A stretch of DNA of 64,000 nt from an uncultured Bdellovibrionales bacterium (GTDB taxonomy: Bacteria; Bdellovibrionota_C; UBA2361; SZUA-149; DAOLCO01): positions 69,066 to 133,065 of the forward strand of contig CAZTBW010000005.1 in the NCBI GenBank assembly GCA_964612555.1. The letters run 5' to 3'. Shown here in pieces: positions 1-64,000 of this stretch. The position numbers and the translations under genes were made by a program. The notes under the pieces are model-generated. The model saw only the letters and a program-made list of their open reading frames with translations. It did no database searches and was not told the DNA's origin. Position 1 is the first letter of the stretch. The number at the start of each line of letters is the position of its first letter.

Positions 1-673
1 CCTTTTGACCCGCCACTGCGTTAGGCATTTCCTTAAACCAGAAACCTATCAGGAGATAAGAACAAAGCCCCACCCCTTCCCAGCCAACAAACATCAATAA
101 AAGGCTATCACCCAGTACCAGTATCAACATCGCAGAAAGGAACATATTTAAATAAGAAAAGAATCGTGCCGGATGAGGGTCGTGAGACATATAGCCTATG
201 GCATAGAGATGAATCAAAGTGCCTATACCGGTAATAACAAGGCACATCATACCGGACAGATTGTCAAATCTGAATGCAAACGGCACCTCTAATCCACCAG
301 CCGAAATCCAGTTCCAGGCTTCAGCAACAACCGCATTTGTCCCATCAAGTTTTTGAAAAAGGATAAGGGAAATAACAAATGCTATAGCTGATACCATCGT
401 CGCAAGAATACCGGGAAAAGAACTTGAGTGGCTGCCGTCGTGATGATTCTCAGCAGCATGATCTTCTCCCACGTGGTCATGGTGCCCGTGATCACCATGA
501 GAATCATGGGAAGTATTACTTTTAGGGTTAGAAAGGGAACCGATCGTATATACAAGAACCGCCCCTACAAGTGGAACAAGAGGCAGGAGTAATAAAAGCG
601 GCTCTACCTGTAATGCCCCGGCAATAATGCCTTTTGGTAAATCGCTCGCTAATGTGGCTGTAATTTCATTCAT
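1..673 (-). CDS. nuoL: NADH-quinone oxidoreductase subunit L (N-terminal part; the gene runs off the window start)
   Basis: Reverse-complement translation from the ATG at 671-673 gives MNEITATL...LIHLYAIGYMSHDPHPARFFSYLNMFLSAMLILVLGDSLLLMFVGWEGVGLCSYLLIGFWF. This matches the conserved NuoL N-terminal block (E. coli LIHMYASWYM...LGWEGVGLCSYLLIGFYY). It sits directly downstream of nuoK. Confidence 0.85.
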   Translation of the reverse strand, partial: MNEITATLASDLPKGIIAGALQVEPLLLLLPLVPLVGAVLVYTIGSLSNPKSNTSHDSHGDHGHHDHVGEDHAAENHHDGSHSSSFPGILATMVSAIAFVISLILFQKLDGTNAVVAEAWNWISAGGLEVPFAFRFDNLSGMMCLVITGIGTLIHLYAIGYMSHDPHPARFFSYLNMFLSAMLILVLGDSLLLMFVGWEGVGLCSYLLIGFWFKEMPNAVAGQK

Positions 674-679
674 GCGTAG

Positions 680-982
680 TTAACCTGCAAGATCATGTAC
701 TTCTGAAACTTCAATACTGTAATAATTACGAAACACCGCAAGGATAATAGCAAGCCCAACCGCAGCTTCCGCCGCAGCAACCGCTATCACAAAAAACACA
801 AACACCTCTCCATTAAGGTCGCCAAAGGCAGTAGCAAGTGATACCAGAGAAAGATTTACCGCGTTAAGCATAAGCTCAATACACATAAACATGATAATGG
901 CATTTCTACGAGTCATCACCCCGAACACACCCAGGGTAAAAAGTATTGCCGATATAATTAAATAAAAATGCAAATGATCCAT
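680..982 (-). CDS. nuoK: NADH-quinone oxidoreductase subunit K
   Basis: 100-aa protein with three TM helices, the typical NuoK/ND4L size, positioned between nuoJ and nuoL. Confidence 0.85.
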   Translation of the reverse strand: MDHLHFYLIISAILFTLGVFGVMTRRNAIIMFMCIELMLNAVNLSLVSLATAFGDLNGEVFVFFVIAVAAAEAAVGLAIILAVFRNYYSIEVSEVHDLAG

Positions 983-1012
983 AATATAAATTCAGCTATA
1001 GTTATGCACCCA

Positions 1013-1630
1013 CTACTTTGTCGCTGATTTGTCCTCCGCATTAAATTTCTCACGTACTGCACGAAGCCCTCTTCCGGGAAGAAGTGATTTTTCCTTGGGA
1101 AATGAAAGAAGAGCCGCACCAATAATCGCAGCTAAAAGAAGCACCCCGGTAGCCTGAAAAGCCACGATATGATCTTTTAGTAAATATATCCCAAACTGAT
1201 ATACTGCCCCGCTCCGGCTTTCATCCAGAACAGGAGCTGAAGCACCTGCCAATGAATCTGGTTCGGCAGAATAAATAACGGAAGTACTGTCATATCCCGA
1301 AATCAGAAAATAAAGCACCGAAACAAAAATAACTGAAAAGACAAACCCGACATACGCCGGAACAGGGTAACCTACTTTTTCAGCATCTCGCTCTACCCCA
1401 AGAAGCATAATAACAAAAACCACAAGAATCATGATCGCCCCTGCATAAACCAGCACCTGTATCATCGCGATAAAGTCGGCACTCATCAAGGCAAATTGAC
1501 CGGCTATAAGAACCATAGTGGCAACAAGACAGAGTGCGCTGTTAAGACTCTTTCGTGACACTACCACCCCAATGGCGGAAAGCACGCTGAGAAATCCAAA
1601 CAGATAAACAAACAAATCTTTTACGGTCAT
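1013..1630 (-). CDS. nuoJ: NADH-quinone oxidoreductase subunit J
   Basis: 205-aa polytopic membrane protein immediately after nuoH in nuo gene order. Size and hydrophobicity fit NuoJ/ND6. Confidence 0.75.
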   Translation of the reverse strand: MTVKDLFVYLFGFLSVLSAIGVVVSRKSLNSALCLVATMVLIAGQFALMSADFIAMIQVLVYAGAIMILVVFVIMLLGVERDAEKVGYPVPAYVGFVFSVIFVSVLYFLISGYDSTSVIYSAEPDSLAGASAPVLDESRSGAVYQFGIYLLKDHIVAFQATGVLLLAAIIGAALLSFPKEKSLLPGRGLRAVREKFNAEDKSATK

Positions 1631-1664
1631 AGTCCCTTACACTCTATTCTTTTGCTTTCAGTCT

Positions 1665-2795
1665 TTACCATAAGGCAACAACCGCCGCAGTAAGTAGTAC
1701 GTTGGCAATAGCAACAGGAAGCATAATCTTCCAACACAAAGTAATTAACTGATCATATCTGAAACGTGGAAGAGTCCATCTGATAACAACCTGTAGCACA
1801 CAGAAAAAAGCAACCTTTGCTCCAAACACAGATGCTCCAATAAGCGGAGGTAGCAGACTTCCGATATCAAAAGGAAATAGCGAGCCAATTGCGGTATCTT
1901 TTAAAGACACACTCATGGTAGCAAGATCATAATAAGGAAGCTGCCAGCCTCCAAAGAAAAGGACTACCACAATCGCAGAAGCAACTACGATTTCTGCAAA
2001 CTCACCAAGCCAAAACAAAAGAAACTTCATGCCGGAATATTCAGTAAAATAACCAGCAGCAAGCTCTGACTCACTCTCGGGAAGATCAAAAGGAGCACGC
2101 TTGGTTTCAGCCATTGCCGAAGTAAAGAAAATAATGAACGCAACAAAGTTCAAGGGGAAAAACATAAAGATACCCCAGTTGGGTATGAAACCAAGAATAG
2201 TTCCTGTCTGAAGCGCCACAATCTTGTTAAAATCAAGTGTCTGATAAATAGCAAGCACCCCAAGGATACTTAAACCAAAGGTTATTTCATAAGAAATCAT
2301 CTGCGCTGAAGCACGAAGACTTCCAAAAAGGGAGAATTTGTTTCTGGATACCCACCCTGCAAGCACCGTCCCGTAAACCGCAAGAGAACCCATAGCAAAG
2401 ACAAAAAGCATTGCGACATTTAAATTTACAAGCTGCAAGGATATTTCCCTTGTTTCAAGCTTGATTGGAGGACCAAAGGGAACCACCGCCATTGCAAGAA
2501 TCACAGGAAACACTCCCATGAATGGCGCAAGGCTGTGCATAAACTGACTCACCCCTTTTGGAACAAAATCTTCTTTAAAAAGCGCCTTTACCGGATCGCA
2601 CACCAGAGTATTAAGAATACCTGCCAGATCAAAACCAAAAATGCTTGCCCGGTTTGCTCCCACACGATTCTGAATAAGCGCTGCCCCCTTTCTCTCAACC
2701 CAGGTGGTAAGCGCAGCAAGTTTCAACACCGCTCCCATAACAAAAGCGGCTTTAATGATCACAATAAAAATATCAAGAAAACTAAGCGTATTCAT
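1665..2795 (-). CDS. nuoH: NADH-quinone oxidoreductase subunit H
   Basis: 376-aa membrane protein with NuoH/ND1-like motifs (ERKGAALIQNRVGANR, YEITFGLSILGV). Overlaps the nuoG stop. Confidence 0.9.
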   Translation of the reverse strand: MNTLSFLDIFIVIIKAAFVMGAVLKLAALTTWVERKGAALIQNRVGANRASIFGFDLAGILNTLVCDPVKALFKEDFVPKGVSQFMHSLAPFMGVFPVILAMAVVPFGPPIKLETREISLQLVNLNVAMLFVFAMGSLAVYGTVLAGWVSRNKFSLFGSLRASAQMISYEITFGLSILGVLAIYQTLDFNKIVALQTGTILGFIPNWGIFMFFPLNFVAFIIFFTSAMAETKRAPFDLPESESELAAGYFTEYSGMKFLLFWLGEFAEIVVASAIVVVLFFGGWQLPYYDLATMSVSLKDTAIGSLFPFDIGSLLPPLIGASVFGAKVAFFCVLQVVIRWTLPRFRYDQLITLCWKIMLPVAIANVLLTAAVVALW

Positions 2796-4503
2796 GGCTT
2801 CCCTCTACCGCATGTGGACGAACGCTACAATCCTCAAACCCTATTCCCAAAGACCCGATATCCCGAAGGCTGATTCCCCCAAGCGCAGGAACAGCTGCTA
2901 CGAGTTCCCTGAAAAGATCACGCTCTCCTCCTACAGAAGCTGAACATAAAGATACACCCAGAGAACTTGCCACTTTCTGTAAGAGTAGCCAATCAGGAGT
3001 CGTTCCCACCGGCGGAGTAAGAAGGCGATTAAGTTTTTGTAACCGAAGGTCACTATTAACCATAACCCCGGATTTTTCGTGTACCGATTGTGAAGGGAGA
3101 ATCACTTTACATAACTGATGTGCACCAAGTGATTCGACTTCCTTATCATCATCACTGATCACCCCACGTGGGGTAATTGCAAGACTATCCGGTATGTGAA
3201 GGATGTTCTTAATCAAAACCTCATCCAGATCCTCATCCATCAGACTGTTAAATCCATACAGTACCAGTTTCTTTATCACCCCTGCCCTGATCTGCTCAAG
3301 CAGGCGATCATACTGGGATTCAAAACTCGCACGCCAGTCAGACATATCTGAAAGATACCCAAAAAGCTGAGCAGCACGGGCATTAGGAGCATAATCCGGA
3401 CTCACCAAAATCTTTTCAAGATCGCTAAGCTTTCTTCTTCTAAGCGCTACCGCAATCTGGGAATGAGAATCTGCTTCAATTCCAAGTACTTTTTTTGCAA
3501 AAGCAAAACCAAGCCACATTTCTTCAAGAGTCAAAAATGGTGAAATAAGTATCGCTGCTTCATCAGGAGATTTCGTTTTAAATCCCGAGAGTGCGGCGCT
3601 CACCTCCTCCCAGTTCTTTTCCTGAAGATAGTCTCCATCACGGACCAGTGGAGCAGAAAGTCTCACCTTTGGTTGAAATCTATTAAAACCGTACCGACCT
3701 TCATCACACATCCACTCTTTATTAACGTCAGAATTCAGACGTCCTTTTACTTGAACAATGGTATCATCCCGAACCGCAACCCGAACATTACATCCTGTTG
3801 AACAGCCGGTACAAATCGAATCTTCAATACCGGAATACCATATTCGAGAATTAAATCTCCACCTGCGATGCGTTAACGCACCTACCGGACAAAGATCAAC
3901 AGTCACTCCCGAAAATGGATTATCAAGTGGTTTATCTTCATGGATGGCTATTACCGTACGATCCCCACGGTTCAAAACGCTCAATTCACCTGTTTCTGTA
4001 ACTTCATCACAAAAACGAACACATCTGGTACATACGATACAACGCTCGCCGTCATATATAACTTCTCTACCAAGTACTTCAGCTTTCACTTTATGAACTT
4101 TTTCTTCAATAAAACGTGAAGCTTTCCTGTTATACTCGTAATAGTAATCCTGTAACTTGCAATGACCCGCCTGATCACACACCGTACAGTCCAGAGGATG
4201 GTTAATCAGCAGAAATTCCATTGTTGCACGTTGGGCATCTTCCACTTCGGAACTGGTGTTATGTGTGTACACCACCATCCCTTCCTGAGACCCGGTATTA
4301 CAGCCAATGGTAAGCTTCGGAGCTCCTTCCAGCTTGACCTGACACATCCTGCAATTACCGGCAATGCTCAGATGCTTGTGGTAACAATAATAAGGAATTT
4401 CTATCCCCACAGAAAGTGCCGCTTCAATCAGGTTAGTACCCTTGGGTACCCGAACTTCCTTCCCATCAATTGTAAGCGTTACCAAATCCACTGCTTCAGA
4501 CAT
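2782..4503 (-). CDS. nuoG: NADH-quinone oxidoreductase subunit G (short form, about 573 aa). The ORF-track start at 4575 is probably too far upstream; I place the start at the MSEAVDLV... ATG at 4503, overlapping the nuoF stop by 8 nt.
   Basis: N-terminal 2Fe-2S ferredoxin motif (CYHKHLSIAGNCRMCQV) followed by 4Fe-4S Cys motifs (CDQAGHC, CIVCTRCVRFC), matching NuoG architecture. Confidence 0.85.
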   Translation of the reverse strand: MSEAVDLVTLTIDGKEVRVPKGTNLIEAALSVGIEIPYYCYHKHLSIAGNCRMCQVKLEGAPKLTIGCNTGSQEGMVVYTHNTSSEVEDAQRATMEFLLINHPLDCTVCDQAGHCKLQDYYYEYNRKASRFIEEKVHKVKAEVLGREVIYDGERCIVCTRCVRFCDEVTETGELSVLNRGDRTVIAIHEDKPLDNPFSGVTVDLCPVGALTHRRWRFNSRIWYSGIEDSICTGCSTGCNVRVAVRDDTIVQVKGRLNSDVNKEWMCDEGRYGFNRFQPKVRLSAPLVRDGDYLQEKNWEEVSAALSGFKTKSPDEAAILISPFLTLEEMWLGFAFAKKVLGIEADSHSQIAVALRRRKLSDLEKILVSPDYAPNARAAQLFGYLSDMSDWRASFESQYDRLLEQIRAGVIKKLVLYGFNSLMDEDLDEVLIKNILHIPDSLAITPRGVISDDDKEVESLGAHQLCKVILPSQSVHEKSGVMVNSDLRLQKLNRLLTPPVGTTPDWLLLQKVASSLGVSLCSASVGGERDLFRELVAAVPALGGISLRDIGSLGIGFEDCSVRPHAVEGSHEYA

Positions 4504-5782
4504 ACATAGCTCCTGATTCCGAGTCATATGCGCGCTCAATATACATTTGAAACTCTTCGGGAAACTTTTTAACAAAACTTAAGACCGGTGTTATCAAAGC
4601 ATCTCCAAAGGGACAAATGGTGTGACCACCTATTTGAGAGGTAATACTCTTCAAAAGAGAAATATCAGAGGCACTACCATCTCCATCCATTATTCTTTGC
4701 ACAATTTTCTCTACCCAGTGAGCACCTTCCCGACAGGGAGTACACTGCCCGCAAGACTCATGAGTATAAAAATGTTGGAGATTAAGACAGGCTTCTACCA
4801 TATTAGTGGAGTCATCCATTACGATAAAACCGCCGGAACCAAGCATCGAGCCTGCCCCTGCAATGGATTCATAATCAAGACGTACCCCTTCAAGTTCATC
4901 AGCACGAAGCACAGGCACAGAAGACCCCCCGGGTATTATTGCCTTAAGACTGTGTCCATCCCGAATACCACCACACTCCTGTTCCAGAAAATCAAGAACA
5001 GAGTATCCAAGATCAACTTCGTACACACCAGGCTTTCTAATATGCCCTGAAGCACTGAAAAGTTTCGTTCCGGGAGATTTTTCAGTCCCGATTTTTGCGT
5101 ATGCAGCTCCACCATTGGTAATTATCCAGGGAAGTGCCGCAAGAGTTTCGGTATTATTCACCACAGTAGGACATCCGTATAGCCCCATCACCGCAGGGAA
5201 AGGAGGTTTTATCCTTGGCTGCCCCTTGTTACCTTCAAGGCTTTCAATAAGACCGGTTTCTTCCCCGCAGATATAAGCACCTGCTCCACGATGAACCACA
5301 ATATCAAGTGAAAAATCAGTTCCAAAAATATTTTTACCAAGATACCCCTTATCGTAAGCCTGGCGAATCGCGCGCTCCATACAAATCACCGGGTAGGCAT
5401 ACTCTCCCCTGATATATACACACGACCAGTTCACACCAAGTGCCCAAGCCGCAATGATCATCCCCTCAATACACAAATGAGGATCACGCTCCAACAGAAC
5501 ACGGTCTTTAAAAGTACCGGGCTCACTCTCATCGGCATTGTTAAGGAGGTAGATTGGCTTTCCGGTATTCTTCGGAACAAATCCCCATTTCACCCCTGTT
5601 GGAAACCCCGCACCTCCTCTTCCCCGAAGTCCGGATGTTTTTACCTCAGCAATAACATCCTCAGGACTTCTCTTAAGTGCTTCACGGGCAGCCTGATACC
5701 CTCCCCTTTTTTCAAACGCTTCGATCTCATGCTGATCATCATGGTCGACATTTGCAGTTAAAATTTTGTGATGTGATGCCAT
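4496..5782 (-). CDS. nuoF: NADH-quinone oxidoreductase subunit F (51 kDa, NADH/FMN-binding)
   Basis: GAGAYICGEETGLIESLEG (FMN/NADH site) and the C-terminal 4Fe-4S motif ESCGQCTPCREG. Confidence 0.92.
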   Translation of the reverse strand: MASHHKILTANVDHDDQHEIEAFEKRGGYQAAREALKRSPEDVIAEVKTSGLRGRGGAGFPTGVKWGFVPKNTGKPIYLLNNADESEPGTFKDRVLLERDPHLCIEGMIIAAWALGVNWSCVYIRGEYAYPVICMERAIRQAYDKGYLGKNIFGTDFSLDIVVHRGAGAYICGEETGLIESLEGNKGQPRIKPPFPAVMGLYGCPTVVNNTETLAALPWIITNGGAAYAKIGTEKSPGTKLFSASGHIRKPGVYEVDLGYSVLDFLEQECGGIRDGHSLKAIIPGGSSVPVLRADELEGVRLDYESIAGAGSMLGSGGFIVMDDSTNMVEACLNLQHFYTHESCGQCTPCREGAHWVEKIVQRIMDGDGSASDISLLKSITSQIGGHTICPFGDALITPVLSFVKKFPEEFQMYIERAYDSESGAMYV

Positions 5783-5815
5783 ATTAAAATCTGCTTCTAA
5801 TTTGCGCCTTTTGCA

Positions 5816-6487
5816 CTAACTCTGACTTTCTACTTTCCATACTTGTGAACGAGTACGCGATGGCAAACCCTCACCAAGCATACCTTCTCCGGTCGCTTTC
5901 TGCCCGGTGTGGAATCTGAGATCAGGCATTTCTTTTTTGATGGTATCCATCAACTCAGCAAGGGACTGAGGAGTAAGATATTCAAAAAATACATCATTGA
6001 TCTCCACCATAGGAGCCGAACCACAACTGCCCAAACACTCAACCTCTTCCCAACTCCACAGCCCGTCATCACTCACCTCACCGGGAGCTATCCCAAGCCG
6101 CTCTATAAGAAAAGCCGAAATATCTTTTGCACCGCAGAGCATACAGCTTAAAGTTCTGCATACCTGAATATGATATTTCCCTACCGGTCTCTTGTAATAC
6201 ATGGTGTAAAAGGTAGCTACTGACTCCACATGAGAAGGAGGAAGAGAAAGTTCTTCGGCGACCCACTGCACTGCTTCCTTACTCACCCACCCAAAATGCT
6301 CCTGCACCATATATAAGGCGGGCATAATCGCAGATTTTTTCTTTGGATAGCGAGCCACAATAACCTGAAGTTTCTTTTTCAAATCCTGCGGAATCAAAGA
6401 AGACACACCCTCTTCAGCAGCAGAAACAAAAGTATGTTTACCTATTATGCCTAAACCACTTGCCATACTACCTATCGCACTCTCCAC
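5816..6487 (-). CDS. nuoE: NADH-quinone oxidoreductase subunit E (24 kDa, 2Fe-2S). The start may instead be at M8 (6466).
   Basis: Thioredoxin-like 2Fe-2S motifs CRTLSCMLCG and CLGSCGSAPM. Confidence 0.88.
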   Translation of the reverse strand: MESAIGSMASGLGIIGKHTFVSAAEEGVSSLIPQDLKKKLQVIVARYPKKKSAIMPALYMVQEHFGWVSKEAVQWVAEELSLPPSHVESVATFYTMYYKRPVGKYHIQVCRTLSCMLCGAKDISAFLIERLGIAPGEVSDDGLWSWEEVECLGSCGSAPMVEINDVFFEYLTPQSLAELMDTIKKEMPDLRFHTGQKATGEGMLGEGLPSRTRSQVWKVESQS

Positions 6488-7685
6488 CGATCATGTTAAT
6501 CATACCAAAAAGCGGGACTATGTCAGCAACGGCATGCCCTTCTATCAAAGGACCAAAAATACCCATCGCAATAAAACATGGTGGTCTGATTCTTACCCTG
6601 TAAGGATGCCCCGTCCCATCTGAAACCACATAAAATCCCAACTCTCCGTTTCCACCCTCAACCGGGAAATATATATCCCCTTTTGGTGGCTTGATTCCTC
6701 CAAAGACTATTTCAAACTGGCTGATCATCCCTTCAATAGAATTATACACTTCATCTTTTGGGGGAAGGATAATATGAGGATCGTCAACCTTGATCGCTCC
6801 TCCCGGCAATTTTGTCATTGCCTGTTCAACAATTTTCATTGACTCAAAAATTTCATTCAGCCTGACAAGAAAGCGATCAAGATTATCACCCTTGGTACCG
6901 ACCGGAACCTCAAAGTCAAAATGATCATAACTGGAATAAGGAAATGCTTTTCTTACATCATACTTCACCCCGCTCGCACGCGCGACGGGACCGGTAAGAC
7001 TATACGAAATCGCTTCATCGGCAGCGATAATACCAATATCCTTCATTCGATCATGAAAGATTCTATTTCGCTCCAAAAGACGATCAGCATCAGCAAGATG
7101 AATTCTGATTTTTTCAAGTACTTTCTTCAAATCATCTGCAAATCCCTGAGGAAGATCATCTCTCAAACCACCAACACGGGTATAAGAAATAGTAAGTCGG
7201 GCTCCGGTTACTTTTTCTATAAGCTCATATAGATCTTCTCGTGCCTGCATAAGATAAAGCATCACGGTAAAGGCGCCCAGTTCCATTGCGGCAGCACCAA
7301 GACAGGTAAGATGATCGCACATTCTTGAAAGTTCGCTCATTATCACCCGTATATATTGAGCACGAAGGGGAACTTCCACTTCAAACATTTTTTCGATCGC
7401 AATAACCCAACCCACATTATTTATAATCGGGGAAACATAATTAAGGCGGTCAGTGTATGGTATCACCTGATTATAATCACAGTGTTCACACTGCTTTTCA
7501 AAACCACGATGAAGATATCCAACATCAACATCGCAGCGTTCGATTCGCTCCCCATCCAGTTCAAGAATAAGCCGAACCGTACCATGGGTCGCAGGGTGTG
7601 CAGGACCCATGTTAAGAATCATGGTCTTACTGTGAAGCGCATCATCGAGTTCTCTGGAAACCCAGTCGTTACTAACCTCAGCCAT
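6468..7685 (-). CDS. nuoD: NADH-quinone oxidoreductase subunit D (49 kDa)
   Basis: 405 aa, NuoD-like throughout (MILNMGPAHPATHGTVRL near the N terminus, ...IGGECDR at the C terminus). Confidence 0.92.
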   Translation of the reverse strand: MAEVSNDWVSRELDDALHSKTMILNMGPAHPATHGTVRLILELDGERIERCDVDVGYLHRGFEKQCEHCDYNQVIPYTDRLNYVSPIINNVGWVIAIEKMFEVEVPLRAQYIRVIMSELSRMCDHLTCLGAAAMELGAFTVMLYLMQAREDLYELIEKVTGARLTISYTRVGGLRDDLPQGFADDLKKVLEKIRIHLADADRLLERNRIFHDRMKDIGIIAADEAISYSLTGPVARASGVKYDVRKAFPYSSYDHFDFEVPVGTKGDNLDRFLVRLNEIFESMKIVEQAMTKLPGGAIKVDDPHIILPPKDEVYNSIEGMISQFEIVFGGIKPPKGDIYFPVEGGNGELGFYVVSDGTGHPYRVRIRPPCFIAMGIFGPLIEGHAVADIVPLFGMINMIGGECDR

Positions 7686-8335
7686 CAGAGACCTCCCTCC
7701 TTTAGGTGCCCTCTTTTAACTGACAAAGCAGGCATACCAACCAGCTGTTCTCTGGAAAGATCGGCAGAAGTATTTCTAAGCTCGGGAACGCGCAGTTTCA
7801 CACGAGGTTGTTTTCCCCGTAAAGGATAATCTTTCCTGAGTGGATGACCTACAAACTCGTCATACATCAGTATTCGTCTCAGATCTCCATGCCCCTCAAA
7901 CTCAACACCGAAAAGATCATACACTTCTCTTTCAAGGAAATTCGCTCCAGCCCATACATCACGCACCGAAGCTACTTTGGGAGAGGACTCCGGCAGTCTC
8001 ACTTTAATGCACACACGATGCATATGAACCAGACTAAGGAGCTGGTACACGACCTCGAAACGCTTCTCCTGTGCATCAAGCCAGTCAACGCAGGTAACAT
8101 CAATCAGCATGTTAAATGCCAAAGAAGGGTCATCTTTAAGAGACGTCATTATGCTGTGAAAAGAATCCGGCTCCGTCACTTCAAAAGAAAGCCCATATTC
8201 CTTCCACGCATGCGAATCGGTCTTTCTCAGCTTACCCGTAAAAGTACTAACAAGTGTCTCCTCAAGAACTCTCTGTACTTCAGGAATCTCACCCGACTTT
8301 TCAGCTTCCTTATCTATATGTTCTGACACACTCAA
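7685..8335 (-). CDS. nuoC: NADH-quinone oxidoreductase subunit C (30 kDa)
   Basis: 216 aa with NuoC-type core (FEVVYQLLSL...LMYDEFVGHPLRKDYPL). It is the first gene of the cluster, with an AT-rich promoter region upstream at 8336-8537. Confidence 0.85.
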   Translation of the reverse strand: MSVSEHIDKEAEKSGEIPEVQRVLEETLVSTFTGKLRKTDSHAWKEYGLSFEVTEPDSFHSIMTSLKDDPSLAFNMLIDVTCVDWLDAQEKRFEVVYQLLSLVHMHRVCIKVRLPESSPKVASVRDVWAGANFLEREVYDLFGVEFEGHGDLRRILMYDEFVGHPLRKDYPLRGKQPRVKLRVPELRNTSADLSREQLVGMPALSVKRGHLKEGGL

Positions 8336-8537
8336 ACTCTATATAATACTAAAATAATAAAGAAATATATTTTTAATTATTCTATGTAGAAATGACTATT
8401 TAGCAAATGTAAAATTATAAAAACACTTTAATTCCCAAATATTTCACTAATACACAATTGGATTATAGAAAAGGGGGTATTTCAGAATAAGATACTAATA
8501 CAGAGTTGAAATAAAACTTGAAAAATTGTCCGGGGGT
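8336..8537 (-). promoter_or_regulatory. AT-rich promoter/leader region of the nuoC-L operon
   Basis: A 200-bp strongly AT-rich non-coding stretch immediately upstream of nuoC. The flanking gene 8538-9719 is on the same strand but unrelated. Confidence 0.4.
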
Positions 8538-9719
8538 CTATAGTCGGGCAACTTTTCTCAGTGTGTCATCTGCAAGACCAAGTTCTTTAAGAAAGGCATG
8601 TACTTTGTGGGCAGTACCCTCTGCGATGAGTTGTTCAATGTGTCCTTCATTAAGCCAGTGAATACGTGGAGCACCCCAGTGCTTCCAGAGTGCTTCTGCA
8701 TGGGAAGAAGGAACTATCTCATCATTCCTTCCCGCAATAAGTAAAACTTTACTTTTATCCATGGCAAGTGAGTACGAAAGAGGACTACTCACTGCAAAAC
8801 CTCTTTCCAGTAGTTCCCTTGAAATGCCTGCCGCAATCAGCCGATCTGCAAGTGCAGCACCCTCTACCTGTGCCCATATAAAATCTGCCAGAGAAACCAG
8901 AGGTGCAACACAAATAGAAGCCTCAAGTTTATCAAGAGAAGACCACAATGAGGTTACCTGTGCTCCCAGACTAAGCCCCACAGAAAGTACCGGCTTATCA
9001 CTCTCTCGTCTGAGCCATTCCCTGATACCTCTCAGTTCGTATATTGCCTGAGCAAAGCTTTCATTGGTGCAGGCTGGATCAATCCCTGGAAACATTTTTG
9101 TTGGGAGGAATGTTTCAGGTTTTCTCAAACCATGAAAGGGAAGCTCAAACACCACCACATCAAGACCCATTCGATAGAAAAATCCGGGAACCAGTGTCAA
9201 CGCACTTGCTTTCTCATCCCCCATCATCCACGCATGAACCGCAATGACAGTACCGTGAGACTCTTCTCTTGTATGTTTCCAGTACTTCGCCCGAACCATA
9301 TTCCAGCGAGGTTCAACAAGAAGTCGTTCCTTATACCCGGGGTACATCGGCTCAAAGGAACTTCTAAATGAAAGCTCAGACACCTCCCCGGAACTTAACG
9401 GCACCGGAGATGACACACAAACCAGGGGAACACTATCCGGAACTCTGAAAAATAATTCAGGAATCTTATCAAGCGAGGCATTGGAAAAATAATTAAAAGC
9501 TGAAATCAGTTCGGGTATGGACGCCTCAAGCACATCTTCAGATATTTTTGGAATCTTGAAGCTTGCATTAAGTCGTTTCAGAAATTTCAGTAGAAGGTCT
9601 TCCTTACTAAGGGTCAACTCCTCCACCGAACTAAAACTGGTCACCGCCCTCGGGTACGAGCAAGACTCACCCTCTAAAGCTTCCTGTTTTAAATGTATTG
9701 CTTTCTCACTACTTTTCAA
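8538..9719 (-). CDS. alpha/beta-hydrolase fold protein with an N-terminal extra domain
   Basis: Nucleophile elbow GLSLGAQV (GxSxG) and general alpha/beta-hydrolase spacing. No specific family recognised. Confidence 0.5.
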   Translation of the reverse strand: MKSSEKAIHLKQEALEGESCSYPRAVTSFSSVEELTLSKEDLLLKFLKRLNASFKIPKISEDVLEASIPELISAFNYFSNASLDKIPELFFRVPDSVPLVCVSSPVPLSSGEVSELSFRSSFEPMYPGYKERLLVEPRWNMVRAKYWKHTREESHGTVIAVHAWMMGDEKASALTLVPGFFYRMGLDVVVFELPFHGLRKPETFLPTKMFPGIDPACTNESFAQAIYELRGIREWLRRESDKPVLSVGLSLGAQVTSLWSSLDKLEASICVAPLVSLADFIWAQVEGAALADRLIAAGISRELLERGFAVSSPLSYSLAMDKSKVLLIAGRNDEIVPSSHAEALWKHWGAPRIHWLNEGHIEQLIAEGTAHKVHAFLKELGLADDTLRKVARL

Positions 9720-9969
9720 ATTCTGAACGCCTGCTCAATTACACCCATATCACACAGATATCGTCACAAACACTGAAAAACATTACAAAGGGAATATAGA
9801 TAGGAATGCTTATTGGGAAGTGTTTAGAGTCGAACTCAAGCGGACTGAGGGCACATGAGTAAACATCCAAACCAAAGAACACCCGTCCCGAGGGAGCCAT
9901 TTGACTCTGAACACTTCCCAATAAGCATTCCTACCGCCAGAGACTCTTCTCTAAACACAGAACAAACAC

Positions 9970-10722
9970 CTAAAAGGAAGGAAGACTACGTACCATCACG
10001 TCTCTGCTTCCCCGAAACACCTCATACACGTCACCTGAAAGCAGCTCAAGACAGCTCAATTTATTACCAAATACCAGACCGGTATCAAGACCGATCTTAA
10101 AAGGGCGATTATCAAAAATCTCCCTATGGGGGGTATGTCCAAAGACTATTGTTTTACCAAATTCATGGGGAGCATCAAGAAAAGACTCTCTAATCCAGAA
10201 TAAATCCTCCCCTGTCTGACTACCAAGCCCAAGCTCAGGATTCATCCCTGCATGAACAAGATAATAATCCCTTACTGAAACGATACTCTCAAGAGAATTA
10301 AAGAAACTGAAATGCTCCTCCGGTAAAAGCCGCATCATTTCATTTGGTGGGGAGAAGACAGAGATGCCGTAACTTTGAATGGTTTCCAGACCTCCATTAT
10401 AGAGGAAGGCATGACCAAGATTTCCTCCAAAGCCTAAAAAATCCATGAGCATATCTTCATGGTTGCCCTTTAGGAAAATACTCGAAGGAAAATCAGATTT
10501 GAAGTCAACCAGAATATCAAGCACTCCTCTTGAATCAGGTCCTCTGTCAATGTAGTCACCGAGGAATACCACCAGGTCTTTTTGTGAAAGACTCTCTTTG
10601 TCACAAAGATAATTTAGAAGAAAAGCCAGTTCGGCAGAACAGCCATGAATATCGGCAATGACAAATATTCGCTCCCCATCCGCTTCGGTAATAGTGACCA
10701 TGAAAGGACCAGTGCTCCTCAA
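9970..10722 (-). CDS. PPP-family metallophosphoesterase (Ser/Thr phosphatase / ApaH-like)
   Basis: Motifs IADIHG, GDYIDRGPDS and GNHE are the canonical PPP phosphoesterase signatures. The start may be at M8 (10701). Confidence 0.75.
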   Translation of the reverse strand: MRSTGPFMVTITEADGERIFVIADIHGCSAELAFLLNYLCDKESLSQKDLVVFLGDYIDRGPDSRGVLDILVDFKSDFPSSIFLKGNHEDMLMDFLGFGGNLGHAFLYNGGLETIQSYGISVFSPPNEMMRLLPEEHFSFFNSLESIVSVRDYYLVHAGMNPELGLGSQTGEDLFWIRESFLDAPHEFGKTIVFGHTPHREIFDNRPFKIGLDTGLVFGNKLSCLELLSGDVYEVFRGSRDVMVRSLPSF

Positions 10723-10813
10723 AAAAATGGAATTACCCTATAGAACGGAAAAAAATATAAAAAGGTAAAGCAGTATATTAAAACACTAATTAAATATAGT
10801 ATTTATAAGGGAA

Positions 10814-10957
10814 CTATTTCTGAACTGCGGACTCAATAGATTTAAGGACTTCAAGACGCTGAGACACTATTTTTTTTACTCTCTTAGCCCTGTTTTTATC
10901 TCTTTTCAAAGCTTTACGAACACGAACAGCCTTTGTTATTTTAGTTGGTGAAGCCAT
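10814..10957 (-). CDS. small basic protein of 47 aa (ribosomal-protein-like, identity unresolved). It is absent from the ORF track because it is under 60 aa.
   Basis: Hand translation of the minus strand gives MASPTKITKAVRVRKALKRDKNRAKRVKKIVSQRLEVLKSIESAVQK*. It is highly Lys/Arg-rich and sits in an otherwise empty gap. Confidence 0.35.
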   Translation of the reverse strand: MASPTKITKAVRVRKALKRDKNRAKRVKKIVSQRLEVLKSIESAVQK

Positions 10958-11140
10958 ATCAGTACCATTAAAAAGTTAAAATTTTATCAAAATCTTTAAA
11001 TATCACAGCTTGTTGCACGGATAAACGGGAATAATCTCTAAAAACACAGTGCACAAGTGCCCGCGATACTACACATTTAGCAGTAAAATATCAAACATTG
11101 AGATTCACCCCCCCAATTATCCATTAGGGATTCATCAGGG

Positions 11141-12352
11141 CTAGCTGGACGCAAGCTCCTTAGCAATTTCATCAATAAACTCTTCTGTCTGCATTACTTT
11201 TGGTTTTTCCGTAGAAGTTACCAGAGCAAGATCTTTGGTCATTACCCCTTTCTCTACGAGACGGATTATTGTCTCTTCAAGCTTGTTCGTAAATGAAACA
11301 AGCGCATCAGTGGAATCAAGTTCTCCCCTTTTTCTCAGTGCCCCGGTCCATGCAAAAATAGAAGCAATTGGATTGGTAGAGGTCTTCTCTCCTTCAAGAT
11401 GCCTGTAATAATGTCTCCTGACGGTACCGTGCGCTGCTTCAAATTCATATTTACCATCCGGCGAAACAAGTACAGAAGTCATCAAACCAAGCGAACCGAA
11501 ACCGGCAGCAACCAGATCAGACATGACATCCCCGTCATAGTTCATAAGCGCAAGCAACATCCCCCCTTCCGCTTTCACAAGCTGGGCAACTGCATCGTCA
11601 ATCAAAAGATACCGGTATGAGATCCCCGCTTCTTCAAACTCGGCAGCATGTGCAGACACTACCTCCTGAAAAGCGTCCCTGAAACTCGCATGATATATTT
11701 TTGATATCGTATCCTTGGCACAAAACCAAAGATCAACTTTTTCAGAAATCGCATATGCCACACAGGATTTTGCAAATGATCTGATCGAGGAAGAAGTGTT
11801 ATGCATCCCCATTATAACGCCGGAACCATCAAATGCATGTACCAGCTTCTGGCTTACCTTTCCGGATTCGGAGGTAAATACAAGCTCAACCTTTCCCGGC
11901 TCATCGACAGACATCTCAACTGCTTTATAAATATCTCCATACGCGTGACGTGCAATGGTAATAGGCTTCCTCCATGATTTTACCGCAGGAGGAATATTTG
12001 AGATCATAATAGGCTTACGAACAACGGTACCATCAAGCACACTTCTTATAGTGGCATTTGGACTAAGCCATGCCTTCTTTAATGAATATTCACTTACCCG
12101 ATCAGCATCAGGAGTGATCGTTGCACACTTAACTCCAACCCCATACTCTTTTATTGCAAGCGCTGCTTCAATGGTCACATTGTCATTGGTATCATCCCGA
12201 TGCTTCACATGAAGGTCGTAGTAGAGTAACTCAATATCCAGATATGGCTTTATCAACTTCTCCTTTATCATCGCCCAGATAACTCTGGTCATTTCATCAC
12301 CATCCATTTCCACAAGTGGAGAAGCTACTTTGATCTTGCTCATAACGAACAC
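11141..12352 (-). CDS. icd: NADP-dependent isocitrate dehydrogenase (eukaryote-like, about 400 aa)
   Basis: [31 protein letters not shown]...[20 protein letters not shown] matches the homodimeric NADP-IDH family over its whole length. Confidence 0.85.
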
Positions 12353-12507
12353 ACCTCTTGGCTTAATTAATTAAGATAACACCAGAAGAGAGGTCTATCG
12401 TAAAAAAATCAGAAAAGAAACGTAATTTTTACTGAATGATCATTCTAATATATATAATCCAATGGTATAGATTGACACATTATTCTCACAATAAAGAATT
12501 TATATAG

Positions 12508-13170
12508 ATGAATTCATTAACAATAAACCTTCTGGTAAGTATCCCTCCCTTAATGGTGGCTATAATTTTACATGAAATTGCTCATGGGTACTGCGCCTGG
12601 AAACTGGGTGACCCTACGGCACGCGTCATGGGAAGGATTACCCTGAACCCTATAAAACATATTGACCCCGTACTGAGCCTGCTACTCCCCGCCCTTCTTA
12701 TTTTCAGCGGCTCTCCGGTAATTTTTGGTGGAGCAAAGCCCGTACCTGTAAACCCCATGTATTTCAAGAACCCCAGAAAGGGCATGGCAATTGTTGCGCT
12801 AGCGGGACCGGTAACAAATTTCATCCTCGTAATCATATGTTATGTATTATTTCTTGAACTTGTCCCTTACGGAAATAACTCCATAAGCATCAGTCTGATA
12901 AAAATGTGGCTCCTTGGAGGAATCATAATAAACCTTGCGCTTGGACTATTTAACCTTATACCTCTTCCTCCTCTTGATGGTGGCAGAATTGCCGTAGGCT
13001 TTCTCCCCATCCCCATTGCCCGGGCATGGTCTCGACTGGAACCATTCGGACTGCTTCTTTTGTTTGGTTTATTATACCTCGGAATCCCCCAACAAATTCT
13101 CAGCCCTGCGATCGAATTCGTAGCCGAGCACCTGGATTCCCAGATTCAGGCGATGAATTTTGAAGATTAG
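12508..13170 (+). CDS. site-2 protease family (M50) membrane metalloprotease
   Basis: HEIAHGY (HExxH) in the first TM helix, a polytopic membrane protein, and size and motif placement typical of small M50B proteins. Confidence 0.65.
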   Translation: MNSLTINLLVSIPPLMVAIILHEIAHGYCAWKLGDPTARVMGRITLNPIKHIDPVLSLLLPALLIFSGSPVIFGGAKPVPVNPMYFKNPRKGMAIVALAGPVTNFILVIICYVLFLELVPYGNNSISISLIKMWLLGGIIINLALGLFNLIPLPPLDGGRIAVGFLPIPIARAWSRLEPFGLLLLFGLLYLGIPQQILSPAIEFVAEHLDSQIQAMNFED

Positions 13171-13179
13171 GCTAAAATC

Positions 13180-14772
13180 CTAAGAAAGCTGAGCACTCAA
13201 ATTAACCCTATAGGATATTGCCTCTGCAATATGTGAAGATTGAATACAATCCGACTCTTCAATATCTGCTATGGTTCGTGCAAGTTTAAGAATTCTGGTA
13301 TATGCCCGCGCACTGAGTGAAAATTTATGGCTTGCAACATCCAGAAGATTTTCACTTGCAGTATCAAGCCTGCAATACGCCCTTACCTCTTCACCATTCA
13401 TCCCTGAATTCAACTTTAAGCGATTATTAAATCGCCCGGACTGAAATTGTCTTGCGCGAAGCACTCCATCTGCCAGTGTTTTGGTAACATCTTCCGGTAA
13501 GCCTTCCCTCAATTCTTTAAATGGAACCTGGGGAATCCAGAGCTGAATATCAAGTCGATCAAGTATAGGTCCCGAGATTTTTTTAAAATATTTTTGCACA
13601 GAGTGAGGAGAACACTCACACAGAGTCTTATATGAACTATACTTTTTCTTATCCTCGGAATACACCCCACGCTGACCACAGGGACAGGGGTTCATTGCAG
13701 CTATCAGCATGAAATCACATGGGTAGGTAAGACGCATTTTTGCTCGTGAAATTGAAATGCGTTTTGATTCCAGAGGTTCACGCAAGGACTCCAGAACATC
13801 TCTTCTCAACTCGGTAAATTCATCAAGGAAGAGAACTCCCTTATGAGAAAGCGTAATCTCTCCCGGTACGGGAACTCCCCCTCCTCCAATCAAGCCTGCA
13901 AGACTTGTAGAATGATGAGGAGACCTGAACGGTCTTTTATATAGAACTCCATTTGTTTTTACTTCAGATACCCCTTGCCCCTTTATGGCAGAATATATTT
14001 GATTCACTTCAAGAAATTCGTCATTTTCCAGAGGTGGTAAAATGCTGATAACCCGTTCTGCAAGCATGGTCTTTCCCCCTCCCGGAGGACCAACCATGAG
14101 CATATTATGTCCACCCGCAGCAGCAATCTGGAGCGCACGTTTTGCCGCATGTTGACCAACTACATCTCTAAAAGTGGGTGGTTCGGCTTTATCCGTGACA
14201 GCCCCATTGTAAACCACCTGTGTTTCAATTTTTTCTACCAGAGAAAGCTCCCGAAGTGTCCCATCCTTCAGCCGACTCACCAGCTCAAGGAATGAATGTG
14301 CATATACAATGGAAAGTCCTTCAAAATTCTCAAGCAGACTTCTTGCCGATGAGGATACAACCAAAATTTTTTTCTTTCTCGATTTTTTAACTAAAATCGC
14401 ACTGGCAAGTTCTGCTCCCACTTCTTTCAGGCTACCATCTAATGCCAGTTCCCCAACAAATACAAAGTCTTTAAGTAAGGTATGATCAATACCTCCTGCT
14501 GCGGCAAGTACACTCAGTGCAATTGCCACATCAAAGCCGCTTCCGATTTTGGGAAGTGCCGCCGGTGCAAGACTTACCACCACTTCGCTCACCGGAAATT
14601 GAAATCCACTGTTTTCGATCGCACATCGTACGCGATCTTTTGCTTCACGCACGACTCCATCAGGAAGCCCTACGATGCTGAATCTTCGAAGCCCCGGCAT
14701 AACCTCTGTTTCCACATCTATGGGAACCGCCTCAATTCCAAAGAGCGTAGTTGATATAGTTTTGACTGCCAT
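13180..14772 (-). CDS. YifB/ComM-family Mg-chelatase-like AAA+ ATPase
   Basis: N-terminal Lon-like domain (MAVKTISTTLFGIEAVPIDVE), Walker A GPPGGGKTMLA, and C-terminal ...AYTRILKLARTIADIE, typical of YifB/ComM. Confidence 0.85.
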   Translation of the reverse strand: MAVKTISTTLFGIEAVPIDVETEVMPGLRRFSIVGLPDGVVREAKDRVRCAIENSGFQFPVSEVVVSLAPAALPKIGSGFDVAIALSVLAAAGGIDHTLLKDFVFVGELALDGSLKEVGAELASAILVKKSRKKKILVVSSSARSLLENFEGLSIVYAHSFLELVSRLKDGTLRELSLVEKIETQVVYNGAVTDKAEPPTFRDVVGQHAAKRALQIAAAGGHNMLMVGPPGGGKTMLAERVISILPPLENDEFLEVNQIYSAIKGQGVSEVKTNGVLYKRPFRSPHHSTSLAGLIGGGGVPVPGEITLSHKGVLFLDEFTELRRDVLESLREPLESKRISISRAKMRLTYPCDFMLIAAMNPCPCGQRGVYSEDKKKYSSYKTLCECSPHSVQKYFKKISGPILDRLDIQLWIPQVPFKELREGLPEDVTKTLADGVLRARQFQSGRFNNRLKLNSGMNGEEVRAYCRLDTASENLLDVASHKFSLSARAYTRILKLARTIADIEESDCIQSSHIAEAISYRVNLSAQLS

Positions 14773-14979
14773 CTATTTTCCCCGACTAATTTGACTCTCC
14801 TGTCATATTCGTATTTTTTTCAAAACTTTCTCATCCGGGAGTTATAAAGATGGCACGATTCTTCCTGATACATAACTATCCGGAAGGACTATGAAAGGTG
14901 TTCATTAAATAAAATCAGCACCTTAAAGGTTTAATTACGGACTTTTTTATTAAGTAAGAGGAAAAACTTTCCCAACTGT

Positions 14980-15714
14980 ATGGCAAATGCTTCTCAATTA
15001 CTGATTGAAGATATATGGCAATCCGTTGCTCTTGAAGAACGGCTTGAGCTGATTTCCCGGTGTCAGGCATCAGGCTTCATAGCAGCTCTTGTTAATCTCT
15101 GCGTTGTGGGTAGCATCGCCTATGGTTTTGATAAAATTATGCTTCTTGGGGTTGCAGTAGCAGGAAGTTTTTTTGTTTTCCCACTTTTCAGCAGCTACAC
15201 ATGGCGCAATGGTAAACCTTCTATTATTCTTGCCTATCTTGCAGTCAGAACAATTGCAAGGAGATATGCCTATTCATTTGATTTCAGCAGCCTTGATATT
15301 CTGCTGATCTATAGAGGCTATGCAAAGCAGATCTTTGACTCGAAAGAAGACGAGGAAGTGTATCTTCAAAAACAAAAAGTTGATATGGATTTCAAAGGTA
15401 ACGCCTGCAAACCTGTCTGGATTATACTAATGAGGGGTGGACTTGTAGTACTTTCTGAAAAGAAAGGCGGGGCGAAACTTGAATTCATAACTCCATTTAC
15501 CCATGAAAATACTATAGTTGATGCCAAAGAAGATGTGGAAGCCTATGAAAAAGGCTGCATTGTAGATGGCACAGTGCAAAGCAAAGGTAAAAAATTTCTC
15601 ATTAAAAGCAAATATAAGGCAGCTCAGTACGTTCTTGAAAAACAGCACGTGGCACTAGTTGAAGAGCTGGTAAAGGCGCAGGAAAGCCTCGAAAAACTTC
15701 GTCAAAAAGGCTAA
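14980..15714 (+). CDS. hypothetical membrane protein
   Basis: Two or three predicted TM helices at the N terminus followed by a Lys/Glu-rich C-terminal domain. No recognisable family. Confidence 0.45.
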   Translation: MANASQLLIEDIWQSVALEERLELISRCQASGFIAALVNLCVVGSIAYGFDKIMLLGVAVAGSFFVFPLFSSYTWRNGKPSIILAYLAVRTIARRYAYSFDFSSLDILLIYRGYAKQIFDSKEDEEVYLQKQKVDMDFKGNACKPVWIILMRGGLVVLSEKKGGAKLEFITPFTHENTIVDAKEDVEAYEKGCIVDGTVQSKGKKFLIKSKYKAAQYVLEKQHVALVEELVKAQESLEKLRQKG

Positions 15715-15835
15715 ATTCGGGTCATAAACCCCTAGGGTGAAACAATAGTGCTATTTCAAATTGCAATAATCTGCTCTGTTTTGTATTCATAACACTCGTT
15801 ATTTTACTTATTTTTTACTGCTGCAATACAGACTA

Positions 15836-17095
15836 ATGAATCAATCATTTAAACTAAAACTCCTGCTTCTGGCACTGATACTTTTTAATTCCCCTACCCC
15901 TGCACTTGCAGAAAAGTTACTGAAATCCATACCCTTTGATGGCTATGAGATGATCATTTCCGAGATAGACGAGAACACTCTTAAAGTGAATCTTGTATTT
16001 GAGAAAGCTCCCACTGAAGTAACAGGATTTATCGTAGAAAATCCAAATCGGATAGTAATAGATATTTTCGGCATGCCGTCCCGTACTGCGCGAGGTACTA
16101 ATATTGATTCCAACAAACTAAGAAAAGTAAGAGTCGGGATACATCAGGACAAAACAAGAATAGTACTTGATTCTCCGGTAAAGTCTCCGCTTGAAATAAG
16201 CCAATCAGGAAACATATCATCCCCTGTTTTTCTAATTACTTTCCCGGGAGCTTATTTTGAAGCAGAGACCCCTGTTTTGACACCGGCTCCATCTGAAACT
16301 CCGACACCTGCACCAAGTCCCGAACCAACTCTAGCCCCTACAGAGGAACCTACTCGTGAACCCACCCGTGAACCCACTCTGGCACCAACAGCAACTCCTA
16401 CTCCCGAACCAACGCCAAGTCCCACTCCTTCACCTACTCCCGAATCTACCCCGGCACCGACTCCAAGCCCCAGCCCGACACCTGCTCCGGCAACACCTTC
16501 CCCAACCCCGGAACCAACTCCTGAACCAACAAAGGCTCCAAGCCCCTCACCAACTCCTTCACCTGTCGCAACTGCCACCCCGCTGGTAACTCCACCAGCA
16601 ACTGAACCGCCAGACACAAAAAAACCAGACACCAAAAAAGAAGTTGAGCTGCAAAAAACAGCAGCTCCTGAATTAAGCCCGGAAGTCCCCAAAGAATCGC
16701 TCAGCATCACCGAAATTGAAGAATCAATCAAAGAGATAGAAACAAAGGATAAGGATGTGGAGGTCGACAGCGATGGTAACGCAATTGTTAAAACGATAGT
16801 CTTTCAAACTACATCAGATAACTTTATAAGTTCAATTGTAATATCTGCCACTTCTCTTGGTGCATACACAATGAACAAGATTGCCCCTGGAGAATACGAA
16901 CTTTCACTTACCCGATCCCGATTAAAAGGTCCTCATCTTGAGTTACCTCAATTTCCCCCGGATTCCTTTAAGGGCTTTACCTATGTACGCGCATCTGAAA
17001 AGGATGATGCCGTTTTCATCCATATATATGTCGATGAGGGAGTCCGTCTTACACCATACATAGCCCAGGATAAACTTTGGGTTAAAGCGGAATAA
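15836..17095 (+). CDS. secreted AMIN-domain protein with a long Pro/Thr/Glu-rich linker
   Basis: Signal peptide ([25 protein letters not shown]). An AMIN-like block ([13 protein letters not shown]...[20 protein letters not shown]). An ~130-aa PTPEPTPSP low-complexity linker. Then a C-terminal globular domain. Confidence 0.6.
16270..16640 (+). repeat. coding low-complexity Pro/Thr repeat region with short tandem DNA repeats (for example ACTCGTGAACCC / ACCCGTGAACCC at 16352-16375)
   Basis: Directly visible reiteration of CC(N)AC(N)CC codon triplets. It also generates spurious antisense and alternate-frame ORFs (16252-16731 minus, 16356-16589 plus). Confidence 0.7.
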
Positions 17096-17159
17096 ACTGA
17101 GATGAGCCCCCTGGATTCACTCACCTCACAGTTTTTTACTCTCAGTTCATAACGTAAGT

Positions 17160-17609
17160 ATGGGTTTTTTATATAAAAAACATAGCGCAATTCCTTCCGG
17201 ACTATGGTGCACGCTGCTAACGGCTGCTGTTTATCAATGTTTCTTTCTTACATCCACTCTACATGCAGCTCCTGTCTTTATCTTTAATGACCTGGAAACT
17301 GAATCTGAAGGAAAGGTTCTTGAGATTGACACTGTTGAGACTACACTGACAAAGAAAAGCAGATTTAAACTGAAAATCTATCCGGGTGAAACAGTACAGG
17401 TCGGCAGAGGGTCGGTACTTTCCTTTACTCTTTCAAGAGTATATCCGTCCCATAAAGTAAAATACGAGGTAAGCTGTCCAGACAGCCCAAAAGAAGTACG
17501 CATGACTATTCTGGAAATCCACAACAACAATATCAAAGGACCCTGCCACCTGAGCCGCTCCGGACACTGGTCAAAAAGAACGGGGACGCACTGGAATGAA
17601 GTTAAATAG
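17160..17609 (+). CDS. hypothetical small secreted protein
   Basis: A hydrophobic N-terminal segment (LWCTLLTAAVYQCFFLTSTLHAAP) is consistent with a signal peptide. It occupies a gap between convergent genes and conflicts with minus ORF 17378-17854, which I consider spurious. Confidence 0.35.
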   Translation: MGFLYKKHSAIPSGLWCTLLTAAVYQCFFLTSTLHAAPVFIFNDLETESEGKVLEIDTVETTLTKKSRFKLKIYPGETVQVGRGSVLSFTLSRVYPSHKVKYEVSCPDSPKEVRMTILEIHNNNIKGPCHLSRSGHWSKRTGTHWNEVK

Positions 17610-17675
17610 GGTAGTCGTAGAAAGGACGAGAGAGGTCTGGCATTAACCTTCTCGTCCATTCCGTCCGCATGAAAC

Positions 17676-18737
17676 TTATAAAATAGACTGGATTTTGCAC
17701 TCGAAGTTTCCATCGGTTGCCTGATGGAAAGAACTAAGAAGGGTTTTAACGTCGAAACCCCTGCTCTCCAGCCACATCTTAAGCAAAGGAAACCCTTCCT
17801 GAACGATAACTTTATTACCGTTAGCAAGCACTGGTGCCCCCCAGGTTTCCTCATATGGAACCCGGAGACTGGCGAAAGTCCCTTTTTTCACCTTAAAGCA
17901 TTCGTGAAGATCGGAAACAAGTTTTTGTGGATTTACAAGCCATCTATTGTGGGTAATCCACACCTTCTCTCCTGGACCTGCCTGGATAATCTCCATAGCT
18001 GTCCCAAGATGAAGGCAAGTCGTCTGAGCCACGACCGTTCCAATGAAAGCATCACCATAGATTTCTTTCATAACGGAAGTAAAAGCCTTTCTACCTTCAC
18101 TGTTAGTGCGAACTTCTAATCCTTTAGGTTCAGAGTTTCTGTTGCGTTTTCCCAGGATTACAGCAACCTTGCCGCCAATCTCTACCTGAATCACATCTCC
18201 ACCTTCAAGTTTCGCGCCTACGGGAGAACGAAATACTTTTTTGGCTCGAGGTTTCAGTATCTCCAACAGAGAACCAGGCTCAGAGCGTCTGGTTTTCGCC
18301 CCCATATAAGGAACGAAAAGATTACCGTTAACGACTCTGCCACTATCGCACACGTAGTACGAATCAGGAGGAGCATTCTCAGGCAGAGGAATTTCCTCTA
18401 CAGGAAAGCCAAGATGTCCTTCCACGAGTTCCTTAAAGTTTTGATGCTCAGTTTTGAGCCCTTCAACAAACCCTTCAGGACCAAATTCGGAAAGTAACTG
18501 CTCCTTGTTTTCCGCATTATGAAACGAAATACCCAAGTGGGCGTTAGCGCCAGGTGCAACAAGCATCACACCGTCTTCAAACCCCCTTTTCAAAAGTAAC
18601 TCTCCTTTTTTTGGCAAGACTCGTGGTTTAACCTTCTTTTTCCTTTTTTTAACTACAGAACGTCCTGTATCTGCTTCTTTTTTCTTAACTACCATCGCCA
18701 TGGATTGATACTCCCTCTCCATTGCAATTAAGTACAA
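17676..18737 (-). CDS. amidinotransferase-superfamily protein (DDAH / arginine-deiminase-like) with a basic N-terminal extension
   Basis: A C-terminal TDGNFECKIQSIL (Gly-x-x-Cys nucleophile position) and an internal HLGT block resemble the guanidino-group-modifying enzyme fold. The N terminus is Lys-rich (VVKKRKKKVKPRVLPKK). Confidence 0.4.
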   Translation of the reverse strand: MYLIAMEREYQSMAMVVKKKEADTGRSVVKKRKKKVKPRVLPKKGELLLKRGFEDGVMLVAPGANAHLGISFHNAENKEQLLSEFGPEGFVEGLKTEHQNFKELVEGHLGFPVEEIPLPENAPPDSYYVCDSGRVVNGNLFVPYMGAKTRRSEPGSLLEILKPRAKKVFRSPVGAKLEGGDVIQVEIGGKVAVILGKRNRNSEPKGLEVRTNSEGRKAFTSVMKEIYGDAFIGTVVAQTTCLHLGTAMEIIQAGPGEKVWITHNRWLVNPQKLVSDLHECFKVKKGTFASLRVPYEETWGAPVLANGNKVIVQEGFPLLKMWLESRGFDVKTLLSSFHQATDGNFECKIQSIL

Positions 18738-19055
18738 ATAACAATGTCCTAGCTAAACTTAAGTACTATCAGTTCAAGCGTAGTAAGGGTTCCTTTACCC
18801 TCTGGTGACCTGAATAGTTCCAAGCCACAAAATAGTGGCGTTAAAAAATCATCAGACCCTCAAAGGATAAAGAAATCCCCAAAACCTTCTGCCAGACCTG
18901 TCTCGATAAGATGAATTTACATATTCGATGAACAGGTTTTATACCCGTATTTGAATGTACCGTTTATCATCATTGCATTTTTGGTGATTGTAAATGCGAT
19001 AAATACTCCCTAAGTTAGCTGCACAACTGTAGAGAGCACGAATGTCCAATATCGG

Positions 19056-19904
19056 TCAAAAATGTGCTCTATACCCCTTATAACCTTCTTTGAAGGACGG
19101 ATAGAGGAATGAAAAGCCTGAATTCAGAACTTTGAGGTTACTAACCCCCTTCCCTCCGGGAGAGCTCTCAGACCGGATATCCAGAGCACCAAGACCATTC
19201 ATCTGACGAATGAAGTTTATAACCTCAAGCCTCGGCACCGGACAGGAATCACTGATATTAAAAATCCCTTCGGAATTTGGCATTAAAAATAAACACGCGC
19301 GAGCTCCATCATGGACATGGATTCTGTTTGTAAGACTATCCCGTAGCGGCACTTCAGCCTGAGTCATCGAACATGCAAGATCATAAAGAGAGCGTCTCTT
19401 CAAACCATAAATACCGGAAAACCGTAAAATCAGAAATCTCTCAAGAAAGTCACTCTCACTAAAACAAGCCTGAAGAATTTCCTCCCCTTCTCTGATTATG
19501 TAAGACCGAAAACTTTCTCCACCAAGAGGAGAATCTTCAGTAACAAGACCCCCATCATCTTCAGAATAAACTCCCGTACTGGATATAAAAGTAAAATTTT
19601 TGAGAGGACGCGCCCCTTTCCTCGACCGAAAATAATTCAGTATATTTGAAAGTCCATTCACATAGACCTCTCTGTATGCGGCTTCAGAAGACTCCCCCGC
19701 CGATACAGAATACACTACATGAGTAATATCTGATGGAATATGCGAAAAAGAACCCGGGTCAAGAACATCAAGATAAATCATTGATTGATTGCCGACTTCT
19801 GATGAAACTTTCCTGCTGCTGCCCAGAACCTGAACACCCGCAGCATCCGCAAGTTTCATAATTTCTCCACCTAAATAACCTGCTCCTGTAACCAGAAGCT
19901 TCAT
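19056..19904 (-). CDS. NAD-dependent epimerase/dehydratase (SDR) family protein
   Basis: N-terminal Rossmann motif MKLLVTGAGYLGGEI. The start overlaps the stop of the upstream ABC exporter (ATGA), indicating translational coupling. Confidence 0.7.
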   Translation of the reverse strand: MKLLVTGAGYLGGEIMKLADAAGVQVLGSSRKVSSEVGNQSMIYLDVLDPGSFSHIPSDITHVVYSVSAGESSEAAYREVYVNGLSNILNYFRSRKGARPLKNFTFISSTGVYSEDDGGLVTEDSPLGGESFRSYIIREGEEILQACFSESDFLERFLILRFSGIYGLKRRSLYDLACSMTQAEVPLRDSLTNRIHVHDGARACLFLMPNSEGIFNISDSCPVPRLEVINFIRQMNGLGALDIRSESSPGGKGVSNLKVLNSGFSFLYPSFKEGYKGYRAHF

Positions 19905-21739
19905 CAGGAATTGACCTCAAGAACATCAAGAGGATTGGTCAGTATTGCGGTCTCAAGTGGAGAACCATTTTTAATATTCTTTTCATAGTCCTCCCACATT
20001 TTAAAGAAATATTTTTTTCTGCTTATTAACTCAGGGAAGGAACCTACTTCCAGTACCTGGCTGTTTGCCATAACCACAATACGATCAAAAAGAGGAATAA
20101 GATTAAGTCTGTGGCAGGAGGAAACAATCATTCGATCAGAAAAATGATAGAACATACCAAGATAAATTTCTTTTTCAGTTTTAGGGTCAAGACTTGAGGT
20201 AGGCTCATCAAGAAGAATAATCTCACGGTTTTTTGCCCGTATAAGCCCACGTGCAAGAGATAAGCGCTGCCGTTCTCCAACAGAAAGATTTAGACCCTTC
20301 TCCGCAAGACTTGTTTTTATTCCTCTGGGAAGCTTTGCAACCAGAGTATCAAGCTTGCACAGGGATATGAAAAAAGAAATTTCTTTCTGACTGAACTCTT
20401 CCCCCATGGTCAGATTATATTCAAATGTCTCCGAAAACACCTCCGGCTCCTGTGGAAGGAGAAGACACATTTTTGAAATATCATAAAACGTAAGATTATC
20501 CTGAAGATCGGTGGATATTGATACAGTGTCCGGCTCAATAAGCCTCCCAAATGCCTTTAGCAGCGTAGATTTACCACTTCCACTGGGACCTACTACCGCT
20601 ATTTTCTCGCCTTTACAAAAATCAAGCGCTACCTCATTTAAACCAACTTTTTCTCCTTCAACATAAGTGAAATTAAGATCTCTTATGTTCATCATCTGCC
20701 ATTCAGGGAGCACGCTGCTTGGTGCTCTTGAGGGAAGTGCATCTTCTGCTTCTTCAAAAATCCTTACCGCATCTTCATATGCGGTAGAAGCTTCGATCAT
20801 ACCGCTATAATATCCGGTAAATGAACCAATCGCCTGAAAAATACGATCAAGATAGTTCAGAAGCACATACACCTGTGCCACATCAAAGGCACCTCCTGTC
20901 TGCCCGTAATTTATAAAATAAATCACCAGGGAAAGGCTGATCACCAGAGCATATCCGACCCCGGTAGTACCCCATTTCAGCTCCATAAACGCAGCGATTG
21001 CCTGAGACAGCACCCTCCCCTCTTCCTTCTGGGAATAAAGCCTGCTTTTTGCGGGAGCTTCAAGATGAAGTGTTTTTACGGTAACAATATTACTTAATGA
21101 ATCAACACATATTCTGTTCAATTTGTCATTGAACATATTGTTTCTTCTGATTCTTGCGGTAAGTTTTTTATTGAAAAGAATCATGGCAAGAATAGTAAGC
21201 GTAGACATCGTAAGAACACTTACCGCTACCCAAAAATCAAGCGCGAATATTGCAACTCCGGCAAAAATAACTTTAACCAGACCTTCTATAATTTGCCACA
21301 CATAGGTACCCACCATACTCTCAATCGCACCCGCAGAACGATGAAGCCTGCTCAGGTTCTCTCCCGAGTGATGCCTTACGTGCCAGGACAGAGGAAAATC
21401 TACCAGGGTGTTAAACACCTTTGACATGATGTTTATTCTACCTACATACGCCACCCGGTTCTGCACCCAACGTGCCAAATGATGGAATAACGTATGACCA
21501 AACCTCAGGAGGGCAAACAACCCGATACCAATAAGTCCCTTATGGAGCGCCTCCTCTGTTGCCCCCATAGTGACAAAAACCCCAAGAATATATCCAACCG
21601 CCCAGGGAACCATCAGGTCTATGGAGTAAGCAAGTATGAATAGAACAATAAAGAGGTAAAAACGAGGTCTCTCCTCTGCAATAGCTTCCCAGGAAGCTTT
21701 AATGAGGGGTGCAAATGATCTCTTCTTTCTTCGCTGCAT
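19904..21739 (-). CDS. type-I ABC exporter with fused permease and ATPase (MsbA/NdvA-ChvA-like). Candidate glucan or lipid exporter.
   Basis: Six-helix TMD followed by an NBD with Walker A GPSGSGKST, signature LSVGERQRLSLARGL and Walker B ILLDEPTSSLD. Confidence 0.8.
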   Translation of the reverse strand: MQRRKKRSFAPLIKASWEAIAEERPRFYLFIVLFILAYSIDLMVPWAVGYILGVFVTMGATEEALHKGLIGIGLFALLRFGHTLFHHLARWVQNRVAYVGRINIMSKVFNTLVDFPLSWHVRHHSGENLSRLHRSAGAIESMVGTYVWQIIEGLVKVIFAGVAIFALDFWVAVSVLTMSTLTILAMILFNKKLTARIRRNNMFNDKLNRICVDSLSNIVTVKTLHLEAPAKSRLYSQKEEGRVLSQAIAAFMELKWGTTGVGYALVISLSLVIYFINYGQTGGAFDVAQVYVLLNYLDRIFQAIGSFTGYYSGMIEASTAYEDAVRIFEEAEDALPSRAPSSVLPEWQMMNIRDLNFTYVEGEKVGLNEVALDFCKGEKIAVVGPSGSGKSTLLKAFGRLIEPDTVSISTDLQDNLTFYDISKMCLLLPQEPEVFSETFEYNLTMGEEFSQKEISFFISLCKLDTLVAKLPRGIKTSLAEKGLNLSVGERQRLSLARGLIRAKNREIILLDEPTSSLDPKTEKEIYLGMFYHFSDRMIVSSCHRLNLIPLFDRIVVMANSQVLEVGSFPELISRKKYFFKMWEDYEKNIKNGSPLETAILTNPLDVLEVNS

Positions 21740-21974
21740 AAAACAAATCCCCTGAACTCTGGCATGGTTTGGGGAAAGTCCTTAAAATTGATAGCTTAAT
21801 TGAATCTAATGGATGGCACTTATATATCTTTATTAATTAAGTGTCAAATTAATGTTTTTTATATGCAACTACCTCTCTTTTCGCTTTAATGAGAAACTTA
21901 TTTCTTTAAATTTACTCTAAATATCAATATGTTAGGAAGGTAAAAAATAAAGCGCGCTCTCTCTCATCACTGTA

Positions 21975-23651
21975 ATGCAAAAATCCTACTCTCTGACATT
22001 CAAAAGACTCTGGAAATTGATCCGCGGCATCTTTCAGTCCGACCTGAAGTGGTATGCCTATGGGCTGGTAGCACTTCTCATACTGTTTGCCCTGACGATT
22101 GCCGGCATCAACGTAATGATAAGCTATATTAATCGTGATCTCTTTAACGCACTTGCGCTGAAAGATCAGACCAAGTTTTTTGAAAAACTGTTTCTTCTTC
22201 TTGGAAGTTTTCTTCTCGCTACTCCTGTAACCGTTCTATATGCTTACACGGAACAACGCTTTGGACTCATGTGGAGAAAATGGCTCAGCAGAGAAATCCT
22301 CCAAAAGTATTTTAAGGAGTCAGCATTTTACAGAATCAGCTGGCATGAGGGCATTGATAATCCTGATCAGAGAATTGAAGAAGATATTCGAACCCTCACT
22401 ACGGGGCTTATCAGCCTCTTCATCATTATTGTAAACTCGATGCTTACCCTGATCATGTTTGTAAGCATATTATGGTCTATCACACCAAACCTCTTGTTTG
22501 CAGTAGTAGTGTATGCCTTCGTGGGCTCAATACTTACCTTTATCATTGGCAGAAAGTTAATTTCTCTCAACTTTACCCAGCTCAAAAAAGAAGCGGACTA
22601 CAGGTACAAACTGGTTAATATTCGTGACAACGCAGAACCGATCGCATTTTATCAGGGTGCTAAAAAAGAATATATCCGCGCACGACAGCGTCTTAAAGAA
22701 TCACTTAATAATTTCCTTAAAATTATCAATCTGAACCTGCAATTAGGTTTATTTGTTAATATTTATAATTACCTTAAACCGGTACTGCCTATTATAATAG
22801 TTACCCCATTATACATGCGGGGAGAAATTGAATTCGGACAGATTACTCAGTCCGCAGATGCCTTTGTCCGCGTCGTTGAAGCCCTTTCTGTTATCATTCA
22901 ACACTTTGGAACGATAAGCACCATGGCTGCCGTAGTGACTCGTCTCGGCACCTTCACTGAAACTCTCGAAGCTGCGGCAGAAGAAACCCATTGCCATTTT
23001 CCAAGGATTCACACCAGACACGCTCCCTATATTGAGATCAAAAATCTGACCATGACAACCCCTAATGGTGAACAGACACTCATCAAAGACCTTTCAATAG
23101 CACACAGGGAAGGTGGACTTCTCATTTCCGGAGCAAGTGGTCTCGGAAAAACTTCACTTCTTCGTGTCATTGGTGGGCTCTGGATATTTGGAGAAGGAGA
23201 GATTACAAGACCCGAAGATAAGGATTGCATGTTCATCCCTCAGCGACCCTACCTGACACTTGGCTCTCTTCGCAATCAATTACTATACTCTAACCCTTCT
23301 ACCGCATATACAAATGAAGAACTCAGAGAAGTACTCGTTAAAGCGGGATTACACAACCTGCTTAGAAGAATCAAAAGTTTCGACAAAACCTATGAGTGGT
23401 CAAACCTTCTTTCTGCCGGAGAACAGCAACAACTTGCATTTGCACGATTGTTATTAAGAAAACCCAGATTCGTTTTCCTTGATGAAGCAACCACCTCCGT
23501 TGATGCCACCACTCAAAATAAATTATATGAGCTCGTGATGGAACACTGCACCGCCTGGGTGAGCGTTGGATATAAGAGCAGCATTGGTTCATATCACCAC
23601 ACGCTGCTTGAATTCAGTATTGATGGCACCTTTACCTGTCACACGTTATGA
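21975..23651 (+). CDS. ABCD-family (YddA/SbmA-BacA-like) ABC transporter with fused permease and ATPase
   Basis: TMD with the ABCD 'EAA-like' motif (NIRDNAEPIAFYQG). NBD with GASGLGKTS, signature LSAGEQQQLAFARLL and Walker B VFLDEATTSVD. About 558 aa, like E. coli YddA. Confidence 0.8.
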   Translation: MQKSYSLTFKRLWKLIRGIFQSDLKWYAYGLVALLILFALTIAGINVMISYINRDLFNALALKDQTKFFEKLFLLLGSFLLATPVTVLYAYTEQRFGLMWRKWLSREILQKYFKESAFYRISWHEGIDNPDQRIEEDIRTLTTGLISLFIIIVNSMLTLIMFVSILWSITPNLLFAVVVYAFVGSILTFIIGRKLISLNFTQLKKEADYRYKLVNIRDNAEPIAFYQGAKKEYIRARQRLKESLNNFLKIINLNLQLGLFVNIYNYLKPVLPIIIVTPLYMRGEIEFGQITQSADAFVRVVEALSVIIQHFGTISTMAAVVTRLGTFTETLEAAAEETHCHFPRIHTRHAPYIEIKNLTMTTPNGEQTLIKDLSIAHREGGLLISGASGLGKTSLLRVIGGLWIFGEGEITRPEDKDCMFIPQRPYLTLGSLRNQLLYSNPSTAYTNEELREVLVKAGLHNLLRRIKSFDKTYEWSNLLSAGEQQQLAFARLLLRKPRFVFLDEATTSVDATTQNKLYELVMEHCTAWVSVGYKSSIGSYHHTLLEFSIDGTFTCHTL

Positions 23652-26566
23652 ACAGAATACTCTTCTTACTGATAAGCATATTCACCGTTCAGGGTAGTAC
23701 CGTTCTTAACGCCGGAGCGGAAACTCAGAACGAGATAAGATTCTCACCTGAACAACTGGTTGATCTTGCTTTCAAAGACTGCCCGGAACTGCTTCAATAT
23801 CTGAGCACCCCGCACGTACAGGCATCCCAATATGAAAAATTTCAGATAGGAGAAGCCCTGACAAGGATTCTTGAGCTTGAATCTCCAAACATACCTTCGG
23901 GAATGCAGGCTTCAAGCATATTGTACGATACCTACTTTCCCTCTGATATATCACGGGTTCTTGAACCTGATCGTGAAAATGAAGCCAAGCTGTGCACTTT
24001 GCGGGCTCTCACCATGATAGCCCCGCAATCAATTGCATTTACTCCCGTTCTTTTTAAATTGACTTTGAGAAAAACCATCTCCGGAAATATTCGCCTTGAA
24101 GCACTTGATACCGCAGACAAAATCCTCTCAACAGTTTCCTCACCACTTGATGATGAGAGTAGACAAATACTTCTTCGCCAGATTCAGAAACATTCGGGTA
24201 TTTTAAGTGACCCGATCTCCATATCCTTACTCGCATATCTCGCCAGATATCATCTTCAGGATCTCCTGAAATTGATGTCAAAAGACCACAGAATAACGCC
24301 TGTCGCAATGAAAGCAATAGCAGGAACCGACCCTGATGGAACACGCAGCATCCCATTACTGAAAGACAGCAGCACCCTGTGGGACGAAACCGGAATTTCA
24401 TTGATCATAAAACATCTTTCCTTGTTTTCTGCCGAGGCGGCTCCACATATCATCGAATTCATTGGTGAGGTACTTGGAAATTTTTCAGCCGGAAAAAGTA
24501 ATAAAATAAGAAAAGAAATTTTCTCTATTCTGAACATTCTTACGTCCAAACCTTCTACCTTCTCTGACTATTATCTGGAGCACAATTTGGAGGAAGACAT
24601 ACTTAATCAATATCTTTCCCTTCTTCAAACCGAAAACAAAAGCAATAAAATAATAATTTTCAAACTGCTTTCAAAGATACAAATTCCATCTGAATATCAG
24701 ATATGCAGTAACGATGAAGCGGAACTAAGATCTCCTCTGCTTACGGAAGCTCCCGGAAGCGAGTACCTACACTCTCTCTTAACTCATCTCATGTGCCCTC
24801 TTTCTGCTGAAAAAAAGAAAGAGATGCTTACATGGCTGGAAACAGAAGATAATTACGCAAAAACAACTATTGCAATTTCCGCCCTGGGTCATCATACAGC
24901 AATTGACCAACAAGCGGTTTCTGCTCTCAGAAAACTACTTGCAAAACTCGCCAAGGACAAGAAAAACAAAGAGCTGGAACATCTAAGCGCCCTCTCCTTT
25001 TTCTACATATCGCAAAGTGCATTTGATAAACATTTCAATCAACTACTTCCTTTTGCCATCGAACATCTTCAAACATCCGGAGAACTCCCCCCTATTTTCA
25101 GAGAAACCATTACGGACTCAATTCACCCGGGCATGCTATTCTTCCTTGCACACGGAAGACATACCACCGCACAACTTGGAGAACTACTTGATCATAAAAG
25201 TGCTCTCGTGAGACTTCGCGCTGCAAGTATTCTATCTTCCCCCGAGATTCCATACACTCCGTCTCACACTGCCTATTTCATAAAACTGCTTGATGACCCC
25301 GAAATCGAATTACAGAACATTGCGTTTGAGACGCTCAAAAAACAGGTAAAAGAAGCTGATTTAAAACTCTTTGTCAAAAATCTTAAAAATGAAAATTCTC
25401 TTAAAAAGTTTTATAGTACCAATATTATTTTTGACAGATTTATACACGACACCGAGTCAGATTTGACAAAAAAGCTCGACTCTCAGTTCTCCGTAAAAGA
25501 AATTTTCCAGCAATATGCTTCAGTCCTTCCTGAAATACCCTGTTCCATAAAAGCGAAACAAATTCCCGATGCCGTCTTTAGCAAAATATCAGATCAAACA
25601 TTTGCGCTTCAGTCTGAAATTGTAAAATCTCATCTTACCTGTGCTGCGTTTTCCACAGACCACTTCGAGCAAGTGGCACGCCTGCTTACCCATATTAAAA
25701 AGAAATCACCACACGTAATTGAACTTTTCTTCAAACAAGTCAAAAAAAGAAAATATTATTTAGCCAACACTACATTGTTTGATCTCACTGCTGACATACT
25801 CACCGGAACTTCCGAAATATCGCATGAGTTTATAGAGTTTCTGCTTCACCACACTAAAAATGCAGAAAGTATATATCTCTATCAATGGCTGCAAAAAAAC
25901 AGGCGCTACACCAACGACAACAAAGAGGTGATTGAAAAACTTTTAAAAAACACATACCCAAACAAATCAACAAATGAACTGAATAAATTATTTTTAAAGC
26001 TGTTTCTCGGTGATTCCAATCCTGAATCCTGGTATCCTGATCTGAAAAAACAAAAACTGAACGAGGATTCGCTTCGTGATTTTCTTAAACTGATTCCTGA
26101 ATCCGAACTACGTTCTTTGATCACCTCTCTGGGAAACCATGAAAGACCAGATCATTACTACATATCCTTTAAATCACATGTCTGCACCCTCGCTCCCTTT
26201 GAAGATAATTGCAAAGTCCTTTTTAACGAGATGAAATCTGTACTTTTAGATCACCCATCAATGTTACTTTCTGCTTTACTTTTTCAAGCCGATCGGTATC
26301 TTGACTATGAAACTTGCGATGCAGAACATCAGTTGAATCTCATTTCGTGTGAGGAAAGAAGAGAAGCAATCCTTGGTGAAGCCGTATTATTACTTGAAAA
26401 ATTATTACTAAGTGGTAGCTGGCTCCAGAGTACTCCGAACCAGGACACTAAAAAATTATCTGTTTTACTTGATATACTTACGGCATCTGATGCCCCATAT
26501 CACTTACAGGTTTTATCAAAACTGTTTCGCATAAAATTGCTTGACGATAGTACTATTAATTTGTAA
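23648..26566 (+). CDS. signal-peptide-bearing 972-aa alpha-helical repeat protein of unknown function, probably periplasmic
   Basis: N-terminal signal peptide (MNRILFLLISIFTVQGSTVLNAGA). Leucine-rich helical repeats throughout (HEAT/ARM-like by composition). Its start overlaps the ABC transporter stop (ATGA) and it ends 15 nt before cgs. Confidence 0.6.
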   Translation: MNRILFLLISIFTVQGSTVLNAGAETQNEIRFSPEQLVDLAFKDCPELLQYLSTPHVQASQYEKFQIGEALTRILELESPNIPSGMQASSILYDTYFPSDISRVLEPDRENEAKLCTLRALTMIAPQSIAFTPVLFKLTLRKTISGNIRLEALDTADKILSTVSSPLDDESRQILLRQIQKHSGILSDPISISLLAYLARYHLQDLLKLMSKDHRITPVAMKAIAGTDPDGTRSIPLLKDSSTLWDETGISLIIKHLSLFSAEAAPHIIEFIGEVLGNFSAGKSNKIRKEIFSILNILTSKPSTFSDYYLEHNLEEDILNQYLSLLQTENKSNKIIIFKLLSKIQIPSEYQICSNDEAELRSPLLTEAPGSEYLHSLLTHLMCPLSAEKKKEMLTWLETEDNYAKTTIAISALGHHTAIDQQAVSALRKLLAKLAKDKKNKELEHLSALSFFYISQSAFDKHFNQLLPFAIEHLQTSGELPPIFRETITDSIHPGMLFFLAHGRHTTAQLGELLDHKSALVRLRAASILSSPEIPYTPSHTAYFIKLLDDPEIELQNIAFETLKKQVKEADLKLFVKNLKNENSLKKFYSTNIIFDRFIHDTESDLTKKLDSQFSVKEIFQQYASVLPEIPCSIKAKQIPDAVFSKISDQTFALQSEIVKSHLTCAAFSTDHFEQVARLLTHIKKKSPHVIELFFKQVKKRKYYLANTTLFDLTADILTGTSEISHEFIEFLLHHTKNAESIYLYQWLQKNRRYTNDNKEVIEKLLKNTYPNKSTNELNKLFLKLFLGDSNPESWYPDLKKQKLNEDSLRDFLKLIPESELRSLITSLGNHERPDHYYISFKSHVCTLAPFEDNCKVLFNEMKSVLLDHPSMLLSALLFQADRYLDYETCDAEHQLNLISCEERREAILGEAVLLLEKLLLSGSWLQSTPNQDTKKLSVLLDILTASDAPYHLQVLSKLFRIKLLDDSTINL

Positions 26567-26581
26567 ATCAAACGGAAACGT

Positions 26582-29500
26582 ATGCCACAAAGTTTTTTAA
26601 AAAAATTAAGCTCTTCACGACACCCTAACGAGGGGAAACCATTCCGATCTGAGATTCTCTCAAAAGAACTTTTGGGTCTTCATGCTGTCGATATCGCAAA
26701 AGCATCTCCTTTAGCTACAAAATACATAAAAGCAATTCCCCTGAAAAACAAATTCAGGGAAAACTGCAAATCATTAAACTCAGTCTACTTTTCACTTTCC
26801 GAAATCGCATCGAAAAAAGGTTTCCTTGCTGCCGGTGCAGAGTGGTTACTGGACAATTACCATGTAATTGATGAGCAGGTTCGTGAAATCAGGAGAGACC
26901 TTCCCGCAAGCTACTACAAAGCCCTTCCTAAAATCGCATCCGGCGAGTGGAAAGGGTATCCGAGGGTATTTAGAATTACCTGTGATTATATTGAACACAG
27001 CGATTCCATGATTCAGTTGGAAACTCTTTCAGAGTATATTTCTTCATTTCAAAAAGAACATGTGCTGAATATTAATGAACTCTGGGCTATCCCCATCATG
27101 CTTCGGCTTGCCCTGGTTGAGAATCTCAGAAGGCTTTCCCAGTCGGTACTCAGGTTTTCACTTGAAAGAGAATATGCCGAAACGATTTTTAACAGGATTG
27201 CACACAAAAAAGACATATCCTCAACTGAGATTCTTAGCCAAATACTCCAAAACGTCTCACCCAAACACGAACAAATAGATATCCTCTTTCCTTTACTGAT
27301 TGCCCGACTGAGAACACTCGGAAGTAGTTCAGCTCTGGGCATTCAATGGCTTGAAGAAAAAGCACGCGAAAAAGAAGTTAACATCCATGAATCCACCAAA
27401 AAACAACAACAACTTCAGGCATCCGATCAGATTTCAATTGGAAATGCCGTTACTTCATTAAAAAACATTGGGCGACTTGACTGGAGAGAATGGGTCGAGT
27501 CTCAGTCTATCGTCAACCAGATTCTATCCAGAGAACCTTCCAATATTTTCAGCTCGTCAGACTTCTACACCAGAGATCTGATCAGACATAAAATTGAAGA
27601 CCTTTCAAGAAAATATAAATGCCCTGAAACTCACATTGCCGAACTTGCACTTTTTCTTGCCAAAAACAATCCGGATACAGAACTTCCGTATAAATCTCAT
27701 GCGGGATATTATCTGATTGATGAAGGAATAGACGAACTTGAAAAAGAAATCAGTTCCGGAAACAATCTTCAAAGGAACATACGTTCTCATTTCAAAAACA
27801 ACTCTTTTCTTTATTATTTACTGACCATACTTATAGCAACGGCGAGTATCAGTTTCTTTTTAACTGATCAACTTACTGACCCGGGCACCTCTGCCGGATA
27901 TCTCTTTTTAATTTTTATTTTACTGTTTATCCCTTCCAGCCAGCTCGCACTTGAGTTCATCCAGTGGATATCATCCAAACTGCTTACTCCGGAGCCTCTA
28001 CCAAAGCTGGACTACGATACGGGGATTCCGGATACTGCGGCAACTCTTGTGGTAATCCAGTCAATTGTTTCAAATAAAGATCACTTACTAAAAACGATTG
28101 ACGATCTTGAGATCCGAGCTATTGGCAACAAAAATGCAAATATTTCATTTGGAATTCTTGCTGATTTATCTGATGCACCCACCAAAGATACTCCGGGTGA
28201 TAGCGACCTTATATCAAGCAGTTTTAAAAAAATCCGGGAACTAAACTCTCAGTATGAATCCGAGGGAATACATTTTTTTATTTTATTCAGGGAACGCAGG
28301 TGGAACGAATCTGAGAAGAAATATATTGGATGGGAGAGGAAAAGGGGTAAGCTTATTGAATTTAATCGACTTCTTCGAGGAGCCGAGGATACTACTTTCA
28401 GCAGCTTTGAAGGGGATCTGAACATCCTTAGAAAAGCTACGTTCGTAATCACACTTGATAACGACACACAGCTTCCGCCCGGTACGGCAAAAAAACTCAT
28501 CGGATGTGCCGATCATCCACTTAACAGCCCGGTTATAAACTCAGAAAAGAGAATAACAAGCAGAGGATATGGAATTATTCAGCCTCGTGTCGGCATCACT
28601 CTTGAAAGCGCCTCTGCTACTCCATTTGCTTCTATTTCTTCAGGACAGTCCGGTCTTGACCCTTACACAAGAACTATCTCGGATATATATCAGGATATAT
28701 TCAGGGAAGCCTCTTTTATCGGAAAAGGTATTTATCACATAGATACTTTCATTCAGGTACTTGATACAAGATTTCCCGAAAACAGCATTCTCAGTCACGA
28801 TCTTCTGGAAAGCGGATACGTGCGATGTGGTCTTGCATCAGACATTGAAGTATTTGATGAATTTCCCAAACGGTATCATGCACACGCAAAGCGTCAACAT
28901 CGCTGGATAAGAGGTGACTGGCAACTGGTTAAATGGCTCTTACGTGTCACTCCCACCCAAACCTCAAAAGAAAAGAACCACCTCTCGCATCTGGTACAAT
29001 GGAAACTATTTGATAACCTGAGAAGAAGCCTTCTTCCTCTTAGCTTACTACTACTAGTGTTCGTAACATCTCTAAATAATTTTTCACTCACTCTTCTTGC
29101 AATTATTTTTCTTCTAAGTGGGTTCAGGACTTATTCACTTGTATATTCCATGCTTTTTAATATCCCGATAGGGTATTCAATATCTACACACTTTCATACA
29201 GTATTCAGGGATATAAAAAGCAGTTTTCTTTCCTGGTGTTTTGAGCTGATTACACTGCCCCATCAGGCATACATATCATCTGATGCCATTATTCGGACGC
29301 TCTACCGTGTATTTATTTCAAAACAAAATCTGCTGGAATGGGAAACCGCATTAAGTTCTGAATTGAGATTAAAAGCAACATTAAGCTCTTTTGTACAGTC
29401 AATGAAAGGTGCCTATGTTATCTTGCTTCCTCTGGCACTCCTTCCTCTTCTGGCTACGAATCTTACCACATGGGCGTATCTGTTAGTTATAGGACTTTGG

Positions 29501-32500
29501 GCGCTTGCTCCACTTCCTGCATGGTTGATCAGCAGAGATTACAGTAATCGAACTTCACTGCTTTCAACTGCGGATAGAAAATATCTTACAAATGTTGCTC
29601 ATGACACCTGGAGGTATTTTCGAAACCATCTCAAGGAAGAGTATCATTATCTCATACCTGATAATATTCAGCTTAACCCTCAACCTGTCGTTGCAGAAAG
29701 AACCTCACCTACCAATATATCGCTTTCTCTTATGGCGCTCACTTCAGCATACGATCTTGGATTCATCCCTTCACCGGTGCTCCTGGAGTCCTCCAACAAA
29801 ATTTTACTCAGTGTTCAACAACTTGAACGCTTTCAGGGACACTTATTAAACTGGTACGCCTTAAGAGATTTACGACCACTACACCCAAGATACGTTTCAT
29901 CGGTAGATAGTGGGAATTTTGTAGGTCATTTAATAGTCCTTAAGGAAACACTTAGAGCACTCCCCTATTCTCCTCTCATACACGAAGCGCACATGAGAAT
30001 ACTGTCTGAGTATCTTGAAAAACCGCTGGATTTAACTCTCAGGTCTGGCAATGAAGTATTTCATATGCTTACCCCTGAGATAGAAAGACATATAGCGGAC
30101 AAAACACACCTTCAAGATGTCGAACAGGAGCTTCTAAATGATTTCTCTTCAGTAGTTCCCTACACTCGCTGGATCAGCAGGCTCTTTATCCTTGAAGAAC
30201 TGGGTCGACTTCATGTACTACCGAAAAAACTTTCCCGCATTCAGGAAATAGTAAAAAACAGACCTCTTACGCCTTTTCTCATAAACAAAATAGTATCAAG
30301 AATCCTGGCTTCCGAAGATAAAATATTTACAGACTCTCTGACTGAAAAACAGCGGGATTCTTTAGTAGCACTATTTAAAGACCTGACTACCGCAAAAGAT
30401 ACCATTTCTATTTTCTTCGATACCATCAAGTCACTTTCTAAAATTATCGAAACCCTGATCGAAGAAACGAACTTCAATTTTCTGTATGACAAGCAGAAAA
30501 AACTGCTTTCTATAGGATATAATATTGAAACCGCTTCCCTTGACAGCGGCTCATATGACTTACTTGCCTCAGAAGCCCGACTTGGCAGTTTTGTGGGAAT
30601 TGCAAAGGGAGACCTACCTCATCTGCATTGGTTTTTCCTGGGGAGAGCGCTCACAGAATCATCCGGTGGTAAAGCGCTCATATCCTGGTCTGGTACCATG
30701 TTTGAATACCTCATGCCGATTCTTGTAATGAGGAACTACCCCTCAACTCTTCTTGGTAAGACCTACCAATCAGTCATAAAAGCTCAACAATCGTACTGTT
30801 TCAGAAGAGGAGTCCCCTGGGGTATTTCCGAATCAGCATATGGAACGGTTGATTTTGAGAACACCTATCAGTATCGGGCGTTCGGAGTACCGGGGCTGGG
30901 ACTTAAACGAGGATTAATTGAAGATCTGGTAATTTCACCTTATTCATCGGCGCTAGCCCTTCAGATTACACCATCAGAGGCAACCAAAAATCTTCATGCA
31001 CTGGAAACTATCGGAGCTCGTGGTGAATATGGTTTCTATGAAGCGATTGATTACACTCCGGAACGACTTACCAGTGAAGAGTCTTTTCACATTATTAAAT
31101 CATTCTTTGCGCATCATCAGGGCATGACGATAACCGCTATTAACAATGCCCTGAATGGTAACATTATTCAGGAACGATTCCACAAAGACCTGAGAGTACA
31201 AGCATGTAACCTCTTACTACAGGAACGCTTTCCAAATCGGATTCCTCTCATACTTCCACATCAGGCTGAACTCCTTCTTATCGAATCCGGTGAACAGGAT
31301 TCAAGGTATGATACTCAGGAACATTTTAAATCACCTCATCAACCGTTTCCAAGAACGCACCTGCTTTCAAACGGAGAATATACGGTCTGCATTGATCACA
31401 GAGGAAACGGTTTCAGCAGCTTGAATAATGAATACCTTGTAAACCGTTTTACACCTCTTGCAAGATATACCAACCAGGGGCAATACATTTTCATCAAAGA
31501 TGAGCTAAAAAACCTGTTCTGGTCTAACACGTATTATCCGTGCAAACATGAACCGGAATCGTACGAAGTCTTATTCGCACCTGACAAGGTAGAGTATCAA
31601 AGACGTGACTTTGACGTTCATACCATGACTGAAATAGTGGTATCTCCTGAAGATAATATCGAGATAAGAAAAGTCGGGCTCACAAATCACTCTTCATCAC
31701 TAAGAAAACTAAGTCTTAGCAGCTATGTCGAGGTAGCCCTTGCTTCTGCAAGAGCAGACGCGGCACATCCGGCGTTCTCAAAACTGTTTCTGGAAACTCA
31801 GTGGGTTCAAGACCCCGAGGTGCTACTTTGCATCAGGAGACCACGTGCGGGTGAAAAAGAGAGTCCTATACTTTTTCATTTTGCGGCTTCTGAAGTAGTT
31901 TGGGAACCAACTCAGTACACCACTGACCGGCTCGAATTTATCGGACGTGGCAATACCCTTTCCACACCACGTGCACTTTATTCCGATACACGTCTTGATA
32001 AAAAAACCGGATATGTACTCGACCCCTGTTTGTGTATTAAACAAATTGTCGAATTAGATGCGGGGGAATCGACCAACATATATTTTATTACGGGGTTTGC
32101 CCAGAGTGTAGAAGAGGCGATGTATCTCTGTAAAAAATATAAAGAGACACAATCTATCAGAAGAGCGGCGGAACTTGCATGGAGCCATGCAAATGTTGAG
32201 CAGAAGAATCAGCAGTTTCTCAAAGCAAGTACGCTTGATTTTCAGCATCTTGGTAATGCTCTTTTGTATCCTCTTGAAGAACTTCGGGATATCTCCATCA
32301 CAAATACCCCGCAATTATCGCAAACCGGTCTCTGGAAAATGGGCATCTCAGGTGATGAACCGATCATATTATATTACATAGATGACACATCCTATATCGC
32401 ACACTTTCAGGAGATGATTTTTGCTCATGAGTTCCTTCGCACACGAGGAATAATTTTCGATCTGGTAGTTTTAAACGATAAATCAGAGGGGTACATACAA

Positions 32501-40900: not shown

Positions 40901-41869
40901 TTAAGGATATGCAGCACTTTTTATAAAATAAACTCCCCCACTACCCACGCTCTTAACGTGAGCAGGAACAGACATAAAATTTGAAAGATTCCTTATTCCA
41001 TGCACAACCGTATTATCAAAAGTTACACCACTTGAATTGGAAACCACCAGAGAAGCTGAAGTCGAATTGATAGCGTAGGTTCCACGAATGACACTGTTTT
41101 TTATCACTATATCTCTCGATCCTGAAATTAGAAATCCATTATGAACCGCTCCATCAATAATAAGCCCTTCAAAAAGAATTCCTCTACACCCATAAACTCT
41201 GACACCTGACTTAAAAGAGTTGGATTTCAATATAGGGATCTCACCAGGATAGTTTTTGAATGTAATCATGTTAGAAGGAGTAGCTTGAAGCCCGGATATG
41301 TTCAACATCGTGTTCTGTACCTGAGCACCTGAGTCATATCCATAGAGACCAGAAAATAAATATACGACATCCCCTCCCTGAAGAGTTGAACCCTTTACCA
41401 AAGAATCAATTGATTTCATACGATTTGAAAAACTGCCACTGCCAGAAACAGTACCAAAAACAGAATCTGCGTAGTAGCAAGTACCTGTAGAGGATTCACA
41501 GAGCGGGGTACAAACGCAACTCGAAAATGAACCATTTGCCTGACAGGTTTTATACCCCTTACCACAGGAGGCTTCACATCCAACCGAGATACCGGGATAT
41601 ACAAAACGATTGGTATCATCACAATCCTGAGAAGCAGGAAATCCATCTCTATCCTTATCATTTCCCGGACAAAGCGTATCAATACCGTCACAGTTTTCAT
41701 CAAGTCCGTTACCACAAACCTCACCACCTCCCTGACAAGACTCAAATTCAATCGAAGTGAGTTGCAGCATATCCTGAGAAATCGCATCTAAACTATATGT
41801 AACGATGAGGAAAAAAACAGATAGCGATAAGAAAAGCTGCCTGATAAATTGCATTCTGATACATTGCAT
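40901..41869 (-). CDS. secreted protein with a MopE-like Cys-rich Asp-repeat module followed by a right-handed parallel beta-helix (pectate-lyase-fold) domain
   Basis: Signal peptide. CGNGLDENCDGIDTLCPGNDKDRDGFPASQDCDDTNRFVYPG resembles the DG-x-DNDCDG putative metal-binding repeat. The C-terminal NSVIRGTYAINSTSASLVVSNSSGVTFDNTVVHGIRN gives beta-helix rungs. Confidence 0.55.
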   Translation of the reverse strand: MQCIRMQFIRQLFLSLSVFFLIVTYSLDAISQDMLQLTSIEFESCQGGGEVCGNGLDENCDGIDTLCPGNDKDRDGFPASQDCDDTNRFVYPGISVGCEASCGKGYKTCQANGSFSSCVCTPLCESSTGTCYYADSVFGTVSGSGSFSNRMKSIDSLVKGSTLQGGDVVYLFSGLYGYDSGAQVQNTMLNISGLQATPSNMITFKNYPGEIPILKSNSFKSGVRVYGCRGILFEGLIIDGAVHNGFLISGSRDIVIKNSVIRGTYAINSTSASLVVSNSSGVTFDNTVVHGIRNLSNFMSVPAHVKSVGSGGVYFIKSAAYP

Positions 41870-42008
41870 AGCAAGCCCCGGTTATTATAACTACTGTTTC
41901 GGAGGAGTATATTATACTATTCTATCCTAGTTTCCAGAATTAGTGAAGGATTGTTTTTACTAAATTATTGTTTATTCATCAGGATTTCAACTTCTTACAT
42001 TTCCCGGC

Positions 42009-43451
42009 ATGTCATTACTTCAACAAATGATTATTGGTGGTTCCTGGTTGAGTCTGTGCAAACTCATCAGCCAGATCATTTCCTGGACTGCTACTATAGT
42101 AGTAACCAGACTCCTCACTTCACAGGATTATGGTCTTATGGAAATGGCAACCATTTTCACTGGATACATTAGTTTTTTTGTTGAATTCGGGATTGGTACG
42201 GGCATCATCAACAAGGACAAAATCTCAAAAGAAGAACTTTCTTCAACATTCTGGTTTCTTCTGCTCTGGGGACTTCTACTGGCGGTTACCTGTCTTGGAC
42301 TTGCACCCGTAACTGTCAGCTTCTTTTCAGAACCAGGATTATATCATCTCACTCAGGCAGTCGGGATTCTGTTTATAATATCTTCGCTCTCAATTGTACC
42401 AAGGAGCATCCTGCATCGAGACCTCAGATTTAAGGAAGTAGGAATAATTGAGATCATCAGTGTTGTCACCTCCTGCCTGATAATGGTGATAGCTGCCATG
42501 TATGGAGCAGGACCATGGACTTTACTTCTTGGGCATATCAGTAAAGAATTAATAAGTCTGATTCTATTTTTTGTCCGTTCCAGATTTATACCTTCATTCT
42601 GTTTTTCCTTTTACCTCTTCACACCACTGTTAAGGTTCGGTACTCCTGTGGTGCTTTCAACTTCACTTTATTATATTTACACCAAAGCTGATCGCTTCTT
42701 TGGTGGGAGAGCTTTTGGAGCAGAAGAGCTTGGATATTATGCAATTGGGCTTCAACTTGCGGCAATCCCGGTCGAAAAAATTGTATCAATACTCCAAAGT
42801 GTTCTCTTTCCAGCACTCTCAAAACTCAAACATCAAAGAGAAAACTTTAATACAGTATATCTTTCCTTTGTAGAATTTCTGGGGCTTATAACATTTCCGC
42901 TCTTTATAGGTGGCATATTAGTTGCTCCTGAACTTGTCATTGTAGTTCTTGGTGAAAAGTGGCGACCTGCTATACCTCCTTTACAAATCCTCCTTGCAGG
43001 ACAACTGGTAATGGCAATTTCTGCACCAAACGGACTTATTCATGCAGCAAGAGGAGTTCCCAAGTGGAATCTTGTTTTTAATATGATTCTTACTCCCGCT
43101 CTGGTGGTCGGATTTTATTTCAGTGCAAAAGAGGATGAGCTCTACAAACTGGCACTGCCCTGGGTAACTATTTTTCCCCTGTTTCAGGGAGCATACATTT
43201 ACATAACAAACAGAGAGCTTGGTATCACTATGCGACGATACCTTTCACACCTCATGCACCCGTTTTTTGCCTGTCTTTGTATGAGTGCATGCATCATGGG
43301 GATTAACTCATTCTGGTCTGAATCAAAAGAAACCCCGTATTATCTTTCCATAACTATTCCACTTGGAGCACTTTCTTATTGTTTATATTTCATGACAATT
43401 GGAAAGAATTCTATAAAAAGACTTCTGGAACTGAGACACGGCAATATTTAA
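42009..43451 (+). CDS. wzx: Wzx-type oligosaccharide flippase (MOP superfamily polysaccharide biosynthesis protein)
   Basis: 480 aa, about 12 TM helices, with an N-terminal block MSLLQQMIIGGSWLSLCKLISQIISWTATIVVTRLL typical of Wzx/RfbX. Confidence 0.75.
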   Translation: MSLLQQMIIGGSWLSLCKLISQIISWTATIVVTRLLTSQDYGLMEMATIFTGYISFFVEFGIGTGIINKDKISKEELSSTFWFLLLWGLLLAVTCLGLAPVTVSFFSEPGLYHLTQAVGILFIISSLSIVPRSILHRDLRFKEVGIIEIISVVTSCLIMVIAAMYGAGPWTLLLGHISKELISLILFFVRSRFIPSFCFSFYLFTPLLRFGTPVVLSTSLYYIYTKADRFFGGRAFGAEELGYYAIGLQLAAIPVEKIVSILQSVLFPALSKLKHQRENFNTVYLSFVEFLGLITFPLFIGGILVAPELVIVVLGEKWRPAIPPLQILLAGQLVMAISAPNGLIHAARGVPKWNLVFNMILTPALVVGFYFSAKEDELYKLALPWVTIFPLFQGAYIYITNRELGITMRRYLSHLMHPFFACLCMSACIMGINSFWSESKETPYYLSITIPLGALSYCLYFMTIGKNSIKRLLELRHGNI

Positions 43452-43452
43452 G

Positions 43453-44688
43453 ATGGAATCGCACAAGAAGAAAATACTTGTAGTAACAGATCAAGTCCCA
43501 AGGGATTCATCTCAGGCGGGAGCACCAAGGATCTTTGAACTCTGCAAGGCACTTAAAGACAAGTATGAGTTTCATCTGTTTCTGATAACATCAGATGACC
43601 CTGAAATTGAGATCCTCAACCTTGAACGGGTTTTCTCTCAGGTTCACATCAGATATTTTGATTCTTCCATCACCGAAACTTCAAAAAGACTGTTTCGTCT
43701 TCTAAGCCCCACTGCAAGCTTTGATTATCGCATAACCCACAAAAAAGAATTACAAAACATAAGATCTGAAATACGTGAACATTATACCACCGAGGGTTTT
43801 GGTGGCATCCTGATCGACCAACTCAGAGCCTCCCAGTTTATTGATGATACACTCAAACAACATGCCGTTCTTGATTTTTGCGACTGTCTTACAAAACTTA
43901 ATTTCAGATATGTAAAAGGAATGGGCTCAGTACGATGCAGGCTTTCAACCATAATGGCTGTAATTGGTCTCTTTTTCTGGGAGCGTTCAGAGGCAAGGAA
44001 AGTATATGCAAGTTGTCTCGTATCCGGGGATGACCTTGGTATATTTAAATGGGGTCTAGCTGAAAAATCTATTCCTCACATCGTCCCTCTGGGTATAGCT
44101 ACTGATTACTTTTTCAGTAAGTCCCCTCTCCCTTCAAAGCACTCATTAATGTTTTTCGGCACACTGAATTATACTCCCAATACCGATGCCTGTATATGGC
44201 TTGCACAGGAGATATTTCCTTTGATAAAAAAATCATTCCCTGAAAGTACTCTTGAGATTATCGGAGCCAATGCCCCACAAAAGGTTTTAAGTCTTTCCGC
44301 TATTCAAGGAGTCAGTATCTTTACTGATGTCCCGGATATACGTCCATATATTGAAAGAAATGCGATATGTCTTACCCCGCTTCGGCTTGGTGCCGGTGTC
44401 AAGAACAAGATTCTTGTAGCGATGTCCTTGGAGCGTCCCGTAATCAGCACTCAGATTGCACTTGAGGGTCTTCATAATAAAATCAGTAATCAGGCACTTG
44501 TTGGTAATACCCCGGAGGAGCTTGCAAAAAGAGTCACTGATTTGTTTTCCATAATTTCTTCCGAGTCTTCCCGTGATAAGTTTTCAGAAAAGCTGAAAAA
44601 CATAAGGAACAATGTTATAAGCATATATTCCTGGGAGATATGTGCAGAACCACTTGATAAACTTCTTGATAAAGCTTCTACATCCTGA
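43453..44688 (+). CDS. glycosyltransferase family 4 (GT-B, group 1) protein
   Basis: The C-terminal half has a GT1/GT4 fold signature (FFGTLNYTPNTDA...LRLGAGVKNKILVAMSLERPVIST). The start is 2 nt after the wzx stop. Confidence 0.65.
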   Translation: MESHKKKILVVTDQVPRDSSQAGAPRIFELCKALKDKYEFHLFLITSDDPEIEILNLERVFSQVHIRYFDSSITETSKRLFRLLSPTASFDYRITHKKELQNIRSEIREHYTTEGFGGILIDQLRASQFIDDTLKQHAVLDFCDCLTKLNFRYVKGMGSVRCRLSTIMAVIGLFFWERSEARKVYASCLVSGDDLGIFKWGLAEKSIPHIVPLGIATDYFFSKSPLPSKHSLMFFGTLNYTPNTDACIWLAQEIFPLIKKSFPESTLEIIGANAPQKVLSLSAIQGVSIFTDVPDIRPYIERNAICLTPLRLGAGVKNKILVAMSLERPVISTQIALEGLHNKISNQALVGNTPEELAKRVTDLFSIISSESSRDKFSEKLKNIRNNVISIYSWEICAEPLDKLLDKASTS

Positions 44689-44690
44689 AC

Positions 44691-45566
44691 ATGAACAGTA
44701 CCACGTATAAAGAAAACTCATATTTTTTTAAAGGTGTCATACTCTGTCTACTTGGAGTTTTTTCACTCATAGGGGGAGCTCTTCTGGTGTACTATCAGAA
44801 TGAGACCAGGACTTCTCTCCGTGAAGAGATGATTTCTTCGGTAAATATTCCGGGTTCTATTGAGCTAAGAGAATTACCAAAGGAATTTCCGGAAGATAAG
44901 CCTTTTTCAGTACTACTGGATACTCAAATAATATCTTCTCATGCAAGGGTCTCAAAAAATCCTTTTCTAAGAACATTCCAGTATCAGTTTAACATTCCTT
45001 TACGTGTAGAATATTACCGTGTCGATGGTTCTTATACGGAACAAAAAATAAATATCTCCTCAGATGACCCACTTTTACGTGCAAGTCTTCAGAGTATAAA
45101 CATTCATGGTCAGGAATTTATAAGAATTCCGCTGTTTTCCTTAAAAAACTTTAAAGACTATGAGTCAGTAAAAATAAATTTTGAAGAGAGTGAAGAAGGA
45201 GCAGAAAGTACTTTATATGAATCAATCATACTCTTGCAGGAGGCAGAGGAGTCCTTACTTCTACAATTATACCTCCCCTTTATCCTAATTTTTTCCGGAA
45301 TTATAATTTTTCACTTTGGTATATTCTATTTTCTGATTGGCTTTTTTCACAGAAACCTGGAGCCTGGTCAAAAAAGCCATACCCTTGCAATAATTTTATC
45401 ATTACTCTTTGGGGTTCTCGGCTTTGACAGATTCTACCTCGGGTACCCCTTTCTGGGCATATTAAAAGGAATGACCTTTGGAGGTCTAGGGTTCTGGTAT
45501 TTCTACGACCTCTTCAAAATAACCTCCGGCACCCTGAAAGATAGTAAAAATAGTGAATTAATTTAG
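44691..45566 (+). CDS. TM2-domain membrane protein with an about 190-aa N-terminal extracytoplasmic domain
   Basis: The C terminus has ILSLLFGVLGFDRFYLGYPFLGILKGMTFGGLGFWYFYDLF, the TM2 (NINE) domain consensus with the DRFYLG motif. There is one N-terminal TM/signal anchor. It follows the GT4 gene by 3 nt. Confidence 0.7.
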   Translation: MNSTTYKENSYFFKGVILCLLGVFSLIGGALLVYYQNETRTSLREEMISSVNIPGSIELRELPKEFPEDKPFSVLLDTQIISSHARVSKNPFLRTFQYQFNIPLRVEYYRVDGSYTEQKINISSDDPLLRASLQSINIHGQEFIRIPLFSLKNFKDYESVKINFEESEEGAESTLYESIILLQEAEESLLLQLYLPFILIFSGIIIFHFGIFYFLIGFFHRNLEPGQKSHTLAIILSLLFGVLGFDRFYLGYPFLGILKGMTFGGLGFWYFYDLFKITSGTLKDSKNSELI

Positions 45567-45643
45567 CTTATTACATATAATATTGCATGAATTTTTACTA
45601 AAAATATTTGCATTTCATGTCTTAGTGGCTTATAATTGTCAGT

Positions 45644-46228
45644 ATGAAACCAAAAAAGCAGAATTTGCTGTTAGATCAAATGGAAGCGGGGCGTGTGTAT
45701 AGACGTCAGGAGCTGTCTTCTTTCTCAAAAGCAGTGGACAGAGATTTAGCTGCACTTGTGAAAGAAAAGAAAATAGAAAAGGTGGGGGCGGGTCTTTATT
45801 ATAAACCGATGGTTTCCAGCTTTGGATTATTACCCCCCGAACAACGTGAAATAGTTCGAGCTTTTTTAAAAACAGATGATTTTCTTCTTACTTCGCTGAA
45901 TTACTTTAATGGTCTTGGGGTTGGTTTAACTCAGCTCAGTAACGAAATGCTTGTCTATAATCGCAAACGTACAGGAAAGTTCAATCTTGGTGGCTTGGTT
46001 TATAACTTTCAAAGACCACTGAATTTTCCACGACCCTCAGAAATAAATGAAGAATATCTATTTGTTGATATGCTCAATAACTACGAAAACCTTTACGAAC
46101 CTCCAGAGCAATTCAAAAACATTCTCAAGAAAAAAGCCACAAAGCTTAAGAAAAAAGAATTGCTGCATGCGGTAAATATGTATGGCAAGGTCAGAACAAA
46201 TAAAAAACTGCAAGAACTTTTAAGTTAA
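45644..46228 (+). CDS. AbiEi-like antitoxin (type IV toxin-antitoxin system, transcriptional regulator component)
   Basis: 194-aa protein located 4 nt upstream of an AbiEii nucleotidyltransferase gene. The N terminus is winged-helix-like (RVYRRQELSSFSKAVDRDLAALVKEKKIEKVGAGLYY). Assignment is mainly by genomic context. Confidence 0.55.
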   Translation: MKPKKQNLLLDQMEAGRVYRRQELSSFSKAVDRDLAALVKEKKIEKVGAGLYYKPMVSSFGLLPPEQREIVRAFLKTDDFLLTSLNYFNGLGVGLTQLSNEMLVYNRKRTGKFNLGGLVYNFQRPLNFPRPSEINEEYLFVDMLNNYENLYEPPEQFKNILKKKATKLKKKELLHAVNMYGKVRTNKKLQELLS

Positions 46229-46231
46229 GTA

Positions 46232-47179
46232 ATGACTAAAACACCCTTTCTTCATGAATTACCCGAGTTTGCAGAAGTAATTCAAAGCGTCTCACAGCAA
46301 AGAAAGATAGCAAACCAGCTTGTTGAAAAAGATTACTGGTTAATGCATGTTTTATGGGGATTACAGAATTGCGGTCTTACATATGAACTAAAAGGAGGGA
46401 CTTCACTTTCTAAAGGATGGAACATCATTCACCGCTTTTCAGAAGATATTGATATAAAAATATTCCCACCTGAAGACCTGAAAGTTTACTTTGGCAGGAA
46501 TCATTCAAAACCTAAACATCGAAAAAGCAGAGAAGAACATTTTCACTGGTTGCTGGGGGTATTAAATATTCCTGGCACTATATATGTTAATCGAGATTTG
46601 AGTTTTGATGATCATGATATTCGCAGTGTGGGTTACAGAATTGGATATACTTCTCTTTATAATTCATTCCTCGGGGTAAAAACTGATATTCTGCTTGAAG
46701 TTGGCTTTGACACGACAACACCGAATGAGCACCAGGATATTTCATCATGGGTATATGATTTAGTGAAGGAGGCTGGCTTAAAAGTACAGGATAATCGGGC
46801 AAAGGAAGTCCCTTGTTATCTTCCTGAATATACCTTCGTTGAAAAACTGAGTGCCATATCAAAAAAATATCGCCAGGAGACAGGTGGAAAATCAGTACAA
46901 AATTTCACTCGCCACTACTACGACATTTATCAGCTCTTGCAGCAGGAACGAATTATTACGTTTATTGGGACAGAAGAGTATTTCATACACAAATCTGCAA
47001 GATTCAATAAGGATGATGAGATGAACATATCAGACAATCCTGCCTTTACTTTATCAAACACTGAAATAAGAGAACGCTATTCAGAGCGATTTGCTAATTC
47101 ATCAGGACTATATTTTCACGAACAACCGAGTATCGAAGCAATACTGAACAAGATAAATATGCATATTCATAAACTGTAG
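46232..47179 (+). CDS. AbiEii/AbiGii-family nucleotidyltransferase toxin (DUF1814)
   Basis: LKGGTSLSKGWNIIHRFSEDIDIKIF matches the GGTxL...RxSxDxD nucleotidyltransferase signature of AbiEii. 315 aa. Confidence 0.8.
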   Translation: MTKTPFLHELPEFAEVIQSVSQQRKIANQLVEKDYWLMHVLWGLQNCGLTYELKGGTSLSKGWNIIHRFSEDIDIKIFPPEDLKVYFGRNHSKPKHRKSREEHFHWLLGVLNIPGTIYVNRDLSFDDHDIRSVGYRIGYTSLYNSFLGVKTDILLEVGFDTTTPNEHQDISSWVYDLVKEAGLKVQDNRAKEVPCYLPEYTFVEKLSAISKKYRQETGGKSVQNFTRHYYDIYQLLQQERIITFIGTEEYFIHKSARFNKDDEMNISDNPAFTLSNTEIRERYSERFANSSGLYFHEQPSIEAILNKINMHIHKL

Positions 47180-47526
47180 GGGCTTGGCTTGTTTACTCTG
47201 AGCCTGCCGAAGGTTCCCCTGCCCACCCATAACATAGTAAAATCAAATACTTACAGCATAACATACCAAGCATTCCTTTTTGGTGAGTCACTGAGAAAAG
47301 CCGGGGGCGATTACTTGACATAAATAATGGTTTTTTGTAGGTTGGGGCTGTATTTTCAGTTCTTTTAGAATGACCCCATCAGTGTATGGAGAATTTGTAT
47401 CTTTATAAGGTATTTGAATAATACTTTTTAAAGTAAGTACAAATTCTTGCGGGAAATTCGTCTTATGTTTCCTGCGCGTTAATAAGGTTTTAGCGTAGGT
47501 AATAACTTTTCCGCTCAAGGAGTATT

Positions 47527-47580
47527 TCTCGAAGTGTTTCGAGACTCTGAGGAGCACCTGTCTTTTTCCTGAAAGGAAAA
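47527..47580 (+). promoter_or_regulatory. 5' leader hairpins upstream of gene 47585: TCTCGAA-GTGT-TTCGAGA (47527-47544) and the SD-occluding UUUUCC-UGAAA-GGAAAA (47564-47580, a fourU-thermometer-like arrangement)
   Basis: Perfect 7-bp and 6-bp stems read directly from the sequence. The second stem pairs the AGGAAAA Shine-Dalgarno region (5-11 nt before the ATG at 47585) with an upstream U-run. Confidence 0.4.
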
Positions 47581-47584
47581 AACC

Positions 47585-48730
47585 ATGAAGAAGTATACGT
47601 CCCGACTGGTGGCATTCGCCACGAGTCTCTGTCTTTGTCTCGCTTCCCAAACTTACGGGAACGATGATGATAATCGAAGCTTAGCAGATATAGCTGCAAG
47701 CATCGAGGCAAAATTTGAAGAAATGAATGGGAATCTCTCCGACATCAGGGAGGGGTACCGGGAATTCGAGCAGCTTCAGAATGAGGAATTGAAAAAATTG
47801 ACCGACGCTGGGCTTCGTGTGCACCGTGTTGATTTGGCTTCCTACGAAGCTAATCAGGCGGAAATCCTTTCAAATCTTGGTGTTGAGTACGACGCCATTG
47901 CGCTTGATCTGGAAGCCGGACAGGCTGAGAGATTTTACACAACGGTTGCAAACCGTACTGGGTACACATCTATCCTTGATTCACACGGAAATGTATATTT
48001 CCAGGAAGGTCAAGAGTTAGTCAGTGCCCAGAGCGTGCTGCAGAACTCTGGTACTGGTGGTTACAATCTATACCAACCCCAGTATCAGCAACAATACCAG
48101 CCTTGCTACCCACAGCAACAGTACTGCCAACCCTGCTACCCGCAACAACAGATGTGTGGGAACGCTTGCAACCCATGCCCTGGTGCACATGAGTTTCAAC
48201 AGTACAATCAGGGCAGAAGAATGGGACAAAGGGTATTCGGACACGGCTATAACGGTCGTACTTTCCGTAGCACCCTCCAAGCAGCCCCGTTAATGCACCC
48301 CTATGTGTTGACGGATCTCTTTGGATTCAAGGATGGGCGCCTGTTCAGCAGATTAGAGAACCCTACACGAATAGGTGAAGGGCGTGCTCTTAATTTTATG
48401 TTCCCTCGTATTCGCTACAAAAATGGATATATTTGTAGTGAGCACGACATGCGAGTACATCTCGCAAGGCGCCAACTGGCTATCATATTGAGCACGTCCA
48501 TCGCTGTTGGTGGTGGAAGTGGCGGTGGTGGACCTAAACCAGGACCAGGTCCGGGACTCCGTCCACCGGGAACTCTGTTCTGCCCGGGTTGCCTTGGATT
48601 CGGGATGTTGGATGCAACATACCCCGACCCCGTGGTCAATCCACAAGGGTATCTGTATCCAGAAGACCCGAACCTCCGCTATCGTCGGACAGGAAGGGGA
48701 CACCTTTTAGAAACCCATCTTGCCGCTTAG
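47585..48730 (+). CDS. secreted protein with a Gln/Pro/Cys-rich repeat (QPCYPQQQYCQPCYPQQQMCGNACNPCPG) and a Gly/Pro-rich segment. Unknown function.
   Basis: Signal peptide (MKKYTSRLVAFATSLCLCLASQTYG). A coiled-coil-like N-terminal domain. Low-complexity QQ/Cys repeats and GGGSGGGGPKPGPGPGLRPPG. Confidence 0.55.
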   Translation: MKKYTSRLVAFATSLCLCLASQTYGNDDDNRSLADIAASIEAKFEEMNGNLSDIREGYREFEQLQNEELKKLTDAGLRVHRVDLASYEANQAEILSNLGVEYDAIALDLEAGQAERFYTTVANRTGYTSILDSHGNVYFQEGQELVSAQSVLQNSGTGGYNLYQPQYQQQYQPCYPQQQYCQPCYPQQQMCGNACNPCPGAHEFQQYNQGRRMGQRVFGHGYNGRTFRSTLQAAPLMHPYVLTDLFGFKDGRLFSRLENPTRIGEGRALNFMFPRIRYKNGYICSEHDMRVHLARRQLAIILSTSIAVGGGSGGGGPKPGPGPGLRPPGTLFCPGCLGFGMLDATYPDPVVNPQGYLYPEDPNLRYRRTGRGHLLETHLAA

Positions 48731-48846
48731 CAGGTAATACAGGGTCGAACGTAAAAACGATCACGTATCTGTCTTAACAGGTACGTGATCAGGTTTTTTA
48801 TTGAGCTTTCTGACACGCGCAGGAAGCTCCTTTTCTTTTTTTAGTA

Positions 48847-58248: not shown

Positions 58249-60339
58249 CTATTTTGCCTTAGCTGCTTTTCGATCTGCTGCTTCCTTGATCACCATTTCA
58301 GAAATATTTGCAGGACATGGCTGATAGCACTCAAATTCCATTGAGAACTGACCACGACCGGAAGTCATGGTTCTTAGGTCACCAATGTAACCGAACATTT
58401 CTCCGAGCGGAACCGATGCCTTCACTCTCGCTCCGGTCACTCCCGTCTCCTGAGATTTAATCACTCCACGTCTTCGGTTAAGGTCTCCAATCACGTCACC
58501 AATATGATCTTCAGGAGTAAACACATCTACCTTCATAATAGGCTCGATGATCTGGGGTCCCGCTTTTGGAATACTCTCACGATATGCGGCTCTTGCAGCA
58601 GCTTCAAACGCCATAGTTGACGAATCCACCGCGTGAAAAGCACCGTCTACAAGAGTCACCCGTGTATCAATACAAGGATAGCCTGCAAGAACACCCTGTG
58701 CCATACTAACCTCAAACCCATACTCCACCGCAGGCCAGTACTCTCTGGGAACCTTACCTCCAACAACTTTTGATTCAAAGAAGAACCCGGAGCCTCGCTC
58801 TCCCGGCTCTATGATGTAATCAATCTTCGCATACTGTCCGGAACCACCAGTCTGTTTCTTATGAGTGTACACATCTTCAATTCTCTTTGTAATAGTCTCA
58901 CGATATGCCACTTGAGGTTTACCAAAGTTACACTCTACTCCGTGCGTTCTTTTAAGAATATCAATCTTGATATCAAGATGCAGCTCTCCCATTCCCTTAA
59001 GGATGGTTTCATTAGTCTCCTGATCGGTTTCAACCCTGAACGATGGATCTTCTGCAACCATCTTTCCAAGAGCAATACCAAGTTTATCAGAGTTGGCTTT
59101 ATCCTTTGGAGTGATGGCAATTGAGATAACCGGGTCAGGAAATACCATTGGTTCCAGAGTTCCGGGACTATCCGGGTCAGCCAGTGTATGACCAGTTTGT
59201 ACATTCTTCATACCAAGAACGGCAACAATATCTCCCGCCTGAGCCTTATCAAGCTCAATACGATTATTCGCCTGCATCTCAACAATCCGACCGATTCTTT
59301 CTTTCTTTCCGGTAAAAGTATTTACTACGGTAGTACCTTTTTCAATTCTTCCGGAGTACAATCTCAGGAACGTAAGGGCACCAAAACGGTCATCCATAAT
59401 TTTGAATGCAAGCGCCCGAAGAGGCTTATCAGGGTCAACAACTGCAAACTCACCAGTTGGATTTCCTTCAAGATCCATCTCTGGCTGAGGGTCAACTTCT
59501 GTAGGGTCTGGTAAATAATCGACTACTCCATTAAGAACAAGCTGAACTCCCTTATTCTTGAATGCAGAACCACAAAAAGTCGGGAAAAAATCAAGCTTGA
59601 TTGTTCCTTTTCTTATGCAGGTTTTAATTGTGTCGATGTCTGGTTCGTTACCTTCCAGATATGCCTCCATGGCAACATCATCATGCTCCAGGGCAGTTTC
59701 AATGAGCTCCTGACGGTACATTTCAACCTGTTCTGCCATATCTTCAGGCACATCTTCAAGGGTGTACTTTAAAGGATCACCCGAGGAGTCCCACACCCAA
59801 GCCTTTCTTGTAAGAAGATCAACCACTCCCTTAAAGTTTTCTTCAGTACCAATAGGGAGCACCATAACCAAAGGTTTCGCTCCAAGTACTTCTTTAATCT
59901 GCTCAACCACTCGATAAAAATCAGCGCCAAGACGATCAAGCTTGTTAACAAAAATAAGCCTTGCAACCCGGGAATCGTTCGCATATCTCCAGTTGGTTTC
60001 CGATTGAGGCTCAACTCCTCCCGAACCACAGAACACACCAATACCACCATCAAGTACTTTTAAACTTCTGTACACTTCAATTGTAAAATCAACGTGACCG
60101 GGAGTATCAATGACGTTAAAGCGGTGTCCTTCCCAGAAACAACTTACCGCAGCGGACTGAATGGTAATCCCCCGCTCCCGTTCCTGATCCATGAAATCGG
60201 TGGTAGCCTCTCCATCATGCACTTCACCAATCTTGTGAATCTTTCCTGTAAGACTTAGAATACGCTCCGTAGTAGTAGTCTTTCCCGCATCAACGTGAGC
60301 AAAAATTCCAATATTTCTGTATAAATTTAAATCTGACAT
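58249..60339 (-). CDS. fusA: elongation factor G. It is stand-alone and not in an rpsL-rpsG-fusA-tuf context, so it may be an EF-G2 paralogue.
   Basis: 696 aa. G1 [27 protein letters not shown], and full EF-G domains II-V. Confidence 0.85.
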
Positions 60340-60540
60340 AACTGTATTAATTCAATCTTTCTTTTGTTTATGAGTATTTGTGCGTAGTAGAAAGCACTAA
60401 TTTTGGTGCCCTACCTATCATATTAAAGGGGTGTTGCCAAACACTCCCTTAATTACGAGTCAATTCAGAACTTGCCACAAGCAATGGTTTTATTTTACGA
60501 CTATAATTATATGAATATAGAAGCTCGTCTCATGCGAGCA

Positions 60541-62070
60541 TCAGAACTTTCCGGGTCTTGGAAATTGATTCCCCGTAAAATTTCTTCCTATAAAAAAACT
60601 AACTTCCCGAAGCTTTGAGGAATTATATTCATAGTAAAATGAACCACTACCCTCAATAGCTTCGAACCAGGGACGAAGCTCTGAAATATCCACTCCCGGC
60701 GAAAGCACCAGAAGGATATCCTGCCCTTTTAGATGGGAGAGCCCCCTGTTCTCGTTCCAGATATCAAACTGGTTCATTCTTCTGTCACCAGCCGGTATGC
60801 AATAGATGGAGTCCCTCTCATGAGTTAAAAACGCAAATTGTGAGGCAAGCCCATAGGATTCAGTCATAACCGGAAGTTCCCTTTTGTCATTTTCAGAAGC
60901 CACCCTTCTTTGCTGAATTTCATCTATCAGCTCGTTCCAACCAACAAGCTTCTTGGTAGGAAGCACCTTACCGGGAAGCCCCCAGGTAACACCCAATAAA
61001 AGTGTAATTGCAAGAAATGTCACAAGGAAATTTACTGAAACCATGAATCGAGCCATCCTTGGATAAGACAGAAAAAAACTTCTGATTGATGGAAGAGTTA
61101 AAAGCAGAAGAGGATAATACACAGGGATAGTCCAGTTTGGATATACCCTTTTAGTAAGCGAAACAAGCAGGCATAAACCAAAAAGGGAGAGGATAGATAT
61201 CAGAAGAAACAGTTCAAATTTATCATTATGATATTTCTTTTTAAAAAGCGCATAGAACATGACCGGCAGGAATAATCCAAATAGCCCGAGCTGAGCTCCA
61301 AGGAAGTCTCCTAAAAAAACAAGATTCAGATTAATATTGTTGGCATTAGCGCCGGTACTGAAAACCCCTTTACTCGCATGACTGATATTATGAGCAAAAT
61401 TCACCCAGCCATGAGAGATATTCCACCAGATAATCGGGACTAAAAACAGTCCACAAATAAAACATACTATAAAAATTTCATAACATTTTCTCTTGGTTGT
61501 TCCCCTACCAAAAAACAGTGCAAGAAGAATCGAACCCAATAAAATAAAGGTAGTGTACTTTGCCCATATACCAAGCCCTATAGAAGAAGAAAGTACAACA
61601 AGTAACAATAACCTTTTAAAAGTATTCTCTTCAGAACTAAAATAATGATGTGCAATATAAAAACTTAAGATCCAGAAAAAAACCGCAGGAGCATCCGTAG
61701 TCATAAAAAAAACCGGATACCAGACGGCAACAGCGCTACAGGAAAACAGAAAGAATAACACGGGAAGCCTCGTCTTCTGTAAAGACGCATCAAGACGAAC
61801 TAACACCAGTTTATAAAAAATCAAAAAACTCCCAAGGGAGAATAATAACGCAGGTAATCGTACCGCCCTTGGAGTATCACCAAAAAGGTACCTGCTCCAG
61901 GAGATCACCTCTGCAACCAATGGTCCTTTTGAATAGTACGACCAATCAAGATGATACGACCAGAGCCAATAATGCGCTTCATCCGGAGATAAACCGTAGG
62001 GAACTATAAAGAAAAGTATAAGAGAAAAAATGCCAATAAGTAAAAGTGAGAATATGTTACCTTGCAGCAC
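60541..62070 (-). CDS. GT39/GT83-family (ArnT/PMT-like) membrane glycosyltransferase
   Basis: 509 aa, about 11-12 TM helices. The N-terminal loop motif PDEAHYW (LSPDEAHYWLWSY) is typical of ArnT / dolichyl-phosphate-mannose mannosyltransferase-like enzymes. Confidence 0.7.
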   Translation of the reverse strand: MLQGNIFSLLLIGIFSLILFFIVPYGLSPDEAHYWLWSYHLDWSYYSKGPLVAEVISWSRYLFGDTPRAVRLPALLFSLGSFLIFYKLVLVRLDASLQKTRLPVLFFLFSCSAVAVWYPVFFMTTDAPAVFFWILSFYIAHHYFSSEENTFKRLLLLVVLSSSIGLGIWAKYTTFILLGSILLALFFGRGTTKRKCYEIFIVCFICGLFLVPIIWWNISHGWVNFAHNISHASKGVFSTGANANNINLNLVFLGDFLGAQLGLFGLFLPVMFYALFKKKYHNDKFELFLLISILSLFGLCLLVSLTKRVYPNWTIPVYYPLLLLTLPSIRSFFLSYPRMARFMVSVNFLVTFLAITLLLGVTWGLPGKVLPTKKLVGWNELIDEIQQRRVASENDKRELPVMTESYGLASQFAFLTHERDSIYCIPAGDRRMNQFDIWNENRGLSHLKGQDILLVLSPGVDISELRPWFEAIEGSGSFYYEYNSSKLREVSFFIGRNFTGNQFPRPGKF

Positions 62071-62075
62071 AAAAA

Positions 62076-62780
62076 TTACAGATAGCTAACATATAACTCG
62101 ACCCTGTTATTCAGACGATCAGGGGTTTCTGACTTTTCAGAAACAAGCATATTCTCTCTCCTCTCTTCCAGATCGACCTCATCCATGTGTATCACCTCTT
62201 TGGATACTCCATTACTCTGAAGGATGTTCTGAACACTTTTCATTCGGGCAGTTATAAGCTCAAGGTTTTCCGATCTGGAAGAAAAGTCGGTACTATAGCC
62301 CTTAAGAATAATTTTATAAGACCCCGGGCGCCTGCTTCTCAGACTCTCAGCAATATGAGCTATCTGCTCAACCGATGCCAGACGAAGCGACGCACGTTTC
62401 TTATCAAAGAACACCTCCAGAAATGATGTCTTGGGAATATATTTTAAACGAGCACGACTTTGTCCTTCAAGCATCAGTAAACGTCTTTCATTCTGAGCAT
62501 GAAGCATTTTTAAGGATTCAATTTCCCGATTTGTCTGCAACTGATTACCTTCAAGAACATCAAGCCCTATTCCGGTAAGAATACCCGAAACCGCCGCAAA
62601 ACTCGCACCAAGCACTATAGCCGGACCTGAATACCCCAACTGATTTCCAATAATCGCTCCGATACCTGCACCAAGACCTCCGGCAAGCACTGCTCCCGCC
62701 GCAGTCTTATCAGGACCTGGTACGGGCTTACTGCAAGATACTAAAAACAATGAAAGAAATATAAAAACTTTTAGCTTCAT
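62076..62780 (-). CDS. OmpA-family lipoprotein with a Gly-zipper N-terminal segment
   Basis: Lipobox (FLVSC). Gly-rich GAGIGAIIGNQLG segment. A C-terminal OmpA-like peptidoglycan-binding domain (YKIILKGYSTDFSSRSENLELITARMKSVQNIL). Confidence 0.7.
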   Translation of the reverse strand: MKLKVFIFLSLFLVSCSKPVPGPDKTAAGAVLAGGLGAGIGAIIGNQLGYSGPAIVLGASFAAVSGILTGIGLDVLEGNQLQTNREIESLKMLHAQNERRLLMLEGQSRARLKYIPKTSFLEVFFDKKRASLRLASVEQIAHIAESLRSRRPGSYKIILKGYSTDFSSRSENLELITARMKSVQNILQSNGVSKEVIHMDEVDLEERRENMLVSEKSETPDRLNNRVELYVSYL

Positions 62781-62854
62781 ATGGTAATAGTGTGAAATGA
62801 CAAAATATTTTCCACAATAGTACCGCTTAAATTAACATCAGAAAAGAGGTAATT

Positions 62855-63259
62855 TTAGGGAACGGCTTTTATCCGAACATCAGCAACCTTTACACTACTC
62901 ATCATCTCATCACGAATAACCCGCCTGTTAACAAAAACGGTATATTCTCCAGCCTCAATCTTCCTGAAGACAACTTCACCCTCAGGACCACTTAAAATAT
63001 TTGCTATGAGCCTGTTATCAGTATTGGACACAATAGAAACCATATATTTGTCCAAAGGGTCACCCAGACTTGAAAGATACACAAAGACAGTCGCTTTTTG
63101 ATGTTGTTTCAGATATATGACCTGTTCTTCATCACTTGATGGAATATAGACCCGGACAGCTCGCTGCTCCAGTAAACTCTTCTTCTCTGATGACTCCTGA
63201 GCACCGGCAGGAATTGAAGAGATAAGAAAAAGAAAAAAACAAAAAGAAAGATATCTCAC
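62855..63259 (-). CDS. hypothetical secreted protein
   Basis: Signal peptide (MRYLSFCFFLFLISSIPAGA). 134 aa with no recognisable family. Translationally coupled to the upstream gene (ATGA at 63259). Confidence 0.45.
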   Translation of the reverse strand: MRYLSFCFFLFLISSIPAGAQESSEKKSLLEQRAVRVYIPSSDEEQVIYLKQHQKATVFVYLSSLGDPLDKYMVSIVSNTDNRLIANILSGPEGEVVFRKIEAGEYTVFVNRRVIRDEMMSSVKVADVRIKAVP

Positions 63260-63762
63260 TAGTGTCCCCCCTCTTTCTTGCCATGTGAAGCCGCAGGTAC
63301 ACTTTGTGGTACCGCTGCTTTCTCATATACCTTCCTCTCATATTTAGAAGGTGCCTCATAATCACCTTCAACATAGAAAACTTCATCAGCCACTATCACT
63401 CCAAATTTTGTAAAAACTCTCACTGCCACACGATCCCCTTCAAGTAATCGCTTAACAGAACTACGTTTCTTAAAACCTACTTTGGAATAAGTATATCTGG
63501 TAAGTGGGTCGAGATACACATACATTCTTGGAAGATCAAATTCTTTTGGTTTGATAAATATAAAACGGTACTGAGGATCTACAGATACCACATTGGCAAA
63601 AACAGTTCCTTTGTAGGAGACTCCACTGGTATCCCGAATAATATCAGAATATTCCAATATCTGTTCTTTCTCGGAAGAAAAAAAACTCTCTACCTCACAG
63701 TACGCAGTACCTGAACTGAGAAAAAGTGAGAGAAAAAAAATAAAAAAGAAAGCTGCACGCAT
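63259..63762 (-). CDS. hypothetical secreted protein
   Basis: Signal peptide (MRAAFFFIFFLSLFLSSGTAYC). 167 aa with no recognisable family. Confidence 0.45.
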   Translation of the reverse strand: MRAAFFFIFFLSLFLSSGTAYCEVESFFSSEKEQILEYSDIIRDTSGVSYKGTVFANVVSVDPQYRFIFIKPKEFDLPRMYVYLDPLTRYTYSKVGFKKRSSVKRLLEGDRVAVRVFTKFGVIVADEVFYVEGDYEAPSKYERKVYEKAAVPQSVPAASHGKKEGGH

Positions 63763-63767
63763 GTCAT

Positions 63768-63908
63768 TTATTCGCCACGGTGATTAGGGTCACTCCATTT
63801 TCTTTTGGACTCTGGCTCTTCGGCGTTCTTTTCAAGAAACAAAATAAAGACCAACCCTATTAAAAGAACCCCTATCAAAACACCTGTCACCACAAGAGCC
63901 GTTTTCAC
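63768..63908 (-). CDS. small single-TM membrane protein of 46 aa with a GTG start. It is absent from the ORF track.
   Basis: An AGGAGG Shine-Dalgarno lies 9 nt upstream of the GTG. The product is VKTALVVTGVLIGVLLIGLVFILFLEKNAEEPESKRKWSDPNHRGE*, and it ends 5 nt before the next gene's start. Confidence 0.35.
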   Translation of the reverse strand: MKTALVVTGVLIGVLLIGLVFILFLEKNAEEPESKRKWSDPNHRGE

Positions 63909-63910
63909 TA

Positions 63911-64000
63911 TTAGCTAGCCTCCTGGTTAAACATCTCTGATTGCAAACCCAGTTCTGATTTCAAGCGCTTCATCAATCTTGATTTAATGTCTCTATCCAA
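63911..64000 (-). CDS. 3' end of an unidentified gene whose 5' end lies beyond the window
   Basis: The open minus-strand frame gives ...LDRDIKSRLMKRLKSELGLQSEMFNQEAS* and terminates at 63911-63913, 3 nt before the small-protein GTG. Confidence 0.3.
   Translation of the reverse strand: MDRDIKSRLMKRLKSELGLQSEMFNQEAS

Follow-up and report, generated by a model that had tools for sequence, protein, structure and literature searches.

An intact, probably active cyclic glucan synthase encoded at the end of a conserved five-gene block

The stretch of DNA analysed here (the window, 64,000 nucleotides) encodes a complete cyclic glucan synthase, Cgs, whose gene is the last in a conserved block of five. 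The gene is unbroken, its domain order and catalytic residues match those of characterised enzymes, the same residues are conserved across the family, and the layout of the block is retained in related genomes. We are highly confident in an overall explanation in which Cgs is an active three-domain synthase, its ring-shaped product is exported, probably as an osmoprotectant or envelope solute, and an ABC transporter of the block carries out the export. The product, its ring size and cyclic nature, the export route and the physiological role are predictions from sequence.

The cgs gene (26582..35218, + strand) was recognised from its reading frame, its Pfam domains and its match to A. tumefaciens Cgs. 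As the first-pass annotation had stated, a single 8.6-kb open reading frame occupies this interval; the ORF listing gives exactly the same limits, with one unbroken, ATG-started frame of 2878 amino acids. Because the chance of an open frame of 2878 codons is (61/64)^2878, or ~1e-60 (in DNA of ~42% GC), the frame cannot be accidental. In a PDB sequence search with HMMER, the protein matched A. tumefaciens Cgs (8rf0/8rf9) with 1810 bits over query residues 56-1134 and 1291-2839; the match is colinear and runs nearly end to end, and residues 1135-1290 form a segment that does not align to the Agrobacterium protein. The cyclization domain of Thermoanaerobacter italicus (8wy1) was matched with 440 bits over residues 994-1555. 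Pfam models identified the GH94 supersandwich domain (PF06165, E 6.6e-125), the GH94 catalytic domain (PF17167, E 2.7e-117, residues 2379-2803), a Glycoamylase domain (PF10091) at residues 1348-1535, which corresponds to the cyclase region, and a weak GT2-like match at residues 728-844. An N-terminal domain (NTD), GT84, the cyclization (CY) domain and GH94 follow one another in a single polypeptide, and the order of the Pfam domains agrees. The GT84 plus GH94 architecture described earlier stands in that both parts are present, but it was incomplete: the GH189 cyclization domain, the NTD and the glucan-priming tyrosine, all of them now established as elements of the mechanism (PMC10901819, PMC10834661), had been overlooked.

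The N-terminal cytoplasmic domain (~residues 56-400; 26747..27781, + strand) is colinear with the N-terminal region of A. tumefaciens Cgs. Approximately six transmembrane (TM) helices flank the GT domain according to a simple Kyte-Doolittle scan rather than a topology predictor. Helices 1-2 (residues 409-460; 27806..27961, +) correspond to peaks at 409-427 and 442-460, and helices 3-6 (residues 813-983; 29018..29530, +) to peaks at 813-854 and 941-983, each spanning two helices. The GT84 glycosyltransferase domain (27989..29011, +), assigned from the alignment to 8rf9, contains D528, D626/D628 (LDNDT), Y695 (GLDPY), D740 (SHDLLE) and R774/W775 (QHRW); its active site is complete: the Asp residues that coordinate UDP are there, as are the catalytic base and the RW motif. 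In the A. tumefaciens enzyme, D527 and D624/D626 coordinate UDP, D739 is the catalytic base, R773 lies in the RW motif, and Y694, located on the IF1-homology loop, is the autoglycosylated priming tyrosine (PMC10901819). Y695 aligns to this tyrosine, which lies in the motif GIDPY of the A. tumefaciens protein.

The CY (GH189) domain (29561..31246, +), assigned from its match to 8wy1, contains S1106/D1109 and the complete GH189 set, namely the nucleophile E1417 (WGISES), the acid/base E1331, the supporting E1375 and the His pair H1511/H1512. In T. italicus, these roles are played by the nucleophile E1442, the acid/base E1356 (equivalent to A. tumefaciens E1300), the supporting, pKa-tuning E1400 and the pair H1536/H1537 (PMC10834661). 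The GH94 phosphorylase (length-control) region (31343..35107, +), defined by PF06165 and PF17167, retains both D2430 (GFRDQ) and the catalytic acid D2564 (DWNDG). The A. tumefaciens residues are D2393 and D2528, the latter being the catalytic acid and the equivalent of the DWND Asp of cellobiose phosphorylase. Residue identities were checked by script, and the GH94 region was aligned to both 8rf0 and cellobiose phosphorylase; all 15 of the 15 experimentally implicated residues are present in Cgs. In particular, the comparison of catalytic Asp residues with the Agrobacterium enzyme, which the first-pass annotation had suggested, found that the DxD Asp residues are conserved, along with the catalytic base and the Asp of GH94. 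Moreover, the 15 implicated residues, the priming Y695 among them, are invariant in 70 of 70 aligned full-length homologues drawn from numerous phyla, with the exception of D528 (67 of 70).

Cgs resembles A. tumefaciens Cgs/ChvB, whose structure was solved by cryo-EM (PDB 8RF0, 8RF9; PMC10901819), in length (2878 aa here versus ~2820-2830 aa), in domain order (NTD, TM helices, GT84, TM helices, CY, GH94) with ~6 TM segments, and in the conservation of D527/D624/D626/D739/R773, Y694, S1101/D1104/E1300 and D2393/D2528. It differs in that its host is no alphaproteobacterium, in its identity of about 36-40% to characterised enzymes and alphaproteobacterial copies, in the unaligned segment, in having no adjoining ChvA/NdvA orthologue by curated thresholds, and in its setting within a lineage-specific five-gene block. 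T. italicus CGS, the founding member of GH189 (PDB 8WY1; PMC10834661), shares the motifs WGISES and DLLASEAR, the E1400-equivalent Glu and the His-His pair, and its source is likewise no plant or animal symbiont; however, it was characterised as an isolated domain only, and its phylum and gene neighbourhood are unlike those of the window. At a Thermoanaerobacter locus (L045), an ABC ATPase gene lies downstream of cgs, which is not the arrangement seen here. Brucella abortus Cgs and Ensifer meliloti NdvB are orthologous to A. tumefaciens Cgs/ChvB.

By analogy with the Agrobacterium and T. italicus enzymes, UDP-glucose would enter the cytoplasmic GT84 domain of Cgs in the inner membrane. Chain synthesis would begin on Tyr695 of Cgs itself and proceed by beta-1,2 linkages, with D740 acting as the base and D528, D626 and D628 predicted to bind UDP and metal. 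Over-long chains would be trimmed with phosphate by the C-terminal GH94 phosphorylase, in which D2564 would serve as the acid, and the central GH189 domain (nucleophile E1417, acid/base E1331) would close and release a ring of perhaps ~17-25 glucoses by transglycosylation. The ring would then reach the periplasm, where it is most likely to act as an osmoprotectant or envelope solute. Since cgs closes a fixed five-gene block, export most likely proceeds via one of the block's two ABC transporters; X972, the protein encoded directly upstream of cgs, may act as a periplasmic partner.

The occurrence of Cgs outside relatives of rhizobia and Brucella had at first been regarded as unusual. This view did not hold up: a scan of species-representative genomes confirmed at least 569 relatives, the best 80 of which come from Planctomycetota, Bacteroidota, Bacillota, Chloroflexota, Verrucomicrobiota, Xanthomonadales, Melainabacteria and others. 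The CGS of T. italicus, a free-living thermophile, had already been biochemically characterised (PMC10834661). That the organism is no rhizobial relative was, in turn, borne out: among the matches listed, the nearest Cgs copies, which group with it in one clade, come from MAGs labelled Bdellovibrionales and Bacteriovoracaceae (56-75% identity), which makes the host a probable member of Bdellovibrionota, and alphaproteobacterial copies (Reyranella, Propylenella) are ~39% identical to the protein studied here. The gene is intact in the related genomes L083, L084, L085, L089 and L001 at 53-73% identity, which argues for long-term purifying selection. In other phyla, the neighbours of cgs include no universal partner, the commonest being phosphoglucomutase, PFK and regulators.

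The block is found in eight lineages and consists of an epimerase-like gene and an MsbA-like ABC transporter gene on one strand and the genes for an ABCD/Rv1819c-type ABC transporter, a HEAT-like solenoid and Cgs on the other. Gene order, orientation and a 4-bp overlap are kept in all eight, and the flanks change. At one related locus (L082), the left flank beyond the block (ComM and a 244-aa ORF) is shared with the window, which points to vertical descent. In the window, the stop codon of the ABCD-type gene (ABCD558) overlaps the start of X972 by 4 bp, X972 and cgs are separated by 15 nt, and a convergent gene lies 5 nt past the cgs stop. This spacing is consistent with ABCD558, X972 and cgs forming one transcription unit; because a promoter/terminator scan of 18.5-36.5 kb yielded sites no more numerous than in shuffled sequence, the operon structure is read from gene spacing only. 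An Rfam scan of the whole window at the gathering threshold gave 0 matches, and thus no riboswitch or sRNA near cgs. The GC content is 0.39-0.41 in the block and 0.43-0.45 in the flanks, and the surrounding genes have housekeeping functions (nuo operon, fabH/F, murA, prfA, fusA). A literature search combining Bdellovibrio or Bdellovibrionota with cyclic glucan returned nothing relevant, and the arrangement of an ABCD-type ABC, a solenoid and cgs was not found described.

ABCD558 (21975..23651, +) is a half-size ABC transporter of the ABCD / SbmA-BacA / Rv1819c type, as judged by Pfam (ABC_membrane_2 PF06472, E 1.2e-51; SbmA_BacA PF05992, E 1.2e-19; ABC_tran PF00005) and by PDB matches to ABCD1, M. 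tuberculosis Rv1819c (6tqe; near full length, ranking third after plant ABCD1) and ABCD4. Its membrane domain is fused to a nucleotide-binding domain (NBD) whose ATPase motifs are intact (Walker A GASGLGKT, Walker B FVFLDE, signature LSAGEQQ), and its identity across the block lineages is 60-88%. The same combination of an ABC_membrane_2/SbmA-BacA domain and an NBD is seen in BacA/Rv1819c and ABCD4-type proteins (PDB 6TQE, 257 bits), and the mycobacterial protein moves large hydrophilic cargo bidirectionally (PMC10960864). ABCD558 differs from BacA/Rv1819c in that its gene overlaps that of a secreted solenoid directly upstream of a glucan synthase gene. To our knowledge, no member of the BacA/Rv1819c/ABCD4-type family is known as a glucan carrier.

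The second transporter, ABC611 (19904..21739, - strand), is an MsbA/ABCB-like type-IV ABC exporter (Pfam ABC_membrane and ABC_tran; ABCB-type PDB matches), which is divergent to ABCD558, keeps its ATPase motifs and is the best-conserved gene of the block (71-89% identity). Like ChvA/NdvA/Cgt, it is a half-size type-IV exporter encoded near a synthase gene; unlike them, it is divergent and two genes from cgs, whereas chvA adjoins chvB, and by curated criteria it is no orthologue. It reaches 165.9 bits against the glucan ABC transporter model NF010178 (cut-off 733) and 132.1 bits against chvA TIGR01192 (cut-off 585), and fits CydD/MsbA-type models slightly better than glucan-exporter models; with scores so far under the curated cut-offs, ABC611 was rejected as a ChvA orthologue. 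ABCD558 scores 48.8 bits against NF010178 (cut-off 733). Since both transporters miss the ChvA/NdvA thresholds, it is by synteny alone that export is assigned to them. Directly downstream of ABC611 lies a gene for a short (282 aa) protein of the NAD-dependent epimerase/dehydratase family (PF01370; 19056..19904, -), which no complete copy of the block lacks and which is 37-51% identical among them.

X972 (23648..26566, +) is a secreted HEAT-like alpha-solenoid of 972 aa, for which no Pfam family scored above threshold (HEAT_2 was sub-threshold only). A search of 5.8 billion proteins returned 1 homologue, and tblastn against 80 cgs loci at E 1e-5 returned 0 matches; the family surfaced only via pairwise BLASTP followed by a profile search, which recovered ~11 full-length relatives in 1.84 billion representatives. 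All members examined lie between cgs and an ABCD-type ABC gene, none of them free-standing; the family is, across these members, lineage-restricted and confined to the five-gene block. Identity across the block lineages falls to ~20%, with signal-peptide-like N-termini and 8 invariant Cys residues; four disulfides are predicted (C45, C116, C353, C383, C632, C665, C846, C855). An AF2 model from a 10-sequence MSA (pLDDT 82.9, pTM 0.74) is all-alpha, with ~55 paired helices, 0 strands and the tandem helix-turn-helix repeats of a HEAT/ARM-type solenoid; a model from a 2-sequence MSA reached pLDDT 62.9 and pTM 0.39, and its fold matches were uninformative. The best Foldseek matches (CAND1, SF3B1, importin-beta, PP2A-A; global TM-scores low, 0.2-0.27) are generic HEAT solenoids, and X972 has no characterised relative. 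Exopolysaccharide systems contain periplasmic alpha-solenoid TPR scaffolds (AlgK, BcsC, PgaA, PelB), to which X972 may be analogous as a secreted all-alpha repeat protein in a putative glucan biosynthesis/export cluster. It differs from them in being HEAT-like rather than TPR, in lacking a beta-barrel module, and in that no sequence or specific fold link was found; moreover, the glucan predicted for this system is a ring in the periplasm rather than a polymer that is secreted.

It is possible, though we hold this only tentatively, that the block is a self-contained cyclic-glucan variant in which the ring of 3-4 kDa is carried not by ChvA/NdvA/Cgt but by the BacA/Rv1819c-type transporter, perhaps jointly with its MsbA-like neighbour, and in which the fast-evolving, disulfide-bonded X972 is specialised for binding the glucan in the periplasm or for docking to a transporter. 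Should the host indeed be a member of Bdellovibrionota, the glucan might have a predator-specific purpose (osmotic balance or masking in the prey periplasm) rather than plain osmoadaptation. It has also to be considered that the synthase is real and its four neighbours are unrelated to it, an unlinked ChvA/Cgt-type exporter acting from elsewhere and the neighbours, merely co-inherited, serving another envelope process. Such an arrangement, which we find doubtful, would fit the scores of ABC611 under the glucan-exporter cut-offs (166 vs 733; 132 vs 585), the lack of a universal cgs partner in other phyla and a Bacteriovoracaceae copy of cgs that lacks the block (L007). However, the block layout and the 4-bp overlap are kept in eight lineages although identity has fallen to 53% for Cgs and to ~20% for X972, and despite differing flanks, and each X972-family member examined sits directly upstream of cgs.

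The explanation of an active, ring-forming Cgs may also be questioned at the level of the enzyme. A different product, either a linear beta-1,2-glucan or a ring that is modified or of markedly different size, is improbable: the presence of the cyclase nucleophile, acid/base, pKa-tuning Glu and His pair and of the GH94 length-control Asp residues argues against it, as does the finding that in the T. italicus enzyme, which is just as distant, the CY domain alone yields cyclic beta-1,2-glucans (PMC10834661). Such a product would nevertheless suit the identity of about 36-40% to characterised enzymes, the unaligned residues 1135-1290 and the epimerase-like gene within the block. The slightly lower GC content of the block would agree with a recent horizontal gain from a plant- or animal-associated alphaproteobacterium and a symbiosis-type function, but the nearest relatives are Bdellovibrionales/Bacteriovoracaceae MAGs (56-75%, against only ~39% for alphaproteobacterial copies), the L082 left flank is held in common and the surrounding genes are housekeeping. 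These identities and the Cgs tree, a crude NJ tree, speak against a recent transfer from rhizobia, and we regard such a gain as very unlikely. That the cgs frame is an inactive relic, kept for example only as a scaffold, is hardly credible given 8.6 kb without a stop codon or frameshift and the retention of the catalytic residues of all three domains, even if Agrobacterium Cgs functions without its GH94 catalytic Asp (PMC10901819), so that parts of such a protein can tolerate a loss of activity.

The picture of the enzyme hardly changes: Cgs is a further intact member of a family already known from many phyla, and it indicates that tyrosine priming and the three-domain mechanism are retained at a great distance from the model organisms. 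The comparative result, of modest value, is that cyclic beta-1,2-glucans should not be taken to mark an association with plants or animals. Outside Alphaproteobacteria, most cgs genes lack an adjoining, recognisable ChvA-type exporter, and the block described here offers specialists a concrete candidate for an alternative route of glucan export or handling. It also supplies the first genomic context for the otherwise unannotated X972 family. If the block is indeed a self-contained cyclic-glucan variant, X972 would represent the first cyclic-glucan-specific accessory protein family outside Alphaproteobacteria.

The cyclic β-1,2-glucan synthase gene (cgs, encoding Cgs) lies on the plus strand at 26582..35218 as a single unbroken ORF of 2878 codons with an ATG start; an ORF listing recovered the same coordinates that the first-pass annotation had given for one 8.6-kb ORF. 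At the local GC content of about 42%, an open frame of this length cannot have arisen by chance. In a HMMER search of PDB sequences, Cgs matches the Agrobacterium tumefaciens enzyme (Atu; 8rf0/8rf9) with 1810 bits; the alignment runs colinearly in two parts, at query residues 56-1134 and 1291-2839. Pfam identifies two GH94 supersandwich stretches (E 6.6e-125), a GH94 catalytic domain (residues 2379-2803, E 2.7e-117), a "Glycoamylase" domain (PF10091, 1348-1535), and a weak GT2-like match (728-844), while residues 994-1555 are covered by 8wy1, the crystal structure of the isolated Thermoanaerobacter italicus (Ti) cyclization domain (PDB sequence search). A hydropathy scan places approximately six membrane segments (409-460, 813-854, and 941-983) on both sides of the glycosyltransferase region. 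The proposed GT84 and GH94 modules are both present, but the two-module list was incomplete, as a GH189 cyclase constitutes a third catalytic module; judged by their residues, all three look competent.

Residue roles were taken from structure-function work on A. tumefaciens Cgs (PMC10901819) and on the GH189 domain of TiCGS (PMC10834661), mapped through the HMMER alignments, and checked by script, position by position, against the translated ORF. All listed residues are present, including the catalytic aspartates of the GT and GH94 modules, whose comparison with the Agrobacterium enzyme had been proposed as a check. In particular, GT84 retains the UDP/metal-site residues D528 (Atu D527) and D626/D628 in LDNDT (Atu D624/D626), the base D740 in SHDLLE (Atu D739), and the RW motif R774/W775 in QHRW (Atu R773). 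Y695 in GLDPY corresponds to Atu Y694, the tyrosine from which the Agrobacterium enzyme starts its primer (PMC10901819). The cyclase domain contains S1106/D1109 (Atu S1101/D1104), the acid/base E1331 (Atu E1300, Ti E1356), E1375 (Ti E1400), the nucleophile E1417 in WGISES (Ti E1442), and the pair H1511/H1512 (Ti H1536/H1537); GH94 contains D2430 (Atu D2393) and the catalytic acid D2564 in DWNDG (Atu D2528). When 70 full-length copies among the best 80 of at least 569 relatives were aligned, 14 of 15 functional residues were invariant in 70/70 and D528 was present in 67/70. The gene is intact, with three active sites and a priming tyrosine whose residues are conserved family-wide, and is unlikely to be dead. 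The identification as a cyclic glucan synthase was right, given the full-length Atu match and the functional residues. By its sequence, the enzyme belongs to the already known Cgs/ChvB/NdvB family and displays every testable sequence-level trait that defines it; the cyclic product itself is predicted, and a different product is unlikely.

When species-representative genomes of bacteria and archaea were scanned with peptide patterns from this Cgs, at least 569 relatives were confirmed. The best 80 of these come from Planctomycetota (Gemmataceae, Pirellulaceae), Bacteroidota, Balneolaceae, Bacillota (Clostridia, Thermoanaerobacter, Syntrophomonas), Chloroflexota, Verrucomicrobiota (Akkermansia, Chthoniobacterales), Kiritimatiellae, Melainabacteria, Acidobacteria, Caldisericota, Syntrophia-type deltaproteobacteria, Xanthomonadales (Dyella, Rhodanobacter, Luteibacter), Burkholderiales, and a few Alphaproteobacteria; median pairwise identity across the 70 aligned copies is about 42%. 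Cyclic glucans are introduced in the literature chiefly via symbionts and pathogens (PMC10901819), and the CGS of a free-living thermophile, T. italicus, has already been characterized biochemically (PMC10834661). Given that enzyme and the breadth of the relatives, a Cgs from outside rhizobia and Brucella is the normal case in genome data, and the idea that its context here is unusual was not borne out. In a crude neighbour-joining tree built on trimmed p-distances, the window Cgs forms a clade with a metagenomic copy (L083, 75% identity) and those of a Bdellovibrionales MAG (L001) and a Bacteriovoracaceae MAG (L007); all other copies in the tree are about 39-40% identical to it. Among the matches listed, the closest genome-derived Cgs is that of L001 (54% in the genome scan, 56% in the tree). 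The submitters' MAG labels and this simple tree suggest that cgs was probably inherited vertically within Bdellovibrionota, with the host a member, and recent transfer from rhizobia is unlikely.

Upstream of cgs lie ABCD558 (21975-23651, +), encoding a 558-aa ABC transporter, and X972 (23648-26566, +; 972 aa), which overlaps the ABCD558 stop by 4 bp and ends 15 nt before cgs. Two divergent genes encode a 611-aa ABC exporter (ABC611; 19904-21739, -) and, according to Pfam, a 282-aa epimerase/dehydratase-family protein (19056-19904, -). A 94-aa BrxC-like monothiol redoxin (35223-35507, -; PF11009, TRCPIS motif) is encoded convergently; its stop is 5 nt from that of cgs, which is thus the last gene of its unit. 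The BrxC-like family is unusual outside bacillithiol-producing bacteria. The five-gene block, from the epimerase-like gene to cgs, recurs in L001 and on seven metagenomic contigs from six further lineages (L082/L083, L084, L085/L086, L087 (truncated), L088, and L089), with identical order, orientation, and 4-bp overlap throughout. Its flanks vary among carriers, except that L082 has comM and a 244-aa ORF in common with the window. Identities to the window are 71-89% for ABC611, 60-88% for ABCD558, 53-73% for Cgs, 37-51% for the epimerase-like protein, and 20-45% for X972, and their rank order is constant across carriers. In L082 (12950-21428), cgs is called as 2520 + 315 aa, probably through a sequencing or assembly frameshift; L083 (4717-13353) has an intact 2878-aa copy and an identical X protein. 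A nucleotidyltransferase/HEPN (HepT-like) toxin-antitoxin pair directly follows cgs in L085 (22296-23299) and L089 (21440-22248).

Among 80 loci from other phyla (the best 80 of at least 569; L036 and L013 are examples), a neighbourhood survey found no common cgs partner. The commonest neighbours are phosphoglucomutase (downstream, 9 loci), phosphofructokinase (upstream, 8 loci), and response regulators; ABC exporters adjoin cgs in only a handful. Since glucose-1-phosphate is the product of GH94 trimming, the first two neighbours suggest that Cgs is linked to glucose-1-phosphate metabolism in those phyla.

PDB matches mark ABC611 as a type-IV exporter of the generic ABCB/MsbA-like kind. Its scores are 166 bits with the NCBIfam glucan ABC transporter model (cut-off 733) and 132 bits with the chvA model (cut-off 585), and CydD/MsbA-type models fit slightly better; ChvA orthology was rejected because both scores lie far under the curated cut-offs. 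A Gemmataceae cgs-adjacent exporter likewise fails the curated criteria. ABC611 might work as a ChvA-type exporter does. ABCD558 combines an ABC_membrane_2/SbmA-BacA membrane domain with an NBD (Pfam). Among solved structures it matches plant ABCD1 most strongly (278 bits), and also Mycobacterium tuberculosis Rv1819c/BacA (257 bits over nearly the full length) and human ABCD4. The mycobacterial protein carries large hydrophilic molecules and can move them in both directions (PMC10960864). Both transporters retain Walker A, Walker B-Glu, and a variant signature motif. In the literature on Bdellovibrio/Bdellovibrionota and glucans, no description was found of an ABCD/SbmA-BacA/Rv1819c-type gene overlapping a secreted solenoid gene upstream of a glucan synthase.

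X972 matches no Pfam family above threshold. A word-indexed search of 5.8 billion proteins returned one homologue, and a HMMER profile search of 1.84 billion representatives returned about 11 relatives that match over the full length, followed by a series of short, generic HEAT matches. Family members span 920-1170 aa, and every examined copy (L082-L089, L001) has an ABCD-type ABC gene on one side and cgs on the other, diverging faster than all block neighbours (20-45% identity versus 53-89%). Each member starts with a hydrophobic stretch resembling a signal peptide and then an Ala-rich site that looks cleavable, and eight of 25 invariant columns in a 10-sequence alignment are cysteines (C45, C116, C353, C383, C632, C665, C846, and C855), which fits a putatively extracytoplasmic, disulfide-stabilized protein. 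From this alignment, AlphaFold2 confidently predicts an all-alpha protein whose helices, about 55 in number, are paired (mean pLDDT 82.9, pTM 0.74). Foldseek matches the model to eukaryotic HEAT solenoids only (CAND1, SF3B1, importin-beta, PP2A-A), with low global TM-scores, a likeness that amounts to generic repeat similarity. X972 and its relatives form an orphan family of predicted secreted, HEAT-like solenoids. Its L001 counterpart is split into ORFs of 160 aa (7056-7538) and 775 aa (7589-9916) in different frames, colinear with X972 residues 42-153 and 246-566; the split may be genuine, or it may come from a frameshift or from faulty assembly.

The block is surrounded by ordinary chromosomal genes (nuo operon, IDH, comM, fabH/fabF, murA, prmC/prfA, fusA), and all window proteins looked up in clusters were singletons at 90% identity. 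The interval separating the block from an AMIN-domain protein (15836-17095) encodes a 353-aa protein (17676-18737, -) that belongs to no Pfam family and only weakly resembles dimethylargininase. Translation-termination genes are concentrated in the window: a 137-aa ArfB-like RF-1-domain protein (35602-36015, +; GTG start), followed after 2 nt by ogt (methylated-DNA methyltransferase), then prfC (36553-38178, -) and prmC with prfA (56163-58227, -). A second envelope/polysaccharide cluster (38700-45566) encodes a 705-aa protein carrying a polysaccharide-lyase-like/3-keto-disaccharide-hydrolase-like domain and a 322-aa protein in which a beta-helix accompanies a sub-threshold MopE-type metal-binding motif; its other products are a Wzx-type flippase (Polysacc_synt_3), a GT4 glycosyltransferase, and a TM2-domain protein. 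At 45644-47179 (+), an unannotated 194-aa ORF precedes the gene for a 315-aa AbiEii-type nucleotidyltransferase toxin, and the two possibly form a type IV toxin-antitoxin pair. Metagenomic contig L081 (JGI sample 3300076002) encodes an EF-G at least 90% identical to that of the window in matching local order (PMT_2, OmpA, fusA, prfA, prmC), which places a close host relative in this sample, also the source of L082 with its more divergent block copy.

By analogy with the Agrobacterium and T. italicus enzymes, Cgs would prime itself on Y695 using UDP-glucose; GT84 would elongate the chain by beta-1,2 linkage, GH94 would control its length by phosphorolysis, and the GH189 transglycosylase would close the ring, which would be exported to the periplasm for an osmoprotective or envelope role. 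Synteny suggests that one or both adjacent ABC transporters may carry the ring and that X972 may partner them in the periplasm. In contrast to ChvA/NdvA/Cgt systems, no orthologue of these exporters adjoins cgs in the window; the accessory set differs from those of described Cgs systems in comprising an Rv1819c/ABCD-type transporter, an MsbA-like exporter, a short epimerase-like protein, and a putatively secreted orphan solenoid. In related genomes, cgs is retained (53-73%) and tightly linked to two ABC transporters with intact ATPase motifs and to the solenoid gene. It is doubtful that the adjacent genes belong to a different envelope process and are simply inherited along with cgs, a reading favoured by the failure of both ABC611 and ABCD558 to qualify as ChvA and by the Bacteriovoracaceae copy (L007), which lacks the block. 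Should the accessory genes prove functionally linked to the glucan, the block would amount to a novel version of the cyclic-glucan system, a tentative and rather improbable reading; the main value of the locus lies in this conserved block and in the X972 family, more than in the synthase itself.

Follow-up and report, generated by a model that had tools for sequence, protein, structure and literature searches.

A predicted intact AbiE toxin-antitoxin module with a DUF6088-type antitoxin, probably inserted next to syntenic surface-glycan genes

Results

Gene pair and its layout

Two neighbouring genes on the forward strand of the analysed 64-kb stretch of DNA (the window) form what, judged by sequence, is an ordinary intact AbiE-type toxin-antitoxin and phage-defence gene pair. 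[quoted passage not shown] Both reading frames lie at 45644-47179 in the ORF list, as the initial annotation had placed them, but the gap of 4 nt given there is a spacer of 3 nt when the sequence is read directly (TAA-gta-ATG). The non-coding gap of about 400 bp described after the pair measures 405 nt (47180-47584) and holds no + strand ORF of at least 60 aa; our searches found in it neither an Rfam family nor a terminator-like site, its RNA folding is not significant (z -0.6), and it has no similarity to the DNA downstream of AbiE relatives.

The proposed AbiEi/AbiEii identity was borne out by profile matches, predicted folds and gene pairing, since an AbiEi homologue lies directly upstream of AbiEii on the same strand in 69 of the 69 homologous loci with enough upstream DNA (at least 600 nt before the toxin gene). 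The accompanying label 'type IV' fares less well, being under revision after a recent preprint (10.64898/2026.01.19.700257) moved the Streptococcus agalactiae AbiE to type VII. Family signal is far above chance for both proteins (E = 1.6e-26 for PF08843 on the toxin; 5e-65 and 4e-63 for the PADLOC models of AbiEii and AbiEi). Neither protein was matched in an NCBIfam search, no identical AbiEii protein was present among recorded contigs, and the cluster look-up returned singletons. When both proteins were compared by HMMER with the sequences in PDB, neither single-sequence nor profile queries gave anything meaningful, so that predicted structures and Foldseek were required for the comparison of folds.

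The AbiEii toxin

The suggested PF08843 profile matches the 315-aa protein at 94.1 bits (cut-off 22.5) over profile positions 17-236 of 238, and the PADLOC AbiEii model PDLC02289 covers it at full length. Its AlphaFold2 model (pLDDT 92.8) has as best PDB folds 6j7q and 6j7o, the Mycobacterium tuberculosis TglT/MenT3 (Rv1045), at Foldseek probability 1.00 and TM 0.53-0.58. The signature GGTSL...RFSEDIDI, on which the toxin had originally been recognised, is present as K54-G55-G56-T57-S58-L59 and R68-F-S70-E-D72-I-D74-I75.

Motifs I-IV of the Pol-beta nucleotidyltransferases were defined for AbiEii by Dy et al. 2014 (PMC3985639), motif IV being +DxxD. Motifs I and II of the window's protein fit the pattern hG[G/S]-x15-DhD, with L53-K-G55-G56, a 15-residue spacer and R68-F-S-E-D72-I-D74, and their residues, together with the DUF1814-specific Arg, are invariant across 32 homologues. 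The motif III Lys is found in E204-K205-L206, with K212 seven residues further, and motif IV reads R227-H228-Y-Y-D231, where the final Asp is invariant and the first is replaced by His throughout the clade. All 96 of the 96 highly conserved toxin columns are kept, and both ORFs of the pair are full length relative to their homologues.

The AbiEi antitoxin

For the 194-aa protein the Pfam profiles AbiEi_1-4, proposed at first as a check, gave no match; the sole Pfam match is DUF6088, at 18.5 bits and thus below its cut-off of 25. Among its relatives, DUF6088 is matched by 22 of 34 clade members and a Pfam AbiEi family by none of the 34. The PADLOC AbiEi model PDLC02234 matches over the full length, as do 11 more AbiEi models in addition to it, and the protein keeps 48 of the 49 columns that are at least 90% conserved among homologues. 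The best four PDB folds for its AlphaFold2 model (pLDDT 89.5) are Rv2827c (1zel_A and 1zel_B, TM 0.57-0.60) and the S. agalactiae AbiEi (6y8q_A and 6y8q_D, probability 0.89-0.99); no other fold exceeded probability 0.82 across more than a wHTH. The model thus shows that the protein which PGAP names 'DUF6088 family protein', where it stands next to AbiEii toxins, has a predicted AbiEi fold and would be the cognate antitoxin.

Residues T77-D78-D79-F80 form a loop between the helix 67-75 and the strand 81-84, with F80 invariant and the DD being the consensus. In the S. agalactiae AbiEi an inter-domain loop, D85/E86/I87, is required for antitoxicity (preprint 10.64898/2026.01.19.700257), and the TDDF loop corresponds to D85-E86-I87 by position only. 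This equivalence, like that of S70 in the toxin, is positional, because HMMER matched neither protein to any characterised AbiE or MenT protein in PDB.

Candidate operator and promoter

Upstream of abiEi lies a candidate AbiEi operator (45584..45612, + strand), a 29-bp imperfect palindrome, TGCATGAATTTTTA-C-TAAAAATATTTGCA, the right arm of which constitutes the -35 box of a predicted sigma-70-like promoter (45607..45636, + strand; -35 TTGCAT/TTTGCA, spacer of 17-18 nt, -10 TATAAT; 10 of 12 matches in the promoter scan). Nowhere else does the 64-kb window come within 3 mismatches of the clade consensus, and chance would give 0 such sites. Of 70 homologous loci, 36 carry the same element (at least 19 of 26 specified bases), placed 43-73 nt before abiEi, and 58 have the exact 8-mer TGCATGAA ahead of the gene (expected 0.0027 per site). 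Nearly all invariant columns of alignment A3 belong to the palindrome block and the ATG, and a -10-like hexamer is conserved in position. Since the -10 box ends 7 nt before the ATG, the abiEi mRNA appears to be leaderless, with a transcription start that we infer from sequence; the same geometry of -35, -10 and about 7 nt to the ATG is seen in loci L169, L171, L172, L083, L001, L087 and L103.

Homologous loci

The closest AbiE pairs, 68-73% identical, occur in unrelated organisms, in L169, L171 and L001 beside integrases and in L172 between comM and a tRNA synthetase gene, the ComM of L172 being only 38% identical to that of the window. BREX loci house at least 16 more distant relatives, placed between brxC and pglX, and homologues are carried by 143 PLSDB plasmids. 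In these other loci conservation around AbiE reaches no further than the operator before the genes and the stop codon after them. Behind abiEii, L001 carries a 56-aa ORF that proved to be an unrelated fragment of a metallophosphatase. A scan of viral contigs gave no AbiE homologue and the phage GenBank collection only two weak matches (27% identity), while the PHROG families phrog_19731 and phrog_21852 match over full length. The presence of relatives inside BREX loci and beside other defence-like genes is associative evidence for defence; for no AbiE can such a role be taken for granted, because that of S. agalactiae did not protect against 32 coliphages (preprint 10.64898/2026.01.19.700257).

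Glycan neighbours and the variable segment

The pair stands directly after wzx, GT4 and TM2 genes on the same strand, a position confirmed by the ORF list and by Pfam (Polysacc_synt_3, wzx-like, 3.7e-72; Glyco_trans_1_4, 3.5e-17; TM2, 3.8e-13). A related metagenomic contig, L165 from JGI 3300078543, has lyase, beta-helix, wzx, GT4, TM2, fabH, fabF and aroA in unchanged order, bounded by the same fabH-fabF-hda-aroA genes as in the window. Identity to the window is 91% for FabF, 86% for FabH, 84% for AroA, 77% for wzx, 57% for GT4 and 55% for TM2. In L165 the stops of TM2 and fabH are 95 nt apart, and no homologues of the AbiE pair or of the next three genes were found there. In this place the window has about 6.3 kb of variable DNA that separates TM2 from fabH (45567..51850) and holds AbiE and three lineage-specific ORFans (47585-48730 on the + strand, 48847-50397 and 50570-51598 on the - strand). 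The ORFans were considered as extra parts of a known defence system and rejected as such, none of them having a Pfam, a PHROG or a significant PADLOC match.

L165 is a single syntenic relative, and absence of AbiE from it fits an insertion here as well as a deletion there. A prfC scan of GTDB representatives gave best matches of only 60-63% identity (a Parachlamydiaceae MAG and two other MAGs) without shared synteny, and L163, a contig from SRR27197485 with a prfC 91% identical, is not syntenic on its visible side. In the window there is no integrase, transposase, tRNA or significant flanking direct repeat, and when the TM2|fabH indel and the surroundings of the cassette were searched for att-like direct repeats, or for junctions that could be aligned, only chance-level matches came up.

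As to composition, AbiE has a GC content of 0.37 against a window mean of 0.43, TM2 has 0.364 and the ORFans have 0.50, 0.41 and 0.50. For the pair, GC3 is reduced only slightly (z -0.7 and -1.1). Tetranucleotide deviation is the strongest of the window at 44.5-46.5 kb (z +3.6), where the stretch of TM2 and AbiE alone deviates; wzx and GT4 are of normal composition (GC z about -0.8).

Discussion

In our opinion the data are explained best, and with good confidence, by an AbiE module that is intact, came in by horizontal transfer and spans about 1.6 kb (45584-47179), with operator/promoter, abiEi and abiEii as its parts. A horizontal origin as a self-contained 1.6-kb unit is probable because the cassette is absent from the syntenic L165, is found elsewhere in unrelated mobile and defence contexts, and shows low GC and tetranucleotide deviation. 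From gene order we regard it as an accessory element that was probably inserted on its own at a variable site between TM2 and fabH, and the glycan genes next to it as conserved, syntenic core chromosome.

It could be argued that AbiE serves as an addiction module for the smaller variable segment (45.6-51.8 kb) with its three lineage-specific secreted or ORFan genes rather than for phage defence, as the five genes go together in the comparison with L165, all present in the window and all absent there, and a stabilising activity of AbiE is documented in other systems (PMC3985639, PMC11062541). We consider this improbable, though the best of the alternatives: a single co-acquired unit is unlikely because the ORFans differ in GC from AbiE and stand beside it in none of the other loci, and the borders of the segment carry no mobility genes or repeats, while conservation of AbiE elsewhere stops at operator and stop codon.

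Still less probable, to our mind, is that the pair represents a domesticated or decaying remnant, in which AbiEi would chiefly control the transcription of host genes or the toxin would be inactive. Regulatory phenotypes of AbiEi homologues do exist (Mesorhizobium, PMC8436566), Rv1044 of M. tuberculosis fails to bind its own promoter, and the host is a seemingly lone, possibly host-associated lineage for which phage pressure is uncertain; against these stand the full set of conserved toxin columns and catalytic motifs, the full length of both ORFs, and an operator-promoter that is intact and unique in the window.

The proposal of the initial annotation, that AbiE is embedded in an acquired surface-polysaccharide island (42.0-47.6 kb) whose edge it marks and which it stabilises, can draw on the ability of AbiE systems to stabilise plasmids and ICEs (PMC3985639, PMC11062541), on the position immediately after wzx-GT4-TM2 and on the low GC of TM2, but it is very improbable given that the comparison with relatives which it called for found lyase, beta-helix, wzx, GT4 and TM2 syntenic in L165 with the same housekeeping genes on either side and no AbiE, which contradicts the proposal for the 42.0-45.6 kb part, that none of 82 homologous AbiE loci has wzx, GT4 or TM2, that the TM2 homologues in L166 and L167 lie away from wzx and GT4, that wzx and GT4 are normal in composition, and that hallmarks of mobility are absent from the window.

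Returning to the intact AbiE module, we propose a mode of action whose steps are inferred from the characterised homologues, the AbiE of S. agalactiae and the MenAT systems of M. tuberculosis. AbiEii would be a Mg2+-dependent nucleotidyltransferase with G55/G56, R68, D72, D74, K205 and D231 as catalytic residues, and the free toxin would cause growth arrest, most likely through a block of translation that follows from the addition of nucleotides to tRNA acceptor ends; the S. agalactiae AbiEii is a tRNA-directed pyrimidine nucleotidyltransferase that auto-phosphorylates at T65 (preprint 10.64898/2026.01.19.700257). The winged HTH of AbiEi would bind the palindrome and repress the operon, autorepression of AbiE through inverted repeats of the promoter being on record (PMC7319586). 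For abiEi, translation would start on a leaderless mRNA, and that of abiEii would be coupled to it across the 3-nt spacer. Neutralisation of the toxin may be exerted via the C-terminal domain of AbiEi and the conserved K76-T-D-D-F80 loop, and its most likely route would be a transient binding that triggers auto-phosphorylation of AbiEii on S70, that is, a type VII mechanism. S70 stands two positions before the first catalytic Asp, its counterpart by position being T65 of the S. agalactiae AbiEii. T57 of the GGTS was also considered as the phosphoacceptor and dropped, as the R-x-T65-x-D67 register of S. agalactiae indicates S70. Once the supply of antitoxin is lost, by phage shut-off of host expression or by loss of the DNA segment, the toxin would be freed, with abortive infection or post-segregational growth arrest as the outcome.

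Among known systems, the AbiEi-AbiEii of S. agalactiae and Lactococcus lactis (COG5340-COG2253; antitoxin 6Y8Q) is likewise bicistronic, with the antitoxin followed by the toxin (about 195 and 290-315 aa), and shares an antitoxin made of wHTH and C-terminal domain (Foldseek probability 0.99), a DUF1814 toxin with motifs I-IV, the last of them in variant form in the window, inverted-repeat DNA at the promoter and a Ser/Thr placed two residues ahead of the first catalytic Asp. Sequence similarity to it is, however, not detectable by HMMER, and the window's antitoxin belongs to DUF6088 and lies outside Pfam AbiEi_1-4. The operator differs as well, one 29-bp palindrome over the -35 box in the window against two 23-bp repeats in S. 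agalactiae, and so do the predicted leaderless mRNA (a 26-nt leader in S. agalactiae; PMC3985639), the 3-nt spacer between the genes (a 4-nt overlap in the S. agalactiae and L. lactis AbiE) and the RHxxD form of motif IV.

The best structural matches are MenA3-MenT3 (Rv1044-Rv1045, TglT) and Rv2827c-Rv2826c (MenA4-MenT4) of M. tuberculosis (toxin TM 0.55-0.58, antitoxin TM 0.60), and neutralisation in which a Ser beside the catalytic Asp is phosphorylated is a mechanism that the window's pair likely shares with them (PMC7205606). Sequence identity to these proteins is, on the other hand, only 12-15%, and Rv2827c is 100 aa longer than the window's AbiEi and binds four repeats with negative cooperativity.

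In the same clade as the window's pair is the DUF6088 and AbiEii/AbiGii pair of Rhizobium leguminosarum pRL4b1 (WP_060504954.1/WP_166465955.1), with 41% and 48% identity, 195 and 314 aa, the same TGCATGAA-containing palindrome upstream and other defence-like genes nearby. Pairs of this type differ in being carried by plasmids of Alphaproteobacteria and in having overlapping genes instead of a 3-nt spacer. We found in the literature no experimentally characterised example of such DUF6088 and AbiEii/AbiGii plasmid pairs, and AbiEii/DUF6088 was still counted as a 'novel combination' in a survey of 2025.

Taken as sequence features, these observations lead us to suggest, tentatively and with somewhat less than even confidence, that the DUF6088-type AbiEi clade may be a distinct regulatory variant of AbiE, characterised by a single TGCATGAA-centred palindromic operator fused to the -35 box, leaderless translation of the antitoxin, the toxin motif IV R-H-x-x-D and a minimal 1.6-kb cassette that would have landed repeatedly within BREX operons, next to integrases and between housekeeping genes, and here in an uncultured lineage with Parachlamydiaceae-like MAGs as its closest RF3 relatives. 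Should the host prove to be chlamydia-like, the locus would also contribute a data point on the defence and TA content of such lineages. AbiE systems as such are widespread and have been studied well, and the value of the present analysis is mostly one of annotation, with little reach beyond it. It corrects the reading of the glycan genes as an island and offers for the clade a concrete candidate operator sequence, TGCATGAATTTTTAnTAAAAAnnCTTGCA, that is open to testing.

The gene pair and its products

The pair consists of two plus-strand genes, abiEi (45644-46228, antitoxin, 194 aa) and abiEii (46232-47179, toxin, 315 aa), whose coordinates in the ORF list coincide with the span 45644-47179 of the initial annotation, with a spacer of 3 nt (TAA-gta-ATG) rather than the 4 nt reported there. 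The GGTSL...RFSEDIDI signature by which the toxin had been noticed is found at K54-GGTSL ... R68-FSEDIDI-75 of the 315-aa protein, and the PF08843 search proposed with it put it above the gathering score of Pfam AbiEii (94.1 versus 22.5 bits). PADLOC AbiEii (PDLC02289) is matched over the full length (5e-65), and among more than 7,600 homologues scored in the protein collection the top non-self match has 70-71% identity. HMMER retrieved no solved structure for the toxin, even with a 32-sequence profile; the top PDB matches of its AlphaFold2 model (pLDDT 92.8) are M. tuberculosis TglT/MenT3 (Rv1045; prob 1.00, TM 0.53-0.58), followed by other Pol-beta-type nucleotidyltransferases.

Following Dy et al. 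2014 (PMC3985639), motif I is G55-G56, motif II R68 ... D72-I-D74, motif III K205, with K212 seven residues on, and motif IV R227-H228-Y-Y-D231; the 15-residue spacer between motifs I and II has the long spacing typical of DUF1814. In motif IV a histidine replaces, clade-wide, the first aspartate of the +DxxD consensus of DUF1814, and H228 (R-H-Y-Y-D) is invariant in 32/32 aligned homologues. Because AbiEii departs from none of the 96 columns conserved to 90% or more in an alignment with 31 homologues, it looks functional.

The profiles AbiEi_1-4 of Pfam, suggested earlier as a check of the antitoxin, matched none of 34 clade members. Within Pfam the window protein finds DUF6088 alone, sub-threshold (18.5 bits, cut-off 25), a family matched by 22 of the 34, and NCBIfam gave no match. 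PADLOC AbiEi (PDLC02234) is matched over the full length (4e-63), and the AlphaFold2 model (pLDDT 89.5) pairs a winged HTH with a C-terminal domain of mixed alpha/beta structure; the four PDB chains that match it best all belong to AbiEi-family antitoxins, Rv2827c (1zel, TM 0.57-0.60) and AbiEi of S. agalactiae (6y8q, prob 0.89-0.99). Of the homologous loci, 69 reach 600 nt or more upstream of the toxin gene, and every one of these has a same-strand abiEi homologue directly before it. As fold, partnership and PADLOC profile agree, the 194-aa protein is AbiEi, of a clade still kept apart from AbiEi in Pfam, and the initial identification of the pair is borne out by profiles, predicted folds and pairing alike. 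PGAP labels the same pair on plasmids "DUF6088 family protein" and "AbiEii/AbiGii toxin family protein", and AbiEii/DUF6088 figures as a "novel combination" in a survey from 2025 (PMC12654330).

Genomic neighbourhood

Upstream of the pair, as first proposed, are genes of a Polysacc_synt_3/wzx-type flippase (Pfam, 3.7e-72), a group-1 glycosyltransferase (GT4, 3.5e-17) and a TM2-domain protein (3.8e-13). The initial annotation saw in them a horizontally acquired surface-glycan island (42.0-47.6 kb) marked or stabilised by AbiE, and this reading is contradicted by synteny with L165, a JGI metagenomic contig found via a full-length TM2 homologue. By its proteins L165 is a true relative, with identities of 91% for FabF, 86% for FabH, 84% for AroA, 77% for wzx, 74% for the 705-aa lyase-like protein, 68% for the beta-helix protein, 57% for GT4 and 55% for TM2. 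Its order is lyase, beta-helix, wzx, GT4, an extra GH15 gene, TM2, fabH, fabF, hda-like, aroA, with only 95 nt between TM2 and fabH and no homologue of AbiEi, AbiEii or the three ORFans that follow them in the window; relative to L165, the window is longer here by about 6.3 kb (45567-51850). The glycan genes therefore make up a conserved chromosomal neighbourhood. No tRNA, integrase or bounding repeats were found in the window as hallmarks of mobility. The composition of wzx and GT4 is ordinary; within the window, GC is lowest in TM2 and AbiE (0.36-0.37, z about -2), where the tetranucleotide deviation is also strongest (z +3.6), GC3 being just mildly low. Among GTDB representatives, a Parachlamydiaceae MAG and two other MAGs have RF3 proteins that share 60-63% identity with the window RF3, and none of the three is syntenic with the window.

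TM2 itself is no fixed part of a wzx-GT4 operon, because in L165 a GH15/trehalase-N glycoside hydrolase gene intervenes on the opposite strand (8048-9913) and the TM2 homologues of two other contigs, L166 and L167, do not adjoin wzx or GT4. About 9 kb from its TM2 homologue, L166 has, at 523-1577, a different, shorter AbiEii-like gene (265 aa) with a weak PF08843 match; it follows an 88-aa ORF and adjoins a transposase-type HTH gene.

The 405 nt 3' of abiEii hold no plus-strand ORF of at least 60 aa in the ORF list. Beyond them (47585-51598) are the three ORFans, without any family match and far in composition from both AbiE and the window mean: 47585-48730 (+; 381 aa, signal-peptide-like N-terminus, Gln/Pro/Cys-rich repeats, GC 0.50), 48847-50397 (-; 516 aa, Lys/Glu-rich, GC 0.41) and 50570-51598 (-; 342 aa, GC 0.505, GC3 z +3.0).

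A further glycan-related region (21975-35218) includes a 2878-aa protein that combines, as a cyclic beta-1,2-glucan synthase does, a GH94 supersandwich, a GH94 catalytic and a glucoamylase domain; it comes after an ABC_membrane_2/SbmA-type ABC transporter (21975-23651) and a 972-aa ORF without family match. With the lyase-like, beta-helix, wzx and GT4 genes, it makes the window rich in glycan functions. An ogt-like gene (36018-36563, +) and prfC (36553-38178, -) converge, their 3' ends overlapping by 11 nt (36553-36563); this junction is also variable, since in L163, a contig whose prfC is 91% identical, an RF-1-domain gene takes the neighbour position.

A candidate operator fused to the promoter

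At 45584-45612 there is a candidate operator, a 29-bp imperfect palindrome (TGCATGAATTTTTA-C-TAAAAATATTTGCA) whose right arm is the -35 hexamer of the predicted abiEi promoter; the TATAAT box (45631-45636) ends 7 nt before the abiEi ATG. The palindrome occurs once in the 64-kb window against 0 expected. Of 70 homologous loci, 36 have it again 43-73 nt 5' of abiEi, at a threshold of at least 19/26 specified bases, and 58 have an exact copy of the 8-mer TGCATGAA upstream of the gene (0.0027 expected per site), a Rhizobium plasmid among them. When 13 upstream regions were aligned, the invariant columns fell almost all in the palindrome block and the ATG, and the -10-like hexamer was kept in position, ~7 nt before the ATG. 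As a predicted site, the window palindrome fits the rule that inverted repeats in their own promoters are what antitoxins of the AbiEi family bind (PMC7319586). S. agalactiae AbiE, however, has two 23-bp repeats and a 26-nt leader; the window pair has a single palindrome, which overlies the -35 box, and is predicted to have a leaderless mRNA.

The conserved form of the element upstream of abiEi is TGCATGAATTTTTAnTAAAAAnnCTTGCA, fused to the -35 box; the comparison covers the window and loci L001, L083-L162 and L168-L172. Among these, the more distant loci embedded in BREX systems retain the left half alone (TGCATGAAAcgTnAATGAG), ~25 nt before the ATG, 3' of a TATGAT box and 5' of a GAGG Shine-Dalgarno. 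The element stays constant in sequence, while its position relative to the promoter shifts between loci.

A small, probably mobile cassette

None of the window's other proteins was found in any of 82 AbiE loci, and the nearest AbiE pairs are 68-73% identical. DNA conservation does not extend left of the palindrome or right of the stop codon, so that the mobile unit measures ~1.6 kb. Of the nearest pairs, those of L169, L171 and L001/L084 (the latter 59-63%) have tyrosine integrases beside them, and that of L172 sits between comM, whose product is only 38% identical to the window ComM, and a tRNA synthetase gene. In at least 16 more distant relatives, from metagenomic loci, the pair lies inside a type 1 BREX system, with brxC on one side and pglX on the other, as recognised by Pfam BrxC domains and an Eco57I/MmeI-type methylase (L102, L104, L107, L109, L112, L120, L124, L134, L137, L142, L143, L146, L149, L150, L151, L158); five further AbiE loci have PglX alone.

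Homologues of the pair are on 143 PLSDB plasmids, and both proteins match PHROG families over full length. L089 (MWWH01001149.1, 7220 bp) combines an AbiE relative with a RepA-type initiator (PF10134); abiEii is at the contig start and the 5' part of abiEi at its end, with the RepA-type gene between, and it is probably a circular small plasmid of ~7.2 kb carrying this AbiE clade, with a degenerate variant, TACATATATTTTTAGTAAAAATGGGTGTA, as its operator. On the R. leguminosarum plasmid pRL4b1 (L168, 521-3288) an AAA ATPase and a UvrD-helicase-domain gene directly precede the DUF6088/AbiEii pair; the two together are a combination of Gabija-type defence systems, which would suggest a defence island.

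Neutralisation and standing of the module

S. agalactiae AbiE was described as type IV with a GTP-binding toxin (PMC3985639), and a 2026 preprint (10.64898/2026.01.19.700257) moves it to type VII, with three claims: its AbiEii is a pyrimidine-specific NTase, AbiEi binding leads to auto-phosphorylation at T65, counterpart of MenT3 S78 and MenT1 T39, and neutralisation requires the AbiEi loop D85-E86-I87. In the window AbiEii, S70 (R68-F-S70-E-D72-I-D74) is invariant in the clade and, by position, would be the equivalent of T65 in the R-x-T65-x-D67-x-D69 register; loop T77-D78-D79-F80 of AbiEi likewise takes the inter-domain position that would correspond to D85-E86-I87. Because of these correspondences, the most likely mode is neutralisation through phosphorylation of AbiEii, presumably at S70.

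The AbiE module is genuine and intact, and adds a member to a kind that is already known and very widespread. Its interest is modest, and we see it in the conserved candidate operator, in the predicted leaderless design of the DUF6088-type clade and in the gap in antitoxin annotation.
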